Origin: a virus
Length of the DNA: 64,000 nucleotides
IMG/VR virus record: IMGVR_UViG_3300045988_087270
Coordinates: 1 to 64,000 of that record
Strand: one strand, 5' to 3'
Part shown: positions 1 to 64,000 of the stretch, piece after piece
Layout: each line of letters starts with the position of its first letter
Numbering within the stretch: the stretch's first letter is position 1
The notes under the pieces: model-generated
Seen by the model: only the letters and a program-made list of their open reading frames with translations
Told to the model about the DNA's origin: nothing
Database searches by the model: none
Made by a program: the position numbers and the translations under genes

Positions 1-33
1 GCTTTTGAAAAAGCTAAGACTAAGGAATAAAAT

Positions 34-258
34 ATGAATGGATTATTATCAATGATTGGCATGCAAACTGAATTGGACTATCTAATAGGCGATTTTCCTG
101 CGTGCTTTGGAGATACATCATTAGCTATTCCTAAAGGTAACATTTCTTCTGATAAGCAGAAGTGTCAGCAAAAGGAGCAGCATGAGTACACCATCAAGGA
201 TATTAAGATTATGGAAGCTTCTAAGAAGGATGCTATTAAAAAAGTACAATCATCGTAA
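34..258 (+). CDS. hypothetical protein
   Basis: ATG ORF of 74 aa on the coding strand; no recognisable motif. Confidence 0.4.
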   Translation: MNGLLSMIGMQTELDYLIGDFPACFGDTSLAIPKGNISSDKQKCQQKEQHEYTIKDIKIMEASKKDAIKKVQSS

Positions 259-270
259 AAAGTAAAGCGT

Positions 271-444
271 ATGGCGCAAGAAGGATGGATATGCCCTAGA
301 TGCGGAAAGGTAAACGCACCTTGGGTAATGCAATGTTCCTGCAATAGGAACACTCAGATATTACCTAAAGTAGGTGCCCCTTATTATGAAGGAGACCAAG
401 CAACGTGTAACATAGAGGATTTGATAGGATTATATTTGGAATAA
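271..444 (+). CDS. small zinc-ribbon protein (57 aa)
   Basis: ATG ORF below the track cutoff; CPRCG...CSCNR cysteine pairs; tightly packed after the upstream gene. Confidence 0.35.
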   Translation: MAQEGWICPRCGKVNAPWVMQCSCNRNTQILPKVGAPYYEGDQATCNIEDLIGLYLE

Positions 445-463
445 AAATAGGGGAGGGTTAAAT

Positions 464-685
464 ATGGCATTTCTTTGTTGTAATCCAGATGGAAAAGAGT
501 TCGTCTTTGCTCAAAAGCCTTATCGTGAAGACATTGGTGATGGTAAGCCTTATTGGGAAATGGATGCAGTTGACTATTGGTGTGAACTGCCCAAAGGACG
601 AATAAAACAATTAATAGGTCATTCTCTTACATGGGAGGATGAACCTGTTGAAAAGAACATTGAAGGTTTAGAGATATGGGTATAA
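464..685 (+). CDS. hypothetical protein, paralog of 2030-2209
   Basis: 73 aa; shares DG-E(F/Y)...AQ(K)P and C-x-(L/I)PKG-IK-LIG--L(T/S)W-DEPVE with the downstream copy. Confidence 0.45.
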   Translation: MAFLCCNPDGKEFVFAQKPYREDIGDGKPYWEMDAVDYWCELPKGRIKQLIGHSLTWEDEPVEKNIEGLEIWV

Positions 686-694
686 AAATAGAAT

Positions 695-856
695 ATGAAT
701 ATAGATGTTTTTGAACTTGTACCAGATAATGACAGACCAAGAAAAGATTGCTATGATTGTTTGGGTTGCCCACATTTAGTTGCTATTAGTGTAGATAGCA
801 AACATAATGCACCTATTGAATGTGATATTGATAGTGAGGATATATTAGAAATATAG
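695..856 (+). CDS. small Cys-rich hypothetical protein (53 aa)
   Basis: ATG ORF with CYDCLGCPH...C motif; ends TAG followed by in-frame TAA TAA. Confidence 0.3.
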   Translation: MNIDVFELVPDNDRPRKDCYDCLGCPHLVAISVDSKHNAPIECDIDSEDILEI

Positions 857-874
857 TAATAAGGAGAATAAGTA

Positions 875-1051
875 ATGAGCAAAGAAAAAGCTATCGAGAA
901 AATACAATATGCTAAAATGCAAGTTGCTTCTGTATATGCATGTTCTGCTATCTTTGATGAAAAGACAAAGGTAATAGAAGGCAGACAGAAAGAACTTGAA
1001 AAAGCGGTTGTCAATTTGCATGATGCACTTAAAGAATTGGAGGATGAATAA
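875..1051 (+). CDS. small hypothetical protein (58 aa)
   Basis: ATG preceded by AAGGAG at 861-866; stop overlaps next start (TAATG). The track minus ORF 751-1014 is probably spurious. Confidence 0.4.
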   Translation: MSKEKAIEKIQYAKMQVASVYACSAIFDEKTKVIEGRQKELEKAVVNLHDALKELEDE

Positions 1052-1383
1052 TGTATAAAATAAATATTAAAGAGTCAATTCTAGAGATTGTCGAAAAGAA
1101 TAATCTAGAAATACTCAAAATAGACTTAATGAATGATGAAGAATCTTTTGTTAGGTCTTATAATAAAGAAAGAAACAAATTTTGTAAAGCTTATACTACC
1201 CTAGAGGACTTAGATTTTGAAGTAGAATCTATCTTTATGAATGATGAGGTTCGTGGTGCAGTATATTGTAGAGATAAAAATACTAAAGAACCAGTATGGA
1301 TAGTATCTTGTGGGGATAAAGGAGGTTCTTGGTGGGAAGTTAATAGAGTTCCGGACTTTTATAAAAATAATTTAAATGGTTAG
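1051..1383 (+). CDS. hypothetical protein
   Basis: 110 aa ORF; ends TAG and is in frame with the next ORF. Confidence 0.45.
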   Translation: MYKINIKESILEIVEKNNLEILKIDLMNDEESFVRSYNKERNKFCKAYTTLEDLDFEVESIFMNDEVRGAVYCRDKNTKEPVWIVSCGDKGGSWWEVNRVPDFYKNNLNG

Positions 1384-1386
1384 AGT

Positions 1387-1797
1387 ATGCAAAAAATTTA
1401 TAAAAAAGATATTAATAAATTAATGCCTATTCTTCAAGCATTAGAAAGAGGCAAGACTATTCAGTTTGCAGTTACTGATAAAGAGTGGGTAGATCTAGAT
1501 TGTAATAAAGATGGGTTATCTCTTGAAACTCTTATAAATAATCCTCAATCTTACCGCATTAAACCAGAAATAAAGTATTATCCATTTGCTAGTGCAAAAG
1601 AATGTTGGCAAGAGATGCTGAAGCATCATCCGTTTGGATGGGTAAAAGACATGGATGGTAATAAATTTATAATTGATACTGTAAATTCAGACGGCAGTAT
1701 TTATGTTGGTGAGGAAGGAACCTATTATTTTAGTGAAGCGCTTGAAAATTATACTTTTGATGATGGTATTCCTTTTGGTGTAAAAAAGGAGAAATAG
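1387..1797 (+). CDS. hypothetical protein
   Basis: 136 aa ORF in the same frame as 1051-1383, separated by a single TAG. Confidence 0.45.
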   Translation: MQKIYKKDINKLMPILQALERGKTIQFAVTDKEWVDLDCNKDGLSLETLINNPQSYRIKPEIKYYPFASAKECWQEMLKHHPFGWVKDMDGNKFIIDTVNSDGSIYVGEEGTYYFSEALENYTFDDGIPFGVKKEK

Positions 1798-1799
1798 TT

Positions 1800-2027
1800 A
1801 TGACAGAAAAAGAATGGGAAAAAGTTCATCTTGGAAGTATAGTCGAGTACAATACAATTAATTGGGAAAGATTACTTTTTGGAGGTTTAATCTATGGTGG
1901 GTATCACGATTTATATAGAACAGAAGTCTTAGGAATACGTGCTGACAAAAAGATATATTGCAAGTTAGATGGTAAGAAAAAGCCAAGATGGTACAACATT
2001 AATAGATTTAAGTTAATAGAGGAATAG
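1800..2027 (+). CDS. hypothetical protein
   Basis: 75 aa ORF. Confidence 0.4.
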   Translation: MTEKEWEKVHLGSIVEYNTINWERLLFGGLIYGGYHDLYRTEVLGIRADKKIYCKLDGKKKPRWYNINRFKLIEE

Positions 2028-2029
2028 TT

Positions 2030-2209
2030 ATGGCATGGGTAGTAGTTGATATGGATGGTACAGAGTATATTTATAATGCACAACCTTCTAGATAAGAAAC
2101 TCGTTTTATGTCGTGCTTTGATTGTATACATATTCCAAAAGGTAGCATCAAGAAGCTCATCGGAAAAGAGTTGTCTTGGAATGATGAGCCAGTAGAACTT
2201 AAAGAATAA
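2030..2209 (+). pseudogene. interrupted paralog of 464-685 (in-frame TAA at 2093-2095)
   Basis: Reads MAWVVVDMDGTEYIYNAQPSR*ETRFMSCFDCIHIPKGSIKKLIGKELSWNDEPVELKE, homologous to the 464-685 product on both sides of the stop. Confidence 0.4.
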
Positions 2210-2210
2210 T

Positions 2211-2510
2211 ATGATATTCTATAGATTTGGTGAAATTCCTGAAGATGAATACTCATCTATATGGAATAATAATGATGAAGTAATAGGTAAAGAAAGTGGT
2301 GTATCTGTTTATGAAGCCCATAAAAATATAAATGGAACATATTCTCCTATTCTTCCATTTCCAACAAATGAGATAGCATTTAATAGTTTTATATATTATA
2401 TAAAATACTTTACTGGCAATAAATATTTAGTAACAGGTGATTTGTTAGATGAAACTGGTACTGATGGTGAACCGTTAATTAAAAATGTAAAAATATTAAA
2501 GAAATTATAG
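2211..2510 (+). CDS. hypothetical protein
   Basis: 99 aa ORF. Confidence 0.45.
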   Translation: MIFYRFGEIPEDEYSSIWNNNDEVIGKESGVSVYEAHKNINGTYSPILPFPTNEIAFNSFIYYIKYFTGNKYLVTGDLLDETGTDGEPLIKNVKILKKL

Positions 2511-2512
2511 TT

Positions 2513-2917
2513 ATGGAAATAGAAAATATAAATAATTATTCAGAAATGTCTATTGAAGACTTAGAAAAGCTTAAAATAAAGCTTTTAAGTCAAAGAGATA
2601 ATTTAGAGAATACTATAGGAGAAATAATAAATAACATAAGAGCTAAAAAACTGCAAGTTAGTAATCACGCTCTTAGAGAACATCCTTACTATAAAAATAA
2701 CACATCTTATCTAAAAGTTGTTATCAATGATGGTACTGGATATACTATAACTAAAATTACTCCTAGTGGTAAATGTATGGGGGTATATCAGTTTAATGCA
2801 GACACTATCGACTTTTTAAAATATTATAAAATCTGCTCTCAGTCTGAGTGGGATAGTGCCATAGATAGACTTAATGTATGGTTTAAAGATACTAGTTTAA
2901 AAATTAAAAAGCTATGA
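2513..2917 (+). CDS. hypothetical protein
   Basis: 134 aa ORF; stop overlaps next start (ATGA). Confidence 0.5.
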   Translation: MEIENINNYSEMSIEDLEKLKIKLLSQRDNLENTIGEIINNIRAKKLQVSNHALREHPYYKNNTSYLKVVINDGTGYTITKITPSGKCMGVYQFNADTIDFLKYYKICSQSEWDSAIDRLNVWFKDTSLKIKKL

Positions 2918-3093
2918 CAGCAGAAGAATGTATGCAACTTATGGTACATGACTTAGTAAAAGGTCATTTATCTGTAGCTGAAATAGCTGATAAATATTGT
3001 GATTGTGCTTCTTCAGAGTTAAGAGATTCATTAATCTCTCAATTAGAAGAACTCAGACGTTTATATAACTATAAAAGAATACTAAGTAAATGA
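2914..3093 (+). CDS. small hypothetical protein (59 aa)
   Basis: ATG ORF below the track cutoff filling the gap; ATGA overlaps with both neighbours. Confidence 0.4.
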   Translation: MTAEECMQLMVHDLVKGHLSVAEIADKYCDCASSELRDSLISQLEELRRLYNYKRILSK

Positions 3094-3329
3094 TTAAAGC
3101 AAAAGACGCAAAAGCTATATCTAGGTCTGCCGTATTAGACCTACATATATTAGATCAAATAAACTTTGCTATAATTAAAGAAGCTAGTAAAGGTAATTAT
3201 GCAGCTTGGATTGGTTCCATACTTCCAACAACTAATGTTGACAAATATTATGATTACCTTAAAGAGTTAGGATTTGAGATTAGTCTTCTTTATAAAGGTG
3301 AACATGGAGTTTATGTAGTTTGGAAATAA
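3090..3329 (+). CDS. hypothetical protein
   Basis: 79 aa ORF. Confidence 0.45.
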   Translation: MIKAKDAKAISRSAVLDLHILDQINFAIIKEASKGNYAAWIGSILPTTNVDKYYDYLKELGFEISLLYKGEHGVYVVWK

Positions 3330-3550
3330 AAATAAAAGATATGGATAGATTTTGGAAATTAGCAACATTTGCATTACTAGTATTTAGTATTAGTATGGTT
3401 ATTGGCAGTAATAACCTTTCGAATCAAATTGAAGAGTTACAAACAACTGTAGATAGACAGGCAAACGCTATTCAGCAACTTGAAAGAGAAAAGAATAATA
3501 CTGAAGTAACTATTCCTCAGTATTTGGATAGTTTGCCTGGTGGTGATTAA
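3320..3550 (+). CDS. small membrane protein
   Basis: 76 aa; hydrophobic helix WKLATFALLVFSISMVIGS then a coiled-coil-like tail. Confidence 0.45.
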   Translation: MEIKIKDMDRFWKLATFALLVFSISMVIGSNNLSNQIEELQTTVDRQANAIQQLEREKNNTEVTIPQYLDSLPGGD

Positions 3551-3658
3551 ATACTATAATATGAATGCAGATATTCAATTTGTAATTCTATTTTTTATTA
3601 TAATAGGAATATTAATTGTTTCTATGACTTTTTTATTATATTATATAAGTTAATTATT

Positions 3659-4282
3659 ATGTATTTAGAAGATAATAGATGGAAAAATTGGCACACCAGA
3701 TGTTCTGATACAGCCATTAAAGAGAACAAAAAAGAAGATACTAAAATAAATACAATATCAGTATCTAAGTTACTTGATTATGCTCATACTGCATTACGTA
3801 ATTGTGAGAATAATAATCTAGATCCTGATAAAGTTCCAGTATTTCTTTCTTTAGGTCGTGATGAAAACTTATATTCTAATGTAAGTTTAGCTATATGTTG
3901 TAGTAGTCAATTAGGTACTTATGTAACTTTAGGCTCTTCAGACTATTATAGAATGTTCTATGTTGCTCCAGATTCTAAACCTGAAGTAGGTGAGTATTGG
4001 AGAAGTAGAGGCATAGGTTATGATTTATCTGGTTTTGTAGTATCTAAACTAGCAGGTGAACGATTAACTAGGTTAGTTAAATATGTACTTAACACAGATG
4101 AACCTCTGTCTCATCTAGATTACAGAGAATATGAACCTAATTGGATTCAATTTAAGTTTCAAAAAGAAGAATTTAATTTAGAGTTGTTGGATAAACTTGC
4201 AAGAGAAAATGAGAATATAGTTAATGAAGCTATATTAAGACAATGTATGATTAATGATTCCGAAAAAGAAACAGATTTATAA
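3659..4282 (+). CDS. hypothetical protein
   Basis: 207 aa ORF. Confidence 0.5.
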   Translation: MYLEDNRWKNWHTRCSDTAIKENKKEDTKINTISVSKLLDYAHTALRNCENNNLDPDKVPVFLSLGRDENLYSNVSLAICCSSQLGTYVTLGSSDYYRMFYVAPDSKPEVGEYWRSRGIGYDLSGFVVSKLAGERLTRLVKYVLNTDEPLSHLDYREYEPNWIQFKFQKEEFNLELLDKLARENENIVNEAILRQCMINDSEKETDL

Positions 4283-4583
4283 TTTCTTTGATGACGGTAA
4301 ATGTTCATCAAGTAGATTATATAAAGCTTATGTAAAGAAAGTAATTCCTTTTAATAAGGCTGATATACATCTAAAAATACATTTAGTAAATAGTGCTCTT
4401 GATTATGATTGGATATGGAATGGAGATACTGATTATTTCGTTGGTTGTTATATTCCTAAGTACGACAATCATCTTATTTGGTTTGCAAGAACTAAATATA
4501 ATACATGGTTTAGTATGGATATTCAATCTAATTGGCAAGGAGGACTATTAGACGTCAATAGAGATGTTCAATTTAGTTTTTAA
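4254..4583 (+). CDS. hypothetical protein
   Basis: 109 aa ORF. Confidence 0.45.
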   Translation: MIPKKKQIYNFFDDGKCSSSRLYKAYVKKVIPFNKADIHLKIHLVNSALDYDWIWNGDTDYFVGCYIPKYDNHLIWFARTKYNTWFSMDIQSNWQGGLLDVNRDVQFSF

Positions 4584-4920
4584 CATTGTAGATCCAATAA
4601 TATTTCAATATTGCTCTTTTAGAGTATTGATATATACTATGTGGGGAAAAGAAGCTGAAGATAAAGTATTTGAAGAATATAAAAAGTTAAGAGCTATAAA
4701 ATAAATATGGAAGAACATATTGATAACTCTATTAAAATAATTGATGATATGTTACACAACATAGACATTCTTATAAATTTATTAAAGTAATTATTAAACA
4801 TTTATTAAAATAAGTAAACAAATTTGGTTGCAAGACGGCAACACTTTTAGTCAAGGTAGTTCTACAACAGTATCTCATCCTGAAGGATTACCGAAAGGTA
4901 TTTATGAAGTAAAACTCTCA

Positions 4921-5076
4921 ATGGCTGGATTTTATTTAAGTAAAATCGCTGAGTCTTTTACGTTTGATTACAAACTGTATGGTCTAAATCAAAAATTTAT
5001 TGATTATGTCTTAAAGACATATGAGAACACTACAGGAAATTTAGGTATTTTGCTTGATGGAATCAAAGGATCTGGT
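4921..5076 (+). CDS. AAA+ ATPase, exon 1 (ends in Walker A ...DGIKGSG)
   Basis: ORF ends ...LDGIKGSGK then stop. Joining GGT(5076) to AAA(6388) gives GIKGSGKTVTAKKL, a complete P-loop. Start uncertain: ATG 4921 or TTG 4828. Confidence 0.6.
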
Positions 5077-5184
5077 AAAATTTAAGCAATTTCAGTAAGC
5101 TTAAATTTTTAAAAATTTTATATTTATTTGGATTTAATAAAATTTCATATATATTATAGTAATATTAATTTTAACTATATAAAT

Positions 5185-6237
5185 ATGAAATTTGTAATTA
5201 ATGAAGAATTAGGAGAAAAAATTAAGACTTTGTACTTAATAGATGGATTAAGCTGTACTAAGATTGGTAAAGAAGTAGGATTATCTACTTCTACTATAAG
5301 TTCATTTCTAAAAAGAAATGGGATTGAAGTAGTTAATAAACAAAACAAATTATTATTTGATCTAGATAAAGATATTATTCCTAAATATGAGCAAGGAATA
5401 AGTTTATCTAAATTAGCTAAAGAGTATCATACTTCTATCCAAACTTTGTCTAGAAAATTAAAAGCTAGAGGAATTGAAATAATTAATCATCAAAATGAAA
5501 CTAAGTTTAATGAACATATCTTCGATGTTATAGATACAGAGGAGAAGGCTTATTGGCTAGGATTTATATTTGCTGATGGTTATATTTCATCAAGAGATAA
5601 TGGTTTTGAACTATCTTTAAAAGGCTCTGATATTGAACACTTACATAAATTTAATAAGTTTATGGAGCATAATAAAGATAATGTCAAATTAGGGGAAGTT
5701 AAGTATAAAGATAAAACTTTTTTAAGGTGTCGCTGGGGAATAGTTAATAAGCACTTATGGAATACTCTAAATAATTTAGGATGTACTCCAAGAAAAAGTT
5801 TAACTCTTCAATTTCCTAATATTTCTGAAGAATTAGAAATTCCTTTTATTAGAGGGTACTTCGACGGAGATGGCTGTTTAAGTTACTATTAGAAGACAAA
5901 AATTATACCAAAAGCTTCATTTTTAGGAACTAGACAATTTTTAGTAAAGATACAAGCAATATTAAATAATTTTAATATAAAAAGTTCTTTAGTAAAAGAT
6001 CCCAGAATGGAAAGTACATTAATATTAAATATATCTTCAACAAATTCTTTAGATTTTTTAGACTTAGTATATAGTAATAGTTCCATTTATTTAGACAGAA
6101 AATATAAAAGATATAAAATTTTTAAAACTTGCCGTTCTAAACAGGAATGTTTAGAATTATTAGCGGGTGAAAACGGGGAAGGCTGTGATGCTAATCCCGT
6201 GGTAAATGAAGATAGTAACGAATCTTCATCACTGTAA
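5185..6237 (+). CDS. LAGLIDADG homing endonuclease (intron-encoded) with in-frame TAG at 5890-5892
   Basis: YWLGFIFADGYISS and RGYFDGDGCLSYY motifs. The product aligns full-length to the HE at 33854-34906 across the TAG; the track splits it into 5128-5892 and 6007-6237 in the same frame. Confidence 0.65.
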
Positions 6238-6344
6238 CGCGTAGAAGTTGAAACTCTTATAAGAGAATATAATACTTCCAAGAGCGCCCGCTCTCCCAAT
6301 CATTTGAATGGAGAAAAAGGTACGCTGAGCTATAACAAATAAGA

Positions 6345-6387
6345 AGTTATAGAAATATAGATAAAAAGCTATATGATAACAATACTG
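6345..6387 (+). repeat. conserved intron 3' terminal element, copy 1 of 3
   Basis: tatagaaatatagataaaaagctatatgataacaatactg; copies at 35016-35058 and 22660-22702 with covarying stem positions. Confidence 0.7.
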
Positions 6388-7275
6388 AAAACAGTCACCG
6401 CAAAGAAACTTTGTAATCATTTACAGCTTCCTGTAATCTTAGTACAATCAATGGGCAATGATACTAATGATAAATTAATAAAATATTTATCTACAGCCAT
6501 TGATTTTGACTGTATCTTCTTCTTTGATGAATATGAGAAAGAATTTAAAGATTCTTCTGATGTTCTTTCTTTTATGGATGGCACTTATAACTCTATTTAC
6601 CGTAAGATATTTTTACTTACTACTAATGAGTTGAATGTAGATTCAAATCTTCTTGGAAGACCTTCTAGAATAAGGTATAAAAAGTCTTTCGGTAATCTTT
6701 CAGAGGAAGTTACTAGAGAATTTCTTAATGACATCTTGGAAGATAAAACTGCTATAGAAAAGGTTATAAAATTAACTCATTCTATGAATATTATTACTAT
6801 AGATTTGATTAAAGCTATAGCAACTGAAATTAATATTCATGGAATAGAGTCTCTTCCTGATATTAAAGAAACCTTTAATATTGAGTTTTCTAGTTTCGCT
6901 TATTTATATAGGGAAATACAACTTAGACATTGTGATTTAAAGTTTACTCCTGAAAATATAGATAATATATTGAAAACTTATAATAAGTATAAGGAACTTA
7001 AAAAGAAAGGTTGGGAGAAGTATTCTGATGAAGAAAAAATGTTCGATGCTAAATGGTCTGCCATATTTAGTGAGGATTATGGTTCTACTATTGAAGATAA
7101 AGAGTTAAAATATCTGAAACCTGGAGACTATTTTGATGATCAGCGTATATTAATGGTAAATGTTAAAGAAAAGTATATAGTAACTATGACTGATTATGGA
7201 TATATTATAATATATTTAATTAATAGTTGCTATTCTGCAAGTAAAGCTACAGGTCTTATAAATTATAAATTATAA
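6388..7275 (+). CDS. AAA+ ATPase, exon 2
   Basis: Begins KTVTAKKL; Walker B FFFDEYE, sensor-1 LLTTN, GRPSRIRY arginine-finger region. Confidence 0.6.
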   Translation, partial: KTVTAKKLCNHLQLPVILVQSMGNDTNDKLIKYLSTAIDFDCIFFFDEYEKEFKDSSDVLSFMDGTYNSIYRKIFLLTTNELNVDSNLLGRPSRIRYKKSFGNLSEEVTREFLNDILEDKTAIEKVIKLTHSMNIITIDLIKAIATEINIHGIESLPDIKETFNIEFSSFAYLYREIQLRHCDLKFTPENIDNILKTYNKYKELKKKGWEKYSDEEKMFDAKWSAIFSEDYGSTIEDKELKYLKPGDYFDDQRILMVNVKEKYIVTMTDYGYIIIYLINSCYSASKATGLINYKL

Positions 7276-7287
7276 AAATAAACACCC

Positions 7288-7330
7288 TTTGGAATTAACA
7301 TCAGTTAATTCTTAGATATTTAATTTTTAT
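7288..7330 (+). terminator. possible intrinsic terminator
   Basis: Hairpin gaattaac-atcag-gttaattc followed by a T-rich tract. Confidence 0.3.
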
Positions 7331-7352
7331 TATTTTAAACATTTACAAATTT

Positions 7353-8906
7353 ATGGAACATTTAGTTCTTATTGGTGTTATTGCAGTTGCTATTATTGTA
7401 CTGCTTGTTATTATTGCTATAATGTATGTTAAGGCTCCTCCTTCGATGGCTTACATTCTTTCAGGTTTTCGTAAGGAGCCACGAGTACTTATCGGGGGTG
7501 GTGGAGTAAAAATTCCTGTACTTGAACGATTGGATAAAGTATATCTTGGTCAAGTAACAGTTGATGTTAAGACTTCACAGCCAGTTCCTACTCATGATTT
7601 CTTAGATGTAATGGTAGATGCTGTATGTAAAGTTAGGGTAAAACCTGATACAGAAGGCACTAGACTTGCAGCTAAGAACTTCTTAAATATGAATTCTGCT
7701 CAGATTGCCGCTCAGGTGAAAGACTCTTTGGAGGGTAATATGCGTGAAGTAGTAGGTTCTCTCGACTTAATTAAGATTAACACTGATAGAGATGCATTCT
7801 CTGATGAAATTCAGAAGAAGGCAGCTCCTGATATGGCTAAGTTAGGTCTTGAAATTTTGTCTTGCAATATTCAGAATATTACTGATGAGAAGGGTTTGAT
7901 ACGTGACTTGGGTGCTGATAATACAGCAGCTATTCAGAAAAATGCTAAGATTACTCGTGCTAATGCTGACAGAGATGTAGCTAAGGCTCAGGCTGAGGCT
8001 GATAATGAGGCTAATGAAGCACGAGTAAAAGCTGATACCATTATTGCTGAACGTAATAATGAATTAGCTATTAAGAAAGCTGAACTGAAGAGATTGTCTG
8101 ATATTAAGAAGGCTGAATCTGATGCTGCATATAAGATTCAGCAGCAGGAGCAGCAGAAGACTATTAATATCAAGACTGTAGATGCTGATATTGAAAAGAC
8201 TCGTAAGGAGCAGATCTTGTCTGAGGAGAAGATTAAGATTAAGCAGAATGAGTATCTTGCAGATGTAAATGCTAAGGCTGATGCTGATAAGTATCAGACA
8301 GAGATTGATGCTCAAGCTGCTTTGGAGAAGCAGAAGCGTGAAGCTGAAGCTGAGGCTTATAAGGCAGAGCAGATTGCTAAAGCTGTAAAGGCTAAGGCTG
8401 AAGCTAGTCGTTATTCTCAGGAGCAAGAAGCAGCAGGTATTCGTGCTAAGGGTGAAGCTGAAGCATACGCTACTCAGCAGACTTTAACTGCTGAAGCTGA
8501 AGGTACTAAGGCTAAACTTTTGGCAGAAGCTGAAGGTGTAAAGGCTAAGGGTCTTGCAGAAGCTGAGGCTATGCAGAAGAAGGCTGAAGCATACAGTAAG
8601 TATGGTTCTATTGCTGTAATTGACATGCTTTCTAAACTTAATGAGAAAGTTCTTCCTGATATGGCTAAGTATATTGCTGAGCCTATGAGTAAGATTGGTA
8701 ATATGACAGTTTATGGAACTAATGGTTCTGAAGCTTCTGGCATTTCTGGTAATGTACCTGCTATTATTAAGCAGACTCGTGACATTGTAAAAGATGCCAC
8801 GGGTGTAGATATGGCAGACATTATGAAGGCTAACACTATTGATGCTAAGGTTAACAAGAATGTTAACGTTAATGGTGACGTAGAGAACACCAATGTAAAT
8901 GTATAA
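7353..8906 (+). CDS. SPFH/band-7 (flotillin-like) membrane protein
   Basis: N-terminal TM helix, SPFH core (GGGVKIPVLERLDKV...VDVKT..), then a long Ala/Glu/Lys-rich coiled-coil region typical of flotillin/YqiK. Confidence 0.75.
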   Translation: MEHLVLIGVIAVAIIVLLVIIAIMYVKAPPSMAYILSGFRKEPRVLIGGGGVKIPVLERLDKVYLGQVTVDVKTSQPVPTHDFLDVMVDAVCKVRVKPDTEGTRLAAKNFLNMNSAQIAAQVKDSLEGNMREVVGSLDLIKINTDRDAFSDEIQKKAAPDMAKLGLEILSCNIQNITDEKGLIRDLGADNTAAIQKNAKITRANADRDVAKAQAEADNEANEARVKADTIIAERNNELAIKKAELKRLSDIKKAESDAAYKIQQQEQQKTINIKTVDADIEKTRKEQILSEEKIKIKQNEYLADVNAKADADKYQTEIDAQAALEKQKREAEAEAYKAEQIAKAVKAKAEASRYSQEQEAAGIRAKGEAEAYATQQTLTAEAEGTKAKLLAEAEGVKAKGLAEAEAMQKKAEAYSKYGSIAVIDMLSKLNEKVLPDMAKYIAEPMSKIGNMTVYGTNGSEASGISGNVPAIIKQTRDIVKDATGVDMADIMKANTIDAKVNKNVNVNGDVENTNVNV

Positions 8907-8920
8907 ACATTAAGTATCGC

Positions 8921-8950
8921 AGAGGGAGGGATAATCTCTCCCTCTTTTTC
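8921..8950 (+). terminator. intrinsic terminator
   Basis: agagggag...ctccctct 8-bp stem followed by TTTTT. Confidence 0.6.
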
Positions 8951-8967
8951 TAACTTTTAAAAATTTT

Positions 8968-11001
8968 ATGGAATACTTAGATTTTAGAAATCTTGTTACA
9001 GAAGCATGTAATAAGATGATTAGAGAGAACAAACATCTTTTCATTCTTGACACTCAAAAAGAGTTTTTATGGATGGCTTATATGGAATCTTTCCCTGAAG
9101 GAGCTGTACGTCAAGAATTTAACTGTGTAAATTGTAAACATTTCATTACTCGCTATGGAGCATTAGTCTCTATAGATGAGAATTATAAAATACATTCTTA
9201 CTGGGAGGATGTTCATGCTGAGGGAATATTTGCTAAAGTTGTAGACAATATGTTACAAGTGCTTAAAAATACTAGAATTAGAAATGCATTTGTTACAGAA
9301 GAGACTACAATGGGTTGTAAATGTAATCAGCAGATACTACCTTCTAAAGAAGTAATTACTTGGAATCATTTTTATGCTACTCCTACAAGTAATTTAATTA
9401 TGGATAAGTCTCAGACTCCAACATTTCGTGCAGGTGCTAAATCTTCACATGATGTATGGGTAAGAACTTTATCTGAAATTAATTATAATTCTGTACAAGC
9501 AGTATTAGACTTAATTGCAGATGATAATCTCTATAGAGGTGATACTTATCTGCGCCAAGTAAGTGCTTTAAAGACTGCTCTTGATATAATAGAGAATAAA
9601 CATTTGGAAGGTTTTGAGTTAGATAATTATGCTTGGATATCCTCTTGTATACTTCCTGATGCTGTAACACATATACTTAATAGTGCTATAGGTCAGCTTC
9701 TTAAAGATATAACTGATACTAACAACATTGAAAGTTCAGTTAAGAAATTTGAAGCTATGGTTGCTCCTTATAATTATAAGAGACCTAAAGGTATTATCGC
9801 CAAAACTCAGGTAGAAAATGCTTATAAAACTGTAGTAGAACTTGGTTATGAAGATTCTTTAGAGAGACGTCATGCTAAAGTAGAAGATATATCTATTGAA
9901 GATGTTATCTTTGTAAATAGAGAAACTCGTAAGAGAATGTTAGGAGGATTTGATTCTCTTATGAACGAAACTTCTAATACTAGCAAAGCTGCTACAGACT
10001 TTGAGAAAACTGCTATTCCAACAACTATGGAAGAGTTTCTTAATAATATTGTTTCTAATGCTAGTAAGCTTGAATTATTCTTTGACAATAAGTTAAATAA
10101 TAATTTAGTAACTCTTACTGCTCCAGTTAATAAAGAAGCTCCTTCTATGTTTAAATGGAATAATGGTTTTGCTTGGGCATATGATGGTAATATCTCTGAT
10201 GCTATTAAACAACGTGTTAAAGAAGTAGGAGGTAAAGTAGATGGTTATATGAGAATTTCTCTCCATTGGTATAATTACGATGATTTGGATTTGCATATGG
10301 AAAGTCCTTATGGACACATTCATTATGGTTATAAAGCAAATCTTCTTGATGTAGATATGAATGCCTGTGGAGGTAGCGTTTCTGCAGAACGTGAGCTTCC
10401 TAAGAAGTTCTCTCGTAATGCTGTAGAAAATATTATTTTCTCAGGAATTCCTAAAGCAGGTAAATATAAAGTATTTGTTAACAACTTCGCTAAAGTTGAG
10501 AATATTGATTTAGGATTTGAAGTAGAGGTAGAACTCAATGGAATTATTCATACTTATGTGTACGATAAAGATGTTCCTGGTAGAGCCAATGTCCCAGTAT
10601 TAGACTTTACTTCTAATGGACGTGAGGTTATCTTTACTAAGGAGTATTTAGGTAGTACTACAGCATCTAAAGAAGTTTGGGGAGTAAAGACTCAGAATTC
10701 TGTTGAAGTATCTGCTATATGCTTATCTCCAAATTACTGGGGAAATAATAAAGTAGGTGCTAAGCACTATTTCTTTATGCTGAAGGATTGTAAGAATCCA
10801 GATGCTGTTCGTGGGTATTTTAATGAGTATCTTAAAGACGAACTCACTAAGAATCATAAGAGAGTATTTGAAGTATTAGCATCTAAGGCTTTAACTCCTT
10901 ATAATGATAATCAGATGAGCGGTCTAGGATTTATAGCTACATCTCGTAACCAAATTATGGTTAGAGTAGATTCAGGTAAAATTTATAAAGTAAACATTTA
11001 A
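8968..11001 (+). CDS. large hypothetical protein (677 aa)
   Basis: Long ORF immediately after the SPFH gene; N-terminal Cys cluster (CVNCKHF...CKC); no family recognised. Confidence 0.55.
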   Translation: MEYLDFRNLVTEACNKMIRENKHLFILDTQKEFLWMAYMESFPEGAVRQEFNCVNCKHFITRYGALVSIDENYKIHSYWEDVHAEGIFAKVVDNMLQVLKNTRIRNAFVTEETTMGCKCNQQILPSKEVITWNHFYATPTSNLIMDKSQTPTFRAGAKSSHDVWVRTLSEINYNSVQAVLDLIADDNLYRGDTYLRQVSALKTALDIIENKHLEGFELDNYAWISSCILPDAVTHILNSAIGQLLKDITDTNNIESSVKKFEAMVAPYNYKRPKGIIAKTQVENAYKTVVELGYEDSLERRHAKVEDISIEDVIFVNRETRKRMLGGFDSLMNETSNTSKAATDFEKTAIPTTMEEFLNNIVSNASKLELFFDNKLNNNLVTLTAPVNKEAPSMFKWNNGFAWAYDGNISDAIKQRVKEVGGKVDGYMRISLHWYNYDDLDLHMESPYGHIHYGYKANLLDVDMNACGGSVSAERELPKKFSRNAVENIIFSGIPKAGKYKVFVNNFAKVENIDLGFEVEVELNGIIHTYVYDKDVPGRANVPVLDFTSNGREVIFTKEYLGSTTASKEVWGVKTQNSVEVSAICLSPNYWGNNKVGAKHYFFMLKDCKNPDAVRGYFNEYLKDELTKNHKRVFEVLASKALTPYNDNQMSGLGFIATSRNQIMVRVDSGKIYKVNI

Positions 11002-11013
11002 TAATTAACAACA

Positions 11014-11382
11014 ATGTACAAAGAAGCATTACAGAAAAAATTACGTTTTAAGACAAACAAGGGTATGATTTCTACAGAAGATTTGTTCGACTTATCTCTG
11101 CAGAATCTTAACACTTTAGCTATTATGCTGGATAAAAAGATCAGTGAGGCTCCTAAGAAGTCTTTCATTGAAGAGCTTTCAGCTGAAGAAAATGATGATG
11201 AACTTTGTTTCAGCATTGTAAAAGATGTAATTAATATTAAATTAAAGGCTCGTAAGGATAACATTGACAAAGCACAGGTTAATGCCCGTAACAAGCGTAT
11301 TGCTGAGCTTATTGCGAAGAAAGAGGATGAAGCTCTTGAGAGTAAATCTATTGAAGAACTTCGCGCTATGATTCAGAATTAA
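11014..11382 (+). CDS. hypothetical protein
   Basis: 122 aa ORF, acidic. Confidence 0.5.
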   Translation: MYKEALQKKLRFKTNKGMISTEDLFDLSLQNLNTLAIMLDKKISEAPKKSFIEELSAEENDDELCFSIVKDVINIKLKARKDNIDKAQVNARNKRIAELIAKKEDEALESKSIEELRAMIQN

Positions 11383-11506
11383 AATTTTTAAGATTTTATT
11401 TTTAGAAAAAAAATTCACAACTATAATAACCTCAGTAATAAGGAATACTTATTGAACGTTGTGAAACGTGAATTATAGTCGTGATTTAAAAGGAAACTCA
11501 ATCTTT

Positions 11507-11542
11507 GAGGGGACTCTACTGGGGAGTTCCCTCTTTTGTTTT
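11507..11542 (+). terminator. intrinsic terminator
   Basis: gaggg...ccctc stem followed by TTTTGTTTT. Confidence 0.5.
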
Positions 11543-11545
11543 ATT

Positions 11546-11767
11546 ATGACTAGCAAATTTAAATTGTATGAAAGAATTGTCTTAGACAATATCGAATTTA
11601 CAATTACTAATATTAGTGTAATTCCACAATGTGCTCAATATATAGATAAAAAATTTGTCTATTTATTTGATTTTAATTATTCTTTAAGTTATGGGGATTA
11701 CAAGATGGAACTTACAGAGACAGAAATAAATAATTTAATTAAAAACAATAAAGTAAACAAAAATTAA
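11546..11767 (+). CDS. hypothetical protein
   Basis: Internal ATG (MTSKFKLYERIV...) of track ORF 11468-11767; the upstream part overlaps the terminator hairpin. Confidence 0.35.
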   Translation: MTSKFKLYERIVLDNIEFTITNISVIPQCAQYIDKKFVYLFDFNYSLSYGDYKMELTETEINNLIKNNKVNKN

Positions 11768-11937
11768 CTTTTATAATTTTATAATTAAATTATATTTATA
11801 ATACAAACGGGTTAGGACTGTTATAGTTACGAATTTCACGATTAACCTGATTCCCAGATGTATATATCTATAAATATACTGACTTTTTTGAAGATTTCAA
11901 CATGAAATTGGAAGGGTCGTACTTACCTTAGTACACA

Positions 11938-11971
11938 GAACCGAGAATTGGGAAGTTCTCGGTTCATTTTT
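11938..11971 (+). terminator. intrinsic terminator
   Basis: gaaccgaga...tctcggttc stem followed by TTTTT. Confidence 0.55.
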
Positions 11972-12046
11972 AAATTTTATTAAAATTATATTTTGAATAA
12001 TAAAATTTAGATTTATAATAGTCAATACGATAAAAAAGAATAAAAA

Positions 12047-12202
12047 ATGAAGAAATTACTTGTACTTAGTGTATTATTTACACTCTTAAGTTGTTCTACT
12101 GGTTCAAATAATTCAGTAAATTCAACTTCAAATGATTCTATTAATGTTGATACTACAGTAGTTGATACTACTGAAGTTGATTCAACTGTATGTCCTGATT
12201 AA
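12047..12202 (+). CDS. small lipoprotein (51 aa)
   Basis: MKKLLVLSVLFTLLSCS signal peptide with lipobox; Ser/Thr/Asp-rich tail; the stop lies inside hairpin gtcctgattaatcaggac. Confidence 0.4.
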   Translation: MKKLLVLSVLFTLLSCSTGSNNSVNSTSNDSINVDTTVVDTTEVDSTVCPD

Positions 12203-12213
12203 TCAGGACTTCC

Positions 12214-12294
12214 GTCTAGATAGCCAAGTGGTCAACGGCAGCAAGCTGTTAACTTGCCCCGAAAGGTTCCTAGGTTCGAATCCTAGTCTAGGCG
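12214..12294 (+). tRNA. type-II tRNA (Ser-like body, G73) with anticodon loop cuGUUaa
   Basis: Acceptor gtctaga/tctaggc, T-arm ctagg-ttcgaat-cctag, 3-bp D-stem with 11-nt D-loop, 12-nt variable arm, anticodon stem gcaag/cttgc; positions 34-36 read GUU. Confidence 0.55.
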
Positions 12295-12302
12295 CAATGA
12301 TA

Positions 12303-12365
12303 TATGCCTCTTATTTCTAAGGTTCATTACCTTCTCGAAAAGAAATGTGTACACAAGAGGCGCCT
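12303..12365 (+). other. structured RNA-like element (7-bp closing stem gcctctt/aagaggc, internal hairpins)
   Basis: Nested stems atttct/agaaat, aagg-ttcatta-cctt (T-arm-like) and palindrome gtgtacac, immediately 5' of the next tRNA. Confidence 0.3.
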
Positions 12366-12442
12366 GGAGTATTAAGCCCTGTTGGTAAGGGAACTAGACT
12401 GTCACTCTAGTAAAACTAAGGGTTCGAGTCCCTTATATTCCG
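12366..12442 (+). tRNA. tRNA-Asp(GUC), non-canonical D-arm
   Basis: Acceptor ggagtat/atattcc (one G-U), anticodon stem ctaga/tctag with loop cuGUCac, T-arm aaggg-ttcgagt-ccctt; the D-stem pairs only ccc/ggg. Confidence 0.5.
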
Positions 12443-12587
12443 CAAATAATGGAGAGCACCTAGCGTTTAACTGGGTAGTTGTTAGAGGTAGCGGTGGCAA
12501 TCCACGAGTATGCCTGATAGCTCAATATATTATTAGAATATGGTCACGATAGTTTGCCCGTCTAATGCCATATTTGCCTTTATTTAA

Positions 12588-12659
12588 GCTTCAATAGCAC
12601 AGTGGTAGTGCAGCATTCTTGTAAAATGCAGGTCGTAGGTTCAAATCCTACTTGAAGCT
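12588..12659 (+). tRNA. tRNA-Thr(UGU)
   Basis: Canonical cloverleaf: acceptor gcttcaa/ttgaagc, D-stem gcac/gtgc, anticodon stem gcatt/aatgc with loop cuUGUaa, T-arm gtagg-ttcaaat-cctac. Confidence 0.8.
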
Positions 12660-12668
12660 CTCTAATAT

Positions 12669-12740
12669 CGTGGGTTGTAGCAGTGGTAGCTTGTTTGTCT
12701 CATAAGCAAACGGTCATCGGTTCGAGTCCGATACCCACAA
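12669..12740 (+). tRNA. tRNA-Met or Ile2 (CAU)
   Basis: Acceptor cgtgggt/acccaca (1:72 C-A mismatch), anticodon loop cuCAUaa, T-arm atcgg-ttcgagt-ccgat. Confidence 0.65.
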
Positions 12741-12746
12741 CAAAAT

Positions 12747-12830
12747 TGTCTAGTATGTGAAGTGGTCAAACATGACTGACTGTAAATCAGCTGCTATTTA
12801 GCTTCGGGAGTTCGAATCTCTCCTAGACAA
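12747..12830 (+). tRNA. tRNA-Tyr(GUA), type II
   Basis: Acceptor tgtctag/ctagaca, anticodon loop cuGUAaa, long variable arm gctatttagc, T-arm gggag-ttcgaat-ctctc. Confidence 0.7.
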
Positions 12831-12850
12831 CTAATTAAAAAATAAATAAT

Positions 12851-13327
12851 ATGGAAAAAACTTTTAATTATCAATCTGATGCAAATTTCTATGATAAAAA
12901 GGATTTTATTATAGCTGTTTTAAAAAGAAAAATAAATAGTTTTAAAGAGTATGATGCTAAAAGAAAAAAGCATTATGCTGGACTAGAACAAAAAATTGGA
13001 GAATTAGAATCCTATATAGATGAATTAGAGAACGGACTTAGTATAGAATCTTTAAGTAATAAAATTCAATCTTTAGAAAATGAGATTGAGAAACAGAATC
13101 TTAAAATTAGAGAGTTAAGAGCTAAAGTTAATATATCTTTATTTGATGATACTAAGTCTTTTAGAGAATTAGAATCTATGGCAAATAATTTAAAAGACTT
13201 TAATAGCATGAAATTAGCTATTAAAGATCTTAGAAAACGGCTTAAAGATAACAAAAAAACTATATCTGATTTAATATATGAATTAACACAAGCTAAACTT
13301 AAAATAAAACAATTAACTGGAGAGTAA
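12851..13327 (+). CDS. coiled-coil hypothetical protein
   Basis: 158 aa; heptad-rich LENE/IEKQNLKIRELRAK. Confidence 0.5.
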   Translation: MEKTFNYQSDANFYDKKDFIIAVLKRKINSFKEYDAKRKKHYAGLEQKIGELESYIDELENGLSIESLSNKIQSLENEIEKQNLKIRELRAKVNISLFDDTKSFRELESMANNLKDFNSMKLAIKDLRKRLKDNKKTISDLIYELTQAKLKIKQLTGE

Positions 13328-13337
13328 TCTCCAATTT

Positions 13338-13411
13338 GGGGCGTCGGCTCAAGTGGTCAGCACCTGCTTTGCACGCAGGCATTCTTAGGAGTTCGAATCT
13401 CCTACGCTCCA
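13338..13411 (+). tRNA. tRNA-Ala(UGC)
   Basis: Acceptor ggggcgt/acgctcc with the G3:U70 identity pair, anticodon stem cctgc/gcagg with loop uuUGCac, T-arm aggag-ttcgaat-ctcct. Confidence 0.8.
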
Positions 13412-13431
13412 CTATTAAATTAAATATTTTT

Positions 13432-13770
13432 ATGAAAATAACTATTGATACAGACAATTTAGAAACATTAAAGTATAAAACTGAAGATGTTCCTATTTTA
13501 ATGAAGACTTTCCAGCAGTTAATGAATAAATTAATGTATGAAGTAATAGGAAATTATTATTCTGTAGATGATGTTCCTAAGGATGCTCCAAAATGGGTAA
13601 AAGAAGAACTACTTAATGTAGGAAAAACCTGTTATGTGGATGGACATATGGATAAAGAATATGTTTTTAAAGGTATCCAAGAAACATTTGAGGATTATTA
13701 TTATATATTAGAAAATAATAATAAAAAAATTTCTTATTCTTCATGCGTTGGAAAGATATCTTATAAATAA
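13432..13770 (+). CDS. hypothetical protein
   Basis: Track ORF 13336-13770 begins inside tRNA-Ala; the real start is probably the internal ATG (MKITIDTDNL...). Confidence 0.5.
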   Translation: MKITIDTDNLETLKYKTEDVPILMKTFQQLMNKLMYEVIGNYYSVDDVPKDAPKWVKEELLNVGKTCYVDGHMDKEYVFKGIQETFEDYYYILENNNKKISYSSCVGKISYK

Positions 13771-13825
13771 TGTAATGATATTTCATATAACATAAAAAGC
13801 TAAATCAGAGTAATTACCTGACTAT

Positions 13826-13853
13826 GGGAGTTTTACTGTTCTCCCGCTTTTTA
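13826..13853 (+). terminator. possible intrinsic terminator
   Basis: gggag...ctccc stem followed by GCTTTTT. Confidence 0.35.
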
Positions 13854-13888
13854 TGTAAATTTTAAACAGTAATTAAAAATAGTACAAT

Positions 13889-14605
13889 ATGAAGAAATTT
13901 AAAGAATGCACCAATGAAGAAATTAAATTAGCTATATCAAATAGCGAAAATTTAAATTAGGTTTGTAAGTAGTTATTATGTACCGATAATACTTACAATA
14001 GAAATAAAATAAGAGATTTTATTAAATCAAATAATTTAAGTATAGCACATTTTAAAACTAGATATTCTAAGGAATCTTACGATAAAAATCCTAAAGTATG
14101 TAAATACTGTGGAAAAATTATTCCTTATGAAAAGCGAGTTAATGATTTTTGCAATCATTCTTGTGCAACTAGTTATAATAATATTGGAGTAGTACGCAAT
14201 AAACCATCTTTACCTACTTATTCACTCTGTTTGAACTGTGGAAAAGAAATTACTAAAGGAAATAAATATTGTAATAATACGTGTAAAGCAGAATATGAAA
14301 GAAAGGAATATATTAAAAGATGGAAAGCAGGGGAAGAATCAGGTATTATTGGAAAAGATAAAATAGCTACAGCAGTAAAAATATATTTGAGAGAAAAATT
14401 TAATAATTCTTGCCAAAAATGTGGGTGGAATTAGGTAAATTATTTCACAGGTTTAGTACCACTGCAAATTCATCATATTGATGGTAACTGTTTAAATAAT
14501 CAAGAATTCAATCTTTAGCTGCTATGTCCTAATTGTCATGCCTTAACGGAAAATTTTGGCTCTAGAAATAAAAATTGTACTAGAATTGATAAAAGAAAAC
14601 GATAA
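13889..14605 (+). CDS. HNH homing endonuclease with four in-frame TAG codons (13958, 13970, 14432, 14516)
   Basis: Single frame from ATG 13889 to TAA 14603-14605. Zn-ribbon pairs (CKYCG, CLNCG, CQKCG) and an intact HNH motif (HHIDGN...NLxLLCPNCHA) lie downstream of the third TAG. The only internal stops are TAG. Confidence 0.55.
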
Positions 14606-15007
14606 TAACAAAGCTCTAAAATACTAGTTACAGGAGCAACGTAACTTATAGGGTGCCTCTCAACGATGCATACTCGCCTATTAGGTGTCGTAGAACCTAC
14701 GAACTGGAATGGTTCGATGTTTTTTGCATTCCTACAGAATCCTAAATAATAAAAATAGAGACCATAAGATTGTCTCTAACAGGGGCAATTTACCTGGGAT
14801 TCTTAATTTTTTAAACTCTCCTCCTAGATACTTTATAAGTTAAACTTTAAATTTGATTTATTATGATGAAAATTTTAAAAAAAACTTTAAAAGCCATTAA
14901 GAAGGGTTGGATTTGGTATGCTAATCAGTATTGTAGATTATACATGCCTCCAATTATTTAATCTTATTATTTAATTTGTAAGTACCAAAGGGGTACTTAC
15001 TGATGTT

Positions 15008-15036
15008 GGGTCGGGCAATAAGCTCGACTTTTTTTG
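15008..15036 (+). terminator. intrinsic terminator
   Basis: ggtcg...cgact stem followed by TTTTTTT; preceded by a perfect 9-bp hairpin at 14978-15000. Confidence 0.5.
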
Positions 15037-15037
15037 T

Positions 15038-15451
15038 TTGTATATATTTTTAAAAATTTTATATATTATGAAAAAATTTAAATTTATATTAATATTATTA
15101 TGTTTTTTATGTACTAAAAGTATTGCTCAAACTATAACTCACGTAACTCTTACTTGTTATCAGCCAGTAAAGAGTCAGTGTAATAAAGAACCATTAGTTA
15201 CAGCTGATGGTTCTAAAATTAACTTGCACCATTTAAAAAGAGGTAGTATTAAGTGGTGTGCAATTTCTCGTGATTTACTCTATTTATTTCCAAAGAATAA
15301 ACCTAAAAAAGTATTTATAGAAGGTTTTGGAATATATGAAGTTAAAGATGTTATGAATAAAAGACATAAACATCGTATTGATATATTAATACATCCAAAG
15401 AACTCTAAACGAATTAGTATAGAACATGTAAAAGTTAAAATTCTTAAATAA
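15038..15451 (+). CDS. secreted protein, possible 3D/DPBB-type lytic transglycosylase
   Basis: Signal peptide MKKFKFILILLCFLCTKSIAQ; VTLTCYQP...TADGSKI...AISRDLL...IEGFGIYEVKDVM resembles the RlpA/3D fold. The family assignment is tentative. Confidence 0.45.
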   Translation: MYIFLKILYIMKKFKFILILLCFLCTKSIAQTITHVTLTCYQPVKSQCNKEPLVTADGSKINLHHLKRGSIKWCAISRDLLYLFPKNKPKKVFIEGFGIYEVKDVMNKRHKHRIDILIHPKNSKRISIEHVKVKILK

Positions 15452-15873
15452 TGTGTTTATATTTACGAGATAAAGTAGAACGCATAGCTACTTCTAATAT
15501 ATATGTATGGAAAGCCCTAATAAGTTATGATGGGCACGGCTATTATTCACCAGTATTTAATTATAGGTACGACTTAGGAGAAACTTATAGATCATACTTA
15601 GATGGAAATAAGAATAGTATATGTGTATCTATGGGACTCCATTCTTTTGGATATAATATAAGTATATTAAGTTCTTATGCTGGAGAATATGAATGTTATG
15701 GAAGTTCATATAATCGTTTTGATATTAAAGAACCTATTGATACTATAGGATTATTCATAATTCCTGAAGGAAGTTATTATTATACTGATGGATATTTTTA
15801 TGCAAGTGATACTTTAAAATTATTAAGAACTCTTCCAATAAATGAATTTTTTAATTATATGATGAACAGATGA
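15451..15873 (+). CDS. hypothetical protein
   Basis: 140 aa, Tyr/Gly-rich. Confidence 0.45.
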   Translation: MCLYLRDKVERIATSNIYVWKALISYDGHGYYSPVFNYRYDLGETYRSYLDGNKNSICVSMGLHSFGYNISILSSYAGEYECYGSSYNRFDIKEPIDTIGLFIIPEGSYYYTDGYFYASDTLKLLRTLPINEFFNYMMNR

Positions 15874-15981
15874 CATTAAAAGAAACTGTAGAATCCTTTG
15901 ATGGTAAAAAGAAAGGGGCTAGTAAGTTAATCTTATTAGTCCCTATTTTTGTATTAGCATTACTAATATTTATTAATTTAA

Positions 15982-16182
15982 ATGGTTAAGTATAAAAAGT
16001 GTGGAGCATTACGAATTAGAATAGATGGTAGTAAATGTATTGTAGTAAATCTTAAATTACCATCTATTACTAGTCGTAGTACTTCATATTTAGATTTTTT
16101 AAGAGAAACTATTTTAGATAGTAATAAGCAAGAGTTTAATAATGCTGTAGAAACAATCTGTACTAGGATTAAATCTTTATAG
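15982..16182 (+). CDS. hypothetical protein
   Basis: 66 aa ORF. Confidence 0.35.
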   Translation: MVKYKKCGALRIRIDGSKCIVVNLKLPSITSRSTSYLDFLRETILDSNKQEFNNAVETICTRIKSL

Positions 16183-16212
16183 TATTATATTATCTTACTT
16201 ATCATAACGCAG

Positions 16213-16431
16213 ATGATTATTAGTAGAAAATTATTAATATTATTAAACATGTTTATTGATTTAACATTAGACAATAACAATATTAATAGAAGATATTTAA
16301 TAGCCGTAGATGATATTTCCTTAATAGAAGAGGTTGGTGAAAGCTCTTATGTTATATTAAAAGGTGGAAGCTGCTTATCTGTGAAGGAATCTATTGATTA
16401 TATAAAATCTTTATTAGACAATGTCAAATGA
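16213..16431 (+). CDS. hypothetical protein
   Basis: 72 aa ORF. Confidence 0.4.
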   Translation: MIISRKLLILLNMFIDLTLDNNNINRRYLIAVDDISLIEEVGESSYVILKGGSCLSVKESIDYIKSLLDNVK

Positions 16432-16645
16432 AAAAGTAAAAATTGATTTTGGATGTGGAACTTCACTTATTCCAGGATCTTTCCTGATTTTATTGATAGC
16501 TAAAGTTCTTTTACATTCAGATATCTCGTGGTGGATTGTTTTTAGTCCACTCTTAATAGGAATAGGACTTATAATTATATTATGTATTATATGGTTAATT
16601 TTATATTGTATGACTGATGGAAGATATAACAGATATCATAAGTGA
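16421..16645 (+). CDS. small membrane protein
   Basis: Two hydrophobic helices. Confidence 0.4.
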   Translation: MSNEKVKIDFGCGTSLIPGSFLILLIAKVLLHSDISWWIVFSPLLIGIGLIIILCIIWLILYCMTDGRYNRYHK

Positions 16646-16681
16646 CCTAGATGATTATTGGAATGATCTAGAAGCAGACTA

Positions 16682-16867
16682 TTGGAATTCTTTAGAAAAA
16701 GAAGGACTATGAATACAGATATTTTTGAGATAAAAGCAGATAAAGCCTGGGAAACATTAATTACAGAATCTCCTATATATCTATTAATGTCTAGTAGAGA
16801 GTTAGAAAAATGTAAAAACTTTTTTATCCTAGGATATTATACAGCAATTAGAGATTCTCACTTATGA
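16682..16867 (+). CDS. hypothetical protein
   Basis: 61 aa ORF. Confidence 0.35.
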   Translation: MEFFRKRRTMNTDIFEIKADKAWETLITESPIYLLMSSRELEKCKNFFILGYYTAIRDSHL

Positions 16868-17091
16868 ATTATCAAAAAGCTAGTCAAGTATCTTTATTAG
16901 TAGAATTAATTAACTCTTCTGAAATAGTGTCTAAAGAATATTCTGAAGCACGTATACCAGAAGATTTAATTTCTAATATAAAGATATTATGTATAAAAGA
17001 TAGTAGTTTTAGAAGAAGTTTCTATAATATAATGCAGAAACTTGGAAAGAAATATTTAGATATTTATATAAATACATTATCAGAGTTATGA
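16864..17091 (+). CDS. hypothetical protein
   Basis: 75 aa; ATGA overlap. Confidence 0.4.
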   Translation: MNYQKASQVSLLVELINSSEIVSKEYSEARIPEDLISNIKILCIKDSSFRRSFYNIMQKLGKKYLDIYINTLSEL

Positions 17092-17585
17092 ACTTAATTT
17101 GGTTAAAATTAATAAAGCGAATCTTAACTCATAAGTATTATGTTGCTAAATATTGCTTTCAAATAGGACTATATTGGCAAGGTATTACTCATGATTTATC
17201 TAAATTTAGTTTCACAGAATTTTCAGGAGCTAAAGAAAGATATGATTTCCAATATAATAAAACCGCACTTACTTGTAGTAAAGTCCGAGACTTAACTACA
17301 GGAAAAATTTTAGAAATTAAGATAGATAATCCTGAAGTAATTAGTGATAAACCTCTATTAATTCTTGATGATTTATGTGATGGTGGAGGGACCTTCTGCG
17401 GTATTGCTAAAGCATTTAATGCTTTAGGTGTTCCTAAAGAACGCTTAAATATTGCAGTTACTCATATGGTAAATCCTAAAGGTATAGAAAATCTATCTAA
17501 CAATTTTAATAAAGTTTGGTTTACTAATTCTTACAAAGATTGGGATAATCTTCCTAAGAATGTTACAATGATTAAGGTTGTCTAA
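17088..17585 (+). CDS. phosphoribosyltransferase (type I PRTase)
   Basis: PRPP-binding motif PLLILDDLCDGGGT. Confidence 0.6.
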   Translation: MNLIWLKLIKRILTHKYYVAKYCFQIGLYWQGITHDLSKFSFTEFSGAKERYDFQYNKTALTCSKVRDLTTGKILEIKIDNPEVISDKPLLILDDLCDGGGTFCGIAKAFNALGVPKERLNIAVTHMVNPKGIENLSNNFNKVWFTNSYKDWDNLPKNVTMIKVV

Positions 17586-17726
17586 TGTATATTTTAGGAC
17601 TTATTATAACTATTGTTTTGGTAATAATTATAATTGATCCAAGATTAGATATTACAGATAATCAATGTATATTATGGTATTCAAATTTTGAAGGTGAACG
17701 TTGTTATTTAATACTTTGGAATAAAA

Positions 17727-18053
17727 ATGATCATTATAAATAAAGATGAATTAAATTCCGACCTAGTTCATGATATCAATTTAGAGTTAGAAGCATTATT
17801 TACAGATAATAGAACTTGGGAAATTAGTTCTAGTACTGGAAATTTAGACGATGCTTCAGATGTACGAATTGTTATTAAAGGTGTGGGACATTGTTATATT
17901 TCCACAATAGGTGATACTGAAGAGTATGTTAGAGATTTATTAAATAGCTATAGAAAAGCTCATAATTTTGATACTTTTTGTATGTCTACAACGTATTTTG
18001 ATCCTGAAAAGAACGGAATAGTATTTGAATATGCGGATTACATATCTTTATAA
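17727..18053 (+). CDS. hypothetical protein
   Basis: 108 aa ORF. Confidence 0.45.
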   Translation: MIIINKDELNSDLVHDINLELEALFTDNRTWEISSSTGNLDDASDVRIVIKGVGHCYISTIGDTEEYVRDLLNSYRKAHNFDTFCMSTTYFDPEKNGIVFEYADYISL

Positions 18054-18055
18054 TC

Positions 18056-18469
18056 ATGTTACAGATTTATACTGACGGTGCTTATAAATCTTCTATTGAC
18101 CAAGGAGGTATTGGAATAGTGTGGATGAAAGATGATAAAGTATTTAAAAAATACTCCAAAGGCTTTAAACATACTACTAATAATAAAATGGAATTAATTG
18201 CAATGTTATGTGCTTTTAAATCTATTAAAACCCCAATGGATGAAATAGAATTTATAAGTGATAGTCAATATGTATTAGGATGTCTTACTATGGGTTGGAA
18301 GAAAAAGAAAAATGTAGAACTCTGGAATATTTTAGATAAAGAATATGAGAGAGTTAAATCTTTAGTAAAAAATATTAAATTTACCCACGTTAGAGGACAT
18401 CAAGATTGTTTTGGTAATAATTTAGCGGATGAGTTAGCTAGTAATGCTAGCTTAGAATTATTAGAGTGA
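18056..18469 (+). CDS. rnhA: ribonuclease H (type 1)
   Basis: IYTDGA...NNKMELIA...SDSQYV...HVRGHQ...NNLADELA catalytic residues in order. Confidence 0.7.
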   Translation: MLQIYTDGAYKSSIDQGGIGIVWMKDDKVFKKYSKGFKHTTNNKMELIAMLCAFKSIKTPMDEIEFISDSQYVLGCLTMGWKKKKNVELWNILDKEYERVKSLVKNIKFTHVRGHQDCFGNNLADELASNASLELLE

Positions 18470-18687
18470 TGCATTTAGTTTTATCAATAATAATTGTTTT
18501 TGCTTGTATAGCTATTTATGTTGGATCTGCATTTGCTGTTATAGATAAATGGACTAAAAATGATGTTTCTTTTAATATAGTATCAATATTAATATTAGTA
18601 TGTCCAATTATAAATACATTATTAGCGTTGTATTATGGTTATCCTGAGTTTAAAGAAACTTTAAGTAAAATTTTTAAAAATAATTAA
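18466..18687 (+). CDS. small membrane protein
   Basis: Two TM helices. Confidence 0.4.
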   Translation: MMHLVLSIIIVFACIAIYVGSAFAVIDKWTKNDVSFNIVSILILVCPIINTLLALYYGYPEFKETLSKIFKNN

Positions 18688-18689
18688 TT

Positions 18690-18869
18690 ATGGCTAAAGA
18701 AATTGTAAAAGTAACAGTAGACACTATTACTATTTATCGTACTACTGGAGGTAAAATTGCGGTAAAACGTAGTGATAGATTAAAACCAAGTAGATATTTC
18801 GATGATATTAAAGCTGCTCGTAAGTATGCTGACGAGCACTTTGAAGGTAATGTCTCAGAGTCTCTCTAA
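18690..18869 (+). CDS. small hypothetical protein (59 aa)
   Basis: ATG ORF below the track cutoff immediately after the previous stop. Confidence 0.35.
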   Translation: MAKEIVKVTVDTITIYRTTGGKIAVKRSDRLKPSRYFDDIKAARKYADEHFEGNVSESL

Positions 18870-19145
18870 GACATTTTCATTTCTAGAGTGATAAATTACT
18901 CATGATTCTATATTTAGAAGTTTGTAGGCTATTCTAGACATGTCTATGACTAAATTATGGTATTTACTTAGATAATTTTAATATTACACAGATGATAAAT
19001 TTTCTTTTAATTTTCAATTCTAGTTAAAATGAAGTATAAAGCAAAGCTTGAAAGACTTCGTCAGAAGCAGGTATGGTGGGATAAGCTTCCTCAATCAGTA
19101 AAGAATGCAACAACAAGACCTGGTGGTATTGGATCAAAGTAATCT

Positions 19146-19463
19146 ATGATAATCAAAGAATCTGATTTTGAATTAAAATCTTCAACAAGTGATGAAAGTT
19201 GCCCTCATTGGGATTTATATATTATAAAGACCATTAATGCTAAATCTAAAACTAGAGAGTCTAGAGAGGAACTTACCTTAGTAGGATATGGATTAACCTT
19301 ATCTGGAGCTATGGCATCAATTGCTAGATATAGAGTAGCTAAAGCTAATCCTGAAAAGGCTTTAACTATGCAGCAATATTTAGATTCCTATACAAAAGAA
19401 CTTCATAGATTATACGACATTGTAGGGGAAACTCCTAACAATACTACTTTGATGGAGGAATGA
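19146..19463 (+). CDS. hypothetical protein
   Basis: 105 aa. Confidence 0.45.
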   Translation: MIIKESDFELKSSTSDESCPHWDLYIIKTINAKSKTRESREELTLVGYGLTLSGAMASIARYRVAKANPEKALTMQQYLDSYTKELHRLYDIVGETPNNTTLMEE

Positions 19464-19729
19464 TTAAATCAATTCCTATAACTACTTGGAGAGACGAACA
19501 TCATAGAGACGTTACAGTTTCTAAGATGTTCGTCTATGAACTTACAGCATATGCTCACTATAAAGATAGAAAAGAGTTGTTAGGTAGTAAGTTTATATCT
19601 TCGAGTAACCCTCTTAAAGAGAGAGTACAAGTTACTAAAAAGATTGGGTATAGAATTATAAAATCCATTGATTTAGTATCAGCTCCTCTAGATTATATTA
19701 TTAATAATTCTAAATTTAAAAAATTATGA
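19460..19729 (+). CDS. hypothetical protein
   Basis: 89 aa; ATGA overlap. Confidence 0.45.
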   Translation: MIKSIPITTWRDEHHRDVTVSKMFVYELTAYAHYKDRKELLGSKFISSSNPLKERVQVTKKIGYRIIKSIDLVSAPLDYIINNSKFKKL

Positions 19730-20148
19730 CAAACGCTAAGCAGAAATTCGTAGATTACAGAGAAGGTAGTTTTATAGACTTTGAAGGTAAAGATCATTAC
19801 TTTGTAGTATGTGCTGTTCTTAAAGAGAATACTATACTTGGAAATCTTACTAGAATTCTTAGTTTTGGAGTATCTTTCTGTAATCCGGTAGATAAACATA
19901 ATAATGAACTTGGTAAGAAGATTGCTTATGGTAAGAGTGTTAGTGATAGAAATACTAATGTATTAATGGGCAGAGCAGGACTTCTAAATATTGATACTGT
20001 AAAATACATACTCGATAATGAAGTTAATCATGTAAAACAATATCCTGAGCAGTATAGTGTGGCATATGCTAAAGCTAAAGAAAAATATGAAAAAACTAAA
20101 GCTTTAGTCCAAAAAACAGCTTTATATAATAAAGTAGTAGCAGATTAA
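19726..20148 (+). CDS. hypothetical protein
   Basis: 140 aa. Confidence 0.5.
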   Translation: MTNAKQKFVDYREGSFIDFEGKDHYFVVCAVLKENTILGNLTRILSFGVSFCNPVDKHNNELGKKIAYGKSVSDRNTNVLMGRAGLLNIDTVKYILDNEVNHVKQYPEQYSVAYAKAKEKYEKTKALVQKTALYNKVVAD

Positions 20149-20480
20149 TGAAACTTTTAGATAGAATAATTTTAATATTAATTCTAATTACTATAATAGG
20201 GGCTACTATCTTTTTATATAGAGGATTTAAACCTACTACTGTAATGCCTACAGATACGTTAGAAAGAAAAATAGACTCATTAAATAGTAAGAAAGATTCT
20301 ATTAAAGTTAATATCAATAAGTGTGATACTGCTATCTACTATAATAAAACTATCTATGTTAAAGAGAAGGACAATATTATTAGGCAGTCTCCTGATAGCG
20401 ACATGCAGTTTTTCACAAACTACATTCGAGAAGTCGGGAGAAAACTTCTTATTGACACCGTATCAATTAAAAATAACTAA
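20148..20480 (+). CDS. membrane-anchored hypothetical protein
   Basis: N-terminal TM helix LLDRIILILILITIIGATIFLY. Confidence 0.4.
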   Translation: MKLLDRIILILILITIIGATIFLYRGFKPTTVMPTDTLERKIDSLNSKKDSIKVNINKCDTAIYYNKTIYVKEKDNIIRQSPDSDMQFFTNYIREVGRKLLIDTVSIKNN

Positions 20481-20721
20481 TCTTATTTTTAATGAGCATA
20501 AATATTTACTAGTAAATGATAGTCTACAAAAAATTCAAATAAATAACTACAAATCTTTAGTAAATACATTGGATAGTACACTAACATATAAAGATTATCA
20601 AATAAAAATTCAATCTGATAAAAATAAAGAATTGTATATACAAAATAAAAAATTATCAAAATTGAATTATTTATTTGGAGGTATAAGTATATTATCTATA
20701 ATATGTGCTCTAATACATTAG
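20356..20721 (+). CDS. putative lipoprotein / membrane protein
   Basis: MLKRRTILLGSLLIATCSFSQ signal with lipobox, C-terminal TM helix. Overlaps the previous ORF by ~125 nt in another frame. Confidence 0.35.
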   Translation: MLKRRTILLGSLLIATCSFSQTTFEKSGENFLLTPYQLKITNLIFNEHKYLLVNDSLQKIQINNYKSLVNTLDSTLTYKDYQIKIQSDKNKELYIQNKKLSKLNYLFGGISILSIICALIH

Positions 20722-20929
20722 ATACCTACATAAAGGATACTGATGGCAAGAAATTTAAATTTCCAGATAGAGATTGTAAGAATTGTAAAAGATATAAATG
20801 CTTAGTAAATATGGACATGCTTAAATGTAATTTTGCTAAGTATGGATGCAGAAATTATAATCCTAGATAACTAAAATTACTAAAAATTGATAAATAATAT
20901 TTACGCCTTGAAAAAGGATTACCATATTA

Positions 20930-21268
20930 TTGCGGAAATTTATTTATCAATTAATGGTTGTTTATAGTAAATTACTTGAGAAATTTAATGATAGCTTAGG
21001 CTATGTAATATATGTATTCGAATTGTTAGATAATGAGGATAAGCTTAGAGAAAAAACTAAATATCTTATGTGTACTCAACCTCCTAATTGGAGTGCTGCT
21101 ACTATAAATTATGGGGATATTGGTTATCTTGAAGTGAAGCCTGTAATAGCAGGAATAGATGAATGGTACGATGGGGACACACAACAGAAATACAGATATA
21201 ATAATGTCTGGTTTATTAAGTTTGTCCCTCAAAGACCTAAAAACGTAGATGATATAATAATACAATAA
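20930..21268 (+). CDS. hypothetical protein
   Basis: 112 aa. Confidence 0.45.
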   Translation: MRKFIYQLMVVYSKLLEKFNDSLGYVIYVFELLDNEDKLREKTKYLMCTQPPNWSAATINYGDIGYLEVKPVIAGIDEWYDGDTQQKYRYNNVWFIKFVPQRPKNVDDIIIQ

Positions 21269-21284
21269 ATAATCTTTAAGATTT

Positions 21285-22271
21285 ATGACAACAGTTTTAG
21301 GTGATAAACTCAATAAAGCTTTTGAAGCTAAGAATAATGATGTAGAAACATTTCTCTGGAAAGGTTCCAGAAAAATTGTAAATGGTGAACGCGTTCAGTC
21401 TTCTATGAAAATGGTAGATATGACTGAGGAAGAATTACGTAATGCATATAAACATTGTGAATCAATGCTTTATAGTGACAACTATGAAAATCCTGGACGA
21501 CGAGTTTTGTTGGAACAGATTGAAGACCAAAGAACTCGCTGCAACGCTGAGTTATTTTTGATTTGGTTATTATATCCAGGTGAAGGTAGTACTAGACAAG
21601 GTATTGTAAGAACTAGTTTCTTTAATATGCTTAATCAACAAATTACTGCTCAAGCAGAACAGTTTGCTAAAGAGAATGCAGAAAGTGGAGAAGGCGAAAC
21701 AAATGTTAGTGCTATTGCAGAAACTCTTTTTAAAGAGTGGACTCTTAATGATATTATGAATAGTGATGAAGATTCATTTACTATGTTTGCTTCGTTGCCT
21801 TTATATATCGTTAGAGAAGCTTGTTTGTCTGCTTTAGGTAAATGTGTTCGTAAACACATTACTCTTACATTTATTACTGAGCTTGGATTGTGGTTTACAC
21901 GTTCTGAGTTATTGGAATTAAACAAGAAAGACGAGAATGGGCGTTTAGTAGATAGAATTAAGCAAGTTGCTGAACTTCTAAATATTAAACTGAGAGATCC
22001 TAAGAATCCTGAAGACAAGAAAGGTCTTGTTTTAAAAATTGATGATAGAAAAGGCTTAACTCTAAAAGAGTTTAGTGCAATGCTTACATTCCGTAAGGAT
22101 AAATATGATAAGCGTTATAATGATCTGACTAAAGTACAATTAGAAACCTTAAGAGATAAAGTTTTACTGCATCTTGAAAATAAGGTTAGATGGCAAGCTT
22201 CAGAATGGGAGAAGCGTATTAAACAAATTAAAGCAGTAGCTAAATATAATGGCTACAAACTCTCTGATTGA
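21285..22271 (+). CDS. hypothetical protein
   Basis: 328 aa, no motif recognised. Confidence 0.5.
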   Translation: MTTVLGDKLNKAFEAKNNDVETFLWKGSRKIVNGERVQSSMKMVDMTEEELRNAYKHCESMLYSDNYENPGRRVLLEQIEDQRTRCNAELFLIWLLYPGEGSTRQGIVRTSFFNMLNQQITAQAEQFAKENAESGEGETNVSAIAETLFKEWTLNDIMNSDEDSFTMFASLPLYIVREACLSALGKCVRKHITLTFITELGLWFTRSELLELNKKDENGRLVDRIKQVAELLNIKLRDPKNPEDKKGLVLKIDDRKGLTLKEFSAMLTFRKDKYDKRYNDLTKVQLETLRDKVLLHLENKVRWQASEWEKRIKQIKAVAKYNGYKLSD

Positions 22272-22380
22272 GGGAGAATTATTTCATAAAATCACTAGAG
22301 ATGAGCGACAAGAAGAGTGTCGTAGAAAATGGATAAAAAATCGTTGCGTTGGAACAATAGTTGCATCCACGGGATTTGGT
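22249..22380 (+). CDS. SF2 DEAH-box helicase, exon 1 (ends ...VASTGFG)
   Basis: The reading frame ends in the first half of Walker A. Joining GGT(22380) to AAA(22703) gives STGFGKS followed by motif Ia IIVPTETLQKQW. Confidence 0.6.
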
Positions 22381-22702
22381 ACTGTAAAAGCGGGTCATAT
22401 ACCCGTTAATTACGATGCCGTTCCGATAGAGGAATCTTCGGAATTATTATCGAGCAAAATCGGTGGAAGCCCTATAGAGGGTAATACCGAGGTAATAGAA
22501 GAAATTAAAGAATCTTCTACACCGTACAGCATAGAGAATGAACCTAATGAATAGTCTAGTTATTAACTAGACTATTTTTATTAGAATATAATTTCTCCAC
22601 GAGTGTTCGATGCCCCAACTGAAATAAGTGGGTAAAAATTTATGCGGGGCTTATTAGTAATAGTAAGAAGTATAGATAAAAAGCTATACGATAACAAGAC
22701 CG
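22381..22702 (+). mobile_element. ORF-less self-splicing intron (probable group I) at GGT^AAA of the helicase P-loop
   Basis: 322 nt; exon ends in U and intron ends in G; 3' ~45 nt homologous to the other two introns of this family; internal palindromic hairpin tagtctagtt/aactagacta. Confidence 0.6.
22660..22702 (+). repeat. conserved intron 3' terminal element, copy 3 of 3
   Basis: agtatagataaaaagctatacgataacaagaccg; stem gtatag/ctatac covaries with the other copies. Confidence 0.7.
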
Positions 22703-23860
22703 AAATCCAGAATAGGACTAAACTGTATTAAAACAGTGCTAAAACATTTTCCACAATATCGAGTACTAATAATTGTACCAACAGAAACTTTACAAAAGCA
22801 ATGGTATGGACATATAGACTCTAATGGATTAGGATTAAATTGTGATGTACAAATAATAAACACTGTAATAAAACATCCTGCCAAATATGATCTTTTAGTA
22901 CTGGATGAAGCTCATAGATATGCAGCTGAGACTTTTGTAAGATTATTTGAAGTAGTAAAATACCAATTTATCTTAGGTCTTACAGCTACTTTTGAGCGTC
23001 TTGATGGTAGGGATAAAATATTAGCACAATATTGTCCAGTAATTGATACTATTGATATTAATACTTGTCTTGCAAATGGTTGGGTTAGTCCATATAAAGA
23101 ATATCTAGTCTTAGTAAATGTTGATAATTTAGAAGAATATGAAAAAATAAATAAAGAATTCATTTCTCATTTTGAATTCTTCGGATTCTCTTGGGAGTTA
23201 GTTAATAAATTAGCTGGTCCTATGGGTTGGCGAAATAAACTACTCCTAAGAGATTCTATGTGTAGTGACCCTAACAAAAAATCTGAAGTATTACAAAGTA
23301 TAAATTATCATGCTATCAGATTTTGGGCTACTATGCACGAAAAGAAAGCTTTCATAAATAATCACCCAAAGAAAATTGAAATAGTAAAGAAAATTATAGA
23401 AGCTAGGAAGGATAAAAAAATAATAACTTTTGCCAATAATATTAAAATGGCAGAAAAAATTCCTAATGCTACTGTATATTCCAGTAGAACTTCTAAAAAA
23501 AGAAGTGCTACAGCTATTGAAGATTTTAACTCTGGAAAAATAACTTTATTATCTACAGTAAAAAAAGCTGATGAAGGGCTTGATGTGAAAGGTCTTTCTG
23601 TAGCTATTATATTTGGATTAGATAGCTCGACTACTAGAGCTTGTCAACGAAGAGGAAGATCGATTCGATTTGAACAAGGTAAGACAGCAGAAATATTCAA
23701 TATAGTATTGAATAGGACTCAAGAAACTAAGTGGTTTTATGATTCTCATAAAGGAGATTCTTTTATAACTATAGACGAATCAGAATTGGATAAAGTGTTA
23801 CAAGGTAAAGACTTTACTCCAGGTGAAAAGATAGTTCCTAAATTTGATTTTAGATTCTGA
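22703..23860 (+). CDS. SF2 DEAH-box helicase, exon 2
   Basis: Motif Ia PTETL, motif II LVLDEAH, motif III LTATFER, motif VI QRRGRSIR. Confidence 0.65.
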   Translation, partial: KSRIGLNCIKTVLKHFPQYRVLIIVPTETLQKQWYGHIDSNGLGLNCDVQIINTVIKHPAKYDLLVLDEAHRYAAETFVRLFEVVKYQFILGLTATFERLDGRDKILAQYCPVIDTIDINTCLANGWVSPYKEYLVLVNVDNLEEYEKINKEFISHFEFFGFSWELVNKLAGPMGWRNKLLLRDSMCSDPNKKSEVLQSINYHAIRFWATMHEKKAFINNHPKKIEIVKKIIEARKDKKIITFANNIKMAEKIPNATVYSSRTSKKRSATAIEDFNSGKITLLSTVKKADEGLDVKGLSVAIIFGLDSSTTRACQRRGRSIRFEQGKTAEIFNIVLNRTQETKWFYDSHKGDSFITIDESELDKVLQGKDFTPGEKIVPKFDFRF

Positions 23861-23938
23861 ATCTATGTATTAATATCGCTCTGAAAAGAGATTAGCTTAA
23901 TTACAGTATGGAAGATTTTTAATTATCCGAATTACTGT

Positions 23939-24550
23939 ATGTTTGATTTAAACATTGATGAAGAAATAACAATTTTAGAAAAATATAATATTACTCCTAC
24001 TGAATTATTTGTTGTTAAAGCTATAAATGCTTATATAGAAGATTATTCAGAAGATTATCTTCGTAGATATTTAGCTATTGATAAAAAATATGTAGGAAGT
24101 CTTATAGATGTACTTAAATCTTTACAAGATAAGGGTCTTATCCTTAAAAGCTATAAAATTATTCCAGGAATGAAACTAGTTCCTGAAGAGATACCATTTA
24201 ATAAGAACTTTCTAAAATGTTTAGCTAAGAGTTCCTTTGAAATGGGAAAAGAACTTAGAGAACATTATCCTAGATTTAGAAACATTAATGGATGCTTAAC
24301 TAGTATGCTAGGTGTTTCTAAAAAGTTTAATAGTCTTGAAGATGCTTATAGAACTTATGGAAAGAAAATCCATTGGAATGAAGAACTTCATAAAAAGATT
24401 ATTGATTTACTAGATTGGGAAGCTAATACTGATAATGGTATTATTAATTACAGCTTAGCTACATTTATTGTAGATGAAAAATGGGAAGATCTTGAAGCTT
24501 TAAAGAATGGAGACACTGGAATGGATTGTAATACTGTTACAACTTTGTGA
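23939..24550 (+). CDS. hypothetical protein
   Basis: 203 aa. Confidence 0.5.
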   Translation: MFDLNIDEEITILEKYNITPTELFVVKAINAYIEDYSEDYLRRYLAIDKKYVGSLIDVLKSLQDKGLILKSYKIIPGMKLVPEEIPFNKNFLKCLAKSSFEMGKELREHYPRFRNINGCLTSMLGVSKKFNSLEDAYRTYGKKIHWNEELHKKIIDLLDWEANTDNGIINYSLATFIVDEKWEDLEALKNGDTGMDCNTVTTL

Positions 24551-25617
24551 GTTTAGAAAGTTTTAAGAAAGAAGTAGAAAACGGTAGATTAGGAAGAAAC
24601 CATGGATTGAGCATAGGCTTATCTAAACTAGAAGAAATAACTGGAGGACTTACTAAAAGTACCTTTACATTGTTGTTTGCTAGTTCAGGAATTGGTAAAA
24701 GTTCTGCAGCATTATATTCATATGTTTATATTCCATTAAAAGAGCATCTAGAAGATGGTAAAATTAAGATTATTTTCTTTGCTCTTGAGATGAAAGAATC
24801 CTTTATTATAGCTAAACTATTAAGTACGTATTTGTATGATACTTATCATATTAGAATATCTGCTAAACAGATACTTTCTATAGGTAAAGATTATACCTTA
24901 CCAGATGATATATATGAATATGTAAAATTAGGATATGAATGGCTAGAAAAAGTATATAAAAATTTAATTATATTTGATGGTGCTCATACTTCTGATAAGG
25001 TAATATCTGAAATTATGCAGGTTCTTAAAGAAGAGGGCACTTTTGAAGATGGTCATTATACTCCTAATAATCCTGAACAAACTGTTTTAGCTGTAATTGA
25101 CCATGCAGGACTTTTAGTACCTGCTAATGGACGCACTAAAAAAGGAGAGATTGATGAATGTGCTAATAAACTTGTAGTTGTTAGAAATAAAACTGATTTG
25201 TCTATTCTTTTCATTATGCAATCTAATAGAAGTGTAGCTAATATGGAAAGAAAGAAAAATGAAGCATTCATGGAACCAATGGTTGAGGATATCAAAGAAA
25301 CTGGTACTCCAAGTGAAGCAGCAGAATTGATTCTAGCTGTCTATAATCCTCAAGTTGATAAACGTTCTTCTTATAGAGGATATCAAGTAAAAGAAATGGG
25401 TTATAGATTCAGAAGTATTCTTGTATTAAAATCAAGATATGGAGAAAATCAAGTAGCTGATTGTTGTTTCTTTGATGGCATGGTAAATAAATGGGTAGAA
25501 TTACCTCCACCTTCCGAGATTTATGATTATTCTAAATACCGAGCTACAGATAATAATAATTTAACAGATAATATTGAAGATGAAAAAGTAAAAAGTAAAT
25601 TAGACTATAGTTTATGA
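24547..25617 (+). CDS. DnaB-like replicative helicase (RecA-fold C-terminal domain)
   Basis: Walker A SSGIGKSS, Walker B AVIDHAGLL, QSNR motif. Confidence 0.55.
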   Translation: MSLESFKKEVENGRLGRNHGLSIGLSKLEEITGGLTKSTFTLLFASSGIGKSSAALYSYVYIPLKEHLEDGKIKIIFFALEMKESFIIAKLLSTYLYDTYHIRISAKQILSIGKDYTLPDDIYEYVKLGYEWLEKVYKNLIIFDGAHTSDKVISEIMQVLKEEGTFEDGHYTPNNPEQTVLAVIDHAGLLVPANGRTKKGEIDECANKLVVVRNKTDLSILFIMQSNRSVANMERKKNEAFMEPMVEDIKETGTPSEAAELILAVYNPQVDKRSSYRGYQVKEMGYRFRSILVLKSRYGENQVADCCFFDGMVNKWVELPPPSEIYDYSKYRATDNNNLTDNIEDEKVKSKLDYSL

Positions 25618-26369
25618 TTATTGGTTTAGCAGGTTTGAGTGGTACCGGAAAAAGCACTTCTTTGCGTTATTTAGATTATAAATCAACATTTATTATTAGT
25701 TGTACTAATAAGCAACTTCAAATTCCTGGATTTAGACGTAAGTACAAGAAAGCTGAAGTTGTAAATAAAAAGCCAGTTGGAAATTGGCTCGTATCTAATG
25801 ATTATACTACTATTGGTAAGTGGTTGAAAATTATTGATAAATTACGCCCTGATATTAAGACAGTAGTTGTAGATGATGCTAACTATTGTCTTTCAAATAA
25901 TATAATGGATTCTGCACTTGAAAAAGGTTGGGATAAACACGTTGTGTTTGCTAAGAATTACTATGATTTAATCATGGAAGCTAGTGAACTGCGTGAAGAT
26001 CTTAATGTAGTATTCATTAGTCATATTATTAATGCTGGTACTGATCTCGATGAACATTGGCAGTTATATTCTAGTGGTAAAATGTTGGATAGAACCGTAA
26101 ATATTGATGGTTTATTTTCTTATATTTTATATACTGAACGCCAGGTTGATGATGATGGCAATATTAGTTATTTCTTTAGAACTAAAACCAACGGTAATGA
26201 TACTTGCCGTAGTGTTGATGGATGTTTTAAAGATAAATTGATTGAACCTAATATGCAAAAGGTTTTAGATACTATCCATAACTTTGAGTATGGTGAGGAA
26301 GAAGAAGAAATCGCAGATGACAATAATGAAACCAATAATGATGACAATATTTTAAATGAAGCTAATTAA
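25614..26369 (+). CDS. P-loop ATPase (RecA/Sak4-like), acidic C-terminus
   Basis: GLAGLSGTGKST Walker A, VVVDDANY Walker B. Confidence 0.5.
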   Translation: MIIGLAGLSGTGKSTSLRYLDYKSTFIISCTNKQLQIPGFRRKYKKAEVVNKKPVGNWLVSNDYTTIGKWLKIIDKLRPDIKTVVVDDANYCLSNNIMDSALEKGWDKHVVFAKNYYDLIMEASELREDLNVVFISHIINAGTDLDEHWQLYSSGKMLDRTVNIDGLFSYILYTERQVDDDGNISYFFRTKTNGNDTCRSVDGCFKDKLIEPNMQKVLDTIHNFEYGEEEEEIADDNNETNNDDNILNEAN

Positions 26370-26961
26370 AATGACAATTAAGTCCGAGTGGCTTAATGAA
26401 GAAACTGGAGAAGTTTTTACTGATACACGTGAATTGAAGGATGATTCTGTAAAGAAGCCGTCTACTCGTAAATCTTCTTCTAAAAAGAAAGATTCAGAAG
26501 TAGATGATACAAATCCTAATCCACTATTAATTCTTGAGGAGAATAAGTATATTCTTAATAGGGCTGCTGTTGAGGCTCTTGGTGTAGAACCAGGAGATAA
26601 GGTAGACATTAAACAGCAGAAACTTAATAAAAAGGAATGCTTAGTTATCGGAGCTGCTGAAACATTTGGTACGCAGTCAGGTAATAAATTAACTCAGAAG
26701 AATGCAGTTTCATATAGAGGAAAGAATAACCAGAACCTTGCTGAGCATGGTAATGAGTTTACTTTTACTCCACATCCTAAAATTGATGGATTGTTTATAT
26801 TAACAGGTAATCGAGAGCCTGAGATTAAAGAAGATGTGGTTCCTGAAGCAGAGGATATTGCATCAGAAGATGAATTAGATGACGAAATGGCTAGTCTTAT
26901 TGACGGCAACGCAGATGATACAGAAATCTCAGATAATGATTTTAATTTCGATAATCTTTAA
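26356..26961 (+). CDS. acidic hypothetical protein
   Basis: 201 aa, Asp/Glu-rich C-terminus. Confidence 0.45.
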   Translation: MKLIKMTIKSEWLNEETGEVFTDTRELKDDSVKKPSTRKSSSKKKDSEVDDTNPNPLLILEENKYILNRAAVEALGVEPGDKVDIKQQKLNKKECLVIGAAETFGTQSGNKLTQKNAVSYRGKNNQNLAEHGNEFTFTPHPKIDGLFILTGNREPEIKEDVVPEAEDIASEDELDDEMASLIDGNADDTEISDNDFNFDNL

Positions 26962-26973
26962 TAATATAGCAAT

Positions 26974-27744
26974 ATGAATTTGAATTTTGGTGGTCTTGGT
27001 GATATTAATCCTACAAGTAAGAAAGGTCTTCGTCCTTATGGAATTTATCTCGTTCAGTTAAAAAATGTAGAAGTTAAGGAAGGTCAAGGTAAGCAAGACC
27101 CTACTACAACTTGGAAATCTCTCGTACTTCATTTTGAAGGAGAAAAAGGAACTTATCAAGAATCATTGTTTTATCCTAATGAAAATTCTGCTAAAAGATA
27201 TGAGGGTAAGAGAAAGGATTCTAAGGGTGTAGAATTTCCTTATGTACTTCCTTCAGCGTTTGAACAGCTTAAGGGTTTTATGCTTCATATTATAACAGTA
27301 GTAGGAGGTGATAAGGCTAAAGAATTGTTTGTGACTAAAGCTCCTACTTGTAAGAGTACTGACCAATTTATGCAACTTTTCCAGGCAGTATTGACTAAGT
27401 ATTGTATGAAAAAAGATTTCTACTTAAAGCTTAGTGGTCGTAAGGAAAAGAAAAAGGATGAAAAGGGAGTAATGAAGGAGACTGGTAATGTATTTGCTAA
27501 GATTCCTGATATTGGAGCTATTAATAGTGATGGACAGTTCTATATCCGTGATAATTTTGCTAGTTTAGAGGAAGATAAATTGTCATTCTCTAGTTATGAA
27601 ATTAAACAGAAAGAGGATATGGAGAAGCGTAAGCCTACTACTCCTGTGCCAGCAGCTGATTCAGAAGAGGCTAAATCTATCGACTCTACTGAGGGCAAGG
27701 AGGCTCAAGATGAAGACTTCGACGCTATGCTGGCAGATATGTAG
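26974..27744 (+). CDS. putative ssDNA-binding protein
   Basis: Position in the replication module; acidic C-terminal tail EDFDAMLADM like phage SSBs. The call rests on little evidence. Confidence 0.35.
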   Translation: MNLNFGGLGDINPTSKKGLRPYGIYLVQLKNVEVKEGQGKQDPTTTWKSLVLHFEGEKGTYQESLFYPNENSAKRYEGKRKDSKGVEFPYVLPSAFEQLKGFMLHIITVVGGDKAKELFVTKAPTCKSTDQFMQLFQAVLTKYCMKKDFYLKLSGRKEKKKDEKGVMKETGNVFAKIPDIGAINSDGQFYIRDNFASLEEDKLSFSSYEIKQKEDMEKRKPTTPVPAADSEEAKSIDSTEGKEAQDEDFDAMLADM

Positions 27745-27767
27745 TAATTACAAAGTAAGTAGTTTTT

Positions 27768-28778
27768 ATGGAATTAGATTTTTCTTATAAACCAGACATT
27801 ACTAAGGACTACTTACTTAAATATAACACAGAGGAAGCCTATATGGAATATTATCTTGGAGTAAAAGTTTCAAAAAAATTAATTTGTAATCCTTTACGTA
27901 AAGATAAAAATCCTACGGCTTCCTTTTTTCGTAACTCTAAAGGAGAACTTATATTCCATGATTTTAATGGAAGCTTTTATGGAAACTTTATATCTGTAGT
28001 TATGACTAAATATGCTTGTAAATACCATCAAGCATTAGACATTATAGCTAAAGATTTTGGCTTATTAAAAGGACCAAATAATTATCATTCTGTAATACAA
28101 TCAAGTATTTCGTTCGTTAAAACTAATGAGCCAGCAGATATACGAGTAGAAATAAAAGATTTTTCAGAAGATGAATTAAAATGGTGGGGTAAGCAAGGAG
28201 TTTCTTTAGAATTACTAAATAAATATAAAGTATATTCTTGTCGTACTGTATTTTTAAATGGTAATATTCAAACTATAAAGACCAAAGATAACTTTATCTT
28301 CGGGTATTATGGTGGAACAATGAAAGGTAAAGAATTGTGGAGAATTTATTATCCTAAACGTAAGGAATATAGATTTCTAACAAATTGGCCCTCTAAAAAG
28401 GTTCAAGGTTATAGTCAGTTACCTAAAAAAGGTAATTTATTAGTTATAACTAAAAGTATGAAGGATACTATGTGTTTAAGAGGTTTAGGTGTAACAGCTT
28501 GTGCTCCAAATAGTGAGACACAATGGTTATCTGAAAATATGTTAAGTGATTTAAAAGGAAGATTTACTTATATAGTAACTTTTTATGATAATGATAGACC
28601 TGGAATGTTTAATATGGCTAAGATAAGAAGAAATCATCCAGAATTACTTTATTTCTTTATACCTCATAAATTCAAAGTAAAAGATATAAGTGATTTTTAT
28701 AAAAAATATGGTCGACAGAATACTTTAAAATTTATAAAGTATTATATAAAAAAATTAAGTAACTATGTCAAAAAGTAA
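27768..28778 (+). CDS. DNA primase (TOPRIM domain)
   Basis: LLVITKSMKDTMCLRGLGV...TFYDNDRPG TOPRIM acidic motifs. Confidence 0.55.
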   Translation: MELDFSYKPDITKDYLLKYNTEEAYMEYYLGVKVSKKLICNPLRKDKNPTASFFRNSKGELIFHDFNGSFYGNFISVVMTKYACKYHQALDIIAKDFGLLKGPNNYHSVIQSSISFVKTNEPADIRVEIKDFSEDELKWWGKQGVSLELLNKYKVYSCRTVFLNGNIQTIKTKDNFIFGYYGGTMKGKELWRIYYPKRKEYRFLTNWPSKKVQGYSQLPKKGNLLVITKSMKDTMCLRGLGVTACAPNSETQWLSENMLSDLKGRFTYIVTFYDNDRPGMFNMAKIRRNHPELLYFFIPHKFKVKDISDFYKKYGRQNTLKFIKYYIKKLSNYVKK

Positions 28779-28824
28779 TTAGAATCTGAATACTGCTATT
28801 AGGATAACATATAAGAACGGCGAT

Positions 28825-29334
28825 GTGCACGATTATTCATCTATAGAAGAATGCTCTGAAAAAACTAAGATAAGTCAAGCAGCTCTTAAAATTAGATGTA
28901 ATAAATCTGGAAAAATGGCTGATGGCACTTTATATGAATGGATAGATAGTCATACTAAGAAAAGTTATCAAGCTAAAAAGTCTAGAAATAAAGGAAGTGC
29001 ATGGGAAGCAGATATAATTCATCATCTTAGAGATATGGGATATACTGAGTGCGTAAGTGCTAGAGGAGAAAGTAAGTTTACAGACAATAATAAAGTTGAT
29101 ATAATTGATAGGTCTGGAAAATTACCTATAAATATTCAAGCAAAACATACTGCTAATACTCCAGCATATTTTAAGATAGAAGATGCTTGTCCATATAAGG
29201 ATAAGTCATTTGTATTATGCTGGAAGAAAGCTCCGACAGAAGGTAGTGTTAGTCCAGGAGCAATAGCAATGGTTCCTATGGATTTCTTTTATACCTTATT
29301 AGAATGTTATTCTAAAAGTAATAATTTAATATGA
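28825..29334 (+). CDS. hypothetical protein
   Basis: 169 aa. Confidence 0.5.
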   Translation: MHDYSSIEECSEKTKISQAALKIRCNKSGKMADGTLYEWIDSHTKKSYQAKKSRNKGSAWEADIIHHLRDMGYTECVSARGESKFTDNNKVDIIDRSGKLPINIQAKHTANTPAYFKIEDACPYKDKSFVLCWKKAPTEGSVSPGAIAMVPMDFFYTLLECYSKSNNLI

Positions 29335-29519
29335 GAGAGCTATTAATCTTAGGAGTAATAGATTTTATAATAAGTACAATATTAATTTTACTTAAGATTT
29401 TTGGAATATTATTATGGAGTTGGGTAACATTAGCAGTGATAATATTTTTATCACTTCCAATCGCCATGATGATAATATTTATTATTATAATGATAATTAT
29501 ATACAACAATACCAAATGA
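29331..29519 (+). CDS. small membrane protein
   Basis: Two long hydrophobic helices. Confidence 0.4.
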   Translation: MRELLILGVIDFIISTILILLKIFGILLWSWVTLAVIIFLSLPIAMMIIFIIIMIIIYNNTK

Positions 29520-29761
29520 ATAATTATATTTTTGCAATTTGTCAGAGTAACAAAAATAAACTTCATAAGTTAACTGCCTCTTCATATGAAGAAGCTGTTG
29601 AAAAGGCTAAAGAAGAAATTGATAAGTACTTAAATTTAGATGATGATACATATGCTATTCTTGATAATAATGATAGCTGGATAAATATCAGAGCTGAATT
29701 GGCTAAGAAAGGTATTGGGATAACATATATAAGAGACATTGAAGAATTATTTAATCTATGA
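29516..29761 (+). CDS. hypothetical protein
   Basis: Internal ATG (MNNYIFAICQ...) of track ORF 29414-29761 avoids the overlap with the membrane-protein ORF. Confidence 0.4.
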   Translation: MNNYIFAICQSNKNKLHKLTASSYEEAVEKAKEEIDKYLNLDDDTYAILDNNDSWINIRAELAKKGIGITYIRDIEELFNL

Positions 29762-30294
29762 AATTAAGAATTGGTCTAGATTTAGATGATACATTAAATG
29801 AGTTTATGAATCCGTATTTAAAAAGATTTGGGTATCCTAAGTCTGATGGAGAAATAACAAAAAATGTACAACGAGTTTTAATAAAAGACAGAGAATGGTG
29901 GATAAATCTTCCAATAAAAAATAAAATAAACTTTATACCTGAATTATATTGTACTAAAAGAGTATGTAATAAAGATTATAGTAAAACATGGTTAAAGAAT
30001 AATGGGTATCCCAATAGACCTATCTATCAAATTTTGTATCAGCGTGCTAATAAAGCTCGATATATAAAAGGTAGAGTTGATATTTTTATTGACGATTCTG
30101 TTAGTAATTTTATTCAGATGAATTTAGCAGGATTACCTTGCTTATTAATAGCTTCTGAGTCTAATGAGAAATGGGGTCCTTATGGTAAGATTTATAGTTT
30201 AGATAAAGAAGAGATAGAATATGGGTATGAATGTATAAAAGAGTCGGAAGACTTTAATAATTATTTACGTGAAATTAAGTCAAATTTCTATTAA
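29758..30294 (+). CDS. HAD-family phosphatase (5'-nucleotidase-like)
   Basis: N-terminal DxDxT motif GLDLDDTL. Confidence 0.5.
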   Translation: MKLRIGLDLDDTLNEFMNPYLKRFGYPKSDGEITKNVQRVLIKDREWWINLPIKNKINFIPELYCTKRVCNKDYSKTWLKNNGYPNRPIYQILYQRANKARYIKGRVDIFIDDSVSNFIQMNLAGLPCLLIASESNEKWGPYGKIYSLDKEEIEYGYECIKESEDFNNYLREIKSNFY

Positions 30295-31315
30295 ACCTCT
30301 AATAGAGACTTTAAGAGTTGAAGATATTGATGACAATACTTATTTCTCAGAAAAGTATAATAATTATATCTCAAACTCTAGATTATCTAAGATAAATCCA
30401 GATCAAGATGGTTCTCCAACAGAGTTCTTTGATAATTGGGGTAAGACTAAGTTAAATACAACTAGCTTGGAATTTGGTAGTTGGTTACATACTCTAGTTT
30501 TACAACCTAATGACTTCTTTCTAACAAACGTTAGCAGACCTACTGCTAAAATGGGGTCAATGGCAGATTATATTTATAAGAAAACACAAGGTGTCAATGT
30601 TACTAATGATATTATATTAGAAGCATCTGATAAATGTGATTATTATAAAGATAAAATGTCAGATAAAAAAATAGAAAAAGTATTAGCAGACTGCACTCAG
30701 TACTGGTATGATAGAAAAGCTTTTGAAAAAGAAAATAATGATACTAGAACACCAATATTTACAGATCCTAAAAATCATGCTAAACTGAAAGTCTGTCTAG
30801 AATCTTTAGATAGTGATACACAAATTCAATCTTTACTAAACCCTGAAGGATTACTAGAACAACCAATTATTGGTAATGAGATAGCTTTCCTTATAGATGT
30901 TTTAGTAGAGGCTCCAGAGCATAAACCTTTTATACTAAAAATTAAGTCAAAACTTGATAATTATAGTATAGATAAAGAAGAAGGAATAATCACTGTAAAT
31001 GATTTAAAAACCACAGGAGATTTGATAAATAATTTTGCTAAAGGAGCTCTTATTAAATATCACTATTATAGAGAAATGGCTTTATATAGTTGGTTATTAA
31101 CTATGGCTGCTAAGAAGAATTATAACATTGAGAATCCTAAAATTAGAAGTAATTTCTTAGTAGTAGAAACTATTCCAAATTTTAATACTAAAGTAGTTCC
31201 TATGACTAGAGAACTTTTTAATAAAGGATTTAAAGAGTTTACTTATCTTCTTAAATTAGTAGCATTCTATTGTATGCATGGTTATGAGGGATTCGGAATT
31301 ACTCAAGAGACCTGA
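30269..31315 (+). CDS. hypothetical protein (possible nuclease)
   Basis: 348 aa; no firm motif. Confidence 0.45.
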   Translation: MKLSQISIKPLIETLRVEDIDDNTYFSEKYNNYISNSRLSKINPDQDGSPTEFFDNWGKTKLNTTSLEFGSWLHTLVLQPNDFFLTNVSRPTAKMGSMADYIYKKTQGVNVTNDIILEASDKCDYYKDKMSDKKIEKVLADCTQYWYDRKAFEKENNDTRTPIFTDPKNHAKLKVCLESLDSDTQIQSLLNPEGLLEQPIIGNEIAFLIDVLVEAPEHKPFILKIKSKLDNYSIDKEEGIITVNDLKTTGDLINNFAKGALIKYHYYREMALYSWLLTMAAKKNYNIENPKIRSNFLVVETIPNFNTKVVPMTRELFNKGFKEFTYLLKLVAFYCMHGYEGFGITQET

Positions 31316-31637
31316 TTATACTAAACTTTCTGATTTATATCGTAAATACTTTAGTTTAGGGTCTTTAGGGGAAAGTATAAATTTAAAATTTGCACTTATA
31401 TCATTACTTGGATATATGGTAAATTCTATGAAGAAGAAAAAACCTGGAACTACTTATTATGAAGTAACTGCTAAATTAGCAGAAAAAACAGGTCTTGATG
31501 AAGATACAATACAAGCTATTGCTATTATCACTGAGGATTTTTCATATGGATGTACTGATTTTCCAACATTTGGTGTGCAACCAAAAGATATGCCAACAAA
31601 AATAAGAGAATTAATGGGAAAATTTCTTCCATTCTAA
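31278..31637 (+). CDS. hypothetical protein
   Basis: 119 aa. Confidence 0.45.
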   Translation: MVMRDSELLKRPDYTKLSDLYRKYFSLGSLGESINLKFALISLLGYMVNSMKKKKPGTTYYEVTAKLAEKTGLDEDTIQAIAIITEDFSYGCTDFPTFGVQPKDMPTKIRELMGKFLPF

Positions 31638-31745
31638 AAAAATTAATTTTTTTATAATTTTCTTTTTGGAGGCAAGAAATATAGATTATATTAGCATTAC
31701 AAAGATTAAGAGAAATATCGCAGATGATTTTGATAATAAGAATTA

Positions 31746-32411
31746 ATGTTAATATATTTTTTGAAAATGAGTGAAATTTTTAATTTTAAGAGTTTTGAAG
31801 TAAGTGCAGAAACAAAGGAAGCAGCAGTAGCACAGGTAGAGAAAGAGAATTTCCATATTAATGGTGATGCAACACAGGCATGGAAGAAGTTCCATGAGAA
31901 GAATGCTAAAGTAACTTCTAATGATGAGAAGGAATTTAAGCTGGAGTATTTGAAGAAAAAGACTAAGAATGCTCCTGGTAGTGGTTTTATTGTAACTCTT
32001 TCTAGTGCTGTTGTAAGTACACGTGAGCGTCCTTGGAAGGTTGTTGATATTAAGACTGAGGGTAAGCGTGATACTCAGAAGAAGTTTGATTTGGTAGACC
32101 ACGATACAAAGGAAGTACTGAAGACTTTGAAGTCTGAGCGTGTAAAGAACGAAAAGGCTGGTGAGCCAATTCTTGATAAGGATGGTAACGATACTGGTCG
32201 TGTTGAACCAGATACAAAGGTTATTCGTCCTACTAAGACCGCAGCTAAGGAAATGGCTAAGGAACTTATTAAGAAGGGCTTTAAAGGTCAGATCGATATC
32301 GTTCAGGGTAAGGAGTCTATTGGTTCTGACCCAGTAGTAGCTACTGTAACTTATACTCCATCTAAGAGTACTAAGAATGGTCGCTATATGTTCTTTGGTT
32401 TGGAATTTTAA
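31746..32411 (+). CDS. Lys/Glu-rich hypothetical protein
   Basis: 221 aa; followed by a tandem 17-nt repeat and a terminator. Confidence 0.5.
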   Translation: MLIYFLKMSEIFNFKSFEVSAETKEAAVAQVEKENFHINGDATQAWKKFHEKNAKVTSNDEKEFKLEYLKKKTKNAPGSGFIVTLSSAVVSTRERPWKVVDIKTEGKRDTQKKFDLVDHDTKEVLKTLKSERVKNEKAGEPILDKDGNDTGRVEPDTKVIRPTKTAAKEMAKELIKKGFKGQIDIVQGKESIGSDPVVATVTYTPSKSTKNGRYMFFGLEF

Positions 32412-32446
32412 TTACATTCATAATTTTAATTACATTCATAATTTTT
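32408..32446 (+). repeat. tandem direct repeat (2 x aattacattcataattt)
   Basis: Exact duplication straddling the stop codon. Confidence 0.5.
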
Positions 32447-32452
32447 AAAGTA

Positions 32453-32486
32453 AGGCAGGTGCTCGTGAGAGTATCTGCCTTTTTTA
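32453..32486 (+). terminator. intrinsic terminator
   Basis: aggcag...ctgcct stem followed by TTTTTT. Confidence 0.55.
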
Positions 32487-32559
32487 ATTTTAGATATCTT
32501 TATTTTACTAGATACTTTTATTTATAAAGGCGTAACAGCTATCTAATTTTTAAAAAAGT

Positions 32560-33786
32560 ATGAAACAAACAACAAAATCTTCTTATATTAAGTTCTTCAA
32601 TGATGCAATTAATAATAATCGTTCTTTAAAAGATCAATGTATTATATCAGAAAAAAATATAAATACTGTATATATGACAATGAAAAATCTTAGAAAGAAA
32701 GAAAATAAAGATGAAGATGATAAGAAGATATTGGAATTATATGACAGACTAAAGAATACTAAGAAAAAAGAAGTAAAAAAAGATACAGATAATGCTTCTA
32801 ATACTTGGGAAATAAGAGACGAAGAGACTGGTAAAATTACTGGATATAAGTTTGAGATTTTCAGAAGAAATAAGCCCGCAATCACAGGAGTCTTTACTAG
32901 AAACGAAATGAATAGTGTATATAGAATGTATACCTATTACGGTTCTGGTTTAACCCAGCAGATTGTCAGCAGATATTTCCCAGACTATTCTCTTATTGAC
33001 TTTAAAAGAATTTTACGAGCTTTTAATATTACTAAAGCATCCTCTCCATTTGCTCCTCATATGTATGAAGAATATACTGAGGATGAATTAAAAGAAATGC
33101 ATCTTAGAGAAAAAGAAAATGATTTCTTAAAAAGAATAGAGAAAGATGAAGTAAAGGATTTAAGAGCTTTAGTTACTAAGTTGACTAAGAAAACTTCTAA
33201 GTCTTTAAATAAGGAACTTATAGAAACTACTATTAAAAATACAGTAAAGGATTATAAAGAACTTCCAGTAAATATTAATAATAAAGAAACAAAATATCCT
33301 GATTTAATTATATGGTTATCTGATTTACATATCGGAGCTTATAATGCTAAGTATAGTAGTTTTGTACAGTTACCTTCTTATGATGTTCCAGAAATTAAAT
33401 CTAGATTATCTAGAATTGTAGAATCTTTTGTTGGACAAGAATATCATTCTGTATATGTAGTTAATCTTGGAGATTCTATTGATGGGTTCAATAAAGAAAC
33501 TACTAGAGGAGGTCATGAACTTCCTGAGATTCTTGATAATAAAGAAATTAGTGAAGCATTTATAGAATGTATGATGGAGTTCTTTGCTACTCTTACAGTA
33601 AAAGTAAAAAGCAAAGATTTTAATTATCTTTCTATAGGAGAATCTAATCATGGTGGGGATTTTGAATGGTTAAATCAAAAACTTTTAGCTGCGTATTTAA
33701 CTAAATATAATGTTAAGAGTTATATTAGTAATTATCCTATTGATAACTTTATTATTGGAGATCATCAATTCCTGTATGCTCACGGT
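32560..33786 (+). CDS. calcineurin-like metallophosphoesterase, exon 1 (ends ...FLYAHG)
   Basis: DLHIG, LGDSIDG and ESNHG motifs. The frame stops right after GGT(33786). Joining to AAA(35059) continues KDNNSQ... with the downstream GDLH and GHTK motifs. Confidence 0.55.
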
Positions 33787-33853
33787 AGAGTTTTGTAATA
33801 AATTTTAACATATTTTAATTATTATATTTCCGTGGAAGAGTTATAATACTCTC

Positions 33854-34906
33854 ATGGAAATATTAAATAATTTTTTAAATTCAGAATTAAAGCTAACTGC
33901 TTTTTGTAAAGCTAATAAAGTTAGCCGAGATTATTTAGAGCAATTATTAAAAGATAATAGCTATTCTTATAGTGTATATTTAACGGGTATAACTATTAAG
34001 AATTTAAATTTAGCTATAAAAGATTATATTAATTCTGATGCAGGATTACGTGCTTCCGCTATAAAATATAATATTGGAACACAAACTTTAAAAGCTCATT
34101 TAGTAACTTTAAATCTTTATAATCCTAATAAAAAGGGTAAAAAAGAAAAATCTTACAATGAACATTTTTTTGACAGTATAGACACTGAAGAAAAAGCTTA
34201 TTGGTTAGGATTTATATTTGCTGATGGTTATATTTATAGTTCCCCTCTAGATACATCCAAAGAAAGGATAGATTGGAACTTTGAACTATGTGCTAAAGGG
34301 GATGACAAAGAACATATGGAAAAATTTGCAAAAGCTATTGGATACAATAAAGAATTACATGTTACTAAAGCTGATAAATATGGACATACTAGATGTAGAG
34401 TATGTTTATCCAGTGAAATTTTATGGAAACAACTAAATTCTTTAGGATGTACTCCTAGAAAGAGTTTAACATTAAAATTTCCTGATGAAAGTATTTTTAA
34501 ATCCAAAGATTTAATTAGACATTTCATTAGAGGTTATTTTGATGGTGATGGATGTATTAGCTATGCTAATAAAGAACATACTATTCCAGTATATCAAATA
34601 CTTGGAACTAAAGAGTTTTTAAAGGTTATTATAAGTTATTTAAATATAGAAGAAACTTTATTTCATAATCATAATAATAAAAAAGAAGTTACTATGTATA
34701 TACAGGCTTCTAATAGAAAGGCTATGTATGTATTACATAAATTATATGATAATTGCTCAATCTATTTAAATAGAAAATATGAAAGATTTATTTATTTTTG
34801 CCGTATATTTGAGAAATCAAATATGTTAAAACAAACCAATATCGGTGAAAGCTGTGATGCTAATACCGAGATAACTACAGAAACTAAAGAGTCTGCAGCA
34901 TCGTAG
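33854..34906 (+). CDS. LAGLIDADG homing endonuclease (intron-encoded, intact)
   Basis: YWLGFIFADGYIYSS and RGYFDGDGCISYA motifs; full-length homolog of the HE at 5185-6237. Confidence 0.7.
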   Translation: MEILNNFLNSELKLTAFCKANKVSRDYLEQLLKDNSYSYSVYLTGITIKNLNLAIKDYINSDAGLRASAIKYNIGTQTLKAHLVTLNLYNPNKKGKKEKSYNEHFFDSIDTEEKAYWLGFIFADGYIYSSPLDTSKERIDWNFELCAKGDDKEHMEKFAKAIGYNKELHVTKADKYGHTRCRVCLSSEILWKQLNSLGCTPRKSLTLKFPDESIFKSKDLIRHFIRGYFDGDGCISYANKEHTIPVYQILGTKEFLKVIISYLNIEETLFHNHNNKKEVTMYIQASNRKAMYVLHKLYDNCSIYLNRKYERFIYFCRIFEKSNMLKQTNIGESCDANTEITTETKESAAS

Positions 34907-35015
34907 AGCGTAGAACTTGAACCTGAGAAATCAGAATAAAATAGTTCCAAGAGTGGTTTGCCCTCAGCACGTAAAGGTGGAGGTGAATATGTACGCCGAG
35001 CTATAGTAAATAAGA

Positions 35016-35058
35016 AACTATAGAAATACAGATAAAAAGCTGTATGATAACAAAACTG
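35016..35058 (+). repeat. conserved intron 3' terminal element, copy 2 of 3
   Basis: ctatagaaatacagataaaaagctgtatgataacaaaactg. Confidence 0.7.
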
Positions 35059-35358
35059 AAAGATAATAATTCTCAAACTAGACAATTTCCTCTTACTTTA
35101 AATCCTCAGACTGAATTATTCTTTGCTAATTATATAGCAGAAAAAGGTATATGTAGTCCTCATATTTATGTAGTAAAAGGTGATTTACATAATTATGCTT
35201 ATACTACTGGTAAACAGTTTGATTATATTTCAGTAGGTAGTATGTATGGTAGTAGTAATTATATTACAGCTAACTTTGGACATACTAAATGGAGTATTAA
35301 TTATACTATTGTAAAAGATAAAGATATTTTGATGGGAACTATTAAAGGAAATAATTAA
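35059..35358 (+). CDS. calcineurin-like metallophosphoesterase, exon 2
   Basis: Begins KDNNSQ...; carries the VVKGDLH and FGHTKW phosphoesterase motifs. The track ORF 35044 includes 15 nt of intron. Confidence 0.55.
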   Translation, partial: KDNNSQTRQFPLTLNPQTELFFANYIAEKGICSPHIYVVKGDLHNYAYTTGKQFDYISVGSMYGSSNYITANFGHTKWSINYTIVKDKDILMGTIKGNN

Positions 35359-35627
35359 TGAGAGACATAAGACTCCCAGAAACATCTGATAAATTTATAG
35401 ATGTTTCTGATATAACTGAGAATATTTCTGGTATTATTTTAGCATATAAATATAATAAACCAGTTGGATTCATTGCGTATGATGATGAAAATAAAGAATG
35501 GGAATATTTTGATGATATCACTATAGATTGTAGTTATAAATGTAATGAAAATTTAACAAAATTACTAAAAGCTATAATGTCAAGTAATTATGCAGATAGT
35601 TTTAAATTAGTCGATTTTGGAAAATGA
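35358..35627 (+). CDS. hypothetical protein, tandem paralog family member 1
   Basis: Shares ID..ITxN..GIIxAYK...VG.I.Y.....W.YF.D with 35624-35908 and 36515-36751. Confidence 0.5.
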   Translation: MRDIRLPETSDKFIDVSDITENISGIILAYKYNKPVGFIAYDDENKEWEYFDDITIDCSYKCNENLTKLLKAIMSSNYADSFKLVDFGK

Positions 35628-35908
35628 AATATATTACTATTCCTAAAAGTAGTGAACTCACTATAGACTTAGCAGCTATTACTAATAATTATAAAGGTAT
35701 AATTATCGCTTATAAAGAAGGTATGGCTGTAGGAAGCATTTCATATTGTTCAGATACCGATCTGTGGTATTTTTGTGACAATATAGATTATGAGCAATTT
35801 GAAACATGTAAAGGTACATTATTAGAATTAATCAATGAATTAATAGATACTAAACATATAGCAGATAATTTTAGATTATTAGAATTTTATACTAACGACA
35901 ATGATTAG
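35624..35908 (+). CDS. hypothetical protein, tandem paralog family member 2
   Basis: See previous entry. Confidence 0.5.
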   Translation: MKYITIPKSSELTIDLAAITNNYKGIIIAYKEGMAVGSISYCSDTDLWYFCDNIDYEQFETCKGTLLELINELIDTKHIADNFRLLEFYTNDND

Positions 35909-36521
35909 CAGAGAAGACGTTTTACAGGAAGCTTTACATAAGTGTTTTGTAGAAATGTATAAATGGGCACAGCCTTCTATAGATTTGGATGAGCTTATTA
36001 AGAATGGATTTAAAGACACTAAAGAAGATCCATTATATGCTAGACATTATTTATCTCAAGATAATTTTAAATATATCAGAGATACTTATATGTATGCATA
36101 TGGTATTAAAGATACTTGGGATGATACTTTTGAATTATTAATTAAGCAACTCTTAGAAGGAGGTATAGAAGATGACTATAAAGAAGCTACTCCTGATAGA
36201 CCTGCTTATAGAGATTATAAGAAAGTTCTTCCATTAAAAGAAGTTATTTCTTGTCCAGGAGAAGTTAATACTATTATTGATTATATAAAGAAATGTCAAA
36301 ACTTTTATAAAGGACATTGTTATGAAACTAATCAGTTCTCTTGTAGTATTGCATTAGGTCCTAGTCCTAATTGTAATGCAAAACATGTTACAGAATATTG
36401 GCATAGCCATGGAAAGCCAGAGTTTAAAATAGTAGAATATAATCTCTCAGATGTTATTTACAGAGATGGAGACTTTGAAGAAGTATCTGATGAAGAATTT
36501 CTCGCTACATTAAAATGGTAA
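35901..36521 (+). CDS. hypothetical protein
   Basis: 206 aa. Confidence 0.5.
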   Translation: MISREDVLQEALHKCFVEMYKWAQPSIDLDELIKNGFKDTKEDPLYARHYLSQDNFKYIRDTYMYAYGIKDTWDDTFELLIKQLLEGGIEDDYKEATPDRPAYRDYKKVLPLKEVISCPGEVNTIIDYIKKCQNFYKGHCYETNQFSCSIALGPSPNCNAKHVTEYWHSHGKPEFKIVEYNLSDVIYRDGDFEEVSDEEFLATLKW

Positions 36522-36751
36522 CTAATGACATTACTAAAGATAACAAAACACTACTTATCTGCTATAAAAATTCATATCCCTGTGGGCAAATATTATATAA
36601 CGGGAGTAAGTGGATATATATTACTAGTGTAGATATAAATAAAATTAATTATGCGGAAGATACTCCTCATAATTTAGTACAAAAATTATTAGATAAAGAA
36701 ATTATTGATAACATAATGTTTTTCACATACAATGGAGAGAATGCCAACTGA
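36515..36751 (+). CDS. hypothetical protein, paralog family member 3
   Basis: ITKDNKTLLICYKNSYPCGQILYNGSKWIY matches the family pattern. Confidence 0.45.
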   Translation: MVTNDITKDNKTLLICYKNSYPCGQILYNGSKWIYITSVDINKINYAEDTPHNLVQKLLDKEIIDNIMFFTYNGENAN

Positions 36752-37526
36752 ATTTACTTTAGAAGAAGTATTAGAAGGAAAAGCTACTAGTATTAAAGGT
36801 AAAGATTATCTTCCTACTAGGGGATATATTGAGCCTTTCTTAGAAAGAGTTCAAAAATTAACTTCTGATATTAGAGTACATGTAAAATTACCTGATCAAA
36901 TCACTTATAATAAAAATGGTGATATAGATACTGCTGATTTAACTTTTAATAGAGTATGGTTGGAAGCAGTATTACCAAACGAATATCAATATGCTAATCA
37001 TCAGCAAGTAATTGGTATGGTATATGGTCTAGATACTAGAAAAGCTGTTGTAAAAATGTATTCAGGTGCTTTAAATTCTGCATGTACGAACCTTTGTGTG
37101 TTTAATCCAGATAGTTTAGTAGTTAATGAAATAGAACCAGAGACTCCTATTGACTTTAAACCAATTATAAGACTTGTAGAGCAAACCACAGAGATAGGAG
37201 TTACTCTCAGACGTTTTGCAGAAACAGATTTTGACTATACCAATAAAAGTTTTGTAAACGAACATTTGGGTAGATGGATTCGTAACTGTATGTCTGAATC
37301 TGTTGATAATGGTTTTGGTAAAGTAAAATTAGCTACATCAACTCCTATTGATGCTTATAAATTATTATTTGATAAAAAAGATAGCCCATATCTTATATCA
37401 GATGATAACGCAAATATGTTTACTGTATACAATGCATTCACTCAAATTATAACTGATTCTATGAAAAAGGATATTATGAATCAGGTTGAGAAAACTTTAT
37501 TAGTAAACAGCATTTTAACTTTGTAA
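36732..37526 (+). CDS. hypothetical protein
   Basis: 264 aa. Confidence 0.5.
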   Translation: MERMPTEFTLEEVLEGKATSIKGKDYLPTRGYIEPFLERVQKLTSDIRVHVKLPDQITYNKNGDIDTADLTFNRVWLEAVLPNEYQYANHQQVIGMVYGLDTRKAVVKMYSGALNSACTNLCVFNPDSLVVNEIEPETPIDFKPIIRLVEQTTEIGVTLRRFAETDFDYTNKSFVNEHLGRWIRNCMSESVDNGFGKVKLATSTPIDAYKLLFDKKDSPYLISDDNANMFTVYNAFTQIITDSMKKDIMNQVEKTLLVNSILTL

Positions 37527-37623
37527 ATAATATTTTGAAATAACTATATAAGCACTATATTATTAGTTCAGTACTAGTATTATAGTGCTTATTTCGTAGA
37601 TGATTTAAAATGTTAATTTATAA

Positions 37624-39363
37624 ATGTTATTTATGGTAATAAAGAGAGACGGAAGTAAAGAAGAGTTTAACAGAAACAAAATTAGAGATGCTGTATTAAA
37701 AGCTTTTGGAGTTACCCAAAATTCTAATAAGACAATGGACGAAGATATTTACAGAGCAGTTACTGAAATAACTAATTCTGTAGTAGAGACTGAAGATCAA
37801 TCTATTGAAGATATTCAAGACCAAATTGAAGAACTTTTAATGGATTTAGGATATCACGACGTAGCTAAAAAATATATTCTATATCGTAAAGAACGTGAAG
37901 ATATTAGGAATCATGCTACTAGAGATATTGAATTTATTCATAATTTTGTAAAATCTGATAATACTGCTAATGCTACTATTGACGACAATAGTAATGTAGG
38001 AACTAAAGGTATTGGAGTATTAAACGCTGAAATACATAAAGTCGATAATAAACTTACTAATACAGAATGGTGGGAAAGTTTTGTAAAGAAGAGAGACCCT
38101 AACTTTAATATAAAAGTTATGAGGAATGATTTTAAAACTATTTTATATCCTCATGATTCATCTTCTCAAGTAGGAGAACCATATTGTATGGCAGCTTCTA
38201 TGTATCCTTTCTTGTTGTCTGGATTAGAGAAATTAGGAGGTAAATCAGCAGTTCCAAAGAACCTTGATTCACTCTGTGGTATTTATGTAAATCTAAACTT
38301 TGCATTAGCTTCTGAAATTAAAGGAGCAGTAGCTACTCCTGAGTTTCTGATGTATATGGATTATTTCTGTAGAAAAGAATGGGGAAATAATTATTATCTT
38401 AAACCAAGTGTAAGAATAACTACAGATTACTGTATAAAACAGAAAACTATTGGTAGTCAAATTGATCAATATTTCCAACAAGTAACTTATTCTATTAATC
38501 AAATAGCTGGAGCTAGAGGAATGCAGTCTCCATTTACAAATTTTTCATTCTTCGATAAATATTTCTTTGAAGGTATGTTTGGAGAATTTGTATTTCCAGA
38601 TGGAACAAAGCCAGAATGGAATTCTACTAATTGGTTACAAAGACGTTATTTACATTGGTTAAACCAAGAAAGATTAAAATGTATTTTAACATACCCTGTA
38701 TGTAGCTATGCTTGCTTAACAGATAAGGAAGGTAATTTTAAAGATTTAGATACTTTCCATTTTATATGCAATGAATATGCTCAAGGAAATTCTTTCTTTA
38801 CTTATTTATCTCGTAGCGTAGATAGTTTAAGTTCATGTTGTCGTTTACAGAATGCAGTACAGGAAAATACATTTAATACTACTAATGGTCAAATAGGTGT
38901 AATGACTGGTAGTAAGAATGTCATCACTCTTAATTTAAATAGAATTATTCAGGATTGGCAGCATACTTGGTCTGATTATAAAGACCATATTGATGTTAAT
39001 ACCAATAGATGCTGTTTCCCAGTAGATTGGATTACACATAAAGATTTCCAAGAAGGAATTAAGAAATATATAGAAAATATTCTTGAAAGAGTTTATTTGT
39101 ATCAATATGCTTATAACGACTTAATGCATTGGTGCAAAGACCATCATTTATATGCTGCTTATGATGCTGGTTTTATTAATCTTGATAAGCAGTATTTAAC
39201 TATTGGAATTAATGGCTTAAATCAGGCTGCTGAATACTTAGGAATGGAATGTAATAATAATATTTATTATAAGACATTCTGTAGATTAATATTCAGTACC
39301 ATAAAAGAGCAGAATAAGAAACATAAAACTAAAACAGCTCAATTTAATACTGAACAAGTGCCT
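37624..39363 (+). CDS. nrdD: anaerobic ribonucleoside-triphosphate reductase NrdD, exon 1
   Basis: N-terminal ATP-cone (VIKRDGSKEEFNRNKIRDAVLKAF); large class III RNR body; ends ...FNTEQVP. The ORF continues only 10 codons into the intron before a stop. Confidence 0.7.
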
Positions 39364-40625
39364 AGACGTGTGGGCACTATAAATCTCTTTTAATTGACTC
39401 GAAACTCCTTAAATTAAGGACAACGAGGGGCAAGCAATAATTATTATAATTATGGGCAGCCTGAGAGACTAAATAAAGAGAATTTTAAATAAATTTATTT
39501 AAAGTATATAATAGTCCGAACTCTATGGTAACATAGAGAGAGAAAATCGAAGAATTTTCTCCGTTAATAATATAATATACAAAATAATTTTGATTCCCGA
39601 GGATGAGGGTCTATAATTGTTCTATAACAGTAAATATAAAAATTATAGTTTATGGAACAAAAATTAGACATTTTAAAAGTAAGAAATTTAGTAAAAGAAA
39701 AAAGAGTAAGAAAAAGAATACCAGATGAATGTACCTGTGAAGTATGCGGAAGTACTAAAGGAGAAGGGAAACTTAGAAGATTCAATGATTATATAGTTTG
39801 TGAAAAACACTATGACCAATTAAATAAATATGGTAAAATCACCGATACTTCTAAAAGAAAACACAAAAAGCCTTTAGAAAAATGTAGTATTTGTGGAGGT
39901 TTAAAAATGGCTTCTTTTGAAGGAACCCCATATTGTCGTAAACATTATATCCAAATAACTAGGCATGGGGTTATTAGAGATAGAACTATCTATGATGCTA
40001 ACGAATATGTTATTCATGAAGATTATGTAGAAGTAAAATGTTTTGATAAAAATGGTAATTATAAAGCTAGCACCAAAGTTGACTTAGAATTTTTACCTGA
40101 TATTAAAAAACATAAAATCTATATAAGAAAAAGTGGTATTAAAGAATATGCAGCATTTTCAGGAATAGAAAATGAAGAAGGTTCTGGTAAAAAATACTTT
40201 GTACATAGATATATAATGCATCTTCACGATAAAAAATATAATATTGATGAAGTAGTAGACCATATCAATGGGGATTCTTTAGATAATAGGATTTCAAATC
40301 TTAGAGTTTGTACTCAAAAAGAAAATTCTTATAATAACAGAGGAACAAAATTAAATCAAAAAATTAAAGGAGTAAACTGGCTTAAAGTAAATAAAAAATG
40401 GACGGCTAGAATAATGTACAATTATAAAAGTATACATCTTGGAAATTATTTTACTTATGCTGAAGCTGTATTAGCTAGAATAAAAAAAGAACAAGAATTA
40501 TTTGGTGAATATGGTCCTAACAAAGATTTATATTATATTATTAATCATCCTTCGCCAATAGAGGAATTAAATAAAATATTAGAAATTCCTTCTATAGAAG
40601 GAGCGTAACAGAATGGCAGAAAGCG
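39364..40625 (+). mobile_element. group I intron 1 of nrdD with HNH-AP2 endonuclease ORF
   Basis: P1: exon gtgcct pairs with IGS gggcac at 39373-39378. R-like gagagacta, S-like aagtatataatagtccgaac, P9 hairpin ctatggtaacatagag. Ends ...gtaacagaatG. Splicing gives FNTEQVP|AESASVKLY. Confidence 0.7.
39652..40608 (+). CDS. HNH-AP2 homing endonuclease (intron-encoded)
   Basis: HNH_3 motif VDHINGDSLDNRISNLRVCTQKEN, AP2-like KGVNWLKVNKKWTARI...; paralog of 42035-42805. Confidence 0.65.
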   Translation: MEQKLDILKVRNLVKEKRVRKRIPDECTCEVCGSTKGEGKLRRFNDYIVCEKHYDQLNKYGKITDTSKRKHKKPLEKCSICGGLKMASFEGTPYCRKHYIQITRHGVIRDRTIYDANEYVIHEDYVEVKCFDKNGNYKASTKVDLEFLPDIKKHKIYIRKSGIKEYAAFSGIENEEGSGKKYFVHRYIMHLHDKKYNIDEVVDHINGDSLDNRISNLRVCTQKENSYNNRGTKLNQKIKGVNWLKVNKKWTARIMYNYKSIHLGNYFTYAEAVLARIKKEQELFGEYGPNKDLYYIINHPSPIEELNKILEIPSIEGA

Positions 40626-40674
40626 CTTCAGTAAAACTTTATAATAGAGATAAGAAGGATGGGTAGACTCAATG
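40626..40674 (+). CDS. nrdD: NrdD exon 2 (49-nt mini-exon, AESASVKLYNRDKKDG)
   Basis: Matches the conserved class III RNR segment AES.S..(F/L)...DK; flanked by intron ends ...cagaatG and 5' exon-end U with IGS gcccat at 40684-40689. Confidence 0.6.
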
Positions 40675-41406
40675 CCCATGTAAAACTCTTACTGATTGAC
40701 TTGGAAGTCCGGTGTGGCGACAGGGCGCAAGCTGTAGCATTTTATATGTTACTTGCAGCGTGAACGACTGAGTGTAAGAGACTTATAAGGATAATATGTG
40801 AATATTGCTACTTATAGGTATGCGACAGTCTGAACTATACAAAGTATAGAGAGAATTCGAAGAAATTCTCCATTTATTTAGTGGGACAATTTTTTATTTT
40901 GACCCAGGGATAAAAATGGTTATATTAGTACCAGATAATAAAATATTAATTTAAACTAATTTTAATTGTATGGATACTAAAATTTGTAGCAAATGTGGAA
41001 GAGAACTTCCACTAGACCGTTTTGAATCTGGAAGAAATCAATGTAGAGATTGTCGTAATGCTAGACGCAGAAAATTAAGACAGGAGCATCCTGAAAAACA
41101 TAGATAGGAAGCTTCTAAAAGGCAAGAAGAGCAAACTAAATGGTTATATTCTCTAAAAAAGAAATGTTTAATATGTGGTGAAACTGAACCAGTATGTTTG
41201 GATTTTCATCATAAAGATCCTAATGAAAAAGATTTTACTATAGGTAAACATAGAAATAAAAGTAAAGAGAATTTAATGAAAGAGATAGAAAAATGTGTTT
41301 GTGTTTGCGCTAATTGTCATAGAAAAATTCATGCTGGTATTATTAATCTAGAAGATTACCTGAATAAATCATTTCCTCAAAGCCCAGAGGAAAGCGTAAC
41401 AGAATG
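40675..41406 (+). mobile_element. group I intron 2 of nrdD with HNH endonuclease ORF
   Basis: P1: exon atgggt pairs with gcccat. R-like gtgaacgactgag, S-like gcgacagtctgaac, P9-like hairpin ctatacaaagtatag. The 3' end gcgtaacagaatG is identical to intron 1. Confidence 0.65.
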
Positions 41407-41407
41407 A
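40970..41407 (+). CDS. HNH endonuclease with in-frame TAG at 41105-41107
   Basis: CSKCGRELPLDRF...CRDC zinc ribbon, then TAG, then CLICGE...CANCHRKIH HNH motif in the same frame. The terminal TGA uses the first nucleotide of exon 3. Confidence 0.55.
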
Positions 41408-41745
41408 CTGGGTTCCTACAGACACTAATCTGTATGCTAGTTATATATTTAAACCTAATGATACACATATAAGTATACTTGATAAAATTATACTTCATAG
41501 TTCTGAGTTCGCTGCTGATGAATTAGATGGAGGTTCTGCTTGTCATCTTAATTTATCTGAACATTTGAGTCAGAAACAATATGAGTATTTACTTAAATTT
41601 ATGGCTAAAGTAGGTTGTAAATATGCTACTTTTAATATTCCTAATTGTGAATGTGAAGAGTGCCATTTTATAGCAAAACAGCCGTTTAGTAAATGTCCTA
41701 AATGTGGCAGTACTCATGTAAGTCTATGGGATAGAATTATTGGGT
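41407..41745 (+). CDS. nrdD: NrdD exon 3 (Zn ribbon plus start of glycyl-radical motif, ends ...WDRIIG)
   Basis: YWVPTDTNLYASYIFKPND...CECEECHF...CPKCGSTHV..RIIG matches the NrdD C-terminus (T4-like CPKCGST...RITGY). Confidence 0.65.
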
Positions 41746-42809
41746 GAACGTAAACGCCCCACATAATAGTAATATTATGTAGTAAACGCAGAATATGCTG
41801 GAAACCCCTTAGAGCCTAAGTATACTTGAAATATTTTCAAGGATGAACAAGTCTTAGGATTGGGCAATCAGCAGACATATAAATTGTTAATTTATGTTAA
41901 AGTGTTAAGATTTATACAAGTCTTGTATATACTTAACATATATAAAATTTATGGGTCTCAGAGACTACCAATGCGCAACCTATGGGTTGATAGTATAGTC
42001 CACTCCCTTATTATTAACATAATTATTTAACAATATGAGAAAAATAACAGAAGAACGCTTTTGTGAAGTATGTGGAGTATCATCAAAATTTAAAAAAGTT
42101 AGTTTTAATAAACTTTCTGGAAAAATACTATGTGAAAAACATATGGGACAATTTAGAAGATTTGGGGAATTTAAAGATACTAATTCAAGAGGAGTATTTG
42201 ATGATAATGAAATTAGATTAAAAGATAATTTTGCGGAAATAGATACTTATGATTCTCATGGAAATATTATGGAGACATTTATTCTAGATATAGATGATGT
42301 TCCAAAATTAAAGGGTCATAAATGGAGAACTGTTTATAAAAATAATAAACCTTATTTATTTACAGGAAACCAGAAAAAAGAACGTATCTATTTTCATAGA
42401 TTGGTACTTCCTACTGATAAACAAGTTGACCATATTAGTGGAGATACTCATGATAATAGAAAATGTAATCTTAGAGAAGTAACTATCCAAGAAAATATGT
42501 TAAACCTACAAAAGAAATCTAATAATACTTCGGGTATTCGGGGGGTATCTTTTGATAAAAAACGAAATAGATGGAAAACTGATTTTACTTTTCAAAAACA
42601 ACGTTATTATTTAATGGATAGGAACCTAAAAGAAGAAGCCGTTTATCAAAGGTATCTTTGTGAGAAATTAGTATTAAAAAATTTTCGGAATGAAGCTAAT
42701 GATGCTCTGTATAATTCTTATATTGATAAAATTTCAGAGGAACGTAAAGCTGAAATAAAAAAGTATGTTATTAATAAATTAAATATCTCGAAAGAGAGGG
42801 TATAAAAGG
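41746..42809 (+). mobile_element. group I intron 3 of nrdD with HNH-AP2 endonuclease ORF
   Basis: R ctcagagactacc and S gatagtatagtcc boxes at ~41960-42000; intron ends in G. Splicing restores RIIG|YLTKISNWSAARQLE, the glycyl-radical consensus. Confidence 0.65.
42035..42805 (+). CDS. HNH-AP2 homing endonuclease (intron-encoded)
   Basis: VDHISGDTHDNRKCNLREVTIQENM HNH motif, GIRGVSFDKKRNRWKT AP2-like; paralog of 39652-40608. Confidence 0.65.
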   Translation: MRKITEERFCEVCGVSSKFKKVSFNKLSGKILCEKHMGQFRRFGEFKDTNSRGVFDDNEIRLKDNFAEIDTYDSHGNIMETFILDIDDVPKLKGHKWRTVYKNNKPYLFTGNQKKERIYFHRLVLPTDKQVDHISGDTHDNRKCNLREVTIQENMLNLQKKSNNTSGIRGVSFDKKRNRWKTDFTFQKQRYYLMDRNLKEEAVYQRYLCEKLVLKNFRNEANDALYNSYIDKISEERKAEIKKYVINKLNISKERV

Positions 42810-42910
42810 ATTTAACAAAGATTTCTAATTGGAGTGCTGCTAGACAACTAGAAGGTAGTACTAGAAGTAGAAAGAATAAATTAGAAATTAATATAGAATT
42901 AGCACAATGA
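42810..42910 (+). CDS. nrdD: NrdD exon 4 (C-terminal glycyl-radical tail)
   Basis: (G)YLTKISNWSAARQLEGSTRSRKNK...; the stop overlaps the thioredoxin start. Confidence 0.6.
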
Positions 42911-43170
42911 AAAAAATATTAAAATTTGAAGCAGAATGGTGTGGACAATGTAAAGCTTTAGCACCTATTTTAAAAAGAGTATTAGAAAATCATACTGATA
43001 TTACTTTAACTACAGTAGACATAGAAATTGAAGAGGAAACTACTCTTAGATATAATATTAGAAATCTTCCAACTCTTGTGTTTATAAAAGATGATATAGA
43101 AGTAGGAAGAACTTCTGGAGTTTTAACTACTGATATGCTTGAGAACAAAATTAAAGAGTTCTATGCTTAA
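42907..43170 (+). CDS. thioredoxin/glutaredoxin-like redoxin
   Basis: WCGQC active site; sits between nrdD and nrdG. Confidence 0.65.
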   Translation: MKKILKFEAEWCGQCKALAPILKRVLENHTDITLTTVDIEIEEETTLRYNIRNLPTLVFIKDDIEVGRTSGVLTTDMLENKIKEFYA

Positions 43171-43639
43171 ATATGTTGATACAGCTGTTACTTTTGCAGA
43201 ATTTCCTAATGAAGTTTCTCTGTGTATTAACATCAGTGGTTGCCCTTGTTGCTGCGATGGCTGCCACTCACCTTATTTGTCAAAAGATATTGGAGAAGTA
43301 CTATCATTGGAACGACTTCAAGAATTAATTGAATCTAATAAAGGAATTACATTAGTAGGATTTATGGGAGGGGATTCTGACCCAAAAGAAATAAATAAAT
43401 TAGCTAAATGGGTTAGAGAAAATTACCCTGAATTACATATCGGATGGTATAGTGGTAAACAATTACTAGCTGATAATGATATAGATATTGATAATTTTGA
43501 TTATATTAAACTTGGTCCTTATATGAAACAATTTGGACCATTAAATAATCCAAATACTAATCAAAAATTTTATAAGATAGATAGAAATGCCCATATAATG
43601 ATATGGTGTACTGATATATTTTGGAAGGAGGCTGAATAA
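43139..43639 (+). CDS. nrdG: anaerobic RNR activating protein NrdG (radical SAM)
   Basis: NISGCPCCCDGCHSP cysteine cluster; adjacent to nrdD. The real start may be the ATG at 43163. Confidence 0.6.
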   Translation: MRTKLKSSMLKYVDTAVTFAEFPNEVSLCINISGCPCCCDGCHSPYLSKDIGEVLSLERLQELIESNKGITLVGFMGGDSDPKEINKLAKWVRENYPELHIGWYSGKQLLADNDIDIDNFDYIKLGPYMKQFGPLNNPNTNQKFYKIDRNAHIMIWCTDIFWKEAE

Positions 43640-43651
43640 GCCTCCTTTTTT
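43626..43651 (+). terminator. intrinsic terminator
   Basis: ggaggc-tgaataa-gcctcc followed by TTTTTT, spanning the nrdG stop. Confidence 0.6.
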
Positions 43652-43815
43652 AGTTTTTATGGAATGTGCAATTTTAAATTACGGTGTAGGAAGTGTTGAT
43701 TTAGTGACAGTTCCAGATGATATTGATGATGTAGAAGTTTATTTATATGATGTTTTTGGTTATAGAGAAGATGAAATAGAATTTATGATTAAAGAAGGTA
43801 AAATTAATGTAAAAG

Positions 43816-44211
43816 ATGATAGAACCTAAACGAATAAATAATTTAGAATTTAAGGTCGCTACCTATCTTTTAAAAAATCCTCCTGAAATTAAAGCTTATC
43901 ATATAAATAGATACATGCCTAATTGTTATTATGGTCACGAATCTGATTTTATAAAAATAGATAATGATTGGTATAGAGACCCAAACTTTTCTTGGCATAA
44001 ATTACATAAGAGTTGCTTTAAAAATTCAGAAACTTGTTATGCCATAGCTAGTTTTGAATATAATAAACATGAAGGAGTTTATGAATTTACGTGGATAGGT
44101 GAAAGACCTTTAGATTTAACAGAACAAGAAGAAAAAGATTTTAAAGAATTGATTATTTATGGTTTTAATAAATTAAATCATGGAAGTGACGAAAGTAAGC
44201 CAGATTACTGA
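43816..44211 (+). CDS. hypothetical protein
   Basis: 131 aa. Confidence 0.45.
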   Translation: MIEPKRINNLEFKVATYLLKNPPEIKAYHINRYMPNCYYGHESDFIKIDNDWYRDPNFSWHKLHKSCFKNSETCYAIASFEYNKHEGVYEFTWIGERPLDLTEQEEKDFKELIIYGFNKLNHGSDESKPDY

Positions 44212-44395
44212 CAGTCTTAAAAAATACACATATAGTGGTAAAGACTCTGACTATATAACCATTACAGAATGGACTAATGGAGAAGGATATGATATTGATA
44301 TTAATGGTAAATTAATAACTTTATCTGATGATGAACTAGAAGCTATTAACTATTTAACATTAGTAATGCGCTTCGAAAACAAAAATAATGGATGA
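44180..44395 (+). CDS. hypothetical protein
   Basis: 71 aa. Confidence 0.35.
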   Translation: MEVTKVSQITDSLKKYTYSGKDSDYITITEWTNGEGYDIDINGKLITLSDDELEAINYLTLVMRFENKNNG

Positions 44396-44547
44396 TATAA
44401 TTGTATTAGACTATTCCAATGGTGAGGTTTATATTTATACCTTACCTAGATTAAATATGTATGATAGTGAGATAGAGACTTGGCTAGGTTATATGGATTT
44501 TAACCTAGACGATATAAGTTGGATGGTTAATAAAAATATCACAATTA

Positions 44548-44988
44548 ATGATGAAAGAAAGTAAGACAGAGTTAGAACAAAAAATTGATACCGCTATTGA
44601 ATTATTTAGAAAAGATTCTAATATTACTTTTTTGGAAATAGCTAAATTAGTTAAAGCAGCAATACTTAATAATAAACATTCCGAGAACCCAGTTTCTGAA
44701 CTAGAAGTTTTACAGAAAATGGCTAAAGAGCGTGAAAAAGCTATAGCTATCTATGATAAAGCAGGTCGGAATGATTTAGCTCTTAAAGAAACTAAAGAAC
44801 TTGGCTATATTCGAGGAATGATACCTAAAGAACCTTCAGAGCAAGAGATTGAAGAACTTATTGCTGAATTAATGGAAGCAACAACTCTTACTATTAAAGA
44901 TACTAAAGATGTTATTGCAGATGTTCAACGTACATTCCCTACTGCTCAGAAGAGTACTATTGTTAAAATATTTAAATCTTTATTGTAA
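44548..44988 (+). CDS. GatB/YqeY-domain protein
   Basis: 146 aa with the characteristic pattern (KD.NITFLEIAKLVKAAILN...KER..AI.IY.KAGR.DLA..E..EL..I....P). Confidence 0.55.
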   Translation: MMKESKTELEQKIDTAIELFRKDSNITFLEIAKLVKAAILNNKHSENPVSELEVLQKMAKEREKAIAIYDKAGRNDLALKETKELGYIRGMIPKEPSEQEIEELIAELMEATTLTIKDTKDVIADVQRTFPTAQKSTIVKIFKSLL

Positions 44989-45305
44989 TGAAGTTATACG
45001 GAAAATTTGATGGTGAAGCTATTACTGACATTTCTTATAATTTGAAAGCTTTTGAAGAGTATGATGATGTTTATTATACTACTAAAGAAGCTGTATCAAT
45101 GTATAATGTTTATACATCTTGGGAAGAAAATTTAGATGCAGATTGGCTTCCTTATAATTGTACTATCGTAGAAGATGAAATATTTTTCAAAGATGGTGAA
45201 TATTATTATGAAGGAGAGGAGCCTGATAATTGGTCAGCAAGAGGTGAACGAACATTTGAATATAAAGAAGGTAAGTTAGTAAAACAACAGTTTAAACCAT
45301 ATTAA
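44988..45305 (+). CDS. hypothetical protein
   Basis: 105 aa. Confidence 0.45.
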   Translation: MKLYGKFDGEAITDISYNLKAFEEYDDVYYTTKEAVSMYNVYTSWEENLDADWLPYNCTIVEDEIFFKDGEYYYEGEEPDNWSARGERTFEYKEGKLVKQQFKPY

Positions 45306-45306
45306 T

Positions 45307-45636
45307 ATGTATTTTGTATATCAGAAACAAATAAATGTAGCTAGTAAACAGAACTACGATGTAGATTCTATAGTAGAATGGTTTAAGGAGCTTATAGATC
45401 AAGATGATATTAAAGAAAATTATGGAGAAGATGTTACTGCATCAGACATAGTATATGATATTTTCTGCGAATCTGATTCTTGGTATGATGAGTTCATACA
45501 ACATTTTGAGCTAGAAGAAGAAGTAACAGACAATATGACTATTGACGATTTATCTGAACAAATAAGAGAAGTAGCAGAAGATAAATTAATAGATTACTAT
45601 ACTAAATATTTAGAAGAATTAAAATTAGCAAAATGA
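45307..45636 (+). CDS. acidic hypothetical protein
   Basis: 109 aa. Confidence 0.45.
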   Translation: MYFVYQKQINVASKQNYDVDSIVEWFKELIDQDDIKENYGEDVTASDIVYDIFCESDSWYDEFIQHFELEEEVTDNMTIDDLSEQIREVAEDKLIDYYTKYLEELKLAK

Positions 45637-45920
45637 TAGATTTAACATGGCGTGAAATTCGACAGGTATTTGTCGAAGAAGATACTCTTTACTCAGCTTT
45701 ACTTTATGTATATCGTACTTATATAGGAAATGAAGACGATGACATAAATGAAATTATTGAAGGCATTCAAGACCATATAGAAAATTATATAGAGGAATTA
45801 ATTAAAGAAGCTTCTCCTTATGATTATTCTAATGGTGATATAGATTATGAAGATATTACAGAGTTAATTATCAAAGATGAATTCTTAGAGAAATTTAAAG
45901 AGTGGTATTTGAATGACTAA
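45633..45920 (+). CDS. acidic hypothetical protein
   Basis: 95 aa. Confidence 0.45.
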   Translation: MIDLTWREIRQVFVEEDTLYSALLYVYRTYIGNEDDDINEIIEGIQDHIENYIEELIKEASPYDYSNGDIDYEDITELIIKDEFLEKFKEWYLND

Positions 45921-46614
45921 AATATTAATAATCCCGGATTTGCATGGAAGAACATTTTGGAAAGAACCATGCGATAATTGGGAAGGTAAAATTATATTCT
46001 TAGGAGATTATCACGATCCTTATGGAGAATATGTAGATGGAGAACCTGATAAATCAGAATCTTTAACTAATCTTAGAGAATTAGCTGCTTTTGTAGAGAC
46101 TAGACGTAAGATTTCTGATGTTATATGCCTATTAGGTAATCACGATCTTGCTTATTTCAATGGAAACGGTAAATGTAGATTTGATTACTGGCAACAGAAA
46201 AAAGTAAAAAAATTAATTAGGAGTTTAAGTCCACAATTATATTACATATATGAAGATTTAACTACGCAAGAGCCTTATAAATACTTATTTTCTCATGCAG
46301 GTATTACTCAAGATTGGCTAGATTATAATAATCTGGAATTAAAAGACTTAGACAATATAGATATAACTAATCTTAGTCCATTAGACCAAATTCCGTATTC
46401 TAGAGGAGGTCATAATAAATATGGTTCTTGTGTTTGGAATGATTTAAATGATTTTCAATTACAAGCTCCATATAAAGATTATTATCAAATATTCGGACAT
46501 ACTTGGGGAGGTAGAACTAAACCTCTAATTACAGATAAGTATGCTATGTTAGATTGTTGTAAACCATTTGTATTAAATACAGAAACTAAACAAATTGTAC
46601 CATGGATATTATAA
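45913..46614 (+). CDS. metallophosphoesterase (Ser/Thr phosphatase-like)
   Basis: IPDLHGR, GDYHDPYG and LLGNHD motifs. Confidence 0.6.
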   Translation: MTKILIIPDLHGRTFWKEPCDNWEGKIIFLGDYHDPYGEYVDGEPDKSESLTNLRELAAFVETRRKISDVICLLGNHDLAYFNGNGKCRFDYWQQKKVKKLIRSLSPQLYYIYEDLTTQEPYKYLFSHAGITQDWLDYNNLELKDLDNIDITNLSPLDQIPYSRGGHNKYGSCVWNDLNDFQLQAPYKDYYQIFGHTWGGRTKPLITDKYAMLDCCKPFVLNTETKQIVPWIL

Positions 46615-46853
46615 AACTTCCATATACTTCTTATCTTGAACTTAGTGTAAAAGATTTTTCAGAGTTTATACAAAATGAACTCTTAGAGGAAAATGTTCCT
46701 AAAGATAGTTGGCATGATGACATAGGTGATAATATTTATTATTACTTAGAAAGATACTTTATAAAAAAAGATATAAAATATGATGAGCATATTAATGAAG
46801 AGTTGCTAGATTTATTATGTGAAAGTATTTGGGAATATTTAAATTTGCTCTAA
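46602..46853 (+). CDS. hypothetical protein
   Basis: 83 aa. Confidence 0.4.
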   Translation: MDIIKLPYTSYLELSVKDFSEFIQNELLEENVPKDSWHDDIGDNIYYYLERYFIKKDIKYDEHINEELLDLLCESIWEYLNLL

Positions 46854-46856
46854 AGA

Positions 46857-47105
46857 ATGGAAATTAAATTCATAGAAACTTTAAAGATAGATACTTCTGA
46901 ATATTGGAATTGGATTAAAAGTTTATTTCCTTCAACATTATCTAATGAAGAAGTATTTGATAAATGGATGCCAGAGGCTCGCATTTATACTTACAGATTT
47001 TTAAAATTACGAGGTTATAAAAATAATAATCCTTTAGATTCTGGTTTAAAAGAAGTTATAGACGATGTAGCACAATATATAACTAAATTATCTTTAAAAT
47101 CATGA
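46857..47105 (+). CDS. hypothetical protein
   Basis: 82 aa. Confidence 0.4.
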   Translation: MEIKFIETLKIDTSEYWNWIKSLFPSTLSNEEVFDKWMPEARIYTYRFLKLRGYKNNNPLDSGLKEVIDDVAQYITKLSLKS

Positions 47106-47371
47106 AAATTTCATATCAATATCTCACAACAGATGAACTAGATGTAAGTATTAAAGACATATTTGATTATATTAAATTCTTACATACTGATTCAGATATG
47201 TCTATTAAGTCTCCTCTATCTTATGTAGAAGAATGGGAGTTAAATAAAGAAGAAATTATTCAAGCTTTATATGGTACTCAAGTATATGAGGAAATTTGTC
47301 CACGTTTTTATAGAACACTAGAAGAAAAATTATTACCTTATTTAAGACGTGCTGATGGAGAACCCTCTTAG
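47102..47371 (+). CDS. hypothetical protein
   Basis: 89 aa. Confidence 0.4.
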   Translation: MKISYQYLTTDELDVSIKDIFDYIKFLHTDSDMSIKSPLSYVEEWELNKEEIIQALYGTQVYEEICPRFYRTLEEKLLPYLRRADGEPS

Positions 47372-47765
47372 AACATGGTGGAAGGTTAGGAAATGGTTTA
47401 GAATTCCTAAACCTTCCATTTATTTTGGACCTATAATATCAGGGCTACCTTGTAGACTTCCTAATAAATGGATTGAGTTACATAGTTATGACGTTACTTG
47501 GAAAGATAAATATGATAGTCCTAGATTTGAATTTACTCCTCAAATAAATTTAGAATTATTTAAGAAATATCAATTATTATTAACTTTTCAAACTAATAAT
47601 AACGATGTATATTGGGAGACAATCTTAGATATAATTTATTATAATAAATCTCTTAAAGAAGCTATAAATAAAAATACTTGGGAAAATTGTAATAAAGAAA
47701 AGATAAACGCTTTTACTAAAGGGTTTCTTACTCCAAAAGGAGAAAAGTTATATTTATATGGGTAG
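47349..47765 (+). CDS. hypothetical protein
   Basis: 138 aa. Confidence 0.45.
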   Translation: MLMENPLRTWWKVRKWFRIPKPSIYFGPIISGLPCRLPNKWIELHSYDVTWKDKYDSPRFEFTPQINLELFKKYQLLLTFQTNNNDVYWETILDIIYYNKSLKEAINKNTWENCNKEKINAFTKGFLTPKGEKLYLYG

Positions 47766-49227
47766 TGATTTCGTTTGTATAGATAATTTCGATGGGTCTC
47801 TAGAAAGACCTAATATGATAGATAATCCTTTTGTAAAAGGAAATAATTGGTTAAGATTTATTGAAGAAGAAAAACAAATAACATTAGGAGAAGAACAATT
47901 ACAAGTATTGCACGATATAATTGATATTATATTAGATAATTTCAAACAAAAAGACTTTTTAAATCCTATAAATTTAGGAGGAGCTGCTGGTTGTGGTAAG
48001 TCGCTTTGCACTAGCTTTCTCTTAGAGTGGATAAACACTAAAGGATTCCCTGTAAAATTATGTGCTCCCACTCATAAAGCAGCTCTAGTACTTAAAAAGT
48101 ATAATGATTATGATGCAACTACTCTACATAGTATGTTAGCATTATCTCCTAAAGTAGATATTCTTAAACTGGATATCAGAGAATTAAGATTCTTTGCTAC
48201 TAATGATAAAAAAATGTCTATACCATATGATGGGATTATCATCTGTGATGAAGCATCTATGGTAAGTAGCGATTTATATGATTTATTAGTAGAAAAATGT
48301 AGCTTAATGGGTACTATGATTATCTTTTGTGATGATTATGCTCAGTTAAATCCAGTAAAAGAAGATAAACAATCAAAAGTCTTTAGATGTAAACATCAAT
48401 TTAGATTGACTAAAATATACAGACAATCTGAAAAAAGTGGTCTTAAAGACATTTTACAGACACTTAGAGAGTCTCCAATACATCAATGGGATAACTGTGA
48501 AGGTGAGGATGGAAGTCTCTTTGTAGAGTCTAATTTAGAAAATTTTTGTAGAAAAGCAGTTTCGGAATTTAAATATGAGATAGAAGCTAAAGATATATTA
48601 CATACAAAAATTCTAGCTTATACTAATAATCGTGTAAATAACTATAATAAAGCTATTCATAAACTTTTATGGAATGATGATAATTTTCTTCATAAAGGAG
48701 AAATTTTAATGGCTTATGAGAATTTCAAAAAAGATGGTTATGAAGTAACTAATTCTATGGATTATATAGTGGAAGAATTTATTCCTACTATTATTAAAGT
48801 TCCATACTATACTAGTTGTAAAGGATATTTAGTTAAACTATATGATGAATATAGCAATACCTCTTTTGAAATTCCACTATTAGCTCCAGAAGAATGTAAT
48901 GAAGATTTAGCTATAGTTATAGAAACTATAAGAACTGAAGCAATAAATTCTCAAGGATACGATAGAAAAAAGAAATGGGGAATATATTATGATTTAATGG
49001 GAAGTTTTTGTACATCTAAAGATCTATTTACTGATGGTAGATGTATAAGAAAAGCTACTTTTAAATACGGGTATGCTATTACTACTCACCGTTCTCAAGG
49101 GTCTTCTTATGATAATGTATTTATAGATATGAAAGATATCTTTAGAGCTAAAGATAAAGAGACTCTTAGACAATTACAATATGTAAGTATGTCTAGAACT
49201 AGAAATGATATAACTATGCTATTATGA
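47758..49227 (+). CDS. Dda/RecD-like SF1 DNA helicase
   Basis: Walker A GGAAGCGKS, motif II IICDEASMV, motif VI ITTHRSQGSSYD. Confidence 0.65.
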   Translation: MGSDFVCIDNFDGSLERPNMIDNPFVKGNNWLRFIEEEKQITLGEEQLQVLHDIIDIILDNFKQKDFLNPINLGGAAGCGKSLCTSFLLEWINTKGFPVKLCAPTHKAALVLKKYNDYDATTLHSMLALSPKVDILKLDIRELRFFATNDKKMSIPYDGIIICDEASMVSSDLYDLLVEKCSLMGTMIIFCDDYAQLNPVKEDKQSKVFRCKHQFRLTKIYRQSEKSGLKDILQTLRESPIHQWDNCEGEDGSLFVESNLENFCRKAVSEFKYEIEAKDILHTKILAYTNNRVNNYNKAIHKLLWNDDNFLHKGEILMAYENFKKDGYEVTNSMDYIVEEFIPTIIKVPYYTSCKGYLVKLYDEYSNTSFEIPLLAPEECNEDLAIVIETIRTEAINSQGYDRKKKWGIYYDLMGSFCTSKDLFTDGRCIRKATFKYGYAITTHRSQGSSYDNVFIDMKDIFRAKDKETLRQLQYVSMSRTRNDITMLL

Positions 49228-49493
49228 TTGATGTATTATTGATTCATAATAATCCAGCATTAGTAGAATTGTTTAAAAACTCCTATAATGGAGAAGCTTT
49301 TTTACAATTCTTAGATAGAGGTTCTAAAGTAGAACGTAGTAAAGCTTATAAGATACAACAAGAATGGGGTAGTAATCAAACTCCATTTGCATTAGTTAAA
49401 AAAGATGATAAGGTTATTAAAGCCTTTTATGCAGAAGATAAAGATAATGTAATTTCTAAATTAATATCTTATTTAAATGAGCACAACTATTAA
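49224..49493 (+). CDS. hypothetical protein
   Basis: 89 aa. Confidence 0.4.
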   Translation: MIDVLLIHNNPALVELFKNSYNGEAFLQFLDRGSKVERSKAYKIQQEWGSNQTPFALVKKDDKVIKAFYAEDKDNVISKLISYLNEHNY

Positions 49494-49971
49494 TATTCCA
49501 GTAATTAATAAATCTAGTAATGAACTTCCTAAGTATGCACATAAAGGTGATGCAGGTTTTGATCTCAGAGCTAATGTAGAAGAAATTAAAAATGATAATT
49601 ATTTGTTTAATGCTATTAAATTTAATGCTACTACAATAATTCTTAATCCTGGAGGTAGAGTACTTATTCCAACAGGTTTATATATGGCAATTCCTGAAGG
49701 TTATGAGCTTCAAATTCGTCCTCGTAGTGGTTTGGCTTTGAAATACGGTATTACCGTAGTAAATACTCCAGGAACAATCGATTCAACTTATAGAGGTAAT
49801 ATTGGAGTTATTCTTAAAAATGATGGTACTGAGCCTTTTATAATTGAACAAGGTGATAGAATTGCACAAGGAGTACTTAATAAAGTAGAAGAGGCTAATC
49901 TTATAGAAACAGATTCTTTGGATGAGACAGATAGATCTGATAGTGGTTATGGTAAGTCTGGAGTAAAGTGA
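49477..49971 (+). CDS. dut: dUTP pyrophosphatase
   Basis: GDAGFDL, RPRSGLALKYG, GTIDSTYRG and the C-terminal SDSGYG motif. Confidence 0.75.
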   Translation: MSTTINIPVINKSSNELPKYAHKGDAGFDLRANVEEIKNDNYLFNAIKFNATTIILNPGGRVLIPTGLYMAIPEGYELQIRPRSGLALKYGITVVNTPGTIDSTYRGNIGVILKNDGTEPFIIEQGDRIAQGVLNKVEEANLIETDSLDETDRSDSGYGKSGVK

Positions 49972-50270
49972 TAAGTAAAGAAAGATTTTGTGATTCCTTG
50001 AGAGATATTTTACATTACCAAAGAGAACTAGATAAACTCGAAAATACTTTAGGTTGTGTAATATGTGAATCATCTATATGTGAATCTGTAACTTTTATTA
50101 TAACTAGTTTAATAAGAACTTTAGCTAATGATGATTCTGAAACTAGAGATGATATTGAATGGTGGCTATATGAAGATGTAGAAAAAGAATGGGTTATAGA
50201 TGGAGAACTTATAAAAGTAAAAACTCCTGAACAATTTTATGATGCTTTAAAGAAATTGAATCGTGTCTGA
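49968..50270 (+). CDS. hypothetical protein
   Basis: 100 aa. Confidence 0.45.
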   Translation: MISKERFCDSLRDILHYQRELDKLENTLGCVICESSICESVTFIITSLIRTLANDDSETRDDIEWWLYEDVEKEWVIDGELIKVKTPEQFYDALKKLNRV

Positions 50271-51504
50271 CTTATTTGAAAAAGAATTTCAAACAAATGC
50301 TTATTTAGTATCTAAAGATGCTAAAGGTAAAGTTAGATGTGTAAGACTATGGTATGAGTGGAGTGATTCCGCTCATGCCTATCTTATTAAAAGACAGTCT
50401 TGGCAATTAAATGGTAAAAGACTGGACCATCCAGATATTCCTATAAAGAAAGGATTAGTCAGTAGAACTCTTAGGGAACAAACTCAACTTCAGTTTAACT
50501 CTAAACTTAAAGAATATAAAGATAAAGGTTATAAAGAAGTTGAAGAAGATCCTGATAATAAAGATGAAAAAATAATTTTAAATTTTCTTCCTGAGTATAA
50601 TACTGACTCTTATAACCATATTAAACCTATGTTGGCTAAACAAGAGAAAAAAGTTATTAAACGAGAAATATTTGATAATGAATGGTTAGCTAGTAGGAAA
50701 ATTAATGGATTAAGATGTTGCTTTTATTGGGATGGTAAGCATATTAAAACTTACTCAAGAGGTGGGGAAAATTATGATTTATCTACCCAACATTTAACTA
50801 AACATCCAATTTTAATAGAAATTTTTAAAAAATTTCCAACATTAGTATTAGATTCAGAATTATATAAACATGGAAAATCTTTGCAACAAATATCTGGAGC
50901 AGCCAGATTAGAAAGAAATGTAGTAGATTGTGATTGGTTAGAAATTTATTGTTATGATTGTTTCTTTACCAATAAAATGGGAGTTCCTGCAAAACAACGT
51001 GAGTTATTTCTTATAAAACTATTTAAAAGTTATAACATATATGGGTTTAATCCTATTAGAGAATGGAAACAAGGAGAACTTCAAATACAATTAGTACCTC
51101 AAGTAAAAGTATCAGGTTGGGAAAACATTGAAAAATTACATAATAAATATGTTTCTGAAGGATTTGAGGGTGTTGTATTAAGAGATCCTGATAAGCCTTA
51201 TAAGCCAAATTCTAGAGGTAATCAAATGATAAAAGTAAAACATTACTTAGATGCTACTTATAAAGTTATCGACTATGAATTAGGATTACGAGGTTCAGAG
51301 GATATGACTTTTATTTTACAAATGCCTAATGGGAAAACTTTTAAAGCAAGTCCAATGGGAGATAGAGCTATAAAAGCTGATTATGTCGAAAATTTTGATA
51401 AAAAATATAAAAATCATTTAGGGGATTGTAAATATTTTGAAATATCCGATAGTGGAATTCCTTGTCAGCCAAAATTCACAGTATTTAGGTTTGATTTAGA
51501 ATAA
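50263..51504 (+). CDS. ATP-dependent DNA ligase
   Basis: Motif I KINGLR, LDSELY, EGVVLR and MIKVK motifs in order. Confidence 0.65.
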   Translation: MSDLFEKEFQTNAYLVSKDAKGKVRCVRLWYEWSDSAHAYLIKRQSWQLNGKRLDHPDIPIKKGLVSRTLREQTQLQFNSKLKEYKDKGYKEVEEDPDNKDEKIILNFLPEYNTDSYNHIKPMLAKQEKKVIKREIFDNEWLASRKINGLRCCFYWDGKHIKTYSRGGENYDLSTQHLTKHPILIEIFKKFPTLVLDSELYKHGKSLQQISGAARLERNVVDCDWLEIYCYDCFFTNKMGVPAKQRELFLIKLFKSYNIYGFNPIREWKQGELQIQLVPQVKVSGWENIEKLHNKYVSEGFEGVVLRDPDKPYKPNSRGNQMIKVKHYLDATYKVIDYELGLRGSEDMTFILQMPNGKTFKASPMGDRAIKADYVENFDKKYKNHLGDCKYFEISDSGIPCQPKFTVFRFDLE

Positions 51505-51593
51505 TACTAAAATTTTACTAAAAATATCTAGACTAATTATTTTTAATAGACTATATTGATACTATTAATTAAAATGTTAAAATATTTTTAGTA

Positions 51594-52799
51594 ATGACAA
51601 AAAAGGAAAAATTTATTACTCAAGCAATTGAAAAATTTGGTGGCAAATTTGATTATTCTAAAGTAACAGATATTAATAATAAAGAAATAGATAAAATTAC
51701 AATTATATGTCCTATACATGGTGAATTTGAGACTACTCCTAAGTCATTTTTAATATCTAAATATGGTTGTAAAAAATGTGCTAATCAACAAAAAGGAAAA
51801 CATTATCGAACAGATAAAAATAATTTAAGTTCTGTTGATACACATATTCCACATATAGAAAATCCTATTATATCAAAATCTTTAGTCGTGGGTACTGTAT
51901 ACTGTTTTATTAATAGTATTAATGGTAAAAAATATATTGGAGAAACAGTAAAAAAAGATTATACTGATAGATTTAATGAACATAGAAGTAAAAGTGAAAG
52001 AGGAGTAGTAACTTATTTCTATAATGCTATCAGAAAATATGGATGGGATGCTTTTAATAAATATATCCTATACCAAACTGAACCATATAAAGATACTGAA
52101 GAGAATAGAAAAAAATTAAATGATATTGTAAATAAAAAAGAGATTGAATTTATTAATAAATACAACACTACAAATCCTAATTTTGGCTATAATTTAACAA
52201 AAGGAGGAGACGGAGTTTTAGGTTACCATTTTTCTAAAGAAACCAGAGAAAAAATGAGTAAATCTCATCAAGGGGAAAAACATTGGAATTATGGTAAAAG
52301 AAATAAAGGTAAATCTAGAACAATTTTACAATTTGATTTAGATGGAAATTATATAGCAGAGTTTCCATCTATGGCAGAAATTACACGACAATTAGGATAT
52401 AGAGCTAATAATGTATGTAGATGTTGTAATAATTTAATAGATTCTTATATGGGATATATTTGGGTACGAAAAGATGATTATTATGAAGGCTATATTCAAA
52501 AATACAAATCAAGAGCAAAATGTAAATCTAATGATAAAGAAGTTTTACAATATACTTTTTTAGGAGATTATGTAGCTTCCTATATAAGTTGTGCAGAAGC
52601 AAAAAGAACTTTAAAAATGGGATATAGCCCTTCAGGAGCTGCTTCTGGAACTGATTTTTCAGCAGGAGGTTATATATGGATATATAAAAAAGATTTTACA
52701 GAAGATTTATTAAAAGAAAAATTAGAGCTTGTAAAAAGTAGCCGCAGTTATAAAAAAATTGTGAGTAATCTTAAACAATCTTGCTCTAATATACAATAA
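51594..52799 (+). CDS. GIY-YIG homing endonuclease (free-standing, Seg/I-TevI-like)
   Basis: GTVYCF...KKYIGET...RFNEH GIY-YIG core followed by NUMOD-like repeats (ETREKMSKSHQGEKHWNYGK). Confidence 0.6.
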   Translation: MTKKEKFITQAIEKFGGKFDYSKVTDINNKEIDKITIICPIHGEFETTPKSFLISKYGCKKCANQQKGKHYRTDKNNLSSVDTHIPHIENPIISKSLVVGTVYCFINSINGKKYIGETVKKDYTDRFNEHRSKSERGVVTYFYNAIRKYGWDAFNKYILYQTEPYKDTEENRKKLNDIVNKKEIEFINKYNTTNPNFGYNLTKGGDGVLGYHFSKETREKMSKSHQGEKHWNYGKRNKGKSRTILQFDLDGNYIAEFPSMAEITRQLGYRANNVCRCCNNLIDSYMGYIWVRKDDYYEGYIQKYKSRAKCKSNDKEVLQYTFLGDYVASYISCAEAKRTLKMGYSPSGAASGTDFSAGGYIWIYKKDFTEDLLKEKLELVKSSRSYKKIVSNLKQSCSNIQ

Positions 52800-52810
52800 T
52801 TTAATTATAT

Positions 52811-53500
52811 ATGACGAAAATTTGTGCACTAAGTGACCTACATGGTCATCTACCAAAAATTGAACCTTGTGAGTTAGTATTAATAGCAGGAGATATTGTT
52901 CCTTTAAATATTCAATTTGATAATACTGCATCTACCTTATGGTTTTTAGATGAGTTTACAAAATGGATTGATTCTCTTTCTTGTGATGAAGTTATTATGA
53001 TTGCAGGTAATCACGATAAACTTATAGAAAGAGCTTCTTTTATAATTCATGCAGTAGAATCTAAAACTGATTTTAAACTTACATATTTGTCAGGAACTAC
53101 TTATGAATATGTGGCTAGGAATCTTGAACATTATAAAATATATGGCTCTCCTTTCTGTCATAAGTTTGGTAACTGGGCATTTATGCAAAATGAAGAATGG
53201 TTAAAAGGTTATTATGATAATATTCCAGAAGATACTGATATAATTTTAACTCACGATACTCCAATGTTAGGAGATTTAGATTTATTACCTCCTAGTCAAT
53301 GGAATCCAAAAGCTATTCATGCTGGAGGTAGATCTTTAGCAAATGCTATTTGTAGAGTGCAGCCTAGATATGTATTTTGTGGGCATTTACATACTTGTAA
53401 AGATAAATATTTAAAATTAGATAATACAGAGATATATAACGTATCTATATTAGATAATGAATATAAAGAGATTTATAAACCATTATATTTAGACATCTAA
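52811..53500 (+). CDS. metallophosphoesterase
   Basis: SDLHGH, AGDIV, GNHD and GHLH motifs. Confidence 0.6.
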   Translation: MTKICALSDLHGHLPKIEPCELVLIAGDIVPLNIQFDNTASTLWFLDEFTKWIDSLSCDEVIMIAGNHDKLIERASFIIHAVESKTDFKLTYLSGTTYEYVARNLEHYKIYGSPFCHKFGNWAFMQNEEWLKGYYDNIPEDTDIILTHDTPMLGDLDLLPPSQWNPKAIHAGGRSLANAICRVQPRYVFCGHLHTCKDKYLKLDNTEIYNVSILDNEYKEIYKPLYLDI

Positions 53501-53501
53501 A

Positions 53502-53837
53502 ATGAAAGACGTAATAGCTAATGAAAAATTACCATACATTCCGGAGACCTTTACTCTTGGGTGTCATACCTTCAAAGTACAATTATATAAAGAATTATAC
53601 GACGATAATGACCCATTATATGGACAATTTGATTATGATGAACAGGTCATTAGAATCAGAATATTTAAAGATAATGGTAAGCCTTTATCAAGAGAATGTA
53701 TTCTTAATACATATTATCATGAACTTTTCCACACCTTTAACTATCTGTGGAATACTGGAAGCGATGAATCGCTTGCTAGTACTTTTGCAATATTAATGTG
53801 TGAATATGAAACAACTAGAAAATATGCCAAAAAGTAA
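53502..53837 (+). CDS. hypothetical protein with HExxH motif
   Basis: YYHELFH suggests a small metallopeptidase-like fold. The overlapping track ORF 53521-53796 in another frame is rejected. Confidence 0.4.
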   Translation: MKDVIANEKLPYIPETFTLGCHTFKVQLYKELYDDNDPLYGQFDYDEQVIRIRIFKDNGKPLSRECILNTYYHELFHTFNYLWNTGSDESLASTFAILMCEYETTRKYAKK

Positions 53838-54141
53838 AATACAAGTTCCAAAAGTAGTAACAGAGAGAAAACCTAAAACAAAATATGTTTCCCCTCTTAA
53901 AGATTATACAGTATCTTATGATGCGGTAATTAAGATTAAACAAACTAGTCTTCAGCCAATAATACCTTCTAAGGTTAGAGCAGATAAAAGAAAATTTGTA
54001 GGAAAACTTCCTGAAGAAGTTTCCAAACAATTAGCAAAACTTATATCAGAAGCTATTAAATTTTCATGTTCTTTTTGTACTGAAGTAATTTCTGTAGATA
54101 ATATAAAATTTGACCAAACTTTAATAAAAGAAGACCAATGA
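53800..54141 (+). CDS. hypothetical protein
   Basis: 113 aa. Confidence 0.4.
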   Translation: MNMKQLENMPKSKIQVPKVVTERKPKTKYVSPLKDYTVSYDAVIKIKQTSLQPIIPSKVRADKRKFVGKLPEEVSKQLAKLISEAIKFSCSFCTEVISVDNIKFDQTLIKEDQ

Positions 54142-54482
54142 TTTATTTTATTATAGCGGATACTAATTTCGGCTCTCATGTAGAACAAATATCTACTGAT
54201 TTTAATAAATTAAGAGAAAATTTTCCTGATGAGGTAATCTATACTACAGATTATATGAATGTAGATGATACTTTGTATAATATAATAGATTATTCCAATA
54301 TGCCATATAAACCTTATGATGGTACTGAGATAACTAATTGCTACTTATATCGTGATAAATTTTATGAGTGCGATGAAGATTTGCCAGAAGAATTAGATCC
54401 AGATGAATATATGTGTACCTATTATAGAACTTATACAAAAGGTATTCTAACTTCAACATGGCATAAAGATGGCTGGGTATAA
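54138..54482 (+). CDS. hypothetical protein
   Basis: 114 aa. Confidence 0.45.
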   Translation: MIYFIIADTNFGSHVEQISTDFNKLRENFPDEVIYTTDYMNVDDTLYNIIDYSNMPYKPYDGTEITNCYLYRDKFYECDEDLPEELDPDEYMCTYYRTYTKGILTSTWHKDGWV

Positions 54483-55293
54483 TTTAATCACAGACGATAG
54501 TGAAGCATTACAAGCTTATTTAAATAACATTACTCATTCTACTCCACTATCTTTAGAAGAAGAAAAAGAATGTGCTGATACTGGAAATTGGGAGAAATTA
54601 GTAAATGCTAATTTAAAGTTTGTAGTAACTGTAGCTAAAAAGTTTCAGAATAAAGGACTACCTTTATCTGATCTAATAGCTGAAGGAAATGTAGGTCTTA
54701 TTCATGCTAGCCACTTATATAAAAGTGAATATAATGTTAAATTTATAACTTATGCTGTATGGCATATAAATGAAGCTATTCGTAGAGCTATTCATTATAA
54801 AGCAGATACTGTTAGAGTTCCTGTAAGTCAAAAACTTACTTATAACAAAGCTGCTAAAGTTATAAATAAATATTGGCAAACTGAAGATAGACCTCCATCA
54901 GATGAAGAGTTAGAAGAAGCTACTGGTAAAACTATGAAACAAATTAATGGAGCTATAAATGCTAAAAAAATATGTATGTCTTTAGACACTCCATTAGGTA
55001 GTAATGATGATGACGGAGATTCTACTTTAGTAGATATTGTTAAAAATAATAATAGTCCTTTAGCTGACAATGATATAGAACAGTCTTATAAAACAAAAGT
55101 TATAAATAAAGTTTTAAATGGATTATCCAATAAGGAACATGATATAATAATGTTATGTTATGGATTTACTGGTCAGGAATATACTCCTGAGCTTATATCT
55201 CCTTTATTTGGATGTACGCCAGAACGTATAAGACAAATTAGAAAAGAGGCAATTAAAAAATTAAGAAAGAAAAAAATTCTTAAAAATGTTTAA
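54469..55293 (+). CDS. sigma-70 family RNA polymerase sigma factor
   Basis: Region 2 (KFQNKGLPLSDLIAEGNVGLIHA...FITYAVWHINEAIRRAI) and region 4 HTH (ISPLFGCTPERIRQIRKEAIKKLR). Confidence 0.65.
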   Translation: MAGYNLITDDSEALQAYLNNITHSTPLSLEEEKECADTGNWEKLVNANLKFVVTVAKKFQNKGLPLSDLIAEGNVGLIHASHLYKSEYNVKFITYAVWHINEAIRRAIHYKADTVRVPVSQKLTYNKAAKVINKYWQTEDRPPSDEELEEATGKTMKQINGAINAKKICMSLDTPLGSNDDDGDSTLVDIVKNNNSPLADNDIEQSYKTKVINKVLNGLSNKEHDIIMLCYGFTGQEYTPELISPLFGCTPERIRQIRKEAIKKLRKKKILKNV

Positions 55294-56711
55294 ATGATTT
55301 ATTTAGTTACCAAAGCTAAAACTTTATTTAAATCTTCTAAATATGAATGTATTTCCATAGAGAAAAGTAAAGAAATTATTAATTCTATGGGAAAAATTAG
55401 AGGGTTAGATACTGAAACTAGGGGATTAAATCCTCATACTAAAGCATTATTAACTGTTCAGATAGGTACTAAAGAAAATCAAGTAGTAATTGATTGTACT
55501 ACTATAAATATTTTGGAATATAAAAATATATTAGAAGATTCCGATATTTTATACATCTTAGCTAATGCTAAATTTGATACCCAATTCTTCTTTAAACATA
55601 ATATTATATTATCTAAAGTATGGGATGTAATGTTAGCTGAAAAAGTTAGATATTTGGGATATCCTAAAGGTAGTTTTCATGCTGACTTACAGACCCTTGA
55701 ATATAAGTATCTTAATAAACATATGGATAAAACTGTTAGGGGTAAAATTACTAAAGTTGGTCTAATTGAAGAAGTAATAGTTTATGCAGCTAATGATGTA
55801 GTAGATTTGGAAGATTTAATGAATGCTCAAATAAAAGCTTTAGAAAAAGAAGATTTGGTAAAGGCAGTACAATTAGAGAATAGATTTGTTATTCCATTGG
55901 CTTATATGGAATGGTGCGGAGTAAAATTAAACGTAGAAAAATGGAAAGCTAAAATGGTAAAAGATGCTAAACGTTTAAAAATTGCTCTAAATAAATTAAA
56001 TGATTGGGTAATAGAACATTATGGAAATGACTCTAGATTTACTAAGGTAGATTTACAAGGAGATTTATTTTCAGGATTTAATACTGACCCACAGTGTACT
56101 ATAAATTGGAATAGTGGAACTCAAGTAATTCCATTATTTAAAGCTATTGGAATAAATACTTCTACTATAGATAGTAAAACAAAGAAATTAAAAGATTCTG
56201 TAGATGCTAAATTATTAAAGCCTCAAGCTAAGGATTTTGAAATTCTTCCTATTTATCTAGATTATAAGGAAGCTCAAAAAGTATGTTCTACTTATGGACA
56301 AAACTGGTTAGACCAAATAAATCCAGAAACTGGTAGAGTATATACTAAGTTTAATCAGTTAGGTACTAATACTGCTAGAATATCTAGTGGCGGAAAAGAT
56401 AAAAATGCTAAAATAGAATATGTAAATTTTCTCAATCTTCCAGCAGACCCAGAAACTAGAAGTTGTTTTATTGCAGAGAAAGGTAATTCTTGGATTTCAA
56501 TAGACTACTCAGGGCAAGAAAGTTTCATTATGGCTTCTATTTCTAATGATAAAGCTTTAATACATGAATTAATGGAGGGAAGTGGGGATTTACACTCTCT
56601 AACTGCTTATATGAGTTATCCTGATCAAATACCAAGAGATACAAAAATAACAGAAATTAAAGAAAAATATCACCATCTTAGACAAGAAGCTAAAGGCATA
56701 GAATTTGCCAT
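55294..56711 (+). CDS. family A DNA polymerase, exon 1
   Basis: 3'-5' exo motifs (LDTETRGL, YAANDV), pol motif A IDYSGQESF, DLHSLTA, motif B start RQEAKGIEFAI; the ORF stops 2 codons into the intron. Confidence 0.7.
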
Positions 56712-56983
56712 TAATCCTTAAATTATTACAATTTTGTGGCACTCTATGGAAACATAGAGAATAAAAAATTGGGTGAATTGCAGGAACTTAAGGAAAATCT
56801 GCAGCCAAGCCAACCTTTAACAAAGTTGGAAGGTTCAACGACTAACTCTTGAAACTTCGTAAGAAGAATATAATAGAGACACGAGCGCCCAACACCTAAA
56901 CTATAAAGTAAGGTGATGAAATAGTCTAGCCTATATGGTAACATATAGAGCCTTGGATAAAGAGCCAAGGGTTAATACACGCG
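56712..56983 (+). mobile_element. ORF-less group I intron (td/IA2-like) in polA
   Basis: P1: exon gccat pairs with IGS gtggc at 56736-56740. P gaattgcagg, Q aatctgcagccaag, R gttcaacgactaac, S aaatagtctagcc, P9 hairpin ctatatggtaacatatag. Ends in G. Splicing gives AKGIEFAI|NYGGDF. Confidence 0.75.
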
Positions 56984-57452
56984 AAATTATGGTGGTGATT
57001 TTAATACTATTCACCGAAACAAAGGCATCTCTATAGAGGAAGCTAAAAAGATATATGAAAATTATATGTCAGGTTTCTCAGGATTAGCTAAATATCAAGA
57101 ATATTGTAGGAAAATAGTCATGGAAAAAGGCTATATACTTCTAAATCCTATAAGCAAATATAGAGCACATATATATGATTTTGAGTCTCTACGTTCAATG
57201 CAAGAAAAAATGCAAGATAGAGAATTTTGGAAGTATTATAGAGAAATGAAACGAGAATCTCCTAATTGTGATACAGTACAAGAAGTACGAGATTTCTTTA
57301 AGAAAAAAGGTGAGTGTGAAAGGAATAGTATAAATTATAGAATACAGCATACTGGAGCTTTATGTTATAAAGTAAGTATGATTTATTTCTTTAGATGGAT
57401 AGTAGAAAATAATCTTTTTAATAAGGTTTTAATTACTATTACCCCCTACGAT
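56984..57452 (+). CDS. family A DNA polymerase, exon 2
   Basis: Completes motif B (NYGG...EEAKKIYENYMSGFSGLAKY) and continues to ...KVLITITPYD. Confidence 0.65.
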
Positions 57453-58317
57453 AAATAATCTTGTCGTAGTAAAACGATGTTAATTGCTTGGAACTCCTAA
57501 AGATTTAATTACTAAATTATTGAAATAATAAACCAGTAAAAATATTAAATATGATTTTACCTCAGTTAAAAGAAATGGACAATAAGCAGCTTTATAATTT
57601 TACAAGAGAACAAACTCAAGTATTTCTAACAGGACTGCTAGGTGATGGATGTATATCTACTACAAATAGTGGTAGTTATATTTATACTACAAATTGTAAG
57701 CATCTTGAATATTTAGAATTTAAAAAGAAATTATTAGGTAAAGGAAATATTAGACTCCAAGAAAGAAATGGCTATAGTCAAACTCCTATATATACTATGT
57801 ATGGGGGAGCTTACCCAGAATTATTTGAGTTTAAAGAATTTACTGTTCAAGATGTTATTGAAAACTTAGATTTACTTGGGTTAGCATTATGGTTTTACGA
57901 TGATGGTAGCCTTCATAAAAGAGATTTACATTATAATTTAAATACTCAAAAGTTCCCAAAGTATATACAAGAAGGAATTTTTATTCCATGGTTTGATTCC
58001 TTAGGCATTAAAGCTAATTTAAGACATGATACAAAAAGAGGAAAAGAATTGTATTATTTAGGAATTAATAAATATGAAGGAGCTAATATTATTAGTGAAA
58101 TACTATCACGTTATCCATTAGATTGTTACTCTTATAAATTATGGAGTTCAGAGACTATCCTGAAATGGAGTAAGCTGCAAGAGCAGGTGAAAAGCATCGA
58201 TGAAAATCTTACTAATAGGCAATTAGCTTATAAGTGGAGGTTTTTATAAGATATAGTCCGAACCTATATGAAAGTATAGGAGAATATATGGAATCGATAT
58301 ATTCGTAACAATATATG
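57453..58317 (+). mobile_element. group I intron in polA with LAGLIDADG ORF
   Basis: P1: exon acgat pairs with IGS gtcgt at 57464-57468. 3' S box aagatatagtccgaacc and P9 hairpin cctatatgaaagtatagg (GAAA loop). Ends ...tatatG. Splicing gives ...TPYD|EINCEAP.... Confidence 0.65.
57551..58249 (+). CDS. LAGLIDADG homing endonuclease (intron-encoded)
   Basis: LTGLLGDGCIS and LALWFYDDGSL dodecapeptide motifs. Confidence 0.7.
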   Translation: MILPQLKEMDNKQLYNFTREQTQVFLTGLLGDGCISTTNSGSYIYTTNCKHLEYLEFKKKLLGKGNIRLQERNGYSQTPIYTMYGGAYPELFEFKEFTVQDVIENLDLLGLALWFYDDGSLHKRDLHYNLNTQKFPKYIQEGIFIPWFDSLGIKANLRHDTKRGKELYYLGINKYEGANIISEILSRYPLDCYSYKLWSSETILKWSKLQEQVKSIDENLTNRQLAYKWRFL

Positions 58318-58479
58318 GAGATTAATTGCGAAGCACCTATAGAAATAGCTGAAAAAGTAGCTACTAGACTTCACGCTATCATGGTTAGAGCTGGAGAGAT
58401 ATTCTGTACTAGATGTAAGTTAGATGCAGATATTTCTAGATGTAAAGATGGAACACTACCTAATTACTGGATTCATTAA
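58318..58479 (+). CDS. family A DNA polymerase, exon 3 (C-terminus)
   Basis: EINCEAPIEIAEKVATRLHAIMVRAGE...GTLPNYWIH* aligns to the PolI/T7 C-terminal region ending in the conserved His. Confidence 0.6.
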   Translation, partial: EINCEAPIEIAEKVATRLHAIMVRAGEIFCTRCKLDADISRCKDGTLPNYWIH

Positions 58480-58480
58480 A

Positions 58481-58714
58481 ATGGAAATAACTTACATTGG
58501 TAACGACTATTCACTATATATCGACGGCAAAGAATTCGTTGATATAGATTACGACAAACAAAAAGAAATTTGTCATAAATTAGTAGATAAAGTTTCCGAA
58601 GGAGTTTTACAAAGATTTGTAGAAATTGCTTGCACTGGAATGGGTGAGTATGAACAATTAGATTATTGTGAAACTCATGGAGAATTTGTTGATAAATATG
58701 TAATAAACATATGA
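58481..58714 (+). CDS. hypothetical protein
   Basis: Internal ATG (MEITYIGNDY...) of track ORF 58424-58714, which otherwise overlaps polA exon 3. Confidence 0.4.
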   Translation: MEITYIGNDYSLYIDGKEFVDIDYDKQKEICHKLVDKVSEGVLQRFVEIACTGMGEYEQLDYCETHGEFVDKYVINI

Positions 58715-58856
58715 CATTTATTATAACTAATAAAGATGGTTCTAGAACTCAATATTCTAACCATTATGAAGAAGATGACGAAATGGAAGTAGATGCTGCA
58801 TGGGATGATGTATATGCAACATTCCCTGAAGCTGATTATATTGAGCGATTTTAATT

Positions 58857-59072
58857 ATGACTAGTAATTCACCAACGTTGATGCAATCTGAAGAGAGATT
58901 TTTAGATAATCTTAACACAGATATTCCTTTGGAAGAAAAAGATTATACAATATGTTTTTGTATAAGTAAACAAATTTCTACAACTGATATTGAAGATATT
59001 TGTAGATCTTTACAAAATCAATTTTTAGATGAAGGGTGGAGCATTGATGATTTTGATTTAGAAGAAGAATGA
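58857..59072 (+). CDS. acidic hypothetical protein
   Basis: 71 aa. Confidence 0.4.
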   Translation: MTSNSPTLMQSEERFLDNLNTDIPLEEKDYTICFCISKQISTTDIEDICRSLQNQFLDEGWSIDDFDLEEE

Positions 59073-59151
59073 GTAAATTAATTATATGTATAAGTATACC
59101 TACATTAGGTATCCAATAATTTTATAATAATTATAAAGATATATCCTTTAT

Positions 59152-59946
59152 ATGGTAGATAATTTTAATATATTTGCTCCTTGGTTTGATAATCTCTCAG
59201 ACCAAGGAGATTTTTACTTTGTACAAGTAATACAAAGAAAAAAAGAATGTAATATAGGTAGTAATAATAATGTAATTAAAGATTATCATTTCTTTGATAA
59301 AAAATCTTTTTTAAATAAGAAAGAAGAAATAATTACATTATGTAAAACTTTTAATGCTAGAGCATATTTTTGGATAAACCCTAGAAATTGTAAACAAGTA
59401 CAATACGAGATAATTAGAGAGGCTCTAGAAGCTATAGAATGTAATTCTAAAAAGTTATTTAAATGTGTCTCTAAATCAATAGGTCAGAGAAGAAATACTG
59501 ATTATAAATCTAAATGGATATTAGATTTTGATACTAAAGATTGGAATCTTATAAATAACTATTTAGATTTAGTTAGGGAATGTAGACCTTACACAAATAT
59601 AATATTATACTATGTTCCTACAGTAAATGGCATTCATGTAATTACTCTGGGATTTGACTTAGAGCAATTTAAACAAAAAGTAGCTATAGCTAAACTAGAT
59701 AATATAGATATACACAAAGATAATCCATCAGTATTATATTATGATGATATTACAAGAGCTTCTGATAATTTAAATAATACTGTAAAAATTGATAAGGATA
59801 CTCTTTTAAAGTTAATTAGAAACTCTGAGAAATTATCAACATTAGAAGAGTGGGGAGTAGATAATTGGATAAATTATGGTGAAGCCATGCAATATTTGGA
59901 TGATTCACCTGATGAAGTGTTACTTAAACAATATTTAGATGATTGA
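59152..59946 (+). CDS. hypothetical protein
   Basis: 264 aa. Confidence 0.5.
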   Translation: MVDNFNIFAPWFDNLSDQGDFYFVQVIQRKKECNIGSNNNVIKDYHFFDKKSFLNKKEEIITLCKTFNARAYFWINPRNCKQVQYEIIREALEAIECNSKKLFKCVSKSIGQRRNTDYKSKWILDFDTKDWNLINNYLDLVRECRPYTNIILYYVPTVNGIHVITLGFDLEQFKQKVAIAKLDNIDIHKDNPSVLYYDDITRASDNLNNTVKIDKDTLLKLIRNSEKLSTLEEWGVDNWINYGEAMQYLDDSPDEVLLKQYLDD

Positions 59947-60454
59947 TTTTGAAACTAAAAAAGTACTGTTCATTGATTTGGACAGTACTTTAATTAAGAC
60001 TATCTCAGGTAAAACATTTCCTGAAGACATTAGTGATTTTAGAATACAACTTCCTGTATTAAATAAAATAATAGAGAAGATGCCTAATCTTAAAAGATTC
60101 CTTATAGTAACTAATCAAGGTGGTTTAAAAAGTACTACAGCCGAGTGGGATTTTAAAGCTAAATTATATTCTATAGAGTATTTTTGTAATACGTATTTAG
60201 ATAATAGGCTTTCTAATTATAGCTGTTCTGATAGTATGTATTGTTCTTCTATGGACAAAACAAATCCCTATAGAAAACCCAATACTGCAATGCTAGAAAG
60301 TTTATCTGGAGAATGGAATATAAAATCTAAAGATGAATGTATTATGATAGGAGATGCTTCTGGCAAACCTGGAGATTTTTCAGATTCAGATAAGAAGTGT
60401 GCTGAGAATTTTGGCATAGACTATATTGATATTAGAGACTTTTTAGAATTATGA
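59939..60454 (+). CDS. HAD-family phosphatase (polynucleotide 3'-phosphatase-like)
   Basis: DxDxT motif FIDLDSTLIKT, VTNQGG, MIGDASGKPGD. Confidence 0.55.
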   Translation: MIDFETKKVLFIDLDSTLIKTISGKTFPEDISDFRIQLPVLNKIIEKMPNLKRFLIVTNQGGLKSTTAEWDFKAKLYSIEYFCNTYLDNRLSNYSCSDSMYCSSMDKTNPYRKPNTAMLESLSGEWNIKSKDECIMIGDASGKPGDFSDSDKKCAENFGIDYIDIRDFLEL

Positions 60455-60825
60455 AATTAAGATTAGACGAATATTATTATATACTTAATGCTGATTATGG
60501 ATTAGAAGAAATAGAAGACTATATGCCTGAGGATATAGCAGACAAATATTTAGAATTTTGTAAATCCCATAATTCAGATGAAGTAGATGATTATTTAAAA
60601 AGATTATATTCGTATATACAGGTAATAAATCTAGAATATACTATTCTTGATATTGATTCAGAAAAAGGTTATACTGAATACAAGGCAATTATAAAAGTTA
60701 ATAATAAGTATTATTCTTTTAATTATTATCAAAGTCCATATTGGAATTTTGAAGACGAGGTAGATGCAGATAAAGATTTAATAGAAGTATTTCCAAAAGA
60801 AGTAACTACAGTTATATATGTATAA
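60451..60825 (+). CDS. hypothetical protein
   Basis: 124 aa. Confidence 0.45.
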   Translation: MKLRLDEYYYILNADYGLEEIEDYMPEDIADKYLEFCKSHNSDEVDDYLKRLYSYIQVINLEYTILDIDSEKGYTEYKAIIKVNNKYYSFNYYQSPYWNFEDEVDADKDLIEVFPKEVTTVIYV

Positions 60826-60867
60826 GAGATAAAAATATTGTTAGACAATTTTTTAAAACGACAAAAA

Positions 60868-61314
60868 ATGAAGAAAATTTTTATTTTTCTAGTAGCTATG
60901 GCGTGCTTAACGTCTTGTAAAGAACAGTTTTCTAATGGAGAACGTGTTGGTACTGTAACTAAGTTTAGTAAAGCAGGAGTTTTCTGGGATTCATGGGATG
61001 GGTTACTTAATGTTACCCAAACTGGTATGAATTCTAGTGGAGAACCATTTGCTTTTTCAATGGATAATGATCGTAATGACCAACAAAAACTTATTAATAC
61101 TTTAATTAAAGCTCAGGTAGAAGGTTGGAAAGTTAAGATTAAATATCACCAAGTTTGGGGATGCAAAAATGTGTTTAAAAATAGAGGAGAGAGTGATTAC
61201 TTTGTAGATGATGTAATTATTCTTGATAAGAACTTCTCAAAAATTGGAGATATTGTAAAGGGAACTAATAAAACAGCTCCTCATGACACATTATATGTAA
61301 AAATAGTTAAGTAA
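60868..61314 (+). CDS. lipoprotein
   Basis: MKKIFIFLVAMACLTSC signal with lipobox; the track ORF starts 30 nt upstream. Confidence 0.5.
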   Translation: MKKIFIFLVAMACLTSCKEQFSNGERVGTVTKFSKAGVFWDSWDGLLNVTQTGMNSSGEPFAFSMDNDRNDQQKLINTLIKAQVEGWKVKIKYHQVWGCKNVFKNRGESDYFVDDVIILDKNFSKIGDIVKGTNKTAPHDTLYVKIVK

Positions 61315-61315
61315 T

Positions 61316-62191
61316 ATGAAATTAATTAAACAAAGTTTTCAACTTGTAGACCAAAAAGGTTTTACTTTAAGAGACATTTATAAACATATTGAGTATTGTG
61401 CCCGTATTAGTTACAAGAGTCAAGAAAAGATTACAGATACCTCTTATAAGAAGTTTGTAATTATGTTAAAATCTAGAGGGCACGATAGACCTCTTGAGTT
61501 TGGAACTGTGCATCTTAAAATGAGCAGTCCCCAATTTGATGCTTTACAAATGCTTCTTATTAAAAATAAAGTTTATAATGATTGCTGGATTAAATATAAC
61601 GTTATAGATACAGAGAAGGAAAGCATTTGTTATATAACTACTAATTATAGATACTATATGGAATTATGTAGATATGACAGGGGAGTTTCTGAATACTTAG
61701 ATCCCTCTGATAATCCACTCTATCCTAGGAGATATACAGTTCACATGATTCTTGATCGTGGAGTTATGGATGAGTTCAGAACTCACGTAGGATTGTCTCA
61801 CTTAGCTGAAAGCACGCGGTATTGCAACTATTCTAAAGACAAGTTTAATAATGAGGTTACTTTTGTTATTCCAAGTTGGTGTAACTCTCTCATAGAGGGG
61901 TCTAAACAAGAATACTCTCCATTTGAAATAAATGGGGATGAAGTGGAATTTATGAATGCGTTACAAAACGCCCAAAATTCCTACTTATCTCTTTTAAAGA
62001 TGGGTTGGACTCCTCAGCAAGCTCGTTCTGTACTTCCTCTAGGAATTAAGTCTGAACTTATTTCCTGTGGATTTGAAGACGCATGGAAGAATTTCTTCTA
62101 TCGTAGAGATGCCCCTGATGCCCATCCTATGGCACAAGAAATAGCTAAACCAATGCACCAAAAATTCATTGAATTAATTAAAATGGGATGA
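61316..62191 (+). CDS. thyX: flavin-dependent thymidylate synthase ThyX
   Basis: ThyX motif RTHVGLSHLAESTRY (RHRxxSxxxxSxR). Confidence 0.7.
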   Translation: MKLIKQSFQLVDQKGFTLRDIYKHIEYCARISYKSQEKITDTSYKKFVIMLKSRGHDRPLEFGTVHLKMSSPQFDALQMLLIKNKVYNDCWIKYNVIDTEKESICYITTNYRYYMELCRYDRGVSEYLDPSDNPLYPRRYTVHMILDRGVMDEFRTHVGLSHLAESTRYCNYSKDKFNNEVTFVIPSWCNSLIEGSKQEYSPFEINGDEVEFMNALQNAQNSYLSLLKMGWTPQQARSVLPLGIKSELISCGFEDAWKNFFYRRDAPDAHPMAQEIAKPMHQKFIELIKMG

Positions 62192-62430
62192 TTATCTTAA
62201 TTATAATATACATAGCATCAATTATAGGGGCTATAATAAGTATTAGATACGATGATATCATATTTAATAAGAAACCTTGGACATTATTTTTAGTATTTTT
62301 TCCAGGAGCTAATACAGGTCTATTTATATTAGAATTATTTTTCCAATTATCATTATTGTTTGATATGATTACACAATTAGATTTAGATGAAAAATTTTAT
62401 AAATTAATTAGATTAGGACGAAAAGAATGA
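62188..62430 (+). CDS. small membrane protein
   Basis: Two TM helices. Confidence 0.4.
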   Translation: MIILIIIYIASIIGAIISIRYDDIIFNKKPWTLFLVFFPGANTGLFILELFFQLSLLFDMITQLDLDEKFYKLIRLGRKE

Positions 62431-62636
62431 ACCAATTAATTCCTGTTAGTTTATCATATAAAATAAGACCTTTTGATGCCATGGATGGACTATCTTCGGA
62501 CGCATCCTATAACATTCTGCCAGAATTCAATGGAGTTACTGCGGTATATTCTAATAGAAAAACTAATATAGATATTTTAGGAGCTAATAAAAATAGCTTC
62601 GATAAATCTTTAACAATATTTTATATTAATGTATAG
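62427..62636 (+). CDS. hypothetical protein
   Basis: 69 aa. Confidence 0.35.
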   Translation: MNQLIPVSLSYKIRPFDAMDGLSSDASYNILPEFNGVTAVYSNRKTNIDILGANKNSFDKSLTIFYINV

Positions 62637-63711
62637 TAATACAATACAAGCTAGAATAGAAGCAACATTAAAAGAATTATATAAAGTACATGATACTGTA
62701 TTTAAACCAGCAGTTATGTATGCTATGTATAGTAATATACGTGCTTATTTTATAATATTAGATAAGAATAATAAAGCACAACTTTTAAATGCTTTTAATC
62801 CTAGAGTAGTAAAACATAAAGATAAATTAGAATTAGACAATGTAACTGAAAGTCCTCGTATTTATCAAGAATATTTTATAAAAGAATTTTCTGATAATGT
62901 AGATTATGGTATTTATATTGACGAAGATGAAATAGGTCATTATTTTACAGCATATGGAGAAGTTCAAATATTCAGTACTTATATTCAAGTAAATTATAAC
63001 GATTATAAGCAGGCTGAAAAACTTTTAGAATTTGTAAAACCATTACCTGAGGATACTGATAAAATTGTAACTTACGATTTAGTGGTATCTACTAATACAG
63101 GATTTAGTACTACAGAATGTACAAGTTCTAGAAATATTGATATTGATGTAAAAAAGAACTACAATGATGATTTACCTTATGATAAATATAAAGAATTCTG
63201 TGAAAAAGACGGTTCTGGTTTAGCTCTAATGTACGGAATTGCTGGAAGTGGAAAGACGAGCCTCATAAAAAAGCTTATTTATGACTGTTCTGATACTAAT
63301 TTCTATATAATGGATTTTTCTATGTTACAAAATATAGTTTCAGGACAATTTTTATCTTTTCTTTTAGGATTAAAGAATGCTGTAATCATAATGGAAGATT
63401 GTGAGTATATATTAAAACGTAGAGATACTCATGAGAATCCGCTGATTAATTCTCTTTTAAATATTACAGATGGATTAGTTGGTGATGCTTTAAATATACG
63501 ATTTTTATGTACTTTTAACGCAGCATTAACAGATATAGATGAGGCTTTATTAAGACCTGGAAGACTCAAAGTAAAATATGAGTTTAAAGCCTTAAATAAA
63601 GATAAAACTAAAGCTATATGTGGAGATGATAAAGCTGAAACTTTAGCAGAAATTTATAACAGAGATATAATAGATTTCAATAAAAAAGAAAAAAGAAAGA
63701 TTGGTTTTTAA
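62629..63711 (+). CDS. AAA ATPase
   Basis: Walker A GIAGSGKTS, Walker B IIMEDCEYIL, second region of homology ALLRPGRLKVKYEF. Confidence 0.6.
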   Translation: MYSNTIQARIEATLKELYKVHDTVFKPAVMYAMYSNIRAYFIILDKNNKAQLLNAFNPRVVKHKDKLELDNVTESPRIYQEYFIKEFSDNVDYGIYIDEDEIGHYFTAYGEVQIFSTYIQVNYNDYKQAEKLLEFVKPLPEDTDKIVTYDLVVSTNTGFSTTECTSSRNIDIDVKKNYNDDLPYDKYKEFCEKDGSGLALMYGIAGSGKTSLIKKLIYDCSDTNFYIMDFSMLQNIVSGQFLSFLLGLKNAVIIMEDCEYILKRRDTHENPLINSLLNITDGLVGDALNIRFLCTFNAALTDIDEALLRPGRLKVKYEFKALNKDKTKAICGDDKAETLAEIYNRDIIDFNKKEKRKIGF

Positions 63712-63910
63712 ATTATCAGATAAGGAGTGTCAAGCAGCTAAAGAGTTTATAAAAGAACATAATAAGCAGTGTGACACTCCTTATTCAGGAGCTAATGGTT
63801 GTCCAAAATTTAGTTATATATTTTCACCTTTTGGACTAGGTACTTTTGTAGGAATAAGATGTAATGTTTGTAAGAATGAAAAGGATATAACTGATATTGA
63901 TACATGGTAA
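63701..63910 (+). CDS. small Cys-rich hypothetical protein
   Basis: 69 aa with CxxC pairs. Confidence 0.4.
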   Translation: MVFKLSDKECQAAKEFIKEHNKQCDTPYSGANGCPKFSYIFSPFGLGTFVGIRCNVCKNEKDITDIDTW

Positions 63911-64000
63911 TAATAGGAATTTCTGGAAAAGCTACTTCAGGTAAAGACACTATAGCTAATTATTATAGTAGATTTAGTAAAGCGCATTGTACTACTTTAC

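What the first reader, a model, noticed from the sequence alone, without database searches (positions are those of the whole stretch)
13889..14605. HNH endonuclease gene whose only internal stops are four TAG codons
From ATG 13889 to TAA 14603 one frame encodes a Zn-ribbon HNH nuclease with an intact catalytic motif (HHIDGN...NLxLLCPNCHA) downstream of the stops. Four TAGs interrupt it, and there is no TAA or TGA. In a ~30% GC genome random nonsense mutations should mostly give TAA. Four of four TAG with the downstream frame and motif preserved argues that TAG is read through, via a suppressor tRNA or amber recoding, or that the gene came recently from a TAG-recoded phage.
Basis: partly seen in the sequence, partly recalled or inferred. 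Interest (0 to 1): 0.85.

Follow-up and report, generated by a model that had tools for sequence, protein, structure and literature searches.

The report
Amber-coded HNH gene in recoded phage
The four TAG "stops" in this HNH nuclease gene are almost certainly read as glutamine, because the window is the standard-code early half of a ~175-kb gut phage that rewrites TAG as an amino acid in its late genes and carries its own amber-suppressor tRNA; this is a known kind of phage biology, not a new one.

Summary
Window 13889-14605 (+) is a 238-codon HNH/zinc-ribbon gene with in-frame TAG at codons 24, 28, 182 and 210, no TAA or TGA, and a TAA stop.

The gene is under purifying selection across and beyond the TAGs (dN/dS 0.14-0.20). 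Three of the TAGs recur in relatives. TAG-free homologues have CAA/CAG (Gln) at the motif position NLQLLCPNCH.

The window's own 175,361-bp contig continues about 875 bp past the window into late genes with 46, 40 and at least 34 in-frame TAGs. In late genes TAG is the main Gln codon. That contig also encodes a tRNA(CUA) about 15.5 kb upstream of the window. The tRNA is split by a 223-nt group-I-like intron and followed by an HDV-like (theta-type) ribozyme candidate.

Inside the otherwise TAG-free early arm, only homing-endonuclease-like genes carry in-frame TAG (3 of 5, against 0 of about 82 others). The HNH gene is missing from a 94%-identical phage, so it is a mobile, free-standing homing endonuclease gene. 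It is probably translated only after the code switch.

TAG-to-Gln phages, and recoded endonucleases in early regions, are already published (Borges et al.; Yutin et al.). This is a new member of a known kind.

The parts
13889..14605 (+). HNH / zinc-ribbon (treble-clef) endonuclease gene, 238 codons plus TAA. In-frame TAG at 13958, 13970, 14432 and 14516 is read as Gln.
   Evidence: Pfam HNH and DUF2116 both pass. dN/dS is 0.14-0.20 against three homologues. TAGs are conserved in relatives.
13958..13960 (+). TAG codon 24. This is the most widely retained TAG in the family (window, L002-L006, L211-L214, L286).
13970..13972 (+). TAG codon 28. It is TAG in L002 and L212 and CAA in L211, a Gln-synonymous exchange under code 15.
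14432..14434 (+). TAG codon 182. It is GAA in L002-L006, TAG in L211, L212 and L215, and mostly Glu or Lys in TAG-free homologues.
14516..14518 (+). TAG codon 210, inside the catalytic-motif segment NL-Q-LLCPNCH. About 40 TAG-free homologues have CAA or CAG here.
13342..14610 (+). Approximately 1.27-kb segment present here but replaced by about 80 bp (a different tRNA-Ala) in the 94%-identical phage MT835492.1. It holds a variant tRNA-Ala (13338-13412), a 112-aa ORF (13432-13770) and the HNH gene, and is the presumed mobile unit.
12214..12831 (+). tRNA array #1 (Asn, Asp, Thr, Met, Tyr) directly upstream. It contains no CUA anticodon.
5185..6237 (+). LAGLIDADG_3 homing-endonuclease-like gene with one in-frame TAG at 5890. 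The TAG is conserved in MT835492.1, and the gene was called as one 350-aa protein on the window's own contig.
40955..41407 (+). HNH-like ORF identified by motifs only (CxxC...HH...N...CANCH; no Pfam hit), with one in-frame TAG at 41105. It lies inside a ~2-kb intervening sequence that splits the nrdD-like gene.
1..64000 (+). Standard-code-compatible 'early' arm holding replication and nucleotide-metabolism genes, a sigma factor, PolA, Thy1 and tRNAs. Apart from the three endonuclease-like genes above, no credible gene has an in-frame TAG.

Best explanation
The window is the early, standard-code-compatible arm of a ~175-kb human-gut phage that uses genetic code 15 (TAG = Gln) for its late genes. 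The HNH gene is a free-standing homing endonuclease gene inserted next to a tRNA-Ala in the early arm, but it is written in the late dialect (4 TAG, 3 CAA, 0 CAG for Gln).

Early in infection, under the host's standard code, ribosomes would stop at codon 24 and make only a 23-residue peptide. Once the phage's own amber-suppressor tRNA(CUA) is available, all four TAGs are read as Gln and the full 238-residue nuclease is made. That tRNA must first be matured by removal of a group-I-like intron from its anticodon loop, and probably by 3' cleavage by an adjacent HDV-like ribozyme.

Shown: the recoding of the genome, the suppressor gene, selection on the full-length frame, Gln at the aligned positions, and the mobility of the gene. 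Inferred: that suppression is temporally late, that the TAGs therefore delay the nuclease, and that the intron and ribozyme are active.
For: (1) Own genome. L010 is identical to window 52629-64000 at 11,371 of 11,372 bases and continues into minus-strand genes with 46, 40 and at least 34 in-frame TAGs and no other internal stops.

(2) The syntenic relative MT835492.1 (~94% nt identity) shows standard-code ORF coverage of 0-0.3 from 63.7 to 121.6 kb, against about 1.0 with TAG as sense. Its genes carry up to 128 TAGs, and late genes end in TAA (18) or TGA (3).

(3) Gln codon usage. Late genes: TAG 551, CAA 305, CAG 54 (own genome: 120, 48, 10). Early genes: 0, 266, 108. HNH: 4, 3, 0.

(4) The HNH frame is conserved. 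TAG is kept at codons 24, 28 and 210 in five contigs carrying the 94%-identical protein. dN/dS is 0.14, 0.20 and 0.16 against L002, L211 and L212, and downstream of TAG-182 dN is 0.06-0.10 against dS of 1.0-1.6.

(5) Gln assignment. Codon 210 is CAA or CAG in about 40 homologues that have no in-frame TAG. Codon 28 is CAA in L211. Gln is the most enriched residue (3.9-fold) at TAG-aligned columns. TAG-to-Gln was validated by metaproteomics in crAss-like phages (PMC9523058 abstract).

(6) Suppressor. tRNA(CUA) scores 63.6 bits against Rfam tRNA in relatives. In the window's own contig its exons lie at k119_26407:14395-14429 and 14653-14689.

(7) Only endonuclease-like genes in the early arm carry TAG: 3 of 5 against 0 of ~82, Fisher p=9e-5.

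(8) The gene is absent at the same site in MT835492.1.

(9) Precedent: Borges et al. report an intron endonuclease in an early gene of Agate phages that is preferentially recoded and predicted to be delayed until late infection.
Against: There are no expression or proteomic data, so the timing of suppressor expression is inferred only from the near-absence of in-frame TAG in early genes.

Two other endonuclease-like genes in the same arm (51594-52799 and 57551-58249) have no TAG, so TAG is not a universal rule for such genes.

TAG enrichment could be passive. It could reflect drift in any gene not needed early, or codon usage inherited through transfer among recoded phages, rather than a selected timer.

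The suppressor's amino-acid identity is not established from the tRNA itself: its overall similarity to the phage's tRNA-Lys (0.69) and tRNA-Gln (0.67) is equal within noise.

At codon 182 most TAG-free homologues have Glu or Lys rather than Gln.

The intron and ribozyme matches are below Rfam gathering scores (17.4 against 50, and 21.3 against 44).
Confidence: 0.85

Rival explanations
1. The gene is a decaying pseudogene: four independent nonsense mutations in a dispensable selfish gene, with no full-length product.
For: Homing endonuclease genes often degenerate. CAG-to-TAG is a single C-to-T transition, which is favoured in an AT-rich genome. TAG is used as a true stop by about 12 early genes.
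Against: There are no TAA or TGA codons and no frameshift in 238 codons. P(4 of 4 TAG) is about 0.004-0.007. dN/dS is 0.14-0.20 including downstream of the TAGs. The same TAGs are retained across contigs and in homologues of 57-79% identity. The genome demonstrably decodes TAG in hundreds of late-gene positions.
Confidence: 0.03
2. TAG is read as Gln, but the TAGs in this gene have no regulatory meaning. They reflect neutral drift or horizontal inheritance of late-type codon usage in a mobile gene that circulates among TAG-recoded phages and is simply not needed early.
For: The HNH family with TAG at the motif Gln occurs in at least 13 IMG/VR contigs and several sub-lineages. The TAG fraction of Gln codons (4 of 7) equals the late-gene average of about 60%. 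TAG positions turn over between homologues (codon 28 TAG/CAA; codon 182 TAG/GAA). Two endonuclease genes in the same arm lack TAG.
Against: Non-endonuclease early-arm genes have no in-frame TAG at all, so there is selection against TAG in that arm from which this gene is exempt or oppositely selected. TAG at codon 24 is retained in homologues whose synonymous sites are saturated (dS of 1 or more). That is only weak evidence: about 0.6^6 = 0.05 under late-type usage.
Confidence: 0.35
3. TAG read-through is provided by the host (a natural amber suppressor or a TAG-recoded host), not by the phage.
For: No CUA tRNA lies in the window. Published surveys detect suppressors in only about 40% of TAG-recoded phage genomes.
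Against: The window's own contig and at least 15 related contigs encode a CUA tRNA. About 85 early-arm genes avoid in-frame TAG and some end in TAG, which fits a standard-code host.
Confidence: 0.03

Closest known systems
Genetic code 15 (TAG to Gln) gut phages with standard-code early genes and recoded late genes (Ivanova et al. 2014; Yutin et al. 2021, PMC7886860; Borges et al. 2021/2022, doi 10.1101/2021.08.26.457843; Peters et al. 2022, PMC9523058)
   Same: In-frame TAG is concentrated in structural and late genes. TAA and TGA are kept as stops. The phage encodes tRNA(CUA). The early replication block is readable in the standard code.
   Different: Nothing essential differs. This lineage is not a named or cultured phage: GenBank holds only two unannotated relatives, MT835492.1 and MT835470.1.
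[quoted passage not shown]
   Same: A homing endonuclease located in the early region is preferentially written with the reassigned stop codon, so it is predicted to be made only after the code switch.
   Different: In Agate phages the codon is TGA (Trp) and the endonuclease is intron-encoded. Here the codon is TAG (Gln) and the flagged HNH gene is free-standing beside a tRNA gene. The window's second HNH-like ORF (40955-41407) is the closer analogue, since it lies inside an intervening sequence of nrdD.
Zeta-group crAss-like phages (Yutin et al. 2021; PMC12386605)
   Same: Genome of 145-192 kb. Forward block with nucleic-acid metabolism genes, PolA, tRNAs and several homing endonucleases. Reverse block with virion genes and a DGR. 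TAG or TGA recoding. [quoted passage not shown]
   Different: Membership is not demonstrated. The major-head-protein homologue hit no named Crassvirales record, and no terminase or RNAP phylogeny was made.
Free-standing homing endonucleases in phage tRNA clusters, such as T4 SegB (from my own knowledge, not checked here)
   Same: The endonuclease gene sits next to tRNA genes, is present or absent between close relatives, and the neighbouring tRNA sequence differs between the allele with the gene and the allele without it.
   Different: SegB is a GIY-YIG enzyme in a standard-code phage. Cleavage specificity is untested here.
Theta (minimal HDV-like) ribozymes abutting suppressor tRNAs in recoded gut phages (Kienbeck et al. 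2024, PMC10879173)
   Same: A 57-nt element starts at the base after the 3' end of the CUA tRNA. The tRNA has no encoded CCA. P1, P2, P3 and P1.1 are fully complementary.
   Different: It scores below the gathering threshold of the only related Rfam model (21.3 against 44 bits). It was not compared with the authors' own motif, and it is absent from some relatives.

Membership tests
Genetic code 15 (TAG=Gln) phage | Many genes with multiple in-frame TAGs but otherwise intact long frames | tested here: met
   Own contig: 46, 40 and at least 34 TAGs in three late genes with no other internal stops. Relative: up to 128 TAGs per gene, and ORF coverage of 0-0.3 under the standard code against about 1.0 with TAG as sense.
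Genetic code 15 (TAG=Gln) phage | TAA and TGA retained as terminators | tested here: met
   Late frames of at least 200 codons end in TAA (18) or TGA (3). The HNH gene ends in TAA.
Genetic code 15 (TAG=Gln) phage | Phage-encoded suppressor tRNA with anticodon CUA | tested here: met
   Intact in L196-L199, L201, L202 and L208 (Rfam tRNA 63.6 bits). In the window's own contig the two exons lie at L289:9630-9664 and 9888-9924.
Genetic code 15 (TAG=Gln) phage | TAG aligns with Gln in standard-code homologues | tested here: met
   Codon 210 is CAA or CAG in about 40 TAG-free HNH homologues. TAG and CAA exchange at codon 28. Gln is enriched 3.9-fold at TAG columns. The less conserved codons 24, 28 and 182 are not informative on their own.
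Genetic code 15 (TAG=Gln) phage | Suppressor tRNA has Gln identity | tested here: inconclusive
   It shares U1-A72 and the D-arm sequence TATGGTGTAATGG with the phage tRNA-Gln(UUG). However, overall identity is no higher to Gln (0.67) than to Lys (0.69).
Genetic code 15 (TAG=Gln) phage | Peptide evidence for Gln at TAG | not testable with these tools
   This needs proteomics. It was done for other code-15 phages in PMC9523058.
HNH endonuclease (Pfam PF01844) | Profile match above the curated cut-off | tested here: met
   22.9 bits against a cut-off of 21.4 with TAG translated as Q. PHROG HNH families match down to E=4.5e-24.
HNH endonuclease (Pfam PF01844) | Beta-beta-alpha-metal core residues (His general base, Asn, distal His) and flanking CxxC pairs | tested here: met
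   H195/H196, N208, H217, C175xxC178 and C213xxC216 are present, and invariant or nearly so among 31 homologues.
HNH endonuclease (Pfam PF01844) | Nuclease activity | not testable with these tools
   This needs biochemistry.
Free-standing homing endonuclease gene | Presence/absence polymorphism at one site between closely related genomes | tested here: met
   Window ~13342-14610 is replaced by about 80 bp in MT835492.1, with flanks 92-95% identical.
Free-standing homing endonuclease gene | Not embedded in an intron or intein | tested here: inconclusive
   The gene lies between tRNA-Ala and the next ORF, and no Rfam intron hit reached the gathering score anywhere in the window. Divergent introns would be missed.
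Free-standing homing endonuclease gene | Cleaves the allele that lacks the gene | not testable with these tools
   This needs a cleavage assay on the tRNA-Ala region of MT835492.1.
Zeta-group crAss-like phages | Genome size and two-block architecture with recoding, introns/inteins and a DGR | tested here: met
   Contigs of 175-183 kb. Forward early arm and reverse late arm. nrdD intervening sequence and intein. Thy1 intein in L011. DGR-type RT in L107.
Zeta-group crAss-like phages | Phylogenetic placement by TerL, MCP or RNAP | tested here: inconclusive
   tblastn with the MCP homologue against 50,697 phage records hit only two unannotated 'Bacteriophage sp.' records. No tree was made.
Group I intron (in the suppressor tRNA) | Rfam RF00028 gathering score | tested here: not met
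   17.4 bits (E=0.038) in L289 and 16.8 bits (E=0.086) in L195, against a gathering score of 50. Both are full-length model alignments.
Group I intron (in the suppressor tRNA) | U at the 5' splice site forming a U.G pair in P1; terminal G; precise absence in relatives leaving an intact gene | tested here: met
   The exon ends CUCU and pairs with GGAG nine nt into the insert. The insert ends in G. Inserts of 0, 219-223 or 1003 nt occur at the same site.
Theta / minimal HDV-like ribozyme | Cleavage-site G1 within +/-1 nt of a tRNA 3' end, with the nested double-pseudoknot helices | tested here: met
   It starts at L289:9925, the base after the tRNA. P1 is 7 bp, P2 8 bp, P3 3 bp and P1.1 2 bp, all complementary.
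Theta / minimal HDV-like ribozyme | Covariance-model score at threshold | tested here: not met
   RF02682 scores 21.3 bits (E=0.09) against a gathering score of 44. The authors' own descriptor was not available.

The most novel reading that the evidence does not exclude
The TAGs in the endonuclease genes are a selected translational timer, and the timer is gated by RNA processing. The amber suppressor becomes functional only after a mobile group I intron splices out of its anticodon loop (between U35 and A36) and a theta-type ribozyme trims its 3' end. The phage's code switch, and with it the production of homing endonucleases and virion proteins, would then be set by ribozyme kinetics. I found no report of a group I intron inside a phage suppressor tRNA in the library searched. 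Such an intron would also explain part of the 'missing suppressor' problem in recoded phages.
Probability: 0.3. Interest if true: 0.6.

Novelty: new member of a known kind. Interest (0 to 1): 0.35.

Why it matters
For annotation, this window and its genome must be translated with a mixed code: table 11 for the early arm and table 15 for the late arm and for three endonuclease genes. Otherwise the HNH gene is called a pseudogene, the late half looks non-coding, and in the other direction code-15 callers fuse neighbouring early genes that truly end in TAG (seen in L209).

Biologically, it adds a TAG/HNH example to the published idea that recoded stops keep homing endonucleases silent until late infection.

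The side finding could matter more. The suppressor tRNA is interrupted by a mobile intron and is therefore invisible to tRNA finders. That offers a concrete, testable reason why surveys detect suppressors in only about 40% of TAG-recoded phages.

Tried and rejected
(1) Global TAG recoding of the window. Rejected: ORF coverage barely changes with TAG as sense, and 12 of 87 standard ORFs of at least 90 codons end in TAG.

(2) A suppressor in the window. ARAGORN and Rfam find six and five tRNAs, none with CUA.

(3) The ARAGORN 'tRNA-Stop (tta)' in the upstream array as the suppressor. Rejected: it has a mismatched anticodon stem and U37, Infernal reads it as a tRNA with a 15-nt insertion in the anticodon loop, and it contains no CTA.

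(4) tRNAs with 6- or 8-nt anticodon loops as suppressors. No consistent CUA.

(5) Walking through the tail-fibre end of the late arm found no tRNAs.

(6) Reaching the window's own suppressor locus through the 119-aa protein cluster failed. It succeeded through a 93-aa neighbour whose longest contig had the right length.

(7) Isotype of the suppressor by similarity to the phage's own tRNAs. Uninformative.

(8) Other TAG-interrupted frames (1048-1803, 1764-2531, 15982-16431, 58250-58714). These were judged to be adjacent genes or non-coding stretches fused by read-through, not TAG-containing genes.

(9) Rfam on the 1003-nt insert of the suppressor tRNA gave no hit.

(10) Assigning the lineage to named phages. 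Only two unannotated GenBank records match.

(11) The first HNH family scan was biased towards CAA/CAG at codon 210 by its search pattern. This was corrected with a TAG-specific pattern scan.

Full report
**1. The observation**

Window 13889-14605 on the + strand translates to 238 codons ending in TAA. It has in-frame TAG at codons 24, 28, 182 and 210 (bases 13958, 13970, 14432, 14516) and no TAA or TGA. With TAG read as Q, the protein passes the Pfam cut-offs for HNH (22.9 against 21.4 bits) and for the DUF2116 treble-clef zinc ribbon (29 against 26.8). It also matches PHROG HNH families down to E=4.5e-24. One TAG sits inside the motif NL-Q-LLCPNCH.

The window is 29.2% GC. A random frame of this length and composition lacks TAA and TGA with P=8.4e-8. 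If the four stops were independent nonsense mutations, all four being TAG has P of about 0.004-0.007.

**2. The window as a whole uses the standard code**

Treating TAG as sense hardly raises ORF coverage in the window. Twelve of 87 standard ORFs of at least 90 codons on the + strand end in TAG, usually followed within 0-12 codons by TAA or TGA. Six tRNAs lie just upstream of the HNH gene, and none has a CUA anticodon. Taken alone, the window would suggest a pseudogene.

**3. The genome the window belongs to is TAG-recoded**

A window protein (62629-63711) is encoded exactly on ena:ERZ27261028:k119_26407, a contig of 175,361 bp. The fetched stretch (L010) matches window 52629-64000 at 11,371 of 11,372 bases. 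About 875 bp beyond the window's end, that contig enters minus-strand genes of 1551, 773 and more than 3400 codons. These carry 46, 40 and at least 34 in-frame TAGs and no other internal stop.

The syntenic GenBank relative MT835492.1 (121.6 kb, human faeces, ~94% nt identity) shows the same pattern. From 63.7 kb to its end, ORF coverage is 0-0.3 under the standard code and about 1.0 with TAG as sense. Single genes carry up to 128 TAGs. Late genes end in TAA (18) or TGA (3).

TAG is the main Gln codon in late genes:

| Gene set | TAG | CAA | CAG |
|---|---|---|---|
| Late genes, MT835492.1 | 551 | 305 | 54 |
| Late genes, own genome (L010) | 120 | 48 | 10 |
| Early genes, window | 0 | 266 | 108 |
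| HNH gene | 4 | 3 | 0 |

The HNH gene therefore has late-type usage. The database's gene calls on the window's contig were evidently made with TAG as sense.

**4. The HNH frame is functional and TAG stands for Gln**

More than 2,500 homologues exist, many of exactly 238 residues. The 94%-identical protein P0001 is encoded on ten contigs. In the five examined, its DNA has TAG at codons 24, 28 and 210.

dN/dS against three homologues of 94%, 79% and 74% identity is 0.14, 0.20 and 0.16. Downstream of TAG-182, dN is 0.06-0.10 against dS of 1.0-1.6.

The 'Q' in database proteins may itself come from code-15 translation, so I counted codons in DNA. About 40 more distant homologues have no in-frame TAG at all and have CAA or CAG at codon 210. 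L211 has CAA at codon 28 where the window has TAG. Over all TAG columns of the family, Gln is the most enriched residue in TAG-free members (3.9-fold), followed by Glu (2.8-fold). That tally is noisy. A scan for the motif with TAG found 13 viral contigs in several HNH sub-lineages.

**5. The suppressor tRNA**

Walking outward through relatives in IMG/VR found a second tRNA array upstream of the window. Beyond it, on the late-gene strand, lies a tRNA with anticodon CUA: TCTCCTATGGTGTAATGGTTAGCACAGAAGACTCTAAATCTTTTAGCCAGGGTTCGAATCCTTGTGGGAGAA. It scores 63.6 bits against Rfam tRNA.

I reached the window's own contig at this locus through a 93-aa neighbouring protein. There the tRNA is in two pieces, L289:9630-9664 and 9888-9924 (contig 14395-14689, about 15.5 kb upstream of window base 1 on the circular map). 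ARAGORN does not call it.

- **The insert.** It is 223 nt long, follows U35 of the anticodon and ends in G. A GGAG nine bases inside it can pair with the exon's CUCU, with a U.G pair at the splice site. It gives a full-length but sub-threshold match to the group I intron model (17.4 bits, E=0.038, gathering score 50).
- **Polymorphism.** Relatives have no insert, a 219-223-nt insert, or a 1003-nt insert at exactly this site. The 1003-nt insert encodes its own HNH protein, which has no TAG.
- **The ribozyme candidate.** Directly after the tRNA's 3' end lies a 57-nt element. Its P1, P2, P3 and P1.1 helices are perfectly complementary, and it gives a weak HDV-ribozyme match (21.3 bits, E=0.09, gathering score 44). 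This is the context published for theta ribozymes.
- **Isotype.** It could not be settled from sequence similarity.

**6. Why this gene**

I went through every + strand frame of at least 100 codons delimited by TAA/TGA and containing TAG. Only three credible genes in the 64-kb early arm have in-frame TAG:

- the HNH gene (four TAGs);
- a LAGLIDADG_3 gene at 5185-6237 (one TAG, conserved in the relative);
- an HNH-like ORF at 40955-41407 (one TAG), inside a ~2-kb intervening sequence of the nrdD-like gene.

Two further endonuclease-like genes have none: GIY-YIG/NUMOD at 51594-52799 and LAGLIDADG_2 at 57551-58249. That makes 3 of 5 endonuclease-like genes against 0 of about 82 others (Fisher p=9e-5). 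The relative also has a GIY-YIG gene with five TAGs inserted between its tRNA-Met and tRNA-Tyr.

The HNH gene, a 112-aa ORF and a divergent tRNA-Ala occupy a site where MT835492.1 has only a different tRNA-Ala. This is the pattern expected of a free-standing homing endonuclease gene.

**7. Mechanism**

- **Shown:** the genome decodes TAG in late genes, it encodes a CUA tRNA, the full-length HNH frame is under selection, and the gene is mobile.
- **Inferred:** early genes avoid TAG because the suppressor is absent early. Under that condition the HNH mRNA yields only a 23-residue peptide until the suppressor matures, so the nuclease is made late.

The alternative is that the TAGs are neutral, inherited by a gene that moves among recoded phages. 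My data cannot exclude this. I put it at roughly one third, within the overall conclusion that TAG is translated.

**8. Comparison with what is known**

TAG-to-Gln recoding with standard-code early genes is established, and it has been validated by metaproteomics in crAss-like phages (PMC9523058). Borges et al. explicitly describe an intron endonuclease in an early gene of Agate phages that is preferentially recoded (TGA) and predicted to be delayed until late infection.

The genome's size, two-block layout, recoding, DGR and density of introns and inteins resemble Zeta-group crAss-like phages. I did not establish membership.

**9. Verdict**

It is a new member of a known kind, of modest interest. 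The most novel element is incidental: an intron-split, ribozyme-flanked suppressor tRNA. I did not find this reported in the library searched.

Noticed in passing
L289:9630-9924 (= ena:ERZ27261028:k119_26407:14395-14689, the window's own contig, outside the window); also L290, L195, L207: The amber-suppressor tRNA(CUA) gene is split after anticodon base U35 by a 219-223-nt group-I-like intron, with a U.G pair in P1, a terminal G and Rfam Intron_gpI at 17 bits (below threshold). tRNA finders miss it. Relatives L196-L199, L201, L202 and L208 have the uninterrupted gene.
   Followed up: partly
L203, L205, L206 (e.g. L205:2892-3966, minus strand): At the same site in the suppressor tRNA, these relatives carry a 1003-nt insert encoding a 268-aa HNH endonuclease. 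That gene has no in-frame TAG, unlike the HNH gene of the finding. Rfam gives no intron hit for this insert.
   Followed up: partly
L289:9925-9981; also L196, L197, L199, L202, L208, L290: A 57-nt HDV-like (theta-type) ribozyme candidate begins at the base after the suppressor tRNA's 3' end. P1 (7 bp), P2 (8 bp), P3 (3 bp) and P1.1 (2 bp) are all complementary. RF02682 scores 21.3 bits, below threshold. The element is absent in L195, L198, L201, L203, L205 and L206, where the next gene's ATG follows the tRNA directly.
   Followed up: partly
L097:2885-2966 and 3396-3480 (tRNA array upstream of the window in relatives); also L096, L099, L100, L104, L106, L204, L208: Two paralogous tRNA-like genes have 9-15-nt insertions in the anticodon loop. 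ARAGORN calls one of them 'tRNA-Stop (tta)' with a long variable arm, while Infernal places the extra bases in the anticodon loop. They resemble the 'enigmatic' short tRNA introns reported in Lak phages.
   Followed up: partly
L097:5486-5558, L100:4333-4406, L096:4063-4135, L106:2862-2934: A conserved tRNA (Rfam 48-52 bits) has an anticodon loop of 6 or 8 nt whose sequence varies between relatives (CGTTGA, CGTAGA, CGTAAA, CTAGGTAA). No anticodon can be assigned.
   Followed up: no
L207:18967-19350; L097:12038-12371; L096, L098, L099, L103: Relatives encode a phage tmRNA (Rfam 54 bits against a gathering score of 47; tag peptides ending ...YAIAA or ...YQAAA) at a position corresponding to about window 4.5-4.9 kb. 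The window itself has no match to it.
   Followed up: partly
window 37624-39393 and ~41409-42805, with the intervening ~39394-41408: An anaerobic ribonucleotide reductase (NrdD-like) gene is split by a ~2-kb intervening sequence. That sequence carries a 318-aa ORF (39652-40608) and the HNH-like ORF with a TAG. In MT835492.1 the gene is continuous at this site but carries a LAGLIDADG intein elsewhere (residues ~407-746). No Rfam intron hit, and the exact exon junction was not resolved.
   Followed up: partly
window 13338-13412: The tRNA-Ala(UGC) next to the HNH gene has the G3.U70 identity pair but only a 3-bp D stem, and it falls below Rfam's tRNA gathering score. It differs strongly from the canonical-looking tRNA-Ala at the same site in the HNH-less relative MT835492.1. 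This may be a cleavage-immune variant carried along with the endonuclease gene.
   Followed up: partly
MT835492.1:12551-13201 (L007): The relative has a GIY-YIG endonuclease gene with five in-frame TAGs inserted between tRNA-Met and tRNA-Tyr. In the window these two tRNAs are only 5 bp apart (12741/12747).
   Followed up: partly
L209:2197-2949 and 2946-3677 (= window 1051-1803 and 1800-2531): On the window's own contig the database gene calls, made with TAG as sense, fuse neighbouring early genes that really end in TAG. Examples are 110 aa + 136 aa, and 75 aa + spacer + 99 aa. Single-code annotation therefore errs in both directions on this genome.
   Followed up: yes
L107:1485-2759 (late arm of relative IMGVR_UViG_3300001528_000174): A reverse transcriptase with a YADD motif lies next to tail-fibre-like genes, which suggests a diversity-generating retroelement. 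It contains 3 in-frame TAGs.
   Followed up: no
L195:6389-6473: A RAGATH-1 hammerhead ribozyme (Rfam 75 bits against a gathering score of 56.3) lies about 4 kb from the suppressor tRNA locus in one relative.
   Followed up: no
L011:6223-8151 and 2290-3309: In a near-identical strain (~96-97% nt identity in the matching segments), the Thy1 gene carries an intein, and a LAGLIDADG_3 gene sits between two PolA fragments. The window's copies are not interrupted in that way. Mobile elements turn over rapidly between strains.
   Followed up: no
proteins P0290 and P0304: The small proteins flanking the suppressor tRNA occur with identical sequence on about 940 to at least 1000 public contigs. One copy is labelled as from a 'Bacilli bacterium' MAG. 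The lineage is very common in gut metagenomes, and the MAG label is a possible but weak host hint.
   Followed up: no

Follow-up and report, generated by a model that had tools for sequence, protein, structure and literature searches.

Staphylococcus phage Twort carries introns in orf142 that belong to subgroup IA2, are reportedly self-splicing and are said to be represented by a crystal structure. The defining features of group I introns, their targeting of conserved codons and their reverse splicing guided by 4-6 nucleotides of helix P1 have been described in general terms (PMC3984707), and a study of Bastillevirinae phages indicated that part of the phage intron diversity is missed by the Rfam and GISSD models (PMC11878797). 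We searched the literature for group I introns in the Walker A motifs of phage genes and found no report that matches directly. Here, we analyzed a stretch of 64,000 nucleotides (called the window for simplicity) from the IMG/VR virus record IMGVR_UViG_3300045988_087270, in which the segment 22381-22702 (W3) very probably represents a phage-type group I intron (IA lineage). It lies between the Walker A glycine and lysine codons of a gene for an XPB/Rad25-like SF2 helicase, and the phage is an uncultured one from the human gut. W3 is an ordinary kind of mobile element, and how group I introns work is unchanged by this finding.

The first exon closes with GCATCCACGGGATTTGGT (VASTGFG) and the second opens with AAATCCAGAATAGGACTAAAC (KSRIGLN); after excision the exon-exon junction reads GGATTTGGT followed directly by AAATCCAGAATAGG, and the joined exons encode a helicase of 429 residues. 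An earlier note on this DNA had proposed that the Walker A motif is split at GGT^AAA and that joining would assemble the helicase motifs, and all of them were recovered in order: I (ASTGFGKS), Ia (IIVPTETL), II (DEAH), III (TAT) and VI (QRRGRSIR). In the joined product the Pfam matches ResIII (residues 19-83, 3e-19) and DEAD (residues 21-88, 1.5e-9) span the junction uninterrupted, Helicase_C is matched at 2e-15, and an archaeal XPB/RAD25 in the PDB (3.6e-23) aligns over the junction ('ivastgfgksriglnci' with 'ivlptgsgkthvamaai'). The host gene thus has the ordered motifs and the ResIII and Helicase_C domains of an XPB/Rad25-like SF2 helicase. Among the database matches listed, 25 proteins are exactly 429 residues long and cover 100% of the joined product at 86-99% identity, 18 of them at 96-99%, an agreement that far exceeds what chance would give. 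The possibility that the helicase N-terminus is encoded elsewhere, raised in the earlier note, did not hold, as it lies in the adjacent exon 1, which is identical or nearly so to residues 1-44 of the uninterrupted 429-residue homologues (P0001, P0008; 99% identity). Compared with these homologues, both exons are intact, with neither frameshifts nor stops. Many related phage contigs carry an uninterrupted helicase. The alignment of the intron-less contig L125 covers window positions 22000-22381, resumes over 22709-24000 and leaves out exactly 322 nt, and in a relative with 96% identity (L001) the homology to the window breaks exactly between 22380 and 22381; the boundaries 22380/22703 and the length of 322 nt given earlier are therefore exact. 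Excision of these 322 nt restores an intact host gene that is known to be uninterrupted in sister genomes.

Table 1. Window coordinates of the introns, the helicase exons and the RNA elements of W3.
Feature	Position	Strand	Remarks
Intron W1	5077-6387	+	1311 nt; in an AAA-type ATPase gene, Walker A split at GSG^KT; R1 score 223.6 bits
Helicase exon 1	22249-22380	+	44 codons; ends ...STGFG; last base U22380 is the predicted 5' splice-site U
P1, 5' strand (UGGU^A)	22377-22381	+	predicted splice after U22380; pairs with U-GCCG 22416-22420
Intron W3 (very probably group I)	22381-22702	+	322 nt, without endonuclease gene; absent exactly from L125
Read-through of the exon-1 frame into W3	22381-22554	+	58 codons to TAG 22552-22554
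Small L1 hairpin	22390-22406	+	in place of the relative's 924-nt endonuclease-bearing L1
Internal guide sequence UGCCG (P1, 3' strand)	22416-22420	+	family-wide UUGCC, UUGUC or UUGGC; covaries with exon end
P2 hairpin (UUCCGA...UCGGAA)	22421-22443	+	paired in the R1 alignment
P3, 5' strand (UCGAGCA)	22450-22456	+	pairs with UGUUCGA 22604-22610; pseudoknot with P7
P4 (CGGU/ACCG), A-rich J4/5 and J5/4, P5 (GCCCU/AGGGU)	22461-22489	+	
P6 (GGU/ACC) and P6a (UAGAAGA/UCUUCUA)	22491-22523	+	covariation
P7, 5' strand (GCAUA)	22529-22533	+	pairs with UAUGC 22641-22645; expected guanosine-binding helix
P7.1 (GAGAA/UUCUC)	22534-22597	+	encloses P7.2-like extension 22544-22584
Single-stranded segment CCA(A/C)GAG	22598-22603	+	directly 5' of the P3 3' strand; columns invariant in 72 sequences
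P8 hairpin	22612-22633	+	93% paired; 4/4 pairs covary
P9 hairpin (CUUAUUA GUAA UAGUAAG)	22650-22667	+	98% paired
P9.1 hairpin	22670-22689	+	invariant loop AUAAAAAG; 99.5% paired, 6/6 pairs covary
3' tail GAUAACAAGACCG	22690-22702	+	ends in omega G22702
Helicase exon 2	22703-23860	+	385 codons; starts KSRIGLN
Intron W2	33787-35058	+	1272 nt; gene 32560, at AHG^KD; R1 score 202 bits
Intron W4	56712-56983	+	272 nt, without ORF; family-A DNA polymerase gene, at EFAI^NYGG; R1 score 117.4 bits, E 7e-36

The covariance model R1 draws on 26 sequences, all from IMG/VR and none from the window. It matched W3 over the full model with 159.8 bits (E 1e-49) and no non-canonical pairs. The earlier note had recognized W3 as one of three related introns in the window and had suggested a covariance search; all three were recovered with this model at 160-224 bits, and they are real, but the count of three was too low, since a fourth member (W4) sits in the DNA polymerase gene. 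Likewise, the 3' homology among them is shared as claimed, but the last ~45 nt to which it had been confined are too short a stretch, as the whole core of ~290 nt is homologous (63-68% identity). Besides these four members the window contains a fifth, Twort-type intron, giving at least five introns in the stretch. The group I class, the loss of the endonuclease gene, the fourth family member and the fifth intron are additions to what the earlier note contained.

The orf142 introns of Twort were matched by R1 over their full length with 64.9 (E 8e-19), 54.9 and 26.7 bits, and an intron in L022 that is positive with the Rfam model RF00028 (Intron_gpI) was matched with 37.9 bits. The alignment to the Twort introns is in register through P2, P4, P6, P7, P8, P9, P9.1 and the terminal G; P7 of W3 aligns with Twort P7 (GACUA/UAGUC), and the 3' tail of W3 aligns with GUAACAUAAUUG of the Twort introns, terminal G included. 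The insertion at the position of helices P7.1/P7.2 (22534-22597) is a single stem with a nested extension of variable length and an invariant 7-nt linker, and the alignment treats the Twort P7.1/7.2 as an insertion. The R1 matches show that W3 and the Twort introns are homologous; we infer that W3 splices. RF00028 itself gave no match in the whole window at its gathering score, none at E <= 10 on 22200-22900 (701 nt) and none to the members of the intron family in 10 loci. Because the same model finds the Twort introns at 64-101 bits as a positive control while the whole lineage is missed, this result was not counted against group I. A family profile used with nhmmer found nothing in the Twort genome, and only the covariance model bridged the gap.

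The pairs of P1 in W3 are U.G, G-C, G-C, U.G and A-U, with the U.G wobble at the 5' splice site formed by U22380 opposite G22417. The helix is short, 5 bp of which two are wobble pairs. Its register is repeated in ORF-less relatives, where exon and guide covary (GGU:GCC, GAU:GUC, GCU:GGC and CCU:GGG). In P2, compensatory changes (UUCUG../..CAGAA) are seen already in comparison with the 96%-identical relative. The helix sequences of P3 are very diverse, and P3 was assessed by matching the strands of each sequence with mismatched partners as a control, yielding a mean of 7.1 bp for matched strands versus 4.2 bp for mismatched partners (38 sequences). This procedure replaced a column-wise count on the MAFFT alignment, which gave only 70% pairing with one subfamily shifted by one column. 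P4 is 95% paired and changes from CGGU/ACCG to CGGG/CCCG. In 72 sequences, P6/P6a is 93% paired with 10/10 pairs varying on both sides. P7 is 100% paired, its third pair being A-U (40 sequences) or G-C (31), and the P7.1 helices are 99-100% paired with every pair covarying, while the length of the P7.2-like extension varies among members. Within this extension W3 contains a hairpin (22551-22575) together with the stop of the read-through frame. This hairpin and a U-run that follows it were also considered as an intrinsic terminator, which the terminator scan did not call; the hairpin is the variable P7.2 extension. At the 3' end, the GAUAACA-N(3-6)-G tail is conserved in ~108 non-redundant relatives among the matches listed. 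From P6 to P9.1 (72 sequences), 97.0% of the cells were paired as opposed to 66.4% in shuffles and 29-44% in slid controls, and 32 of 37 pairs showed double changes, a number reached by none of 500 shuffles. The minimum free energy fold of W3 (z = -7.9) yields P2, P3, P4-P6a, P7.1, P7.2, P9 and P9.1. From P1 through the P3/P7 pseudoknot to the terminal G, the W3 RNA has the complete architecture of a group I intron. P10 pairing is weak or absent in W3 and R4 and convincing in W2 (AAA:UUU), and it was given no weight as evidence.

According to the proposed mechanism, the transcribed RNA would fold and a free guanosine held in a putative pocket in P7 would attack after U22380, whose 3' OH would then attack after G22702. 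GGU would thereby be joined to AAA, and the mRNA would encode STGFGKS.

At the same helicase site, the 96%-identical phage L001 carries an intron of 1212 nt with an intact LAGLIDADG ORF of 319 residues, which has two LAGLIDADG-type motifs and lies in loop L1. In W3, 924 nt of this loop are replaced by 33 nt. The earlier description of W3 as ORF-less is correct in that it has no homing endonuclease ORF, but the exon-1 frame stays open for 58 codons inside the intron, and the last ~46 of these are the only remainder of a LAGLIDADG endonuclease, namely its C-terminus, overlapping P2 to P7.1. The tail of the read-through product, ending in SSKIGGSPIEGNTEVIEEIKESSTPYSIENEPNE, matches the C-terminus of the intact L001 endonuclease, and the overlap with the ribozyme core is the reason why these codons were retained. 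W3 is the endonuclease-less stage of a homing cycle, and among close relatives three alleles were found at the helicase site: empty, 1212 nt with endonuclease, and endonuclease-less. The intron-less site occurs as the variants GGTAAGAGTAGA (in L125) and GGTAAATCCAGA, and synonymous changes are clustered beside the insertion site in both the helicase gene and the DnaB-like gene. An identical 101-aa read-through product is encoded by 30 contigs, and 435 members fall into its 90% cluster; this frequency of the ORF-less allele argues that it is viable. W1, W2, W4 and both introns of L001 have an in-frame stop 1-4 codons after the 5' splice site. W3 has no such early stop, and ribosomes could read its 58 codons through P1' to P7.1. 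In work on the T4 td intron, such ribosome read-through has reportedly been suggested to hinder folding.

The other members differ in their endonucleases. The LAGLIDADG ORF of W1 (5128-6237) is broken by a single TAG at 5890, that of W2 (33854-34906) is intact, and both proteins match Pfam LAGLIDADG_3. The TAG in W1 prompted us to consider a genome-wide reassignment of this codon, as known from gut phages with recoded TAG (PMC10607447); it was rejected, as opening TAG lengthens few ORFs of the window. Removal of W4 leaves the polymerase with one continuous DNA_pol_A match.

The missing early stop, the exon-1 frame that crosses P1'-P7.1 up to 22554 and the weak P1 of 5 bp would also be expected of a descendant of a group I intron that splices poorly, leaving the helicase a pseudogene or expressed in traces only. 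In addition, W3 has lost the LAGLIDADG protein, a possible maturase, a role in which such proteins can serve (PMC3984707). We nevertheless consider such a dead intron improbable: all core helices of W3 pair canonically when aligned to R1, the two exons are undamaged and share 96-99% identity with uninterrupted homologues, and the ORF-less allele occurs on no fewer than 30 contigs and within a cluster of 435 variants, which would be unexpected if it were lethal or decaying in a helicase of the replication module.

Even less probable is a gene that is split without splicing, with the 101-aa product and a 374-aa product (GTG start at 22736) acting separately, either as a two-piece helicase or independently. 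Public assemblies do call the two ORFs as separate genes, the 374-aa ORF being represented by entries P0026-P0038, and the 101-aa ORF is conserved. However, Walker A is cut between G and K such that neither piece has a P-loop, and the 374-aa ORF starts at a GTG within exon 2, after the P-loop Lys-Ser. The conservation of the tail is explained by the overlapped ribozyme helices, which covary at the RNA level, and the uninterrupted alleles show the ancestral single-chain state.

An element of another kind, whether an intein, a group II intron, a translational bypass element, a transposon or a MITE, is hardly credible even though P-loops are a common location of inteins, which typically contain LAGLIDADG domains: the RNA-level covariation fits group I; W3 is not an intein because the exon-1 frame ends in stops inside the element (22552-22554) and exon 2 is out of a continuous frame; W3 starts with ACUGU, ends with CCG and is 322 nt long, whereas group II introns start with 5' GUGYG, have domains V and VI, end in 3' AY and usually exceed 600 nt, and no group II family was among the Rfam matches; and target-site duplication and terminal inverted repeats, which would point to a transposon or MITE, are absent.

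The GGT^AAA site is occupied by three family members in the window and by one more in a relative, whose DnaB-like gene carries a W2-like copy with 85% identity, and the complementarity between the ligated exons (GGUAAA) and the family guide (UU)UGCC gives P1 and a weak P10. A tentative idea, to which we give a rather low probability, is that the site is chosen at the RNA level: the guide would recognize GGUAAA, and Walker A Gly-Lys codons or chance sites (as in gene 32560) would serve as landing pads for ectopic reverse splicing, with the endonuclease fixing the intron only afterwards. If true, this would account for the presence of four diverged paralogues at GGT^AAA, each in a different, unrelated gene, as well as for the W2-like copy that recently jumped into the DnaB-like gene of the relative. 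With empty, endonuclease-bearing and endonuclease-less stages at one site in one phage species, plus a recent ectopic jump, the helicase locus is a natural system in which to ask which of the two, guide sequence or endonuclease, sets the place of new insertions.

There are also consequences for annotation. Gene callers break the helicase up into a 'hypothetical protein' of 101 aa and a fragment of 374 aa without P-loop, and hundreds of such fragments are present in public databases. The other interrupted genes of this phage (AAA ATPase, gene 32560, DNA polymerase) are mis-annotated in the same way. The lineage of W3 comprises more than 120 matching IMG/VR stretches, which is a lower bound; in 100 of these >120 loci, 138 matches to R1 were obtained at E <= 1e-5, including weaker ones to other group I introns. 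Routine pipelines miss this lineage because RF00028 does not see it, and a dedicated covariance model would recover it.

The closest described systems include the Twort orf142 introns. W3 shares with them the helix order P1-P2-P3-P4-P5-P6/6a-P7-(P7.1/7.2 region)-P3'-P8-P7'-P9-P9.1 as well as a 3' domain made up in succession of J8/7, P7', UGAAC, P9 with a GNRA loop, AGAA, P9.1 and G(A)UAACA-N-UG, and both are small, lack an ORF and occur several per phage. They differ in P7, which is GCGUA/UACGC in the family (GCAUA/UAUGC in W3) and GACUAU/AUAGUC in Twort; in the P7.1 region, where the family has one stem with a nested extension and the invariant CCA(A/C)GAG linker whereas Twort has two tandem hairpins; in the loop L9.1, which is invariantly AUAAAAAG in the family, unlike in Twort; and in their response to RF00028, which scores the Twort introns at 64-101 bits and leaves the family unmatched at E <= 10. 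The introns in td, nrdB and nrdD of T4 and those of Bacillus phages (SPO1, Bastillevirinae; PMC11878797) resemble W3 in being mobile and located at conserved codons of DNA-metabolism genes, and, like the W3 family, they occur in variants with and without endonuclease and patchily among close relatives. However, their endonucleases are mostly of the GIY-YIG or HNH type and lie in P6a, P7.x or P9.1 loops, whereas that of the W3 family is a LAGLIDADG enzyme encoded in L1, after the 5' splice site and ahead of the guide, with its last ~46 codons lying over P2-P7.1, and the host genes encode P-loop NTPases here instead of td, nrd or pol. The inteins in P-loops of DnaB, RecA, terminase and helicase share with W3 the most conserved ATP-binding codons, often a LAGLIDADG domain, and the same logic of invariant targets; they are removed at the protein level and need a continuous frame, whereas W3 contains stops and an RNA catalytic core.

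Joining position 22380 to 22703 in the AT-rich window (29% G+C) gave a 429-aa protein with the SF2 motifs I (ASTGFGKS), Ia, II (DEAH), III (TAT) and VI (QRRGRSIR). Pfam matches to ResIII (3e-19) and DEAD span the exon junction, and the alignment to the best solved relative, archaeal XPB/Rad25 (3.6e-23), passes through it. With this conceptually spliced helicase as query, a protein search yielded 25 representatives, all exactly 429 aa long (86-99% identity at 100% query coverage, 18 of the 25 being 96-99% identical) and encoded without interruption in contigs of related phages, as well as 374-aa fragments from interrupted alleles. The intron-less relative contig L125 was alignable to positions 22000-22381 and 22709-24000, the window having exactly 322 extra bases. 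At the junction L125 reads GGATTTGGT AAG AGT AGA and the window exons read GGATTTGGT followed by AAA TCC AGA, both encoding GFGKSR; exon 2 differs synonymously from L125 at 4 of its first 6 bases, with ~97% identity elsewhere. The uninterrupted homologues and L125 thus bear out the earlier note's proposal of a helicase Walker A motif split at 22380/22703, and on sequence comparison the split by the 322-nt intron W3 is real and precise. Over the 4-kb stretch compared (21000-25000), MT835492.1 ('Bacteriophage sp.', human faeces, 121.6 kb, unannotated) was 96% identical to the window.

Introns, exon frames and associated features (window positions, except for R4 in the 96%-identical relative L001; synonymous changes, window vs L125 and L001; ^, insertion point).
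Feature	Position	Gene and site	Description
Helicase exon 1 frame	ATG 22249 to GGT 22378-22380		reads MATNSL...VASTGFG
Exon-1 frame read-through into W3	ending TAG 22552-22554		58 further codons
Helicase exon 2 frame	22703 to stop at 23860		reads KSRIGLN...
W1	5077-6387	AAA-type ATPase gene, at GSG^KT	with LAGLIDADG ORF
W2	33787-35058	gene 32560, at AHG^KD	with LAGLIDADG ORF
R4	L001 5088-5468	DnaB-like helicase Walker A, at GIG^KS	381 nt, ORF-less
W4	56712-56983	family-A DNA polymerase gene, EFAI^NYGG	272 nt, no ORF; R1 117.4 bits (match 56732-56984)
Fifth intron	57453-58317	same family-A polymerase as W4, at PYD^EINC	canonical Twort-like; AAGAUAUAGUCC ... GUAACAAUAUAUG
LAGLIDADG_2 ORF of fifth intron	57551-58249
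Clustered synonymous changes	22703-22708	helicase	AAA TCC vs AAG AGT
Clustered synonymous changes	24698-24715	DnaB-like gene	AAA TCA AGT GCA GCC CTA vs AAA AGT TCT GCA GCA TTA

Pairing of the helices P6, P6a, P7, P7.1, P8, P9 and P9.1 was evaluated on a MAFFT alignment of 72 sequences. Paired cells amounted to 97.0% versus 66.4% in shuffles (observed values reached by 0 of 500 shuffles), changes on both sides occurred at 32 of the 37 pairs, and sliding the partners by 1-3 columns lowered pairing to 29-44%. P3 is formed by the strand between P2 and P4 and the 7 nt directly after an invariant CCA(A/C)GAG; matched strands from 38 sequences gave a mean of 7.1 contiguous pairs versus 4.2 for mismatched partners, and the helix sequences are highly diverse (UCGAGCA/UGUUCGA, CAAACCA/UGGUUUG, UUCCGAA/UUCGGAA and others). 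Since its 5' strand lies upstream of the P7 5' strand and its 3' strand between the two P7 strands, P3 forms with P7 a pseudoknot, a characteristic of group I introns. The P1 of ORF-less relatives pairs the exon end N(3-5)U plus 2-3 intron bases with UUU-G-NNN, the splice-site U facing the conserved G in every one of them, and exon end and guide covary (GGU:GCC, GAU:GUC, GCU:GGC, CCU:GGG). All family members end in GAUAACA-N(3-6)-G. Folded alone, W3 has z = -7.9, and its minimum-energy fold recovers the named helices except P7. With P1 = UGGU^A / U-GCCG and the terminal G at 22702, this architecture predicts guanosine-initiated cleavage after U22380 and exon ligation after G22702, which would restore GGU-AAA and hence the P-loop; the short P1 of W3 is a caveat for splicing. 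The stop found 1-4 codons past the 5' splice site in W1, W2, W4 and the two L001 introns is absent in W3, so ribosomes may enter its core.

Homology between L001 and the window stops exactly at 22380/22381 and restarts at 22414, with 924 nt in between in L001 versus 33 nt in the window. Within the L001 insert, an intact ORF of 319 aa encodes two LAGLIDADG-type motifs (YWLGFIFADGY, FDGDGC), and the C-terminus of this ORF, ...SSKIGESPIEGNTEVIEEIKESSTPYSIENEPNE, recurs in the window where the exon-1 frame runs on into the intron; on these grounds W3 is a derivative that has lost its endonuclease gene. Within the family the endonuclease ORF occupies loop L1, which separates the 5' splice site from the guide sequence, and extends across P1', P2, P3, P4-P6, P7 and P7.1 to a stop codon inside the P7.2 extension; in some IMG/VR members it seems to lie in the P5 loop, not L1. 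The earlier description of W3 as ORF-less holds in that no endonuclease gene is present, but the last ~46 endonuclease codons are retained, because the frame runs through the ribozyme core to the P7.2 extension. Three kinds of allele exist at the helicase site, namely empty (e.g. the P0006 cluster, 1382 sequences), endonuclease-bearing (L001) and endonuclease-less (the exact 101-aa read-through product on 30 contigs; a cluster of 435), which together constitute a classical homing cycle (PMC3984707). That the ORF-less allele is so abundant speaks for its continued splicing. Synonymous substitutions are clustered in the first 3'-exon codons beside both the helicase and the DnaB-like insertion sites, with ~96-97% identity in the flanks; co-conversion or endonuclease immunity may account for these clusters.

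The P7.2 extension of W3 (22544-22592) contains a 9-bp hairpin (AUAGUCUAG/CUAGACUAU) followed by UUUUUAUU, resembling an intrinsic terminator directly after the relic ORF stop codon; the hairpin is the same in L001 and degenerate in R4. It was not called in a terminator scan. A promoter-like match (10/12) overlaps it at 22563-22592, such matches not being enriched over shuffled sequence (12 found vs 16.6 expected).

Local BLAST identified W1 and W2 as paralogues, upholding the interpretation of W3 as an intron with two relatives in the window; the homology had been put at only the last ~45 nt, and its extent is in fact roughly 260-290 nt at ~63-68% identity. In W1, W2, W3 and R4 alike, GGT precedes the intron and AAA follows it, GGUAAA being the complement of the family guide (UU)UGCC (P1 plus a weak P10). 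With core identities of only 63-68% and endonuclease identities of 42-48%, these are old paralogues. R4, by its 85% identity to W2 and a retained W2-like endonuclease tail of ~55 codons, is a recent ectopic insertion into a different gene; the DnaB-like gene of the window (24547-25617) is uninterrupted at this site (24697/24698). W2, at HG^KD, does not interrupt a Walker A motif, which points to nucleotide sequence rather than protein motif as the insertion determinant. Among 99 non-redundant relatives the 3' exon starts with a Lys codon in 26 and with K[ST] in 7, including a verifiable TGYG^KTQV (L067). The family may have spread via guide-directed reverse splicing or via tolerant endonucleases.

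The W1 ORF (5128-6237) has one in-frame TAG (5890-5892), its frame being otherwise kept; genome-wide TAG recoding as an explanation was not supported, so this endonuclease gene has probably been inactivated recently. The spliced 508-aa product of the W2 host gene (32560-33786 plus 35059-35358) had no Pfam match at 1e-3; by eye it has metallophosphoesterase-like motifs (GDSIDG, GESNHGG, AHG^K). W4, a fourth window member missing from the earlier family list, has P1 = GCCAU^ / GUGGC and the tail GGUUAAUACACGCG. Once W4 and the fifth intron are removed, the polymerase is 682 aa long and matches DNA_pol_A without a break (residues 270-668). The fifth intron was reported by neither Rfam nor R1, a covariance model of the W3 family, and the ORF interrupting its core may be the reason. 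The + strand also carries a tRNA cluster at 12214-13412, with six genes (Asn, Asp, Thr, Met, Tyr, Ala).

Rfam reported only tRNAs and no intron family in the window, and a 701-nt slice gave no intron family at E <= 10 either. For a 17-base pattern of the 3' domain, the matches listed cover more than 120 IMG/VR stretches, a lower bound, and nhmmer detected homologous cores in nearly all of these. R1 was built from 26 IMG/VR cores only, without window or L001 sequence, and this covariance search, as the earlier note had suggested, recovered W1 (223.6 bits), W2 (202.1 bits) and W3 (159.8 bits; E 1e-49, all pairs canonical). On 100 viral loci (IMG/VR L002-L101; e.g. L044, L022, L108, L059, L006) it gave 138 matches at E <= 1e-5, the strongest (above ~100 bits) belonging to the W3 family and the weakest including other group I introns. 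In many matched loci there are two or three copies spaced by a few hundred bases, sometimes adjoining introns positive for RF00028, the Rfam Intron_gpI model.

Group I introns in phage replication genes have been known for decades (T4, SPO1, Twort and many others). R1 matched all three orf142 introns of the Staphylococcus phage Twort over the full model (64.9, 54.9 and 26.7 bits), with P2, P4, P6, P7, P8, P9, P9.1, the tail and the terminal G in register. RF00028 detects the same Twort introns at 64-101 bits and, in two IMG/VR loci, other introns adjoining W3-family members; it finds no member of the W3 family itself in the window or the 10 loci searched. Because R1 matches Twort and RF00028 misses the family, W3 is, judged by its sequence, a group I intron whose lineage is probably related to the phage IA2 type and falls outside curated-model coverage; a Bacillus phage intron study found Rfam and GISSD likewise limited (PMC11878797). 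Sited in a phage replication gene, W3 is a genuine group I intron from a lineage missed by standard models, its value lying in annotation and in illustrating cleanly, in nature, both the homing cycle and ectopic movement. Unlike the Twort introns, the W3 family has a P7 of GCGUA/UACGC (GCAUA/UAUGC in W3), one P7.1 stem enclosing a variable extension, the invariant CCA(A/C)GAG as linker and an invariant L9.1 loop, AUAAAAAG.

Follow-up and report, generated by a model that had tools for sequence, protein, structure and literature searches.

The question raised by this locus was whether a phosphoesterase gene of a phage is broken by the insert that it carries or is restored by removal of the insert from its RNA, and why three unrelated genes of the same DNA carry related inserts at the hexamer GGT^AAA. 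The window analysed here is a stretch of 64,000 nucleotides of IMG/VR virus record IMGVR_UViG_3300045988_087270. An earlier note had proposed that a metallophosphoesterase frame is split there by a LAGLIDADG intron. The host frame runs into a TAA four codons into the insert (stop 33796-33798). We conclude that 33787-35058 is very probably a mobile group I intron in a phage metallophosphoesterase-fold gene, with the following parts:

32560-33786, + strand: host gene exon 1, encoding an N-terminal domain and motifs I-IV of the predicted metallophosphoesterase domain, end ...FLYAHG
33787-35058, + strand: the probable group I intron, copy B of its family, 1,272 nt, start AGAGUUUUG, end ...AACUG; boundaries from the intron-less homologue, structure by covariation
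35059-35358, + strand: host gene exon 2, encoding KDNNSQ...GDLH...; its first 8 nt form P10

The intron boundaries were fixed independently because an intron-less, 97% identical allele exists. When the spliced host protein of 508 aa was compared with the phage record MT835492.1 by tblastn, a single unbroken match with 97% identity was obtained. The nucleotide alignment to this intron-less homologue extends to 33785 and resumes at 35073, and the site of the homologue reads CACGGA AAA GAC. The last codon of exon 1 is GGT (33784-33786) and exon 2 opens with AAAGAT at 35059; the insert starts after GGT and its last base is G (35058). The split placed by the earlier note between 33786 and 35059 is thus in agreement with the intron-less homologue. 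The intron-less sequence at the site is CACGGAAAAGACTCGAGAAAT in MT835492.1, and the window-like intron-less form is CACGGTAAAGATAATAAT. Excision restores the uninterrupted reading frame of the intron-less alleles. Uninterrupted homologues of about 500 aa are numerous, and the HGK motif is invariant among them.

As judged from its modelled structure, the host product is a metallophosphoesterase-fold protein. Foldseek searches with the AF2 model, which is of moderate quality (pLDDT 75, pTM 0.53), returned calcineurin-like phosphoesterases as all of the top matches (Vps29, PolD DP1, Rv0805, GpdQ and Mre11) with E values of about 1e-6. The residues invariant among 20 homologues are D255-x-H257, G304-D305-x-x-D308, N363-H364, H408-G409-K410 and G450-D-L-H453, and the calcineurin-like signature DxH...GDxxD...GNH(D/E)...H...GxxH is present in the host as D255-L-H257, G304-D-S-I-D308, (E)S-N363-H364, H408 and G450-D-L-H453. 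The metallophosphoesterase assignment of the earlier note is supported by both lines of evidence. It had also placed GDLH and GHTK motifs after the intron; the former is the invariant G450-D-L-H453, while the latter is not conserved and reads GNTKW in homologues. The spliced protein and its C-terminal 276 aa gave no Pfam match at E<=10, Metallophos models included, and nothing useful came from PDB sequence searches with the single sequence or with a 20-sequence profile. It was only through structure prediction and Foldseek that the fold was settled. The protein matched PHROG 284 'exonuclease' (1e-11), and it is probably a nuclease.

Within and around the insert, we found the core order P3-P4-P5-P6-P7-P3'-P8-P7'-P9 with a P3/P7 pseudoknot, supported by covariation. 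The elements are the following:

33782-33790, + strand: 5' strand of P1, exon ACGGU (U.G wobble at 33786) plus intron AGAG, pairing with 34796-34804
34792-34804, + strand: internal guide sequence, UUAUUUUU (P10 strand, partner exon 2 AAAGAUAA) followed by GCCGU (34800-34804, 3' strand of P1)
34805-34824, + strand: P2 hairpin with GAAA loop, compensatory changes in 8/8 pairs
34832-34837, + strand: 5' strand of P3, CAAACC, partner 34955-34960; 6/6 pairs compensatory, 98.9% paired
34842-34869, + strand: P4-P5 domain, P4 UCGGU/ACCGA, P5 AGC/GCU, A-rich J4/5 and J5/4; helices tested by covariation
34870-34902, + strand: P6/P6a, compensatory changes in 8/10 pairs
34906-34912, + strand: 5' strand of P7, G, bulged A, GCGUA; partner 34992-34997; 100% paired
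34913-34947, + strand: P7.1 (with P7.1a), an extra hairpin between P7 and P3', compare subgroup IA introns
34955-34960, + strand: 3' strand of P3, GGUUUG, tested by covariation as the same helix as CAAACC
34961-34985, + strand: P8, a helix in the covariation test
34992-34997, + strand: 3' strand of P7, UACGCC, tested by covariation as the P7 helix
35001-35045, + strand: P9 (35001-35023) and P9.1 (35026-35045), the loop of P9.1 being invariant (AUAAAAAG)
35046-35058, + strand: conserved 3' tail GAUAACAAAACUG, ending with the terminal G (omega-G), from the family alignment

RNAalifold on the raw MAFFT alignment recovered this structure in part; the remainder was read by hand and then tested. Across 15 members, 96.6% of the cells were paired in the hand-derived structure compared with 34-46% when the partners were slid, a control that is biased toward the structure by its derivation from the same sequences as were tested. 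Compensatory changes occurred in 46/65 pairs of these 15 members, and the observed values were reached in 0/500 shuffles. P7 (5' G-(A)-GCGUA / 3' UACGC-C) has invariant G-C pairs and a closing pair over the bulge that covaries between AU, GC and CG; it is the presumed guanosine-binding helix. A single covarying hairpin, P7.1 with optional P7.1a, lies between P7 and P3', where subgroup IA introns have P7.1 and P7.2; a separate P7.2 was not seen. In copy B, P1 consists of 5 bp with a 4-bp extension and P10 comprises 8 bp; for P10, cognate pairing averages 3.4 bp versus 1.5 bp for non-cognate combinations. The exon U at the splice site (T 33786) forms a U.G pair with the guide, and of the other curated members all but one show the GGU/GCC pairing as well. 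Of the 148 family matches, 146 could be assigned a terminal G, and the compact copy C folds with an MFE z-score of -8.3. Rfam gave no group I match (RF00028) at gathering score on the window, nor at E<=10 on copies B and C (322 nt), and these searches returned tRNAs and noise alone; a match to RF00028 is a measure of model sensitivity and not of mechanism.

The endonuclease frame is arranged around this core as follows:

33826-33861, + strand: start-codon hairpin that buries the endonuclease AUG (33854-33856), -14.7 kcal/mol, z -4.6
33854-34906, + strand: double-motif LAGLIDADG homing endonuclease ORF, 350 aa, in the P1 loop (Pfam, PHROG)

Its two LAGLIDADG motifs read WLGFIFADGY and IRGYFDGDGC, and it matched Pfam LAGLIDADG_3 with 30.8 bits (cut-off 22.5; 3.6e-7) and PHROG 4645 'endonuclease' at 1e-49. 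Together with the covarying core, these matches bear out the LAGLIDADG intron that had been proposed and specify it as group I. The last ~105 nt of the ORF double, in frame, as IGS-P2-P3-P4-P5-P6, and its stop UAG (34904-34906) lies at the junction of J6/7 and P7. In the related intron L041, the outer stem of the homologous start-codon hairpin is retained, and the inner stem differs in sequence but is again complementary. In the family endonuclease ORFs the guide sequence encodes a conserved Cys-Arg, and the ribozyme-encoded C-terminal tail is common to all of them.

From these features we propose that the host gene would be transcribed through the intron and that the RNA would fold into a group I core. 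Exon ACGGU would pair with GCCGU of the guide to form P1, with the U.G wobble marking the splice site, and exon 2 AAAGAUAA would form P10 on UUAUUUUU; P2-P9 with the P3/P7 pseudoknot, the bulged P7 and the extra P7.1 would complete the core. In a transesterification initiated by guanosine, the intron would then be released at its terminal G and GGT would be joined to AAA, an exon ligation that would restore the invariant HGK motif. The endonuclease start codon would meanwhile be buried in its hairpin, and the C-terminal ~35 codons would double as IGS-P6 of the ribozyme. The endonuclease is probably the driver of DNA-level homing into intron-less alleles at the cognate site.

It is very improbable that splicing does not take place at all and that a free-standing endonuclease gene has either inactivated the phosphoesterase gene or split it into two separately translated pieces. 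An in-frame ATG ahead of exon 2 (ORF 35044-35358) would fit two pieces, as would the missing intron match in Rfam, but this ATG lies within P9.1 and the 3' tail. The invariant HGK motif is interrupted by the break, the junction is base-exact against the uninterrupted allele, and the flanking RNA contains a group I core that is complete, covaries and has canonical boundaries, all of which speak against such a reading. A terminator-like site on the + strand was not found between the exons. That the insert could be an intein or a group II intron is hardly credible. LAGLIDADG domains do occur in inteins and an nrdD intein is present in a related contig, but here the host frame stops four codons in, the ORF has its own start and no Hint or intein match was obtained in Pfam. 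The ends AGAGU...CUG are not those of a group II intron (GUGYG...AY), and no group II model matched in Rfam at E<=10. If splicing proceeds as proposed, the phosphoesterase, ATPase and helicase genes of this phage would be intact genes and not fragments.

The ATPase and helicase genes carry the other two copies of the family in the window:

5077-6387, + strand: family copy A, in a P-loop ATPase gene at Walker A GSG^KT; LAGLIDADG ORF with in-frame TAG at 5890
22381-22702, + strand: family copy C, 322 nt, without ORF, in an SF2 helicase gene at motif I TGFG^KS

With an nhmmer profile of the family we detected exactly three strong copies in the window (about 6127-6389, 22413-22704 and 34794-35061; E 1.8e-67 to 3.3e-64), in accord with the earlier claim that the three copies at GGT^AAA share a 3' domain and form one family. 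The further similarity claimed for copies A and C also holds, their junctions reading GGATCTGGT^AAAAC and GGATTTGGT^AAATC. In total, 148 motif matches were collected from the window, phage, IMG/VR, metagenome and MAG contigs; in the genome-collection scan only three MAG contigs matched (Lachnospiraceae, Aeriscardovia and Coprovivens). Most members carry a LAGLIDADG ORF. At GGT^ sites the same ribozyme family is found with LAGLIDADG, GIY-YIG (L070, Pfam 2.7e-10) or HNH (L034, L006) cargo or with none (copy C, L014, L024, L046 and L126). Among the window copies the endonuclease ORF is uninterrupted in copy B alone, and the endonucleases of copies A and B (HE-A and HE-B) share only 42% identity. 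The in-frame TAG of HE-A is conserved in relatives, and within each lineage the family ORFs have a single type of in-frame stop; recoding of this TAG is at least as likely as decay. A suppressor tRNA was not found in the window. The PolA gene (about 56.72-56.99 kb) probably contains a fourth, weakly related intron whose boundaries are not reconcilable with a terminal G.

To describe the insertion site we used about 25 curated junctions; those of L029, L003, L016 and L023 were irresolvable or cut off. All curated junctions follow GGT with one apparent exception (L034, GGA at -1). The commonest site is the Walker A Gly^Lys junction (about 19 of the ~25), and its last Gly codon is GGT in 19/19 cases, although the genome uses GGA just as often. 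On the two strands of the 64 kb there are 65 occurrences of GGTAAA. The shared site is not explained by chance, since all curated junctions but one follow GGT and only 42% of the Gly codons of this genome are GGT. The guide GCC is invariant at the ~25 curated sites and is the exact complement of GGT with U.G at -1, while covariation with exon 2 (P10) is seen in the bases 5' of GCC. Given this invariant guide and the varied endonuclease cargo, we conclude that the shared site tracks the ribozyme and not one endonuclease. As a pattern, the fixed guide sequence confines the family to sites whose exon reads GGU. The extra similarity of copies A and C (GGAxxTGGT^AAAxC) is explained by both sites being Walker A motifs (GxGK[ST]), and the Walker A Gly^Lys has a look-alike in HG^K of the phosphoesterase. 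Inteins with LAGLIDADG endonucleases are recurrent occupants of the Walker A region in unrelated ATPases; they splice as protein and in frame, whereas this family is an RNA ribozyme with a nucleotide pairing rule (GGU with GCC).

How the family reached these sites may be explained in two ways. The earlier note had regarded the common hexamer as consistent with ectopic homing driven by the endonuclease. In this reading, a LAGLIDADG endonuclease of relaxed specificity would cut look-alike DNA, repair would copy the intron in and the guide match would be a secondary adaptation or filter. Relaxed specificity is one proposed route to ectopic sites (PMC3984707), LAGLIDADG ORFs are present in most members, the Walker A sites are alike beyond the hexamer (GGNNNNGGT^AARWC), and an exon patch resembling co-conversion adjoins the cognate B site. 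However, the same ribozyme lineage sits at GGT^ with GIY-YIG, HNH or no ORF, and one enzyme cutting all three window sites is unlikely because HE-A and HE-B are so divergent. Some sites (CAAGGT^GGAGAC, TTAGGT^AGTAGA and CAGGT^AGAAGA) have only GGT in common with the rest, and GGT in every Walker A junction is predicted by an RNA pairing rule but not necessarily by a 20-bp protein-DNA interface. The origin of the hexamer by endonuclease-driven ectopic homing is thus not specifically supported, and we regard it as possible but rather doubtful.

Alternatively, the excised intron may reverse-splice into RNA at GGU plus guide-complementary bases, with reverse transcription and recombination fixing it in DNA; the endonucleases would then be interchangeable passengers that help only at cognate sites. 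The invariant guide with its covarying P10, the swapped or absent cargo and the ribozyme-encoded tail of all ORFs would fit such a route. On the other hand, a reverse transcriptase is not evident in the window, any route of DNA insertion would give the same pattern if only splicing-competent insertions survived, and the guide may be frozen merely by encoding Cys-Arg in the endonuclease ORF. We therefore consider RNA-guided spread, too, a tentative explanation. Direct evidence for reverse splicing is lacking, and endonuclease promiscuity is inefficient (PMC3984707). In its most specific and equally speculative form, the frozen guide (GCC and the U-rich bases before it) would make Walker A GGT^AAR a generic landing pad, and the lineage might hop by reverse-splicing-type integration between unrelated P-loop NTPase genes, and occasionally into look-alikes (HG^K), whichever endonuclease it carries.

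At the phosphoesterase site itself, presence or absence of the intron is polymorphic. In L041-L043 the same site is occupied, and the intron is 83% identical compared with only 69% for exon 1. Relative to the intron-less allele, positions +6 to +14 of exon 2 hold 8 mismatches in addition to GGT/GGA at -1, versus 3 mismatches elsewhere within 90 nt on either side, and in this patch the window resembles the distant intron-plus allele. The patch adjoining the junction suggests DNA homing at the cognate site, and endonuclease mediation of this event is plausible from the sequence comparison.

The copy B element is of an ordinary, known kind, and it is the family-level site pattern that is of interest. 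The group IA2 introns of T4 td, nrdB and nrdD (sunY) with I-TevI-III (see also PMC3984707) are self-splicing, as is proposed for copy B, and likewise reside in phage genes of nucleotide or DNA metabolism at conserved coding motifs; they have extra helices between P7 and P3' (compare P7.1 of copy B) and likewise an endonuclease ORF looped out of the core with its translation start held in RNA structure. They have no detectable sequence similarity to copy B and differ in encoding GIY-YIG or HNH enzymes in P6a or P9.1, whereas copy B encodes a LAGLIDADG enzyme in the P1 loop that overlaps IGS-P6. Bastillevirinae, SPO1 and Twort-like phages contain many IA-like introns per genome that split DNA polymerase and other replication genes and mostly carry loop-encoded endonucleases, chiefly HNH with one LAGLIDADG case (PMC11878797). 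Loop-encoded endonucleases are shared with our family; neither a shared guide sequence nor a Walker A site rule nor the term 'insertion site' turned up in a text search of that survey. The genomes of the Jug phages of the human gut are densely populated with group I introns and with endonucleases, which interrupt terL, nrdD and DNA polymerase, and splicing was confirmed by metatranscriptomes (PMC12880540). Those introns were found by subtype covariance models and average ~206 nt, with 17 LAGLIDADG versus 505 HNH enzymes, and a family-level target rule is not described there (PMC12880540). According to the summary of PMC1299323 in PMC3984707, nuclear rDNA group I lineages, for which spread by reverse splicing was proposed, comprise related introns at different sites with 5' exons matching the guide, which has been read as circumstantial evidence for RNA-guided ectopic insertion. 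The lineages so summarised reside within rRNA genes, whereas the present family occupies many unrelated phage protein-coding genes and is centred on one protein motif.

The standard Rfam model thus misses a widespread intron family of gut phages (148 motif matches) that made many independent insertions into protein genes with one fixed guide, an adaptable P10 and interchangeable endonucleases. Within one phage group some alleles are filled and others empty, and in the window itself Walker A sites at 24694 and 47995 are empty. The fixed guide, the swapped cargo and the filled and empty alleles together mean that the competing models make testable predictions on the immunity of GGA versus GGT alleles. 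Were the RNA-guided landing pad to be correct, immunity would be expected of synonymous GGA alleles, and the family would be the first protein-gene system for a direct test of ectopic group I transposition.

The interrupted host gene begins at 32560 and its frame reads to ...FLYAHG with the glycine codon GGT at 33784-33786, past which a stop follows four codons on. The host frame is picked up at 35059 with AAAGAT (KDNNSQ...) and the gene ends at 35358, so that sequence and ORF coordinates agree with the earlier note, which had read the region as a phosphoesterase frame running to ...FLYAHG and GGT and then to KDNNSQ.... The closest GenBank phage, MT835492.1 (L001; 121.6 kb, from human faeces), matches the window as far as 33785 and then from 35073 onward. 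Between the two blocks lie 15 bases, and the junction of this phage reads ...CACGGA AAA GAC... without any insert. The conceptually spliced protein of 508 aa matched MT835492.1 in one piece with 97% identity (tblastn), and many homologues of ~500 aa stand uninterrupted in a large protein database. On the strength of the intron-less relative, the one-piece match and these homologues, the insert, copy B, is placed at 33787-35058 (1272 nt), where a T precedes it and a G ends it.

Pfam and PDB sequence searches failed with the host protein. Among PHROGs, it matched phrog_22398 (1e-22, function unknown) and phrog_284 'exonuclease' (1e-11), and distant homologues in Cellulophaga phages carry the annotation calcineurin-like phosphoesterase. 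The motifs DxH, GDxxD, (S)NH, HGK and GDLH were invariant across 20 homologues. With an AlphaFold2 model (pLDDT 75), the top Foldseek matches in the PDB, Vps29, PolD DP1 exonuclease, Rv0805, GpdQ and Mre11, were all of metallophosphoesterase fold (E ~1e-6). These lines of evidence all point one way, to a putative metallophosphoesterase. Copy B is inserted between G409 and K410 of the invariant H408-G409|K410. The GHTK motif previously assigned to the second exon is not conserved among homologues.

The last ~270 nt of copy B are present twice more in the window (BLAST, nhmmer), which gives three family members:

5077-6387: copy A, in a P-loop ATPase gene, at GSG^KT
22381-22702: copy C, without ORF, in motif I of an SF2 helicase gene, at TGFG^KS
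33787-35058: copy B, in the metallophosphoesterase-fold gene, at HG^KD

The three strong nhmmer matches (~6127-6389, 22413-22704 and 34794-35061; E 1.8e-67 to 3.3e-64) substantiate the 3' domain that had been proposed as shared. A query of 25 nt taken from the conserved 3' end retrieved 39 IMG/VR loci, and a slightly looser motif yielded 101 loci from metagenomes and 3 contigs from MAGs. The group I architecture was read from alignments of the family loci.

Elements of the intron family as read from the alignments
Guide sequence: ...UUAUUUUU|GCCGU
P2: with a GAAA loop
P3, A-rich J3/4, then P4, P5, P6/P6a and J6/7
P7: with a bulged base
P7.1: extra hairpin after P7
P3', P8, A-rich J8/7 and P7', in this order after P7.1
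P9 and P9.1: P9.1 loop AUAAAAAG
Conserved 3' tail: GAUAACAAnnnG, finishing with the terminal G

For a test of this structure, 15 distinct members were aligned with MAFFT. Standard pairs occupied 96.6% of cells, as against 34-46% when the 3' partners were slid by 1-3 columns, and in 46 of the 65 pairs both partners had changed. In 500 column shuffles the observed values were never reached. All six P3 pairs were compensatory, P7 and P7.1 were 100% paired, and members differ in the P7 pair that closes across the bulge (A-U, G-C or C-G). The compact copy C had a folding z of -8.3. In copy B, P1 pairs ACGGU with GCCGU, has its U.G wobble at the splice site and is extended by 4 bp; P10 comprises 8 bp (AAAGAUAA/UUAUUUUU). 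Rfam detected no intron in the window and returned nothing at E<=10 for copy B or the 322-nt copy C. All defining features of a group I intron that can be tested on sequence were found, the Rfam model being the single failed test, and we read this miss as a problem of model sensitivity. Copy B is predicted to be self-splicing.

The 350-aa ORF inside copy B (33854-34906) contains two LAGLIDADG motifs, WLGFIFADGY and IRGYFDGDGC, scores above the Pfam cut-off for LAGLIDADG_3 and matches PHROG 4645 (1e-49). It is located in the P1 loop, between the 5' splice site and the guide sequence, and its final ~105 nt double as guide sequence, P2, P3, P4, P5 and P6, with the stop UAG (34904-34906) at the J6/7-P7 junction. 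A stable hairpin (33826-33861; -14.7 kcal/mol, z -4.6) encloses the start codon; in the related intron of contig L041 the outer stem is kept and the inner stem is different yet complementary, which suggests, by analogy with T4 introns, that translation may be restrained. With group I architecture, covariation and a LAGLIDADG ORF in place, the LAGLIDADG intron of the earlier note stands, and we regard copy B with high confidence as an ordinary mobile group I intron.

The phosphoesterase site is empty in MT835492.1 and occupied in the pig- and human-gut contigs L041-L043, which carry a related LAGLIDADG intron at the identical junction, CACGGT^AAAGAT, in a host protein with only ~61% identity to that of the window. 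Nucleotide identity to the window is 83% for these introns and 69% for exon 1. Within +-90 nt of the junction, the sequences of the window and MT835492.1 are nearly identical. They differ mainly at -1 (GGT in the window, GGA in MT835492.1), at -8 and in a patch of 8 mismatches at exon-2 nt +6 to +14 (window 33786-35073 compared with L001 4226-4242); scattered mismatches occur at one position between -60 and -46 and at three between -45 and -31. The window's patch sequence is similar to that of L041, the distant allele with an intron (AAAGATAATAAT vs AAAGATATTAAT). Such a patch could be a tract of co-conversion or a matched pair of P10 and endonuclease site, and homing at the DNA level would leave a trace of this sort. 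Endonuclease-driven homing is the likeliest route at the cognate site.

Over all loci the search motif matched 148 times, and the initial 12-mer of exon 2 took 75 different forms. About 25 junctions were curated by reading-frame continuity and protein motifs, and all of them follow GGT with the sole exception of L034, which apparently ends in GGA. Because the loci were retrieved with a motif of P9.1 and the 3' tail, this rule is no collection artefact; in the window, GGT makes up only 42% of glycine codons and GGA 45%. Walker A Gly^Lys accounts for ~19 of the ~25 junctions in at least a dozen gene contexts, including ATPases, SF2 helicases and UvrD-like helicases, with the consensus GGNNNNGGT^AARWC. 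Other junctions include HG^KD of the copy B host gene, IQG^GDSGP, ELG^SRT, ATG^VGKT and CAGGT^AGAAGA. At L034 (~1000-1040), with an apparent A at -1 of the 5' exon and an HNH ORF in the P5 loop, the intron may be splicing-defective or the junction mis-assigned.

The GGTAAA hexamer put forward as the shared insertion site is real, but one endonuclease recognising it is not the best explanation; the constant element is the ribozyme guide sequence. GCC of the guide is invariant, and at least two bases 5' of it vary with exon 2 (UU for AA, CU for GG/AG, AC for GU). Uninterrupted Walker A Gly-Lys junctions in the window read GGT^AAR at 24694, 47995 and 52308 and GGA^AAR at 25647 and 63250, and the GGA of the latter two P-loops could not pair with the guide. 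The site at 47995 in a Dda-like helicase gene (GGTTGTGGT^AAGTCGCTT) is identical to the occupied site in L082 and L121 and hence represents an empty target allele. In endonuclease-bearing members the guide encodes a conserved Cys-Arg and may therefore be frozen. As to how new sites are reached, we give about equal weight to reverse splicing and to rare DNA events followed by a filter for splicing competence.

Two loci showed unusual arrangements. The IQG^GDSGP gene of L005 (reverse strand, ~3348-4016) also has an upstream intein-like ORF (LLAGLIDSDG ... VCHNS) and therefore holds two different selfish elements. In L033 (4165-nt IMG/VR contig, reverse strand 1-260), sequence from the 3' terminus of a family intron (...GATAACAAAACTG) runs straight into that intron's 5' portion (GAAATAAGTTTTTGAAATTGG...). 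This order reflects either misassembly or a tandem or circularly permuted element.

Endonuclease type varies within this one ribozyme lineage. Most members carry LAGLIDADG, L070 carries GIY-YIG at the helicase site (Pfam 2.7e-10), L034 HNH (weak match) and L006 an HNH-like ORF in P7.1; copy C, L014, L024, L046 and L126 are without ORF. The LAGLIDADG endonucleases of copies A and B share 42% identity. P1-loop ORFs of both endonuclease families enter the core in the same frame and end in a common tail encoded by the ribozyme core (...SSELLS.KIGE..D.N.E...). Copy C (22381-22554), in frame with exon 1, still reads ...VNYDAVPIEESSELLSSKIGGSPIEGNTEV..., matching the C-terminal tail of the L070 endonuclease (VNVEAVPIEKSSELLSGNIGENPTVEDNTEI). 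The copy A endonuclease ORF (5185-6237) has an in-frame TAG at 5890. Such stops are conserved, with one kind per lineage: TAG in A-type and L002-type ORFs (L011, L021, L002, L033), one L002 TAG aligning to Gln of the copy A endonuclease ('INHQNETKF'), and, in five loci (L029, L062, L072, L133, L138), TGA in place of the conserved EEKAYWLGF Trp. The pattern suggests that the host phages recode these stops, not that the ORFs decay. No suppressor tRNA was found in the window, including its cluster of six tRNA genes (12214-13412; Asn, Asp, Thr, Met, Tyr, Ala).

Endonuclease-bearing group I introns are classic in phages, where LAGLIDADG cargo is less usual (PMC3984707); a Bastillevirinae survey contained one LAGLIDADG case (PMC11878797), and gut phages are already known as rich in such introns (PMC12880540). 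The full-text literature searched describes no group I family linked to the codons of Walker A motifs, or to one fixed guide sequence across protein genes, which is no proof of novelty. The intron itself is of known type; the family-level site pattern deserves follow-up. Over its P3'-P8-P7'-P9-P9.1 half, the intron is 68-85% similar in nucleotides to stretches, mostly unannotated, of taxonomically distant phages (crAss-like cr118_1 and cr6_1, Staphylococcus phages of ~88 kb, Streptococcus phages, Clostridioides pCD1602_4). The ribozyme lineage therefore extends far beyond the gut contigs covered here.

Further genes in the window are split, apparently truncated or accompanied by endonucleases. 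The gene for family A DNA polymerase is split (...AKGIEFAIN / YGGDFNT...; PolA fragment 55294-56721), and the gap (56722-56990) matches the intron family profile weakly (56847-56965, E 2e-5) and folds well; no splice sites combining a terminal G with the right frame were found in it. A LAGLIDADG_2 ORF lies downstream (57551-58249). The anaerobic ribonucleotide reductase gene (NrdD, ATP-cone; region 37624-42805) is apparently truncated at 39393 and followed by two HNH_3 ORFs (39652-40608 and 42035-42805), which probably represent free-standing endonucleases or additional introns. In L041, the homologous NrdD gene contains an intein. Finally, region 51594-53500 holds an endonuclease-like ORF (NUMOD1/NUMOD3; PHROG homing endonuclease / GIY-YIG families) with a second, Pfam-recognisable Metallophos gene (52811-53500) directly downstream.
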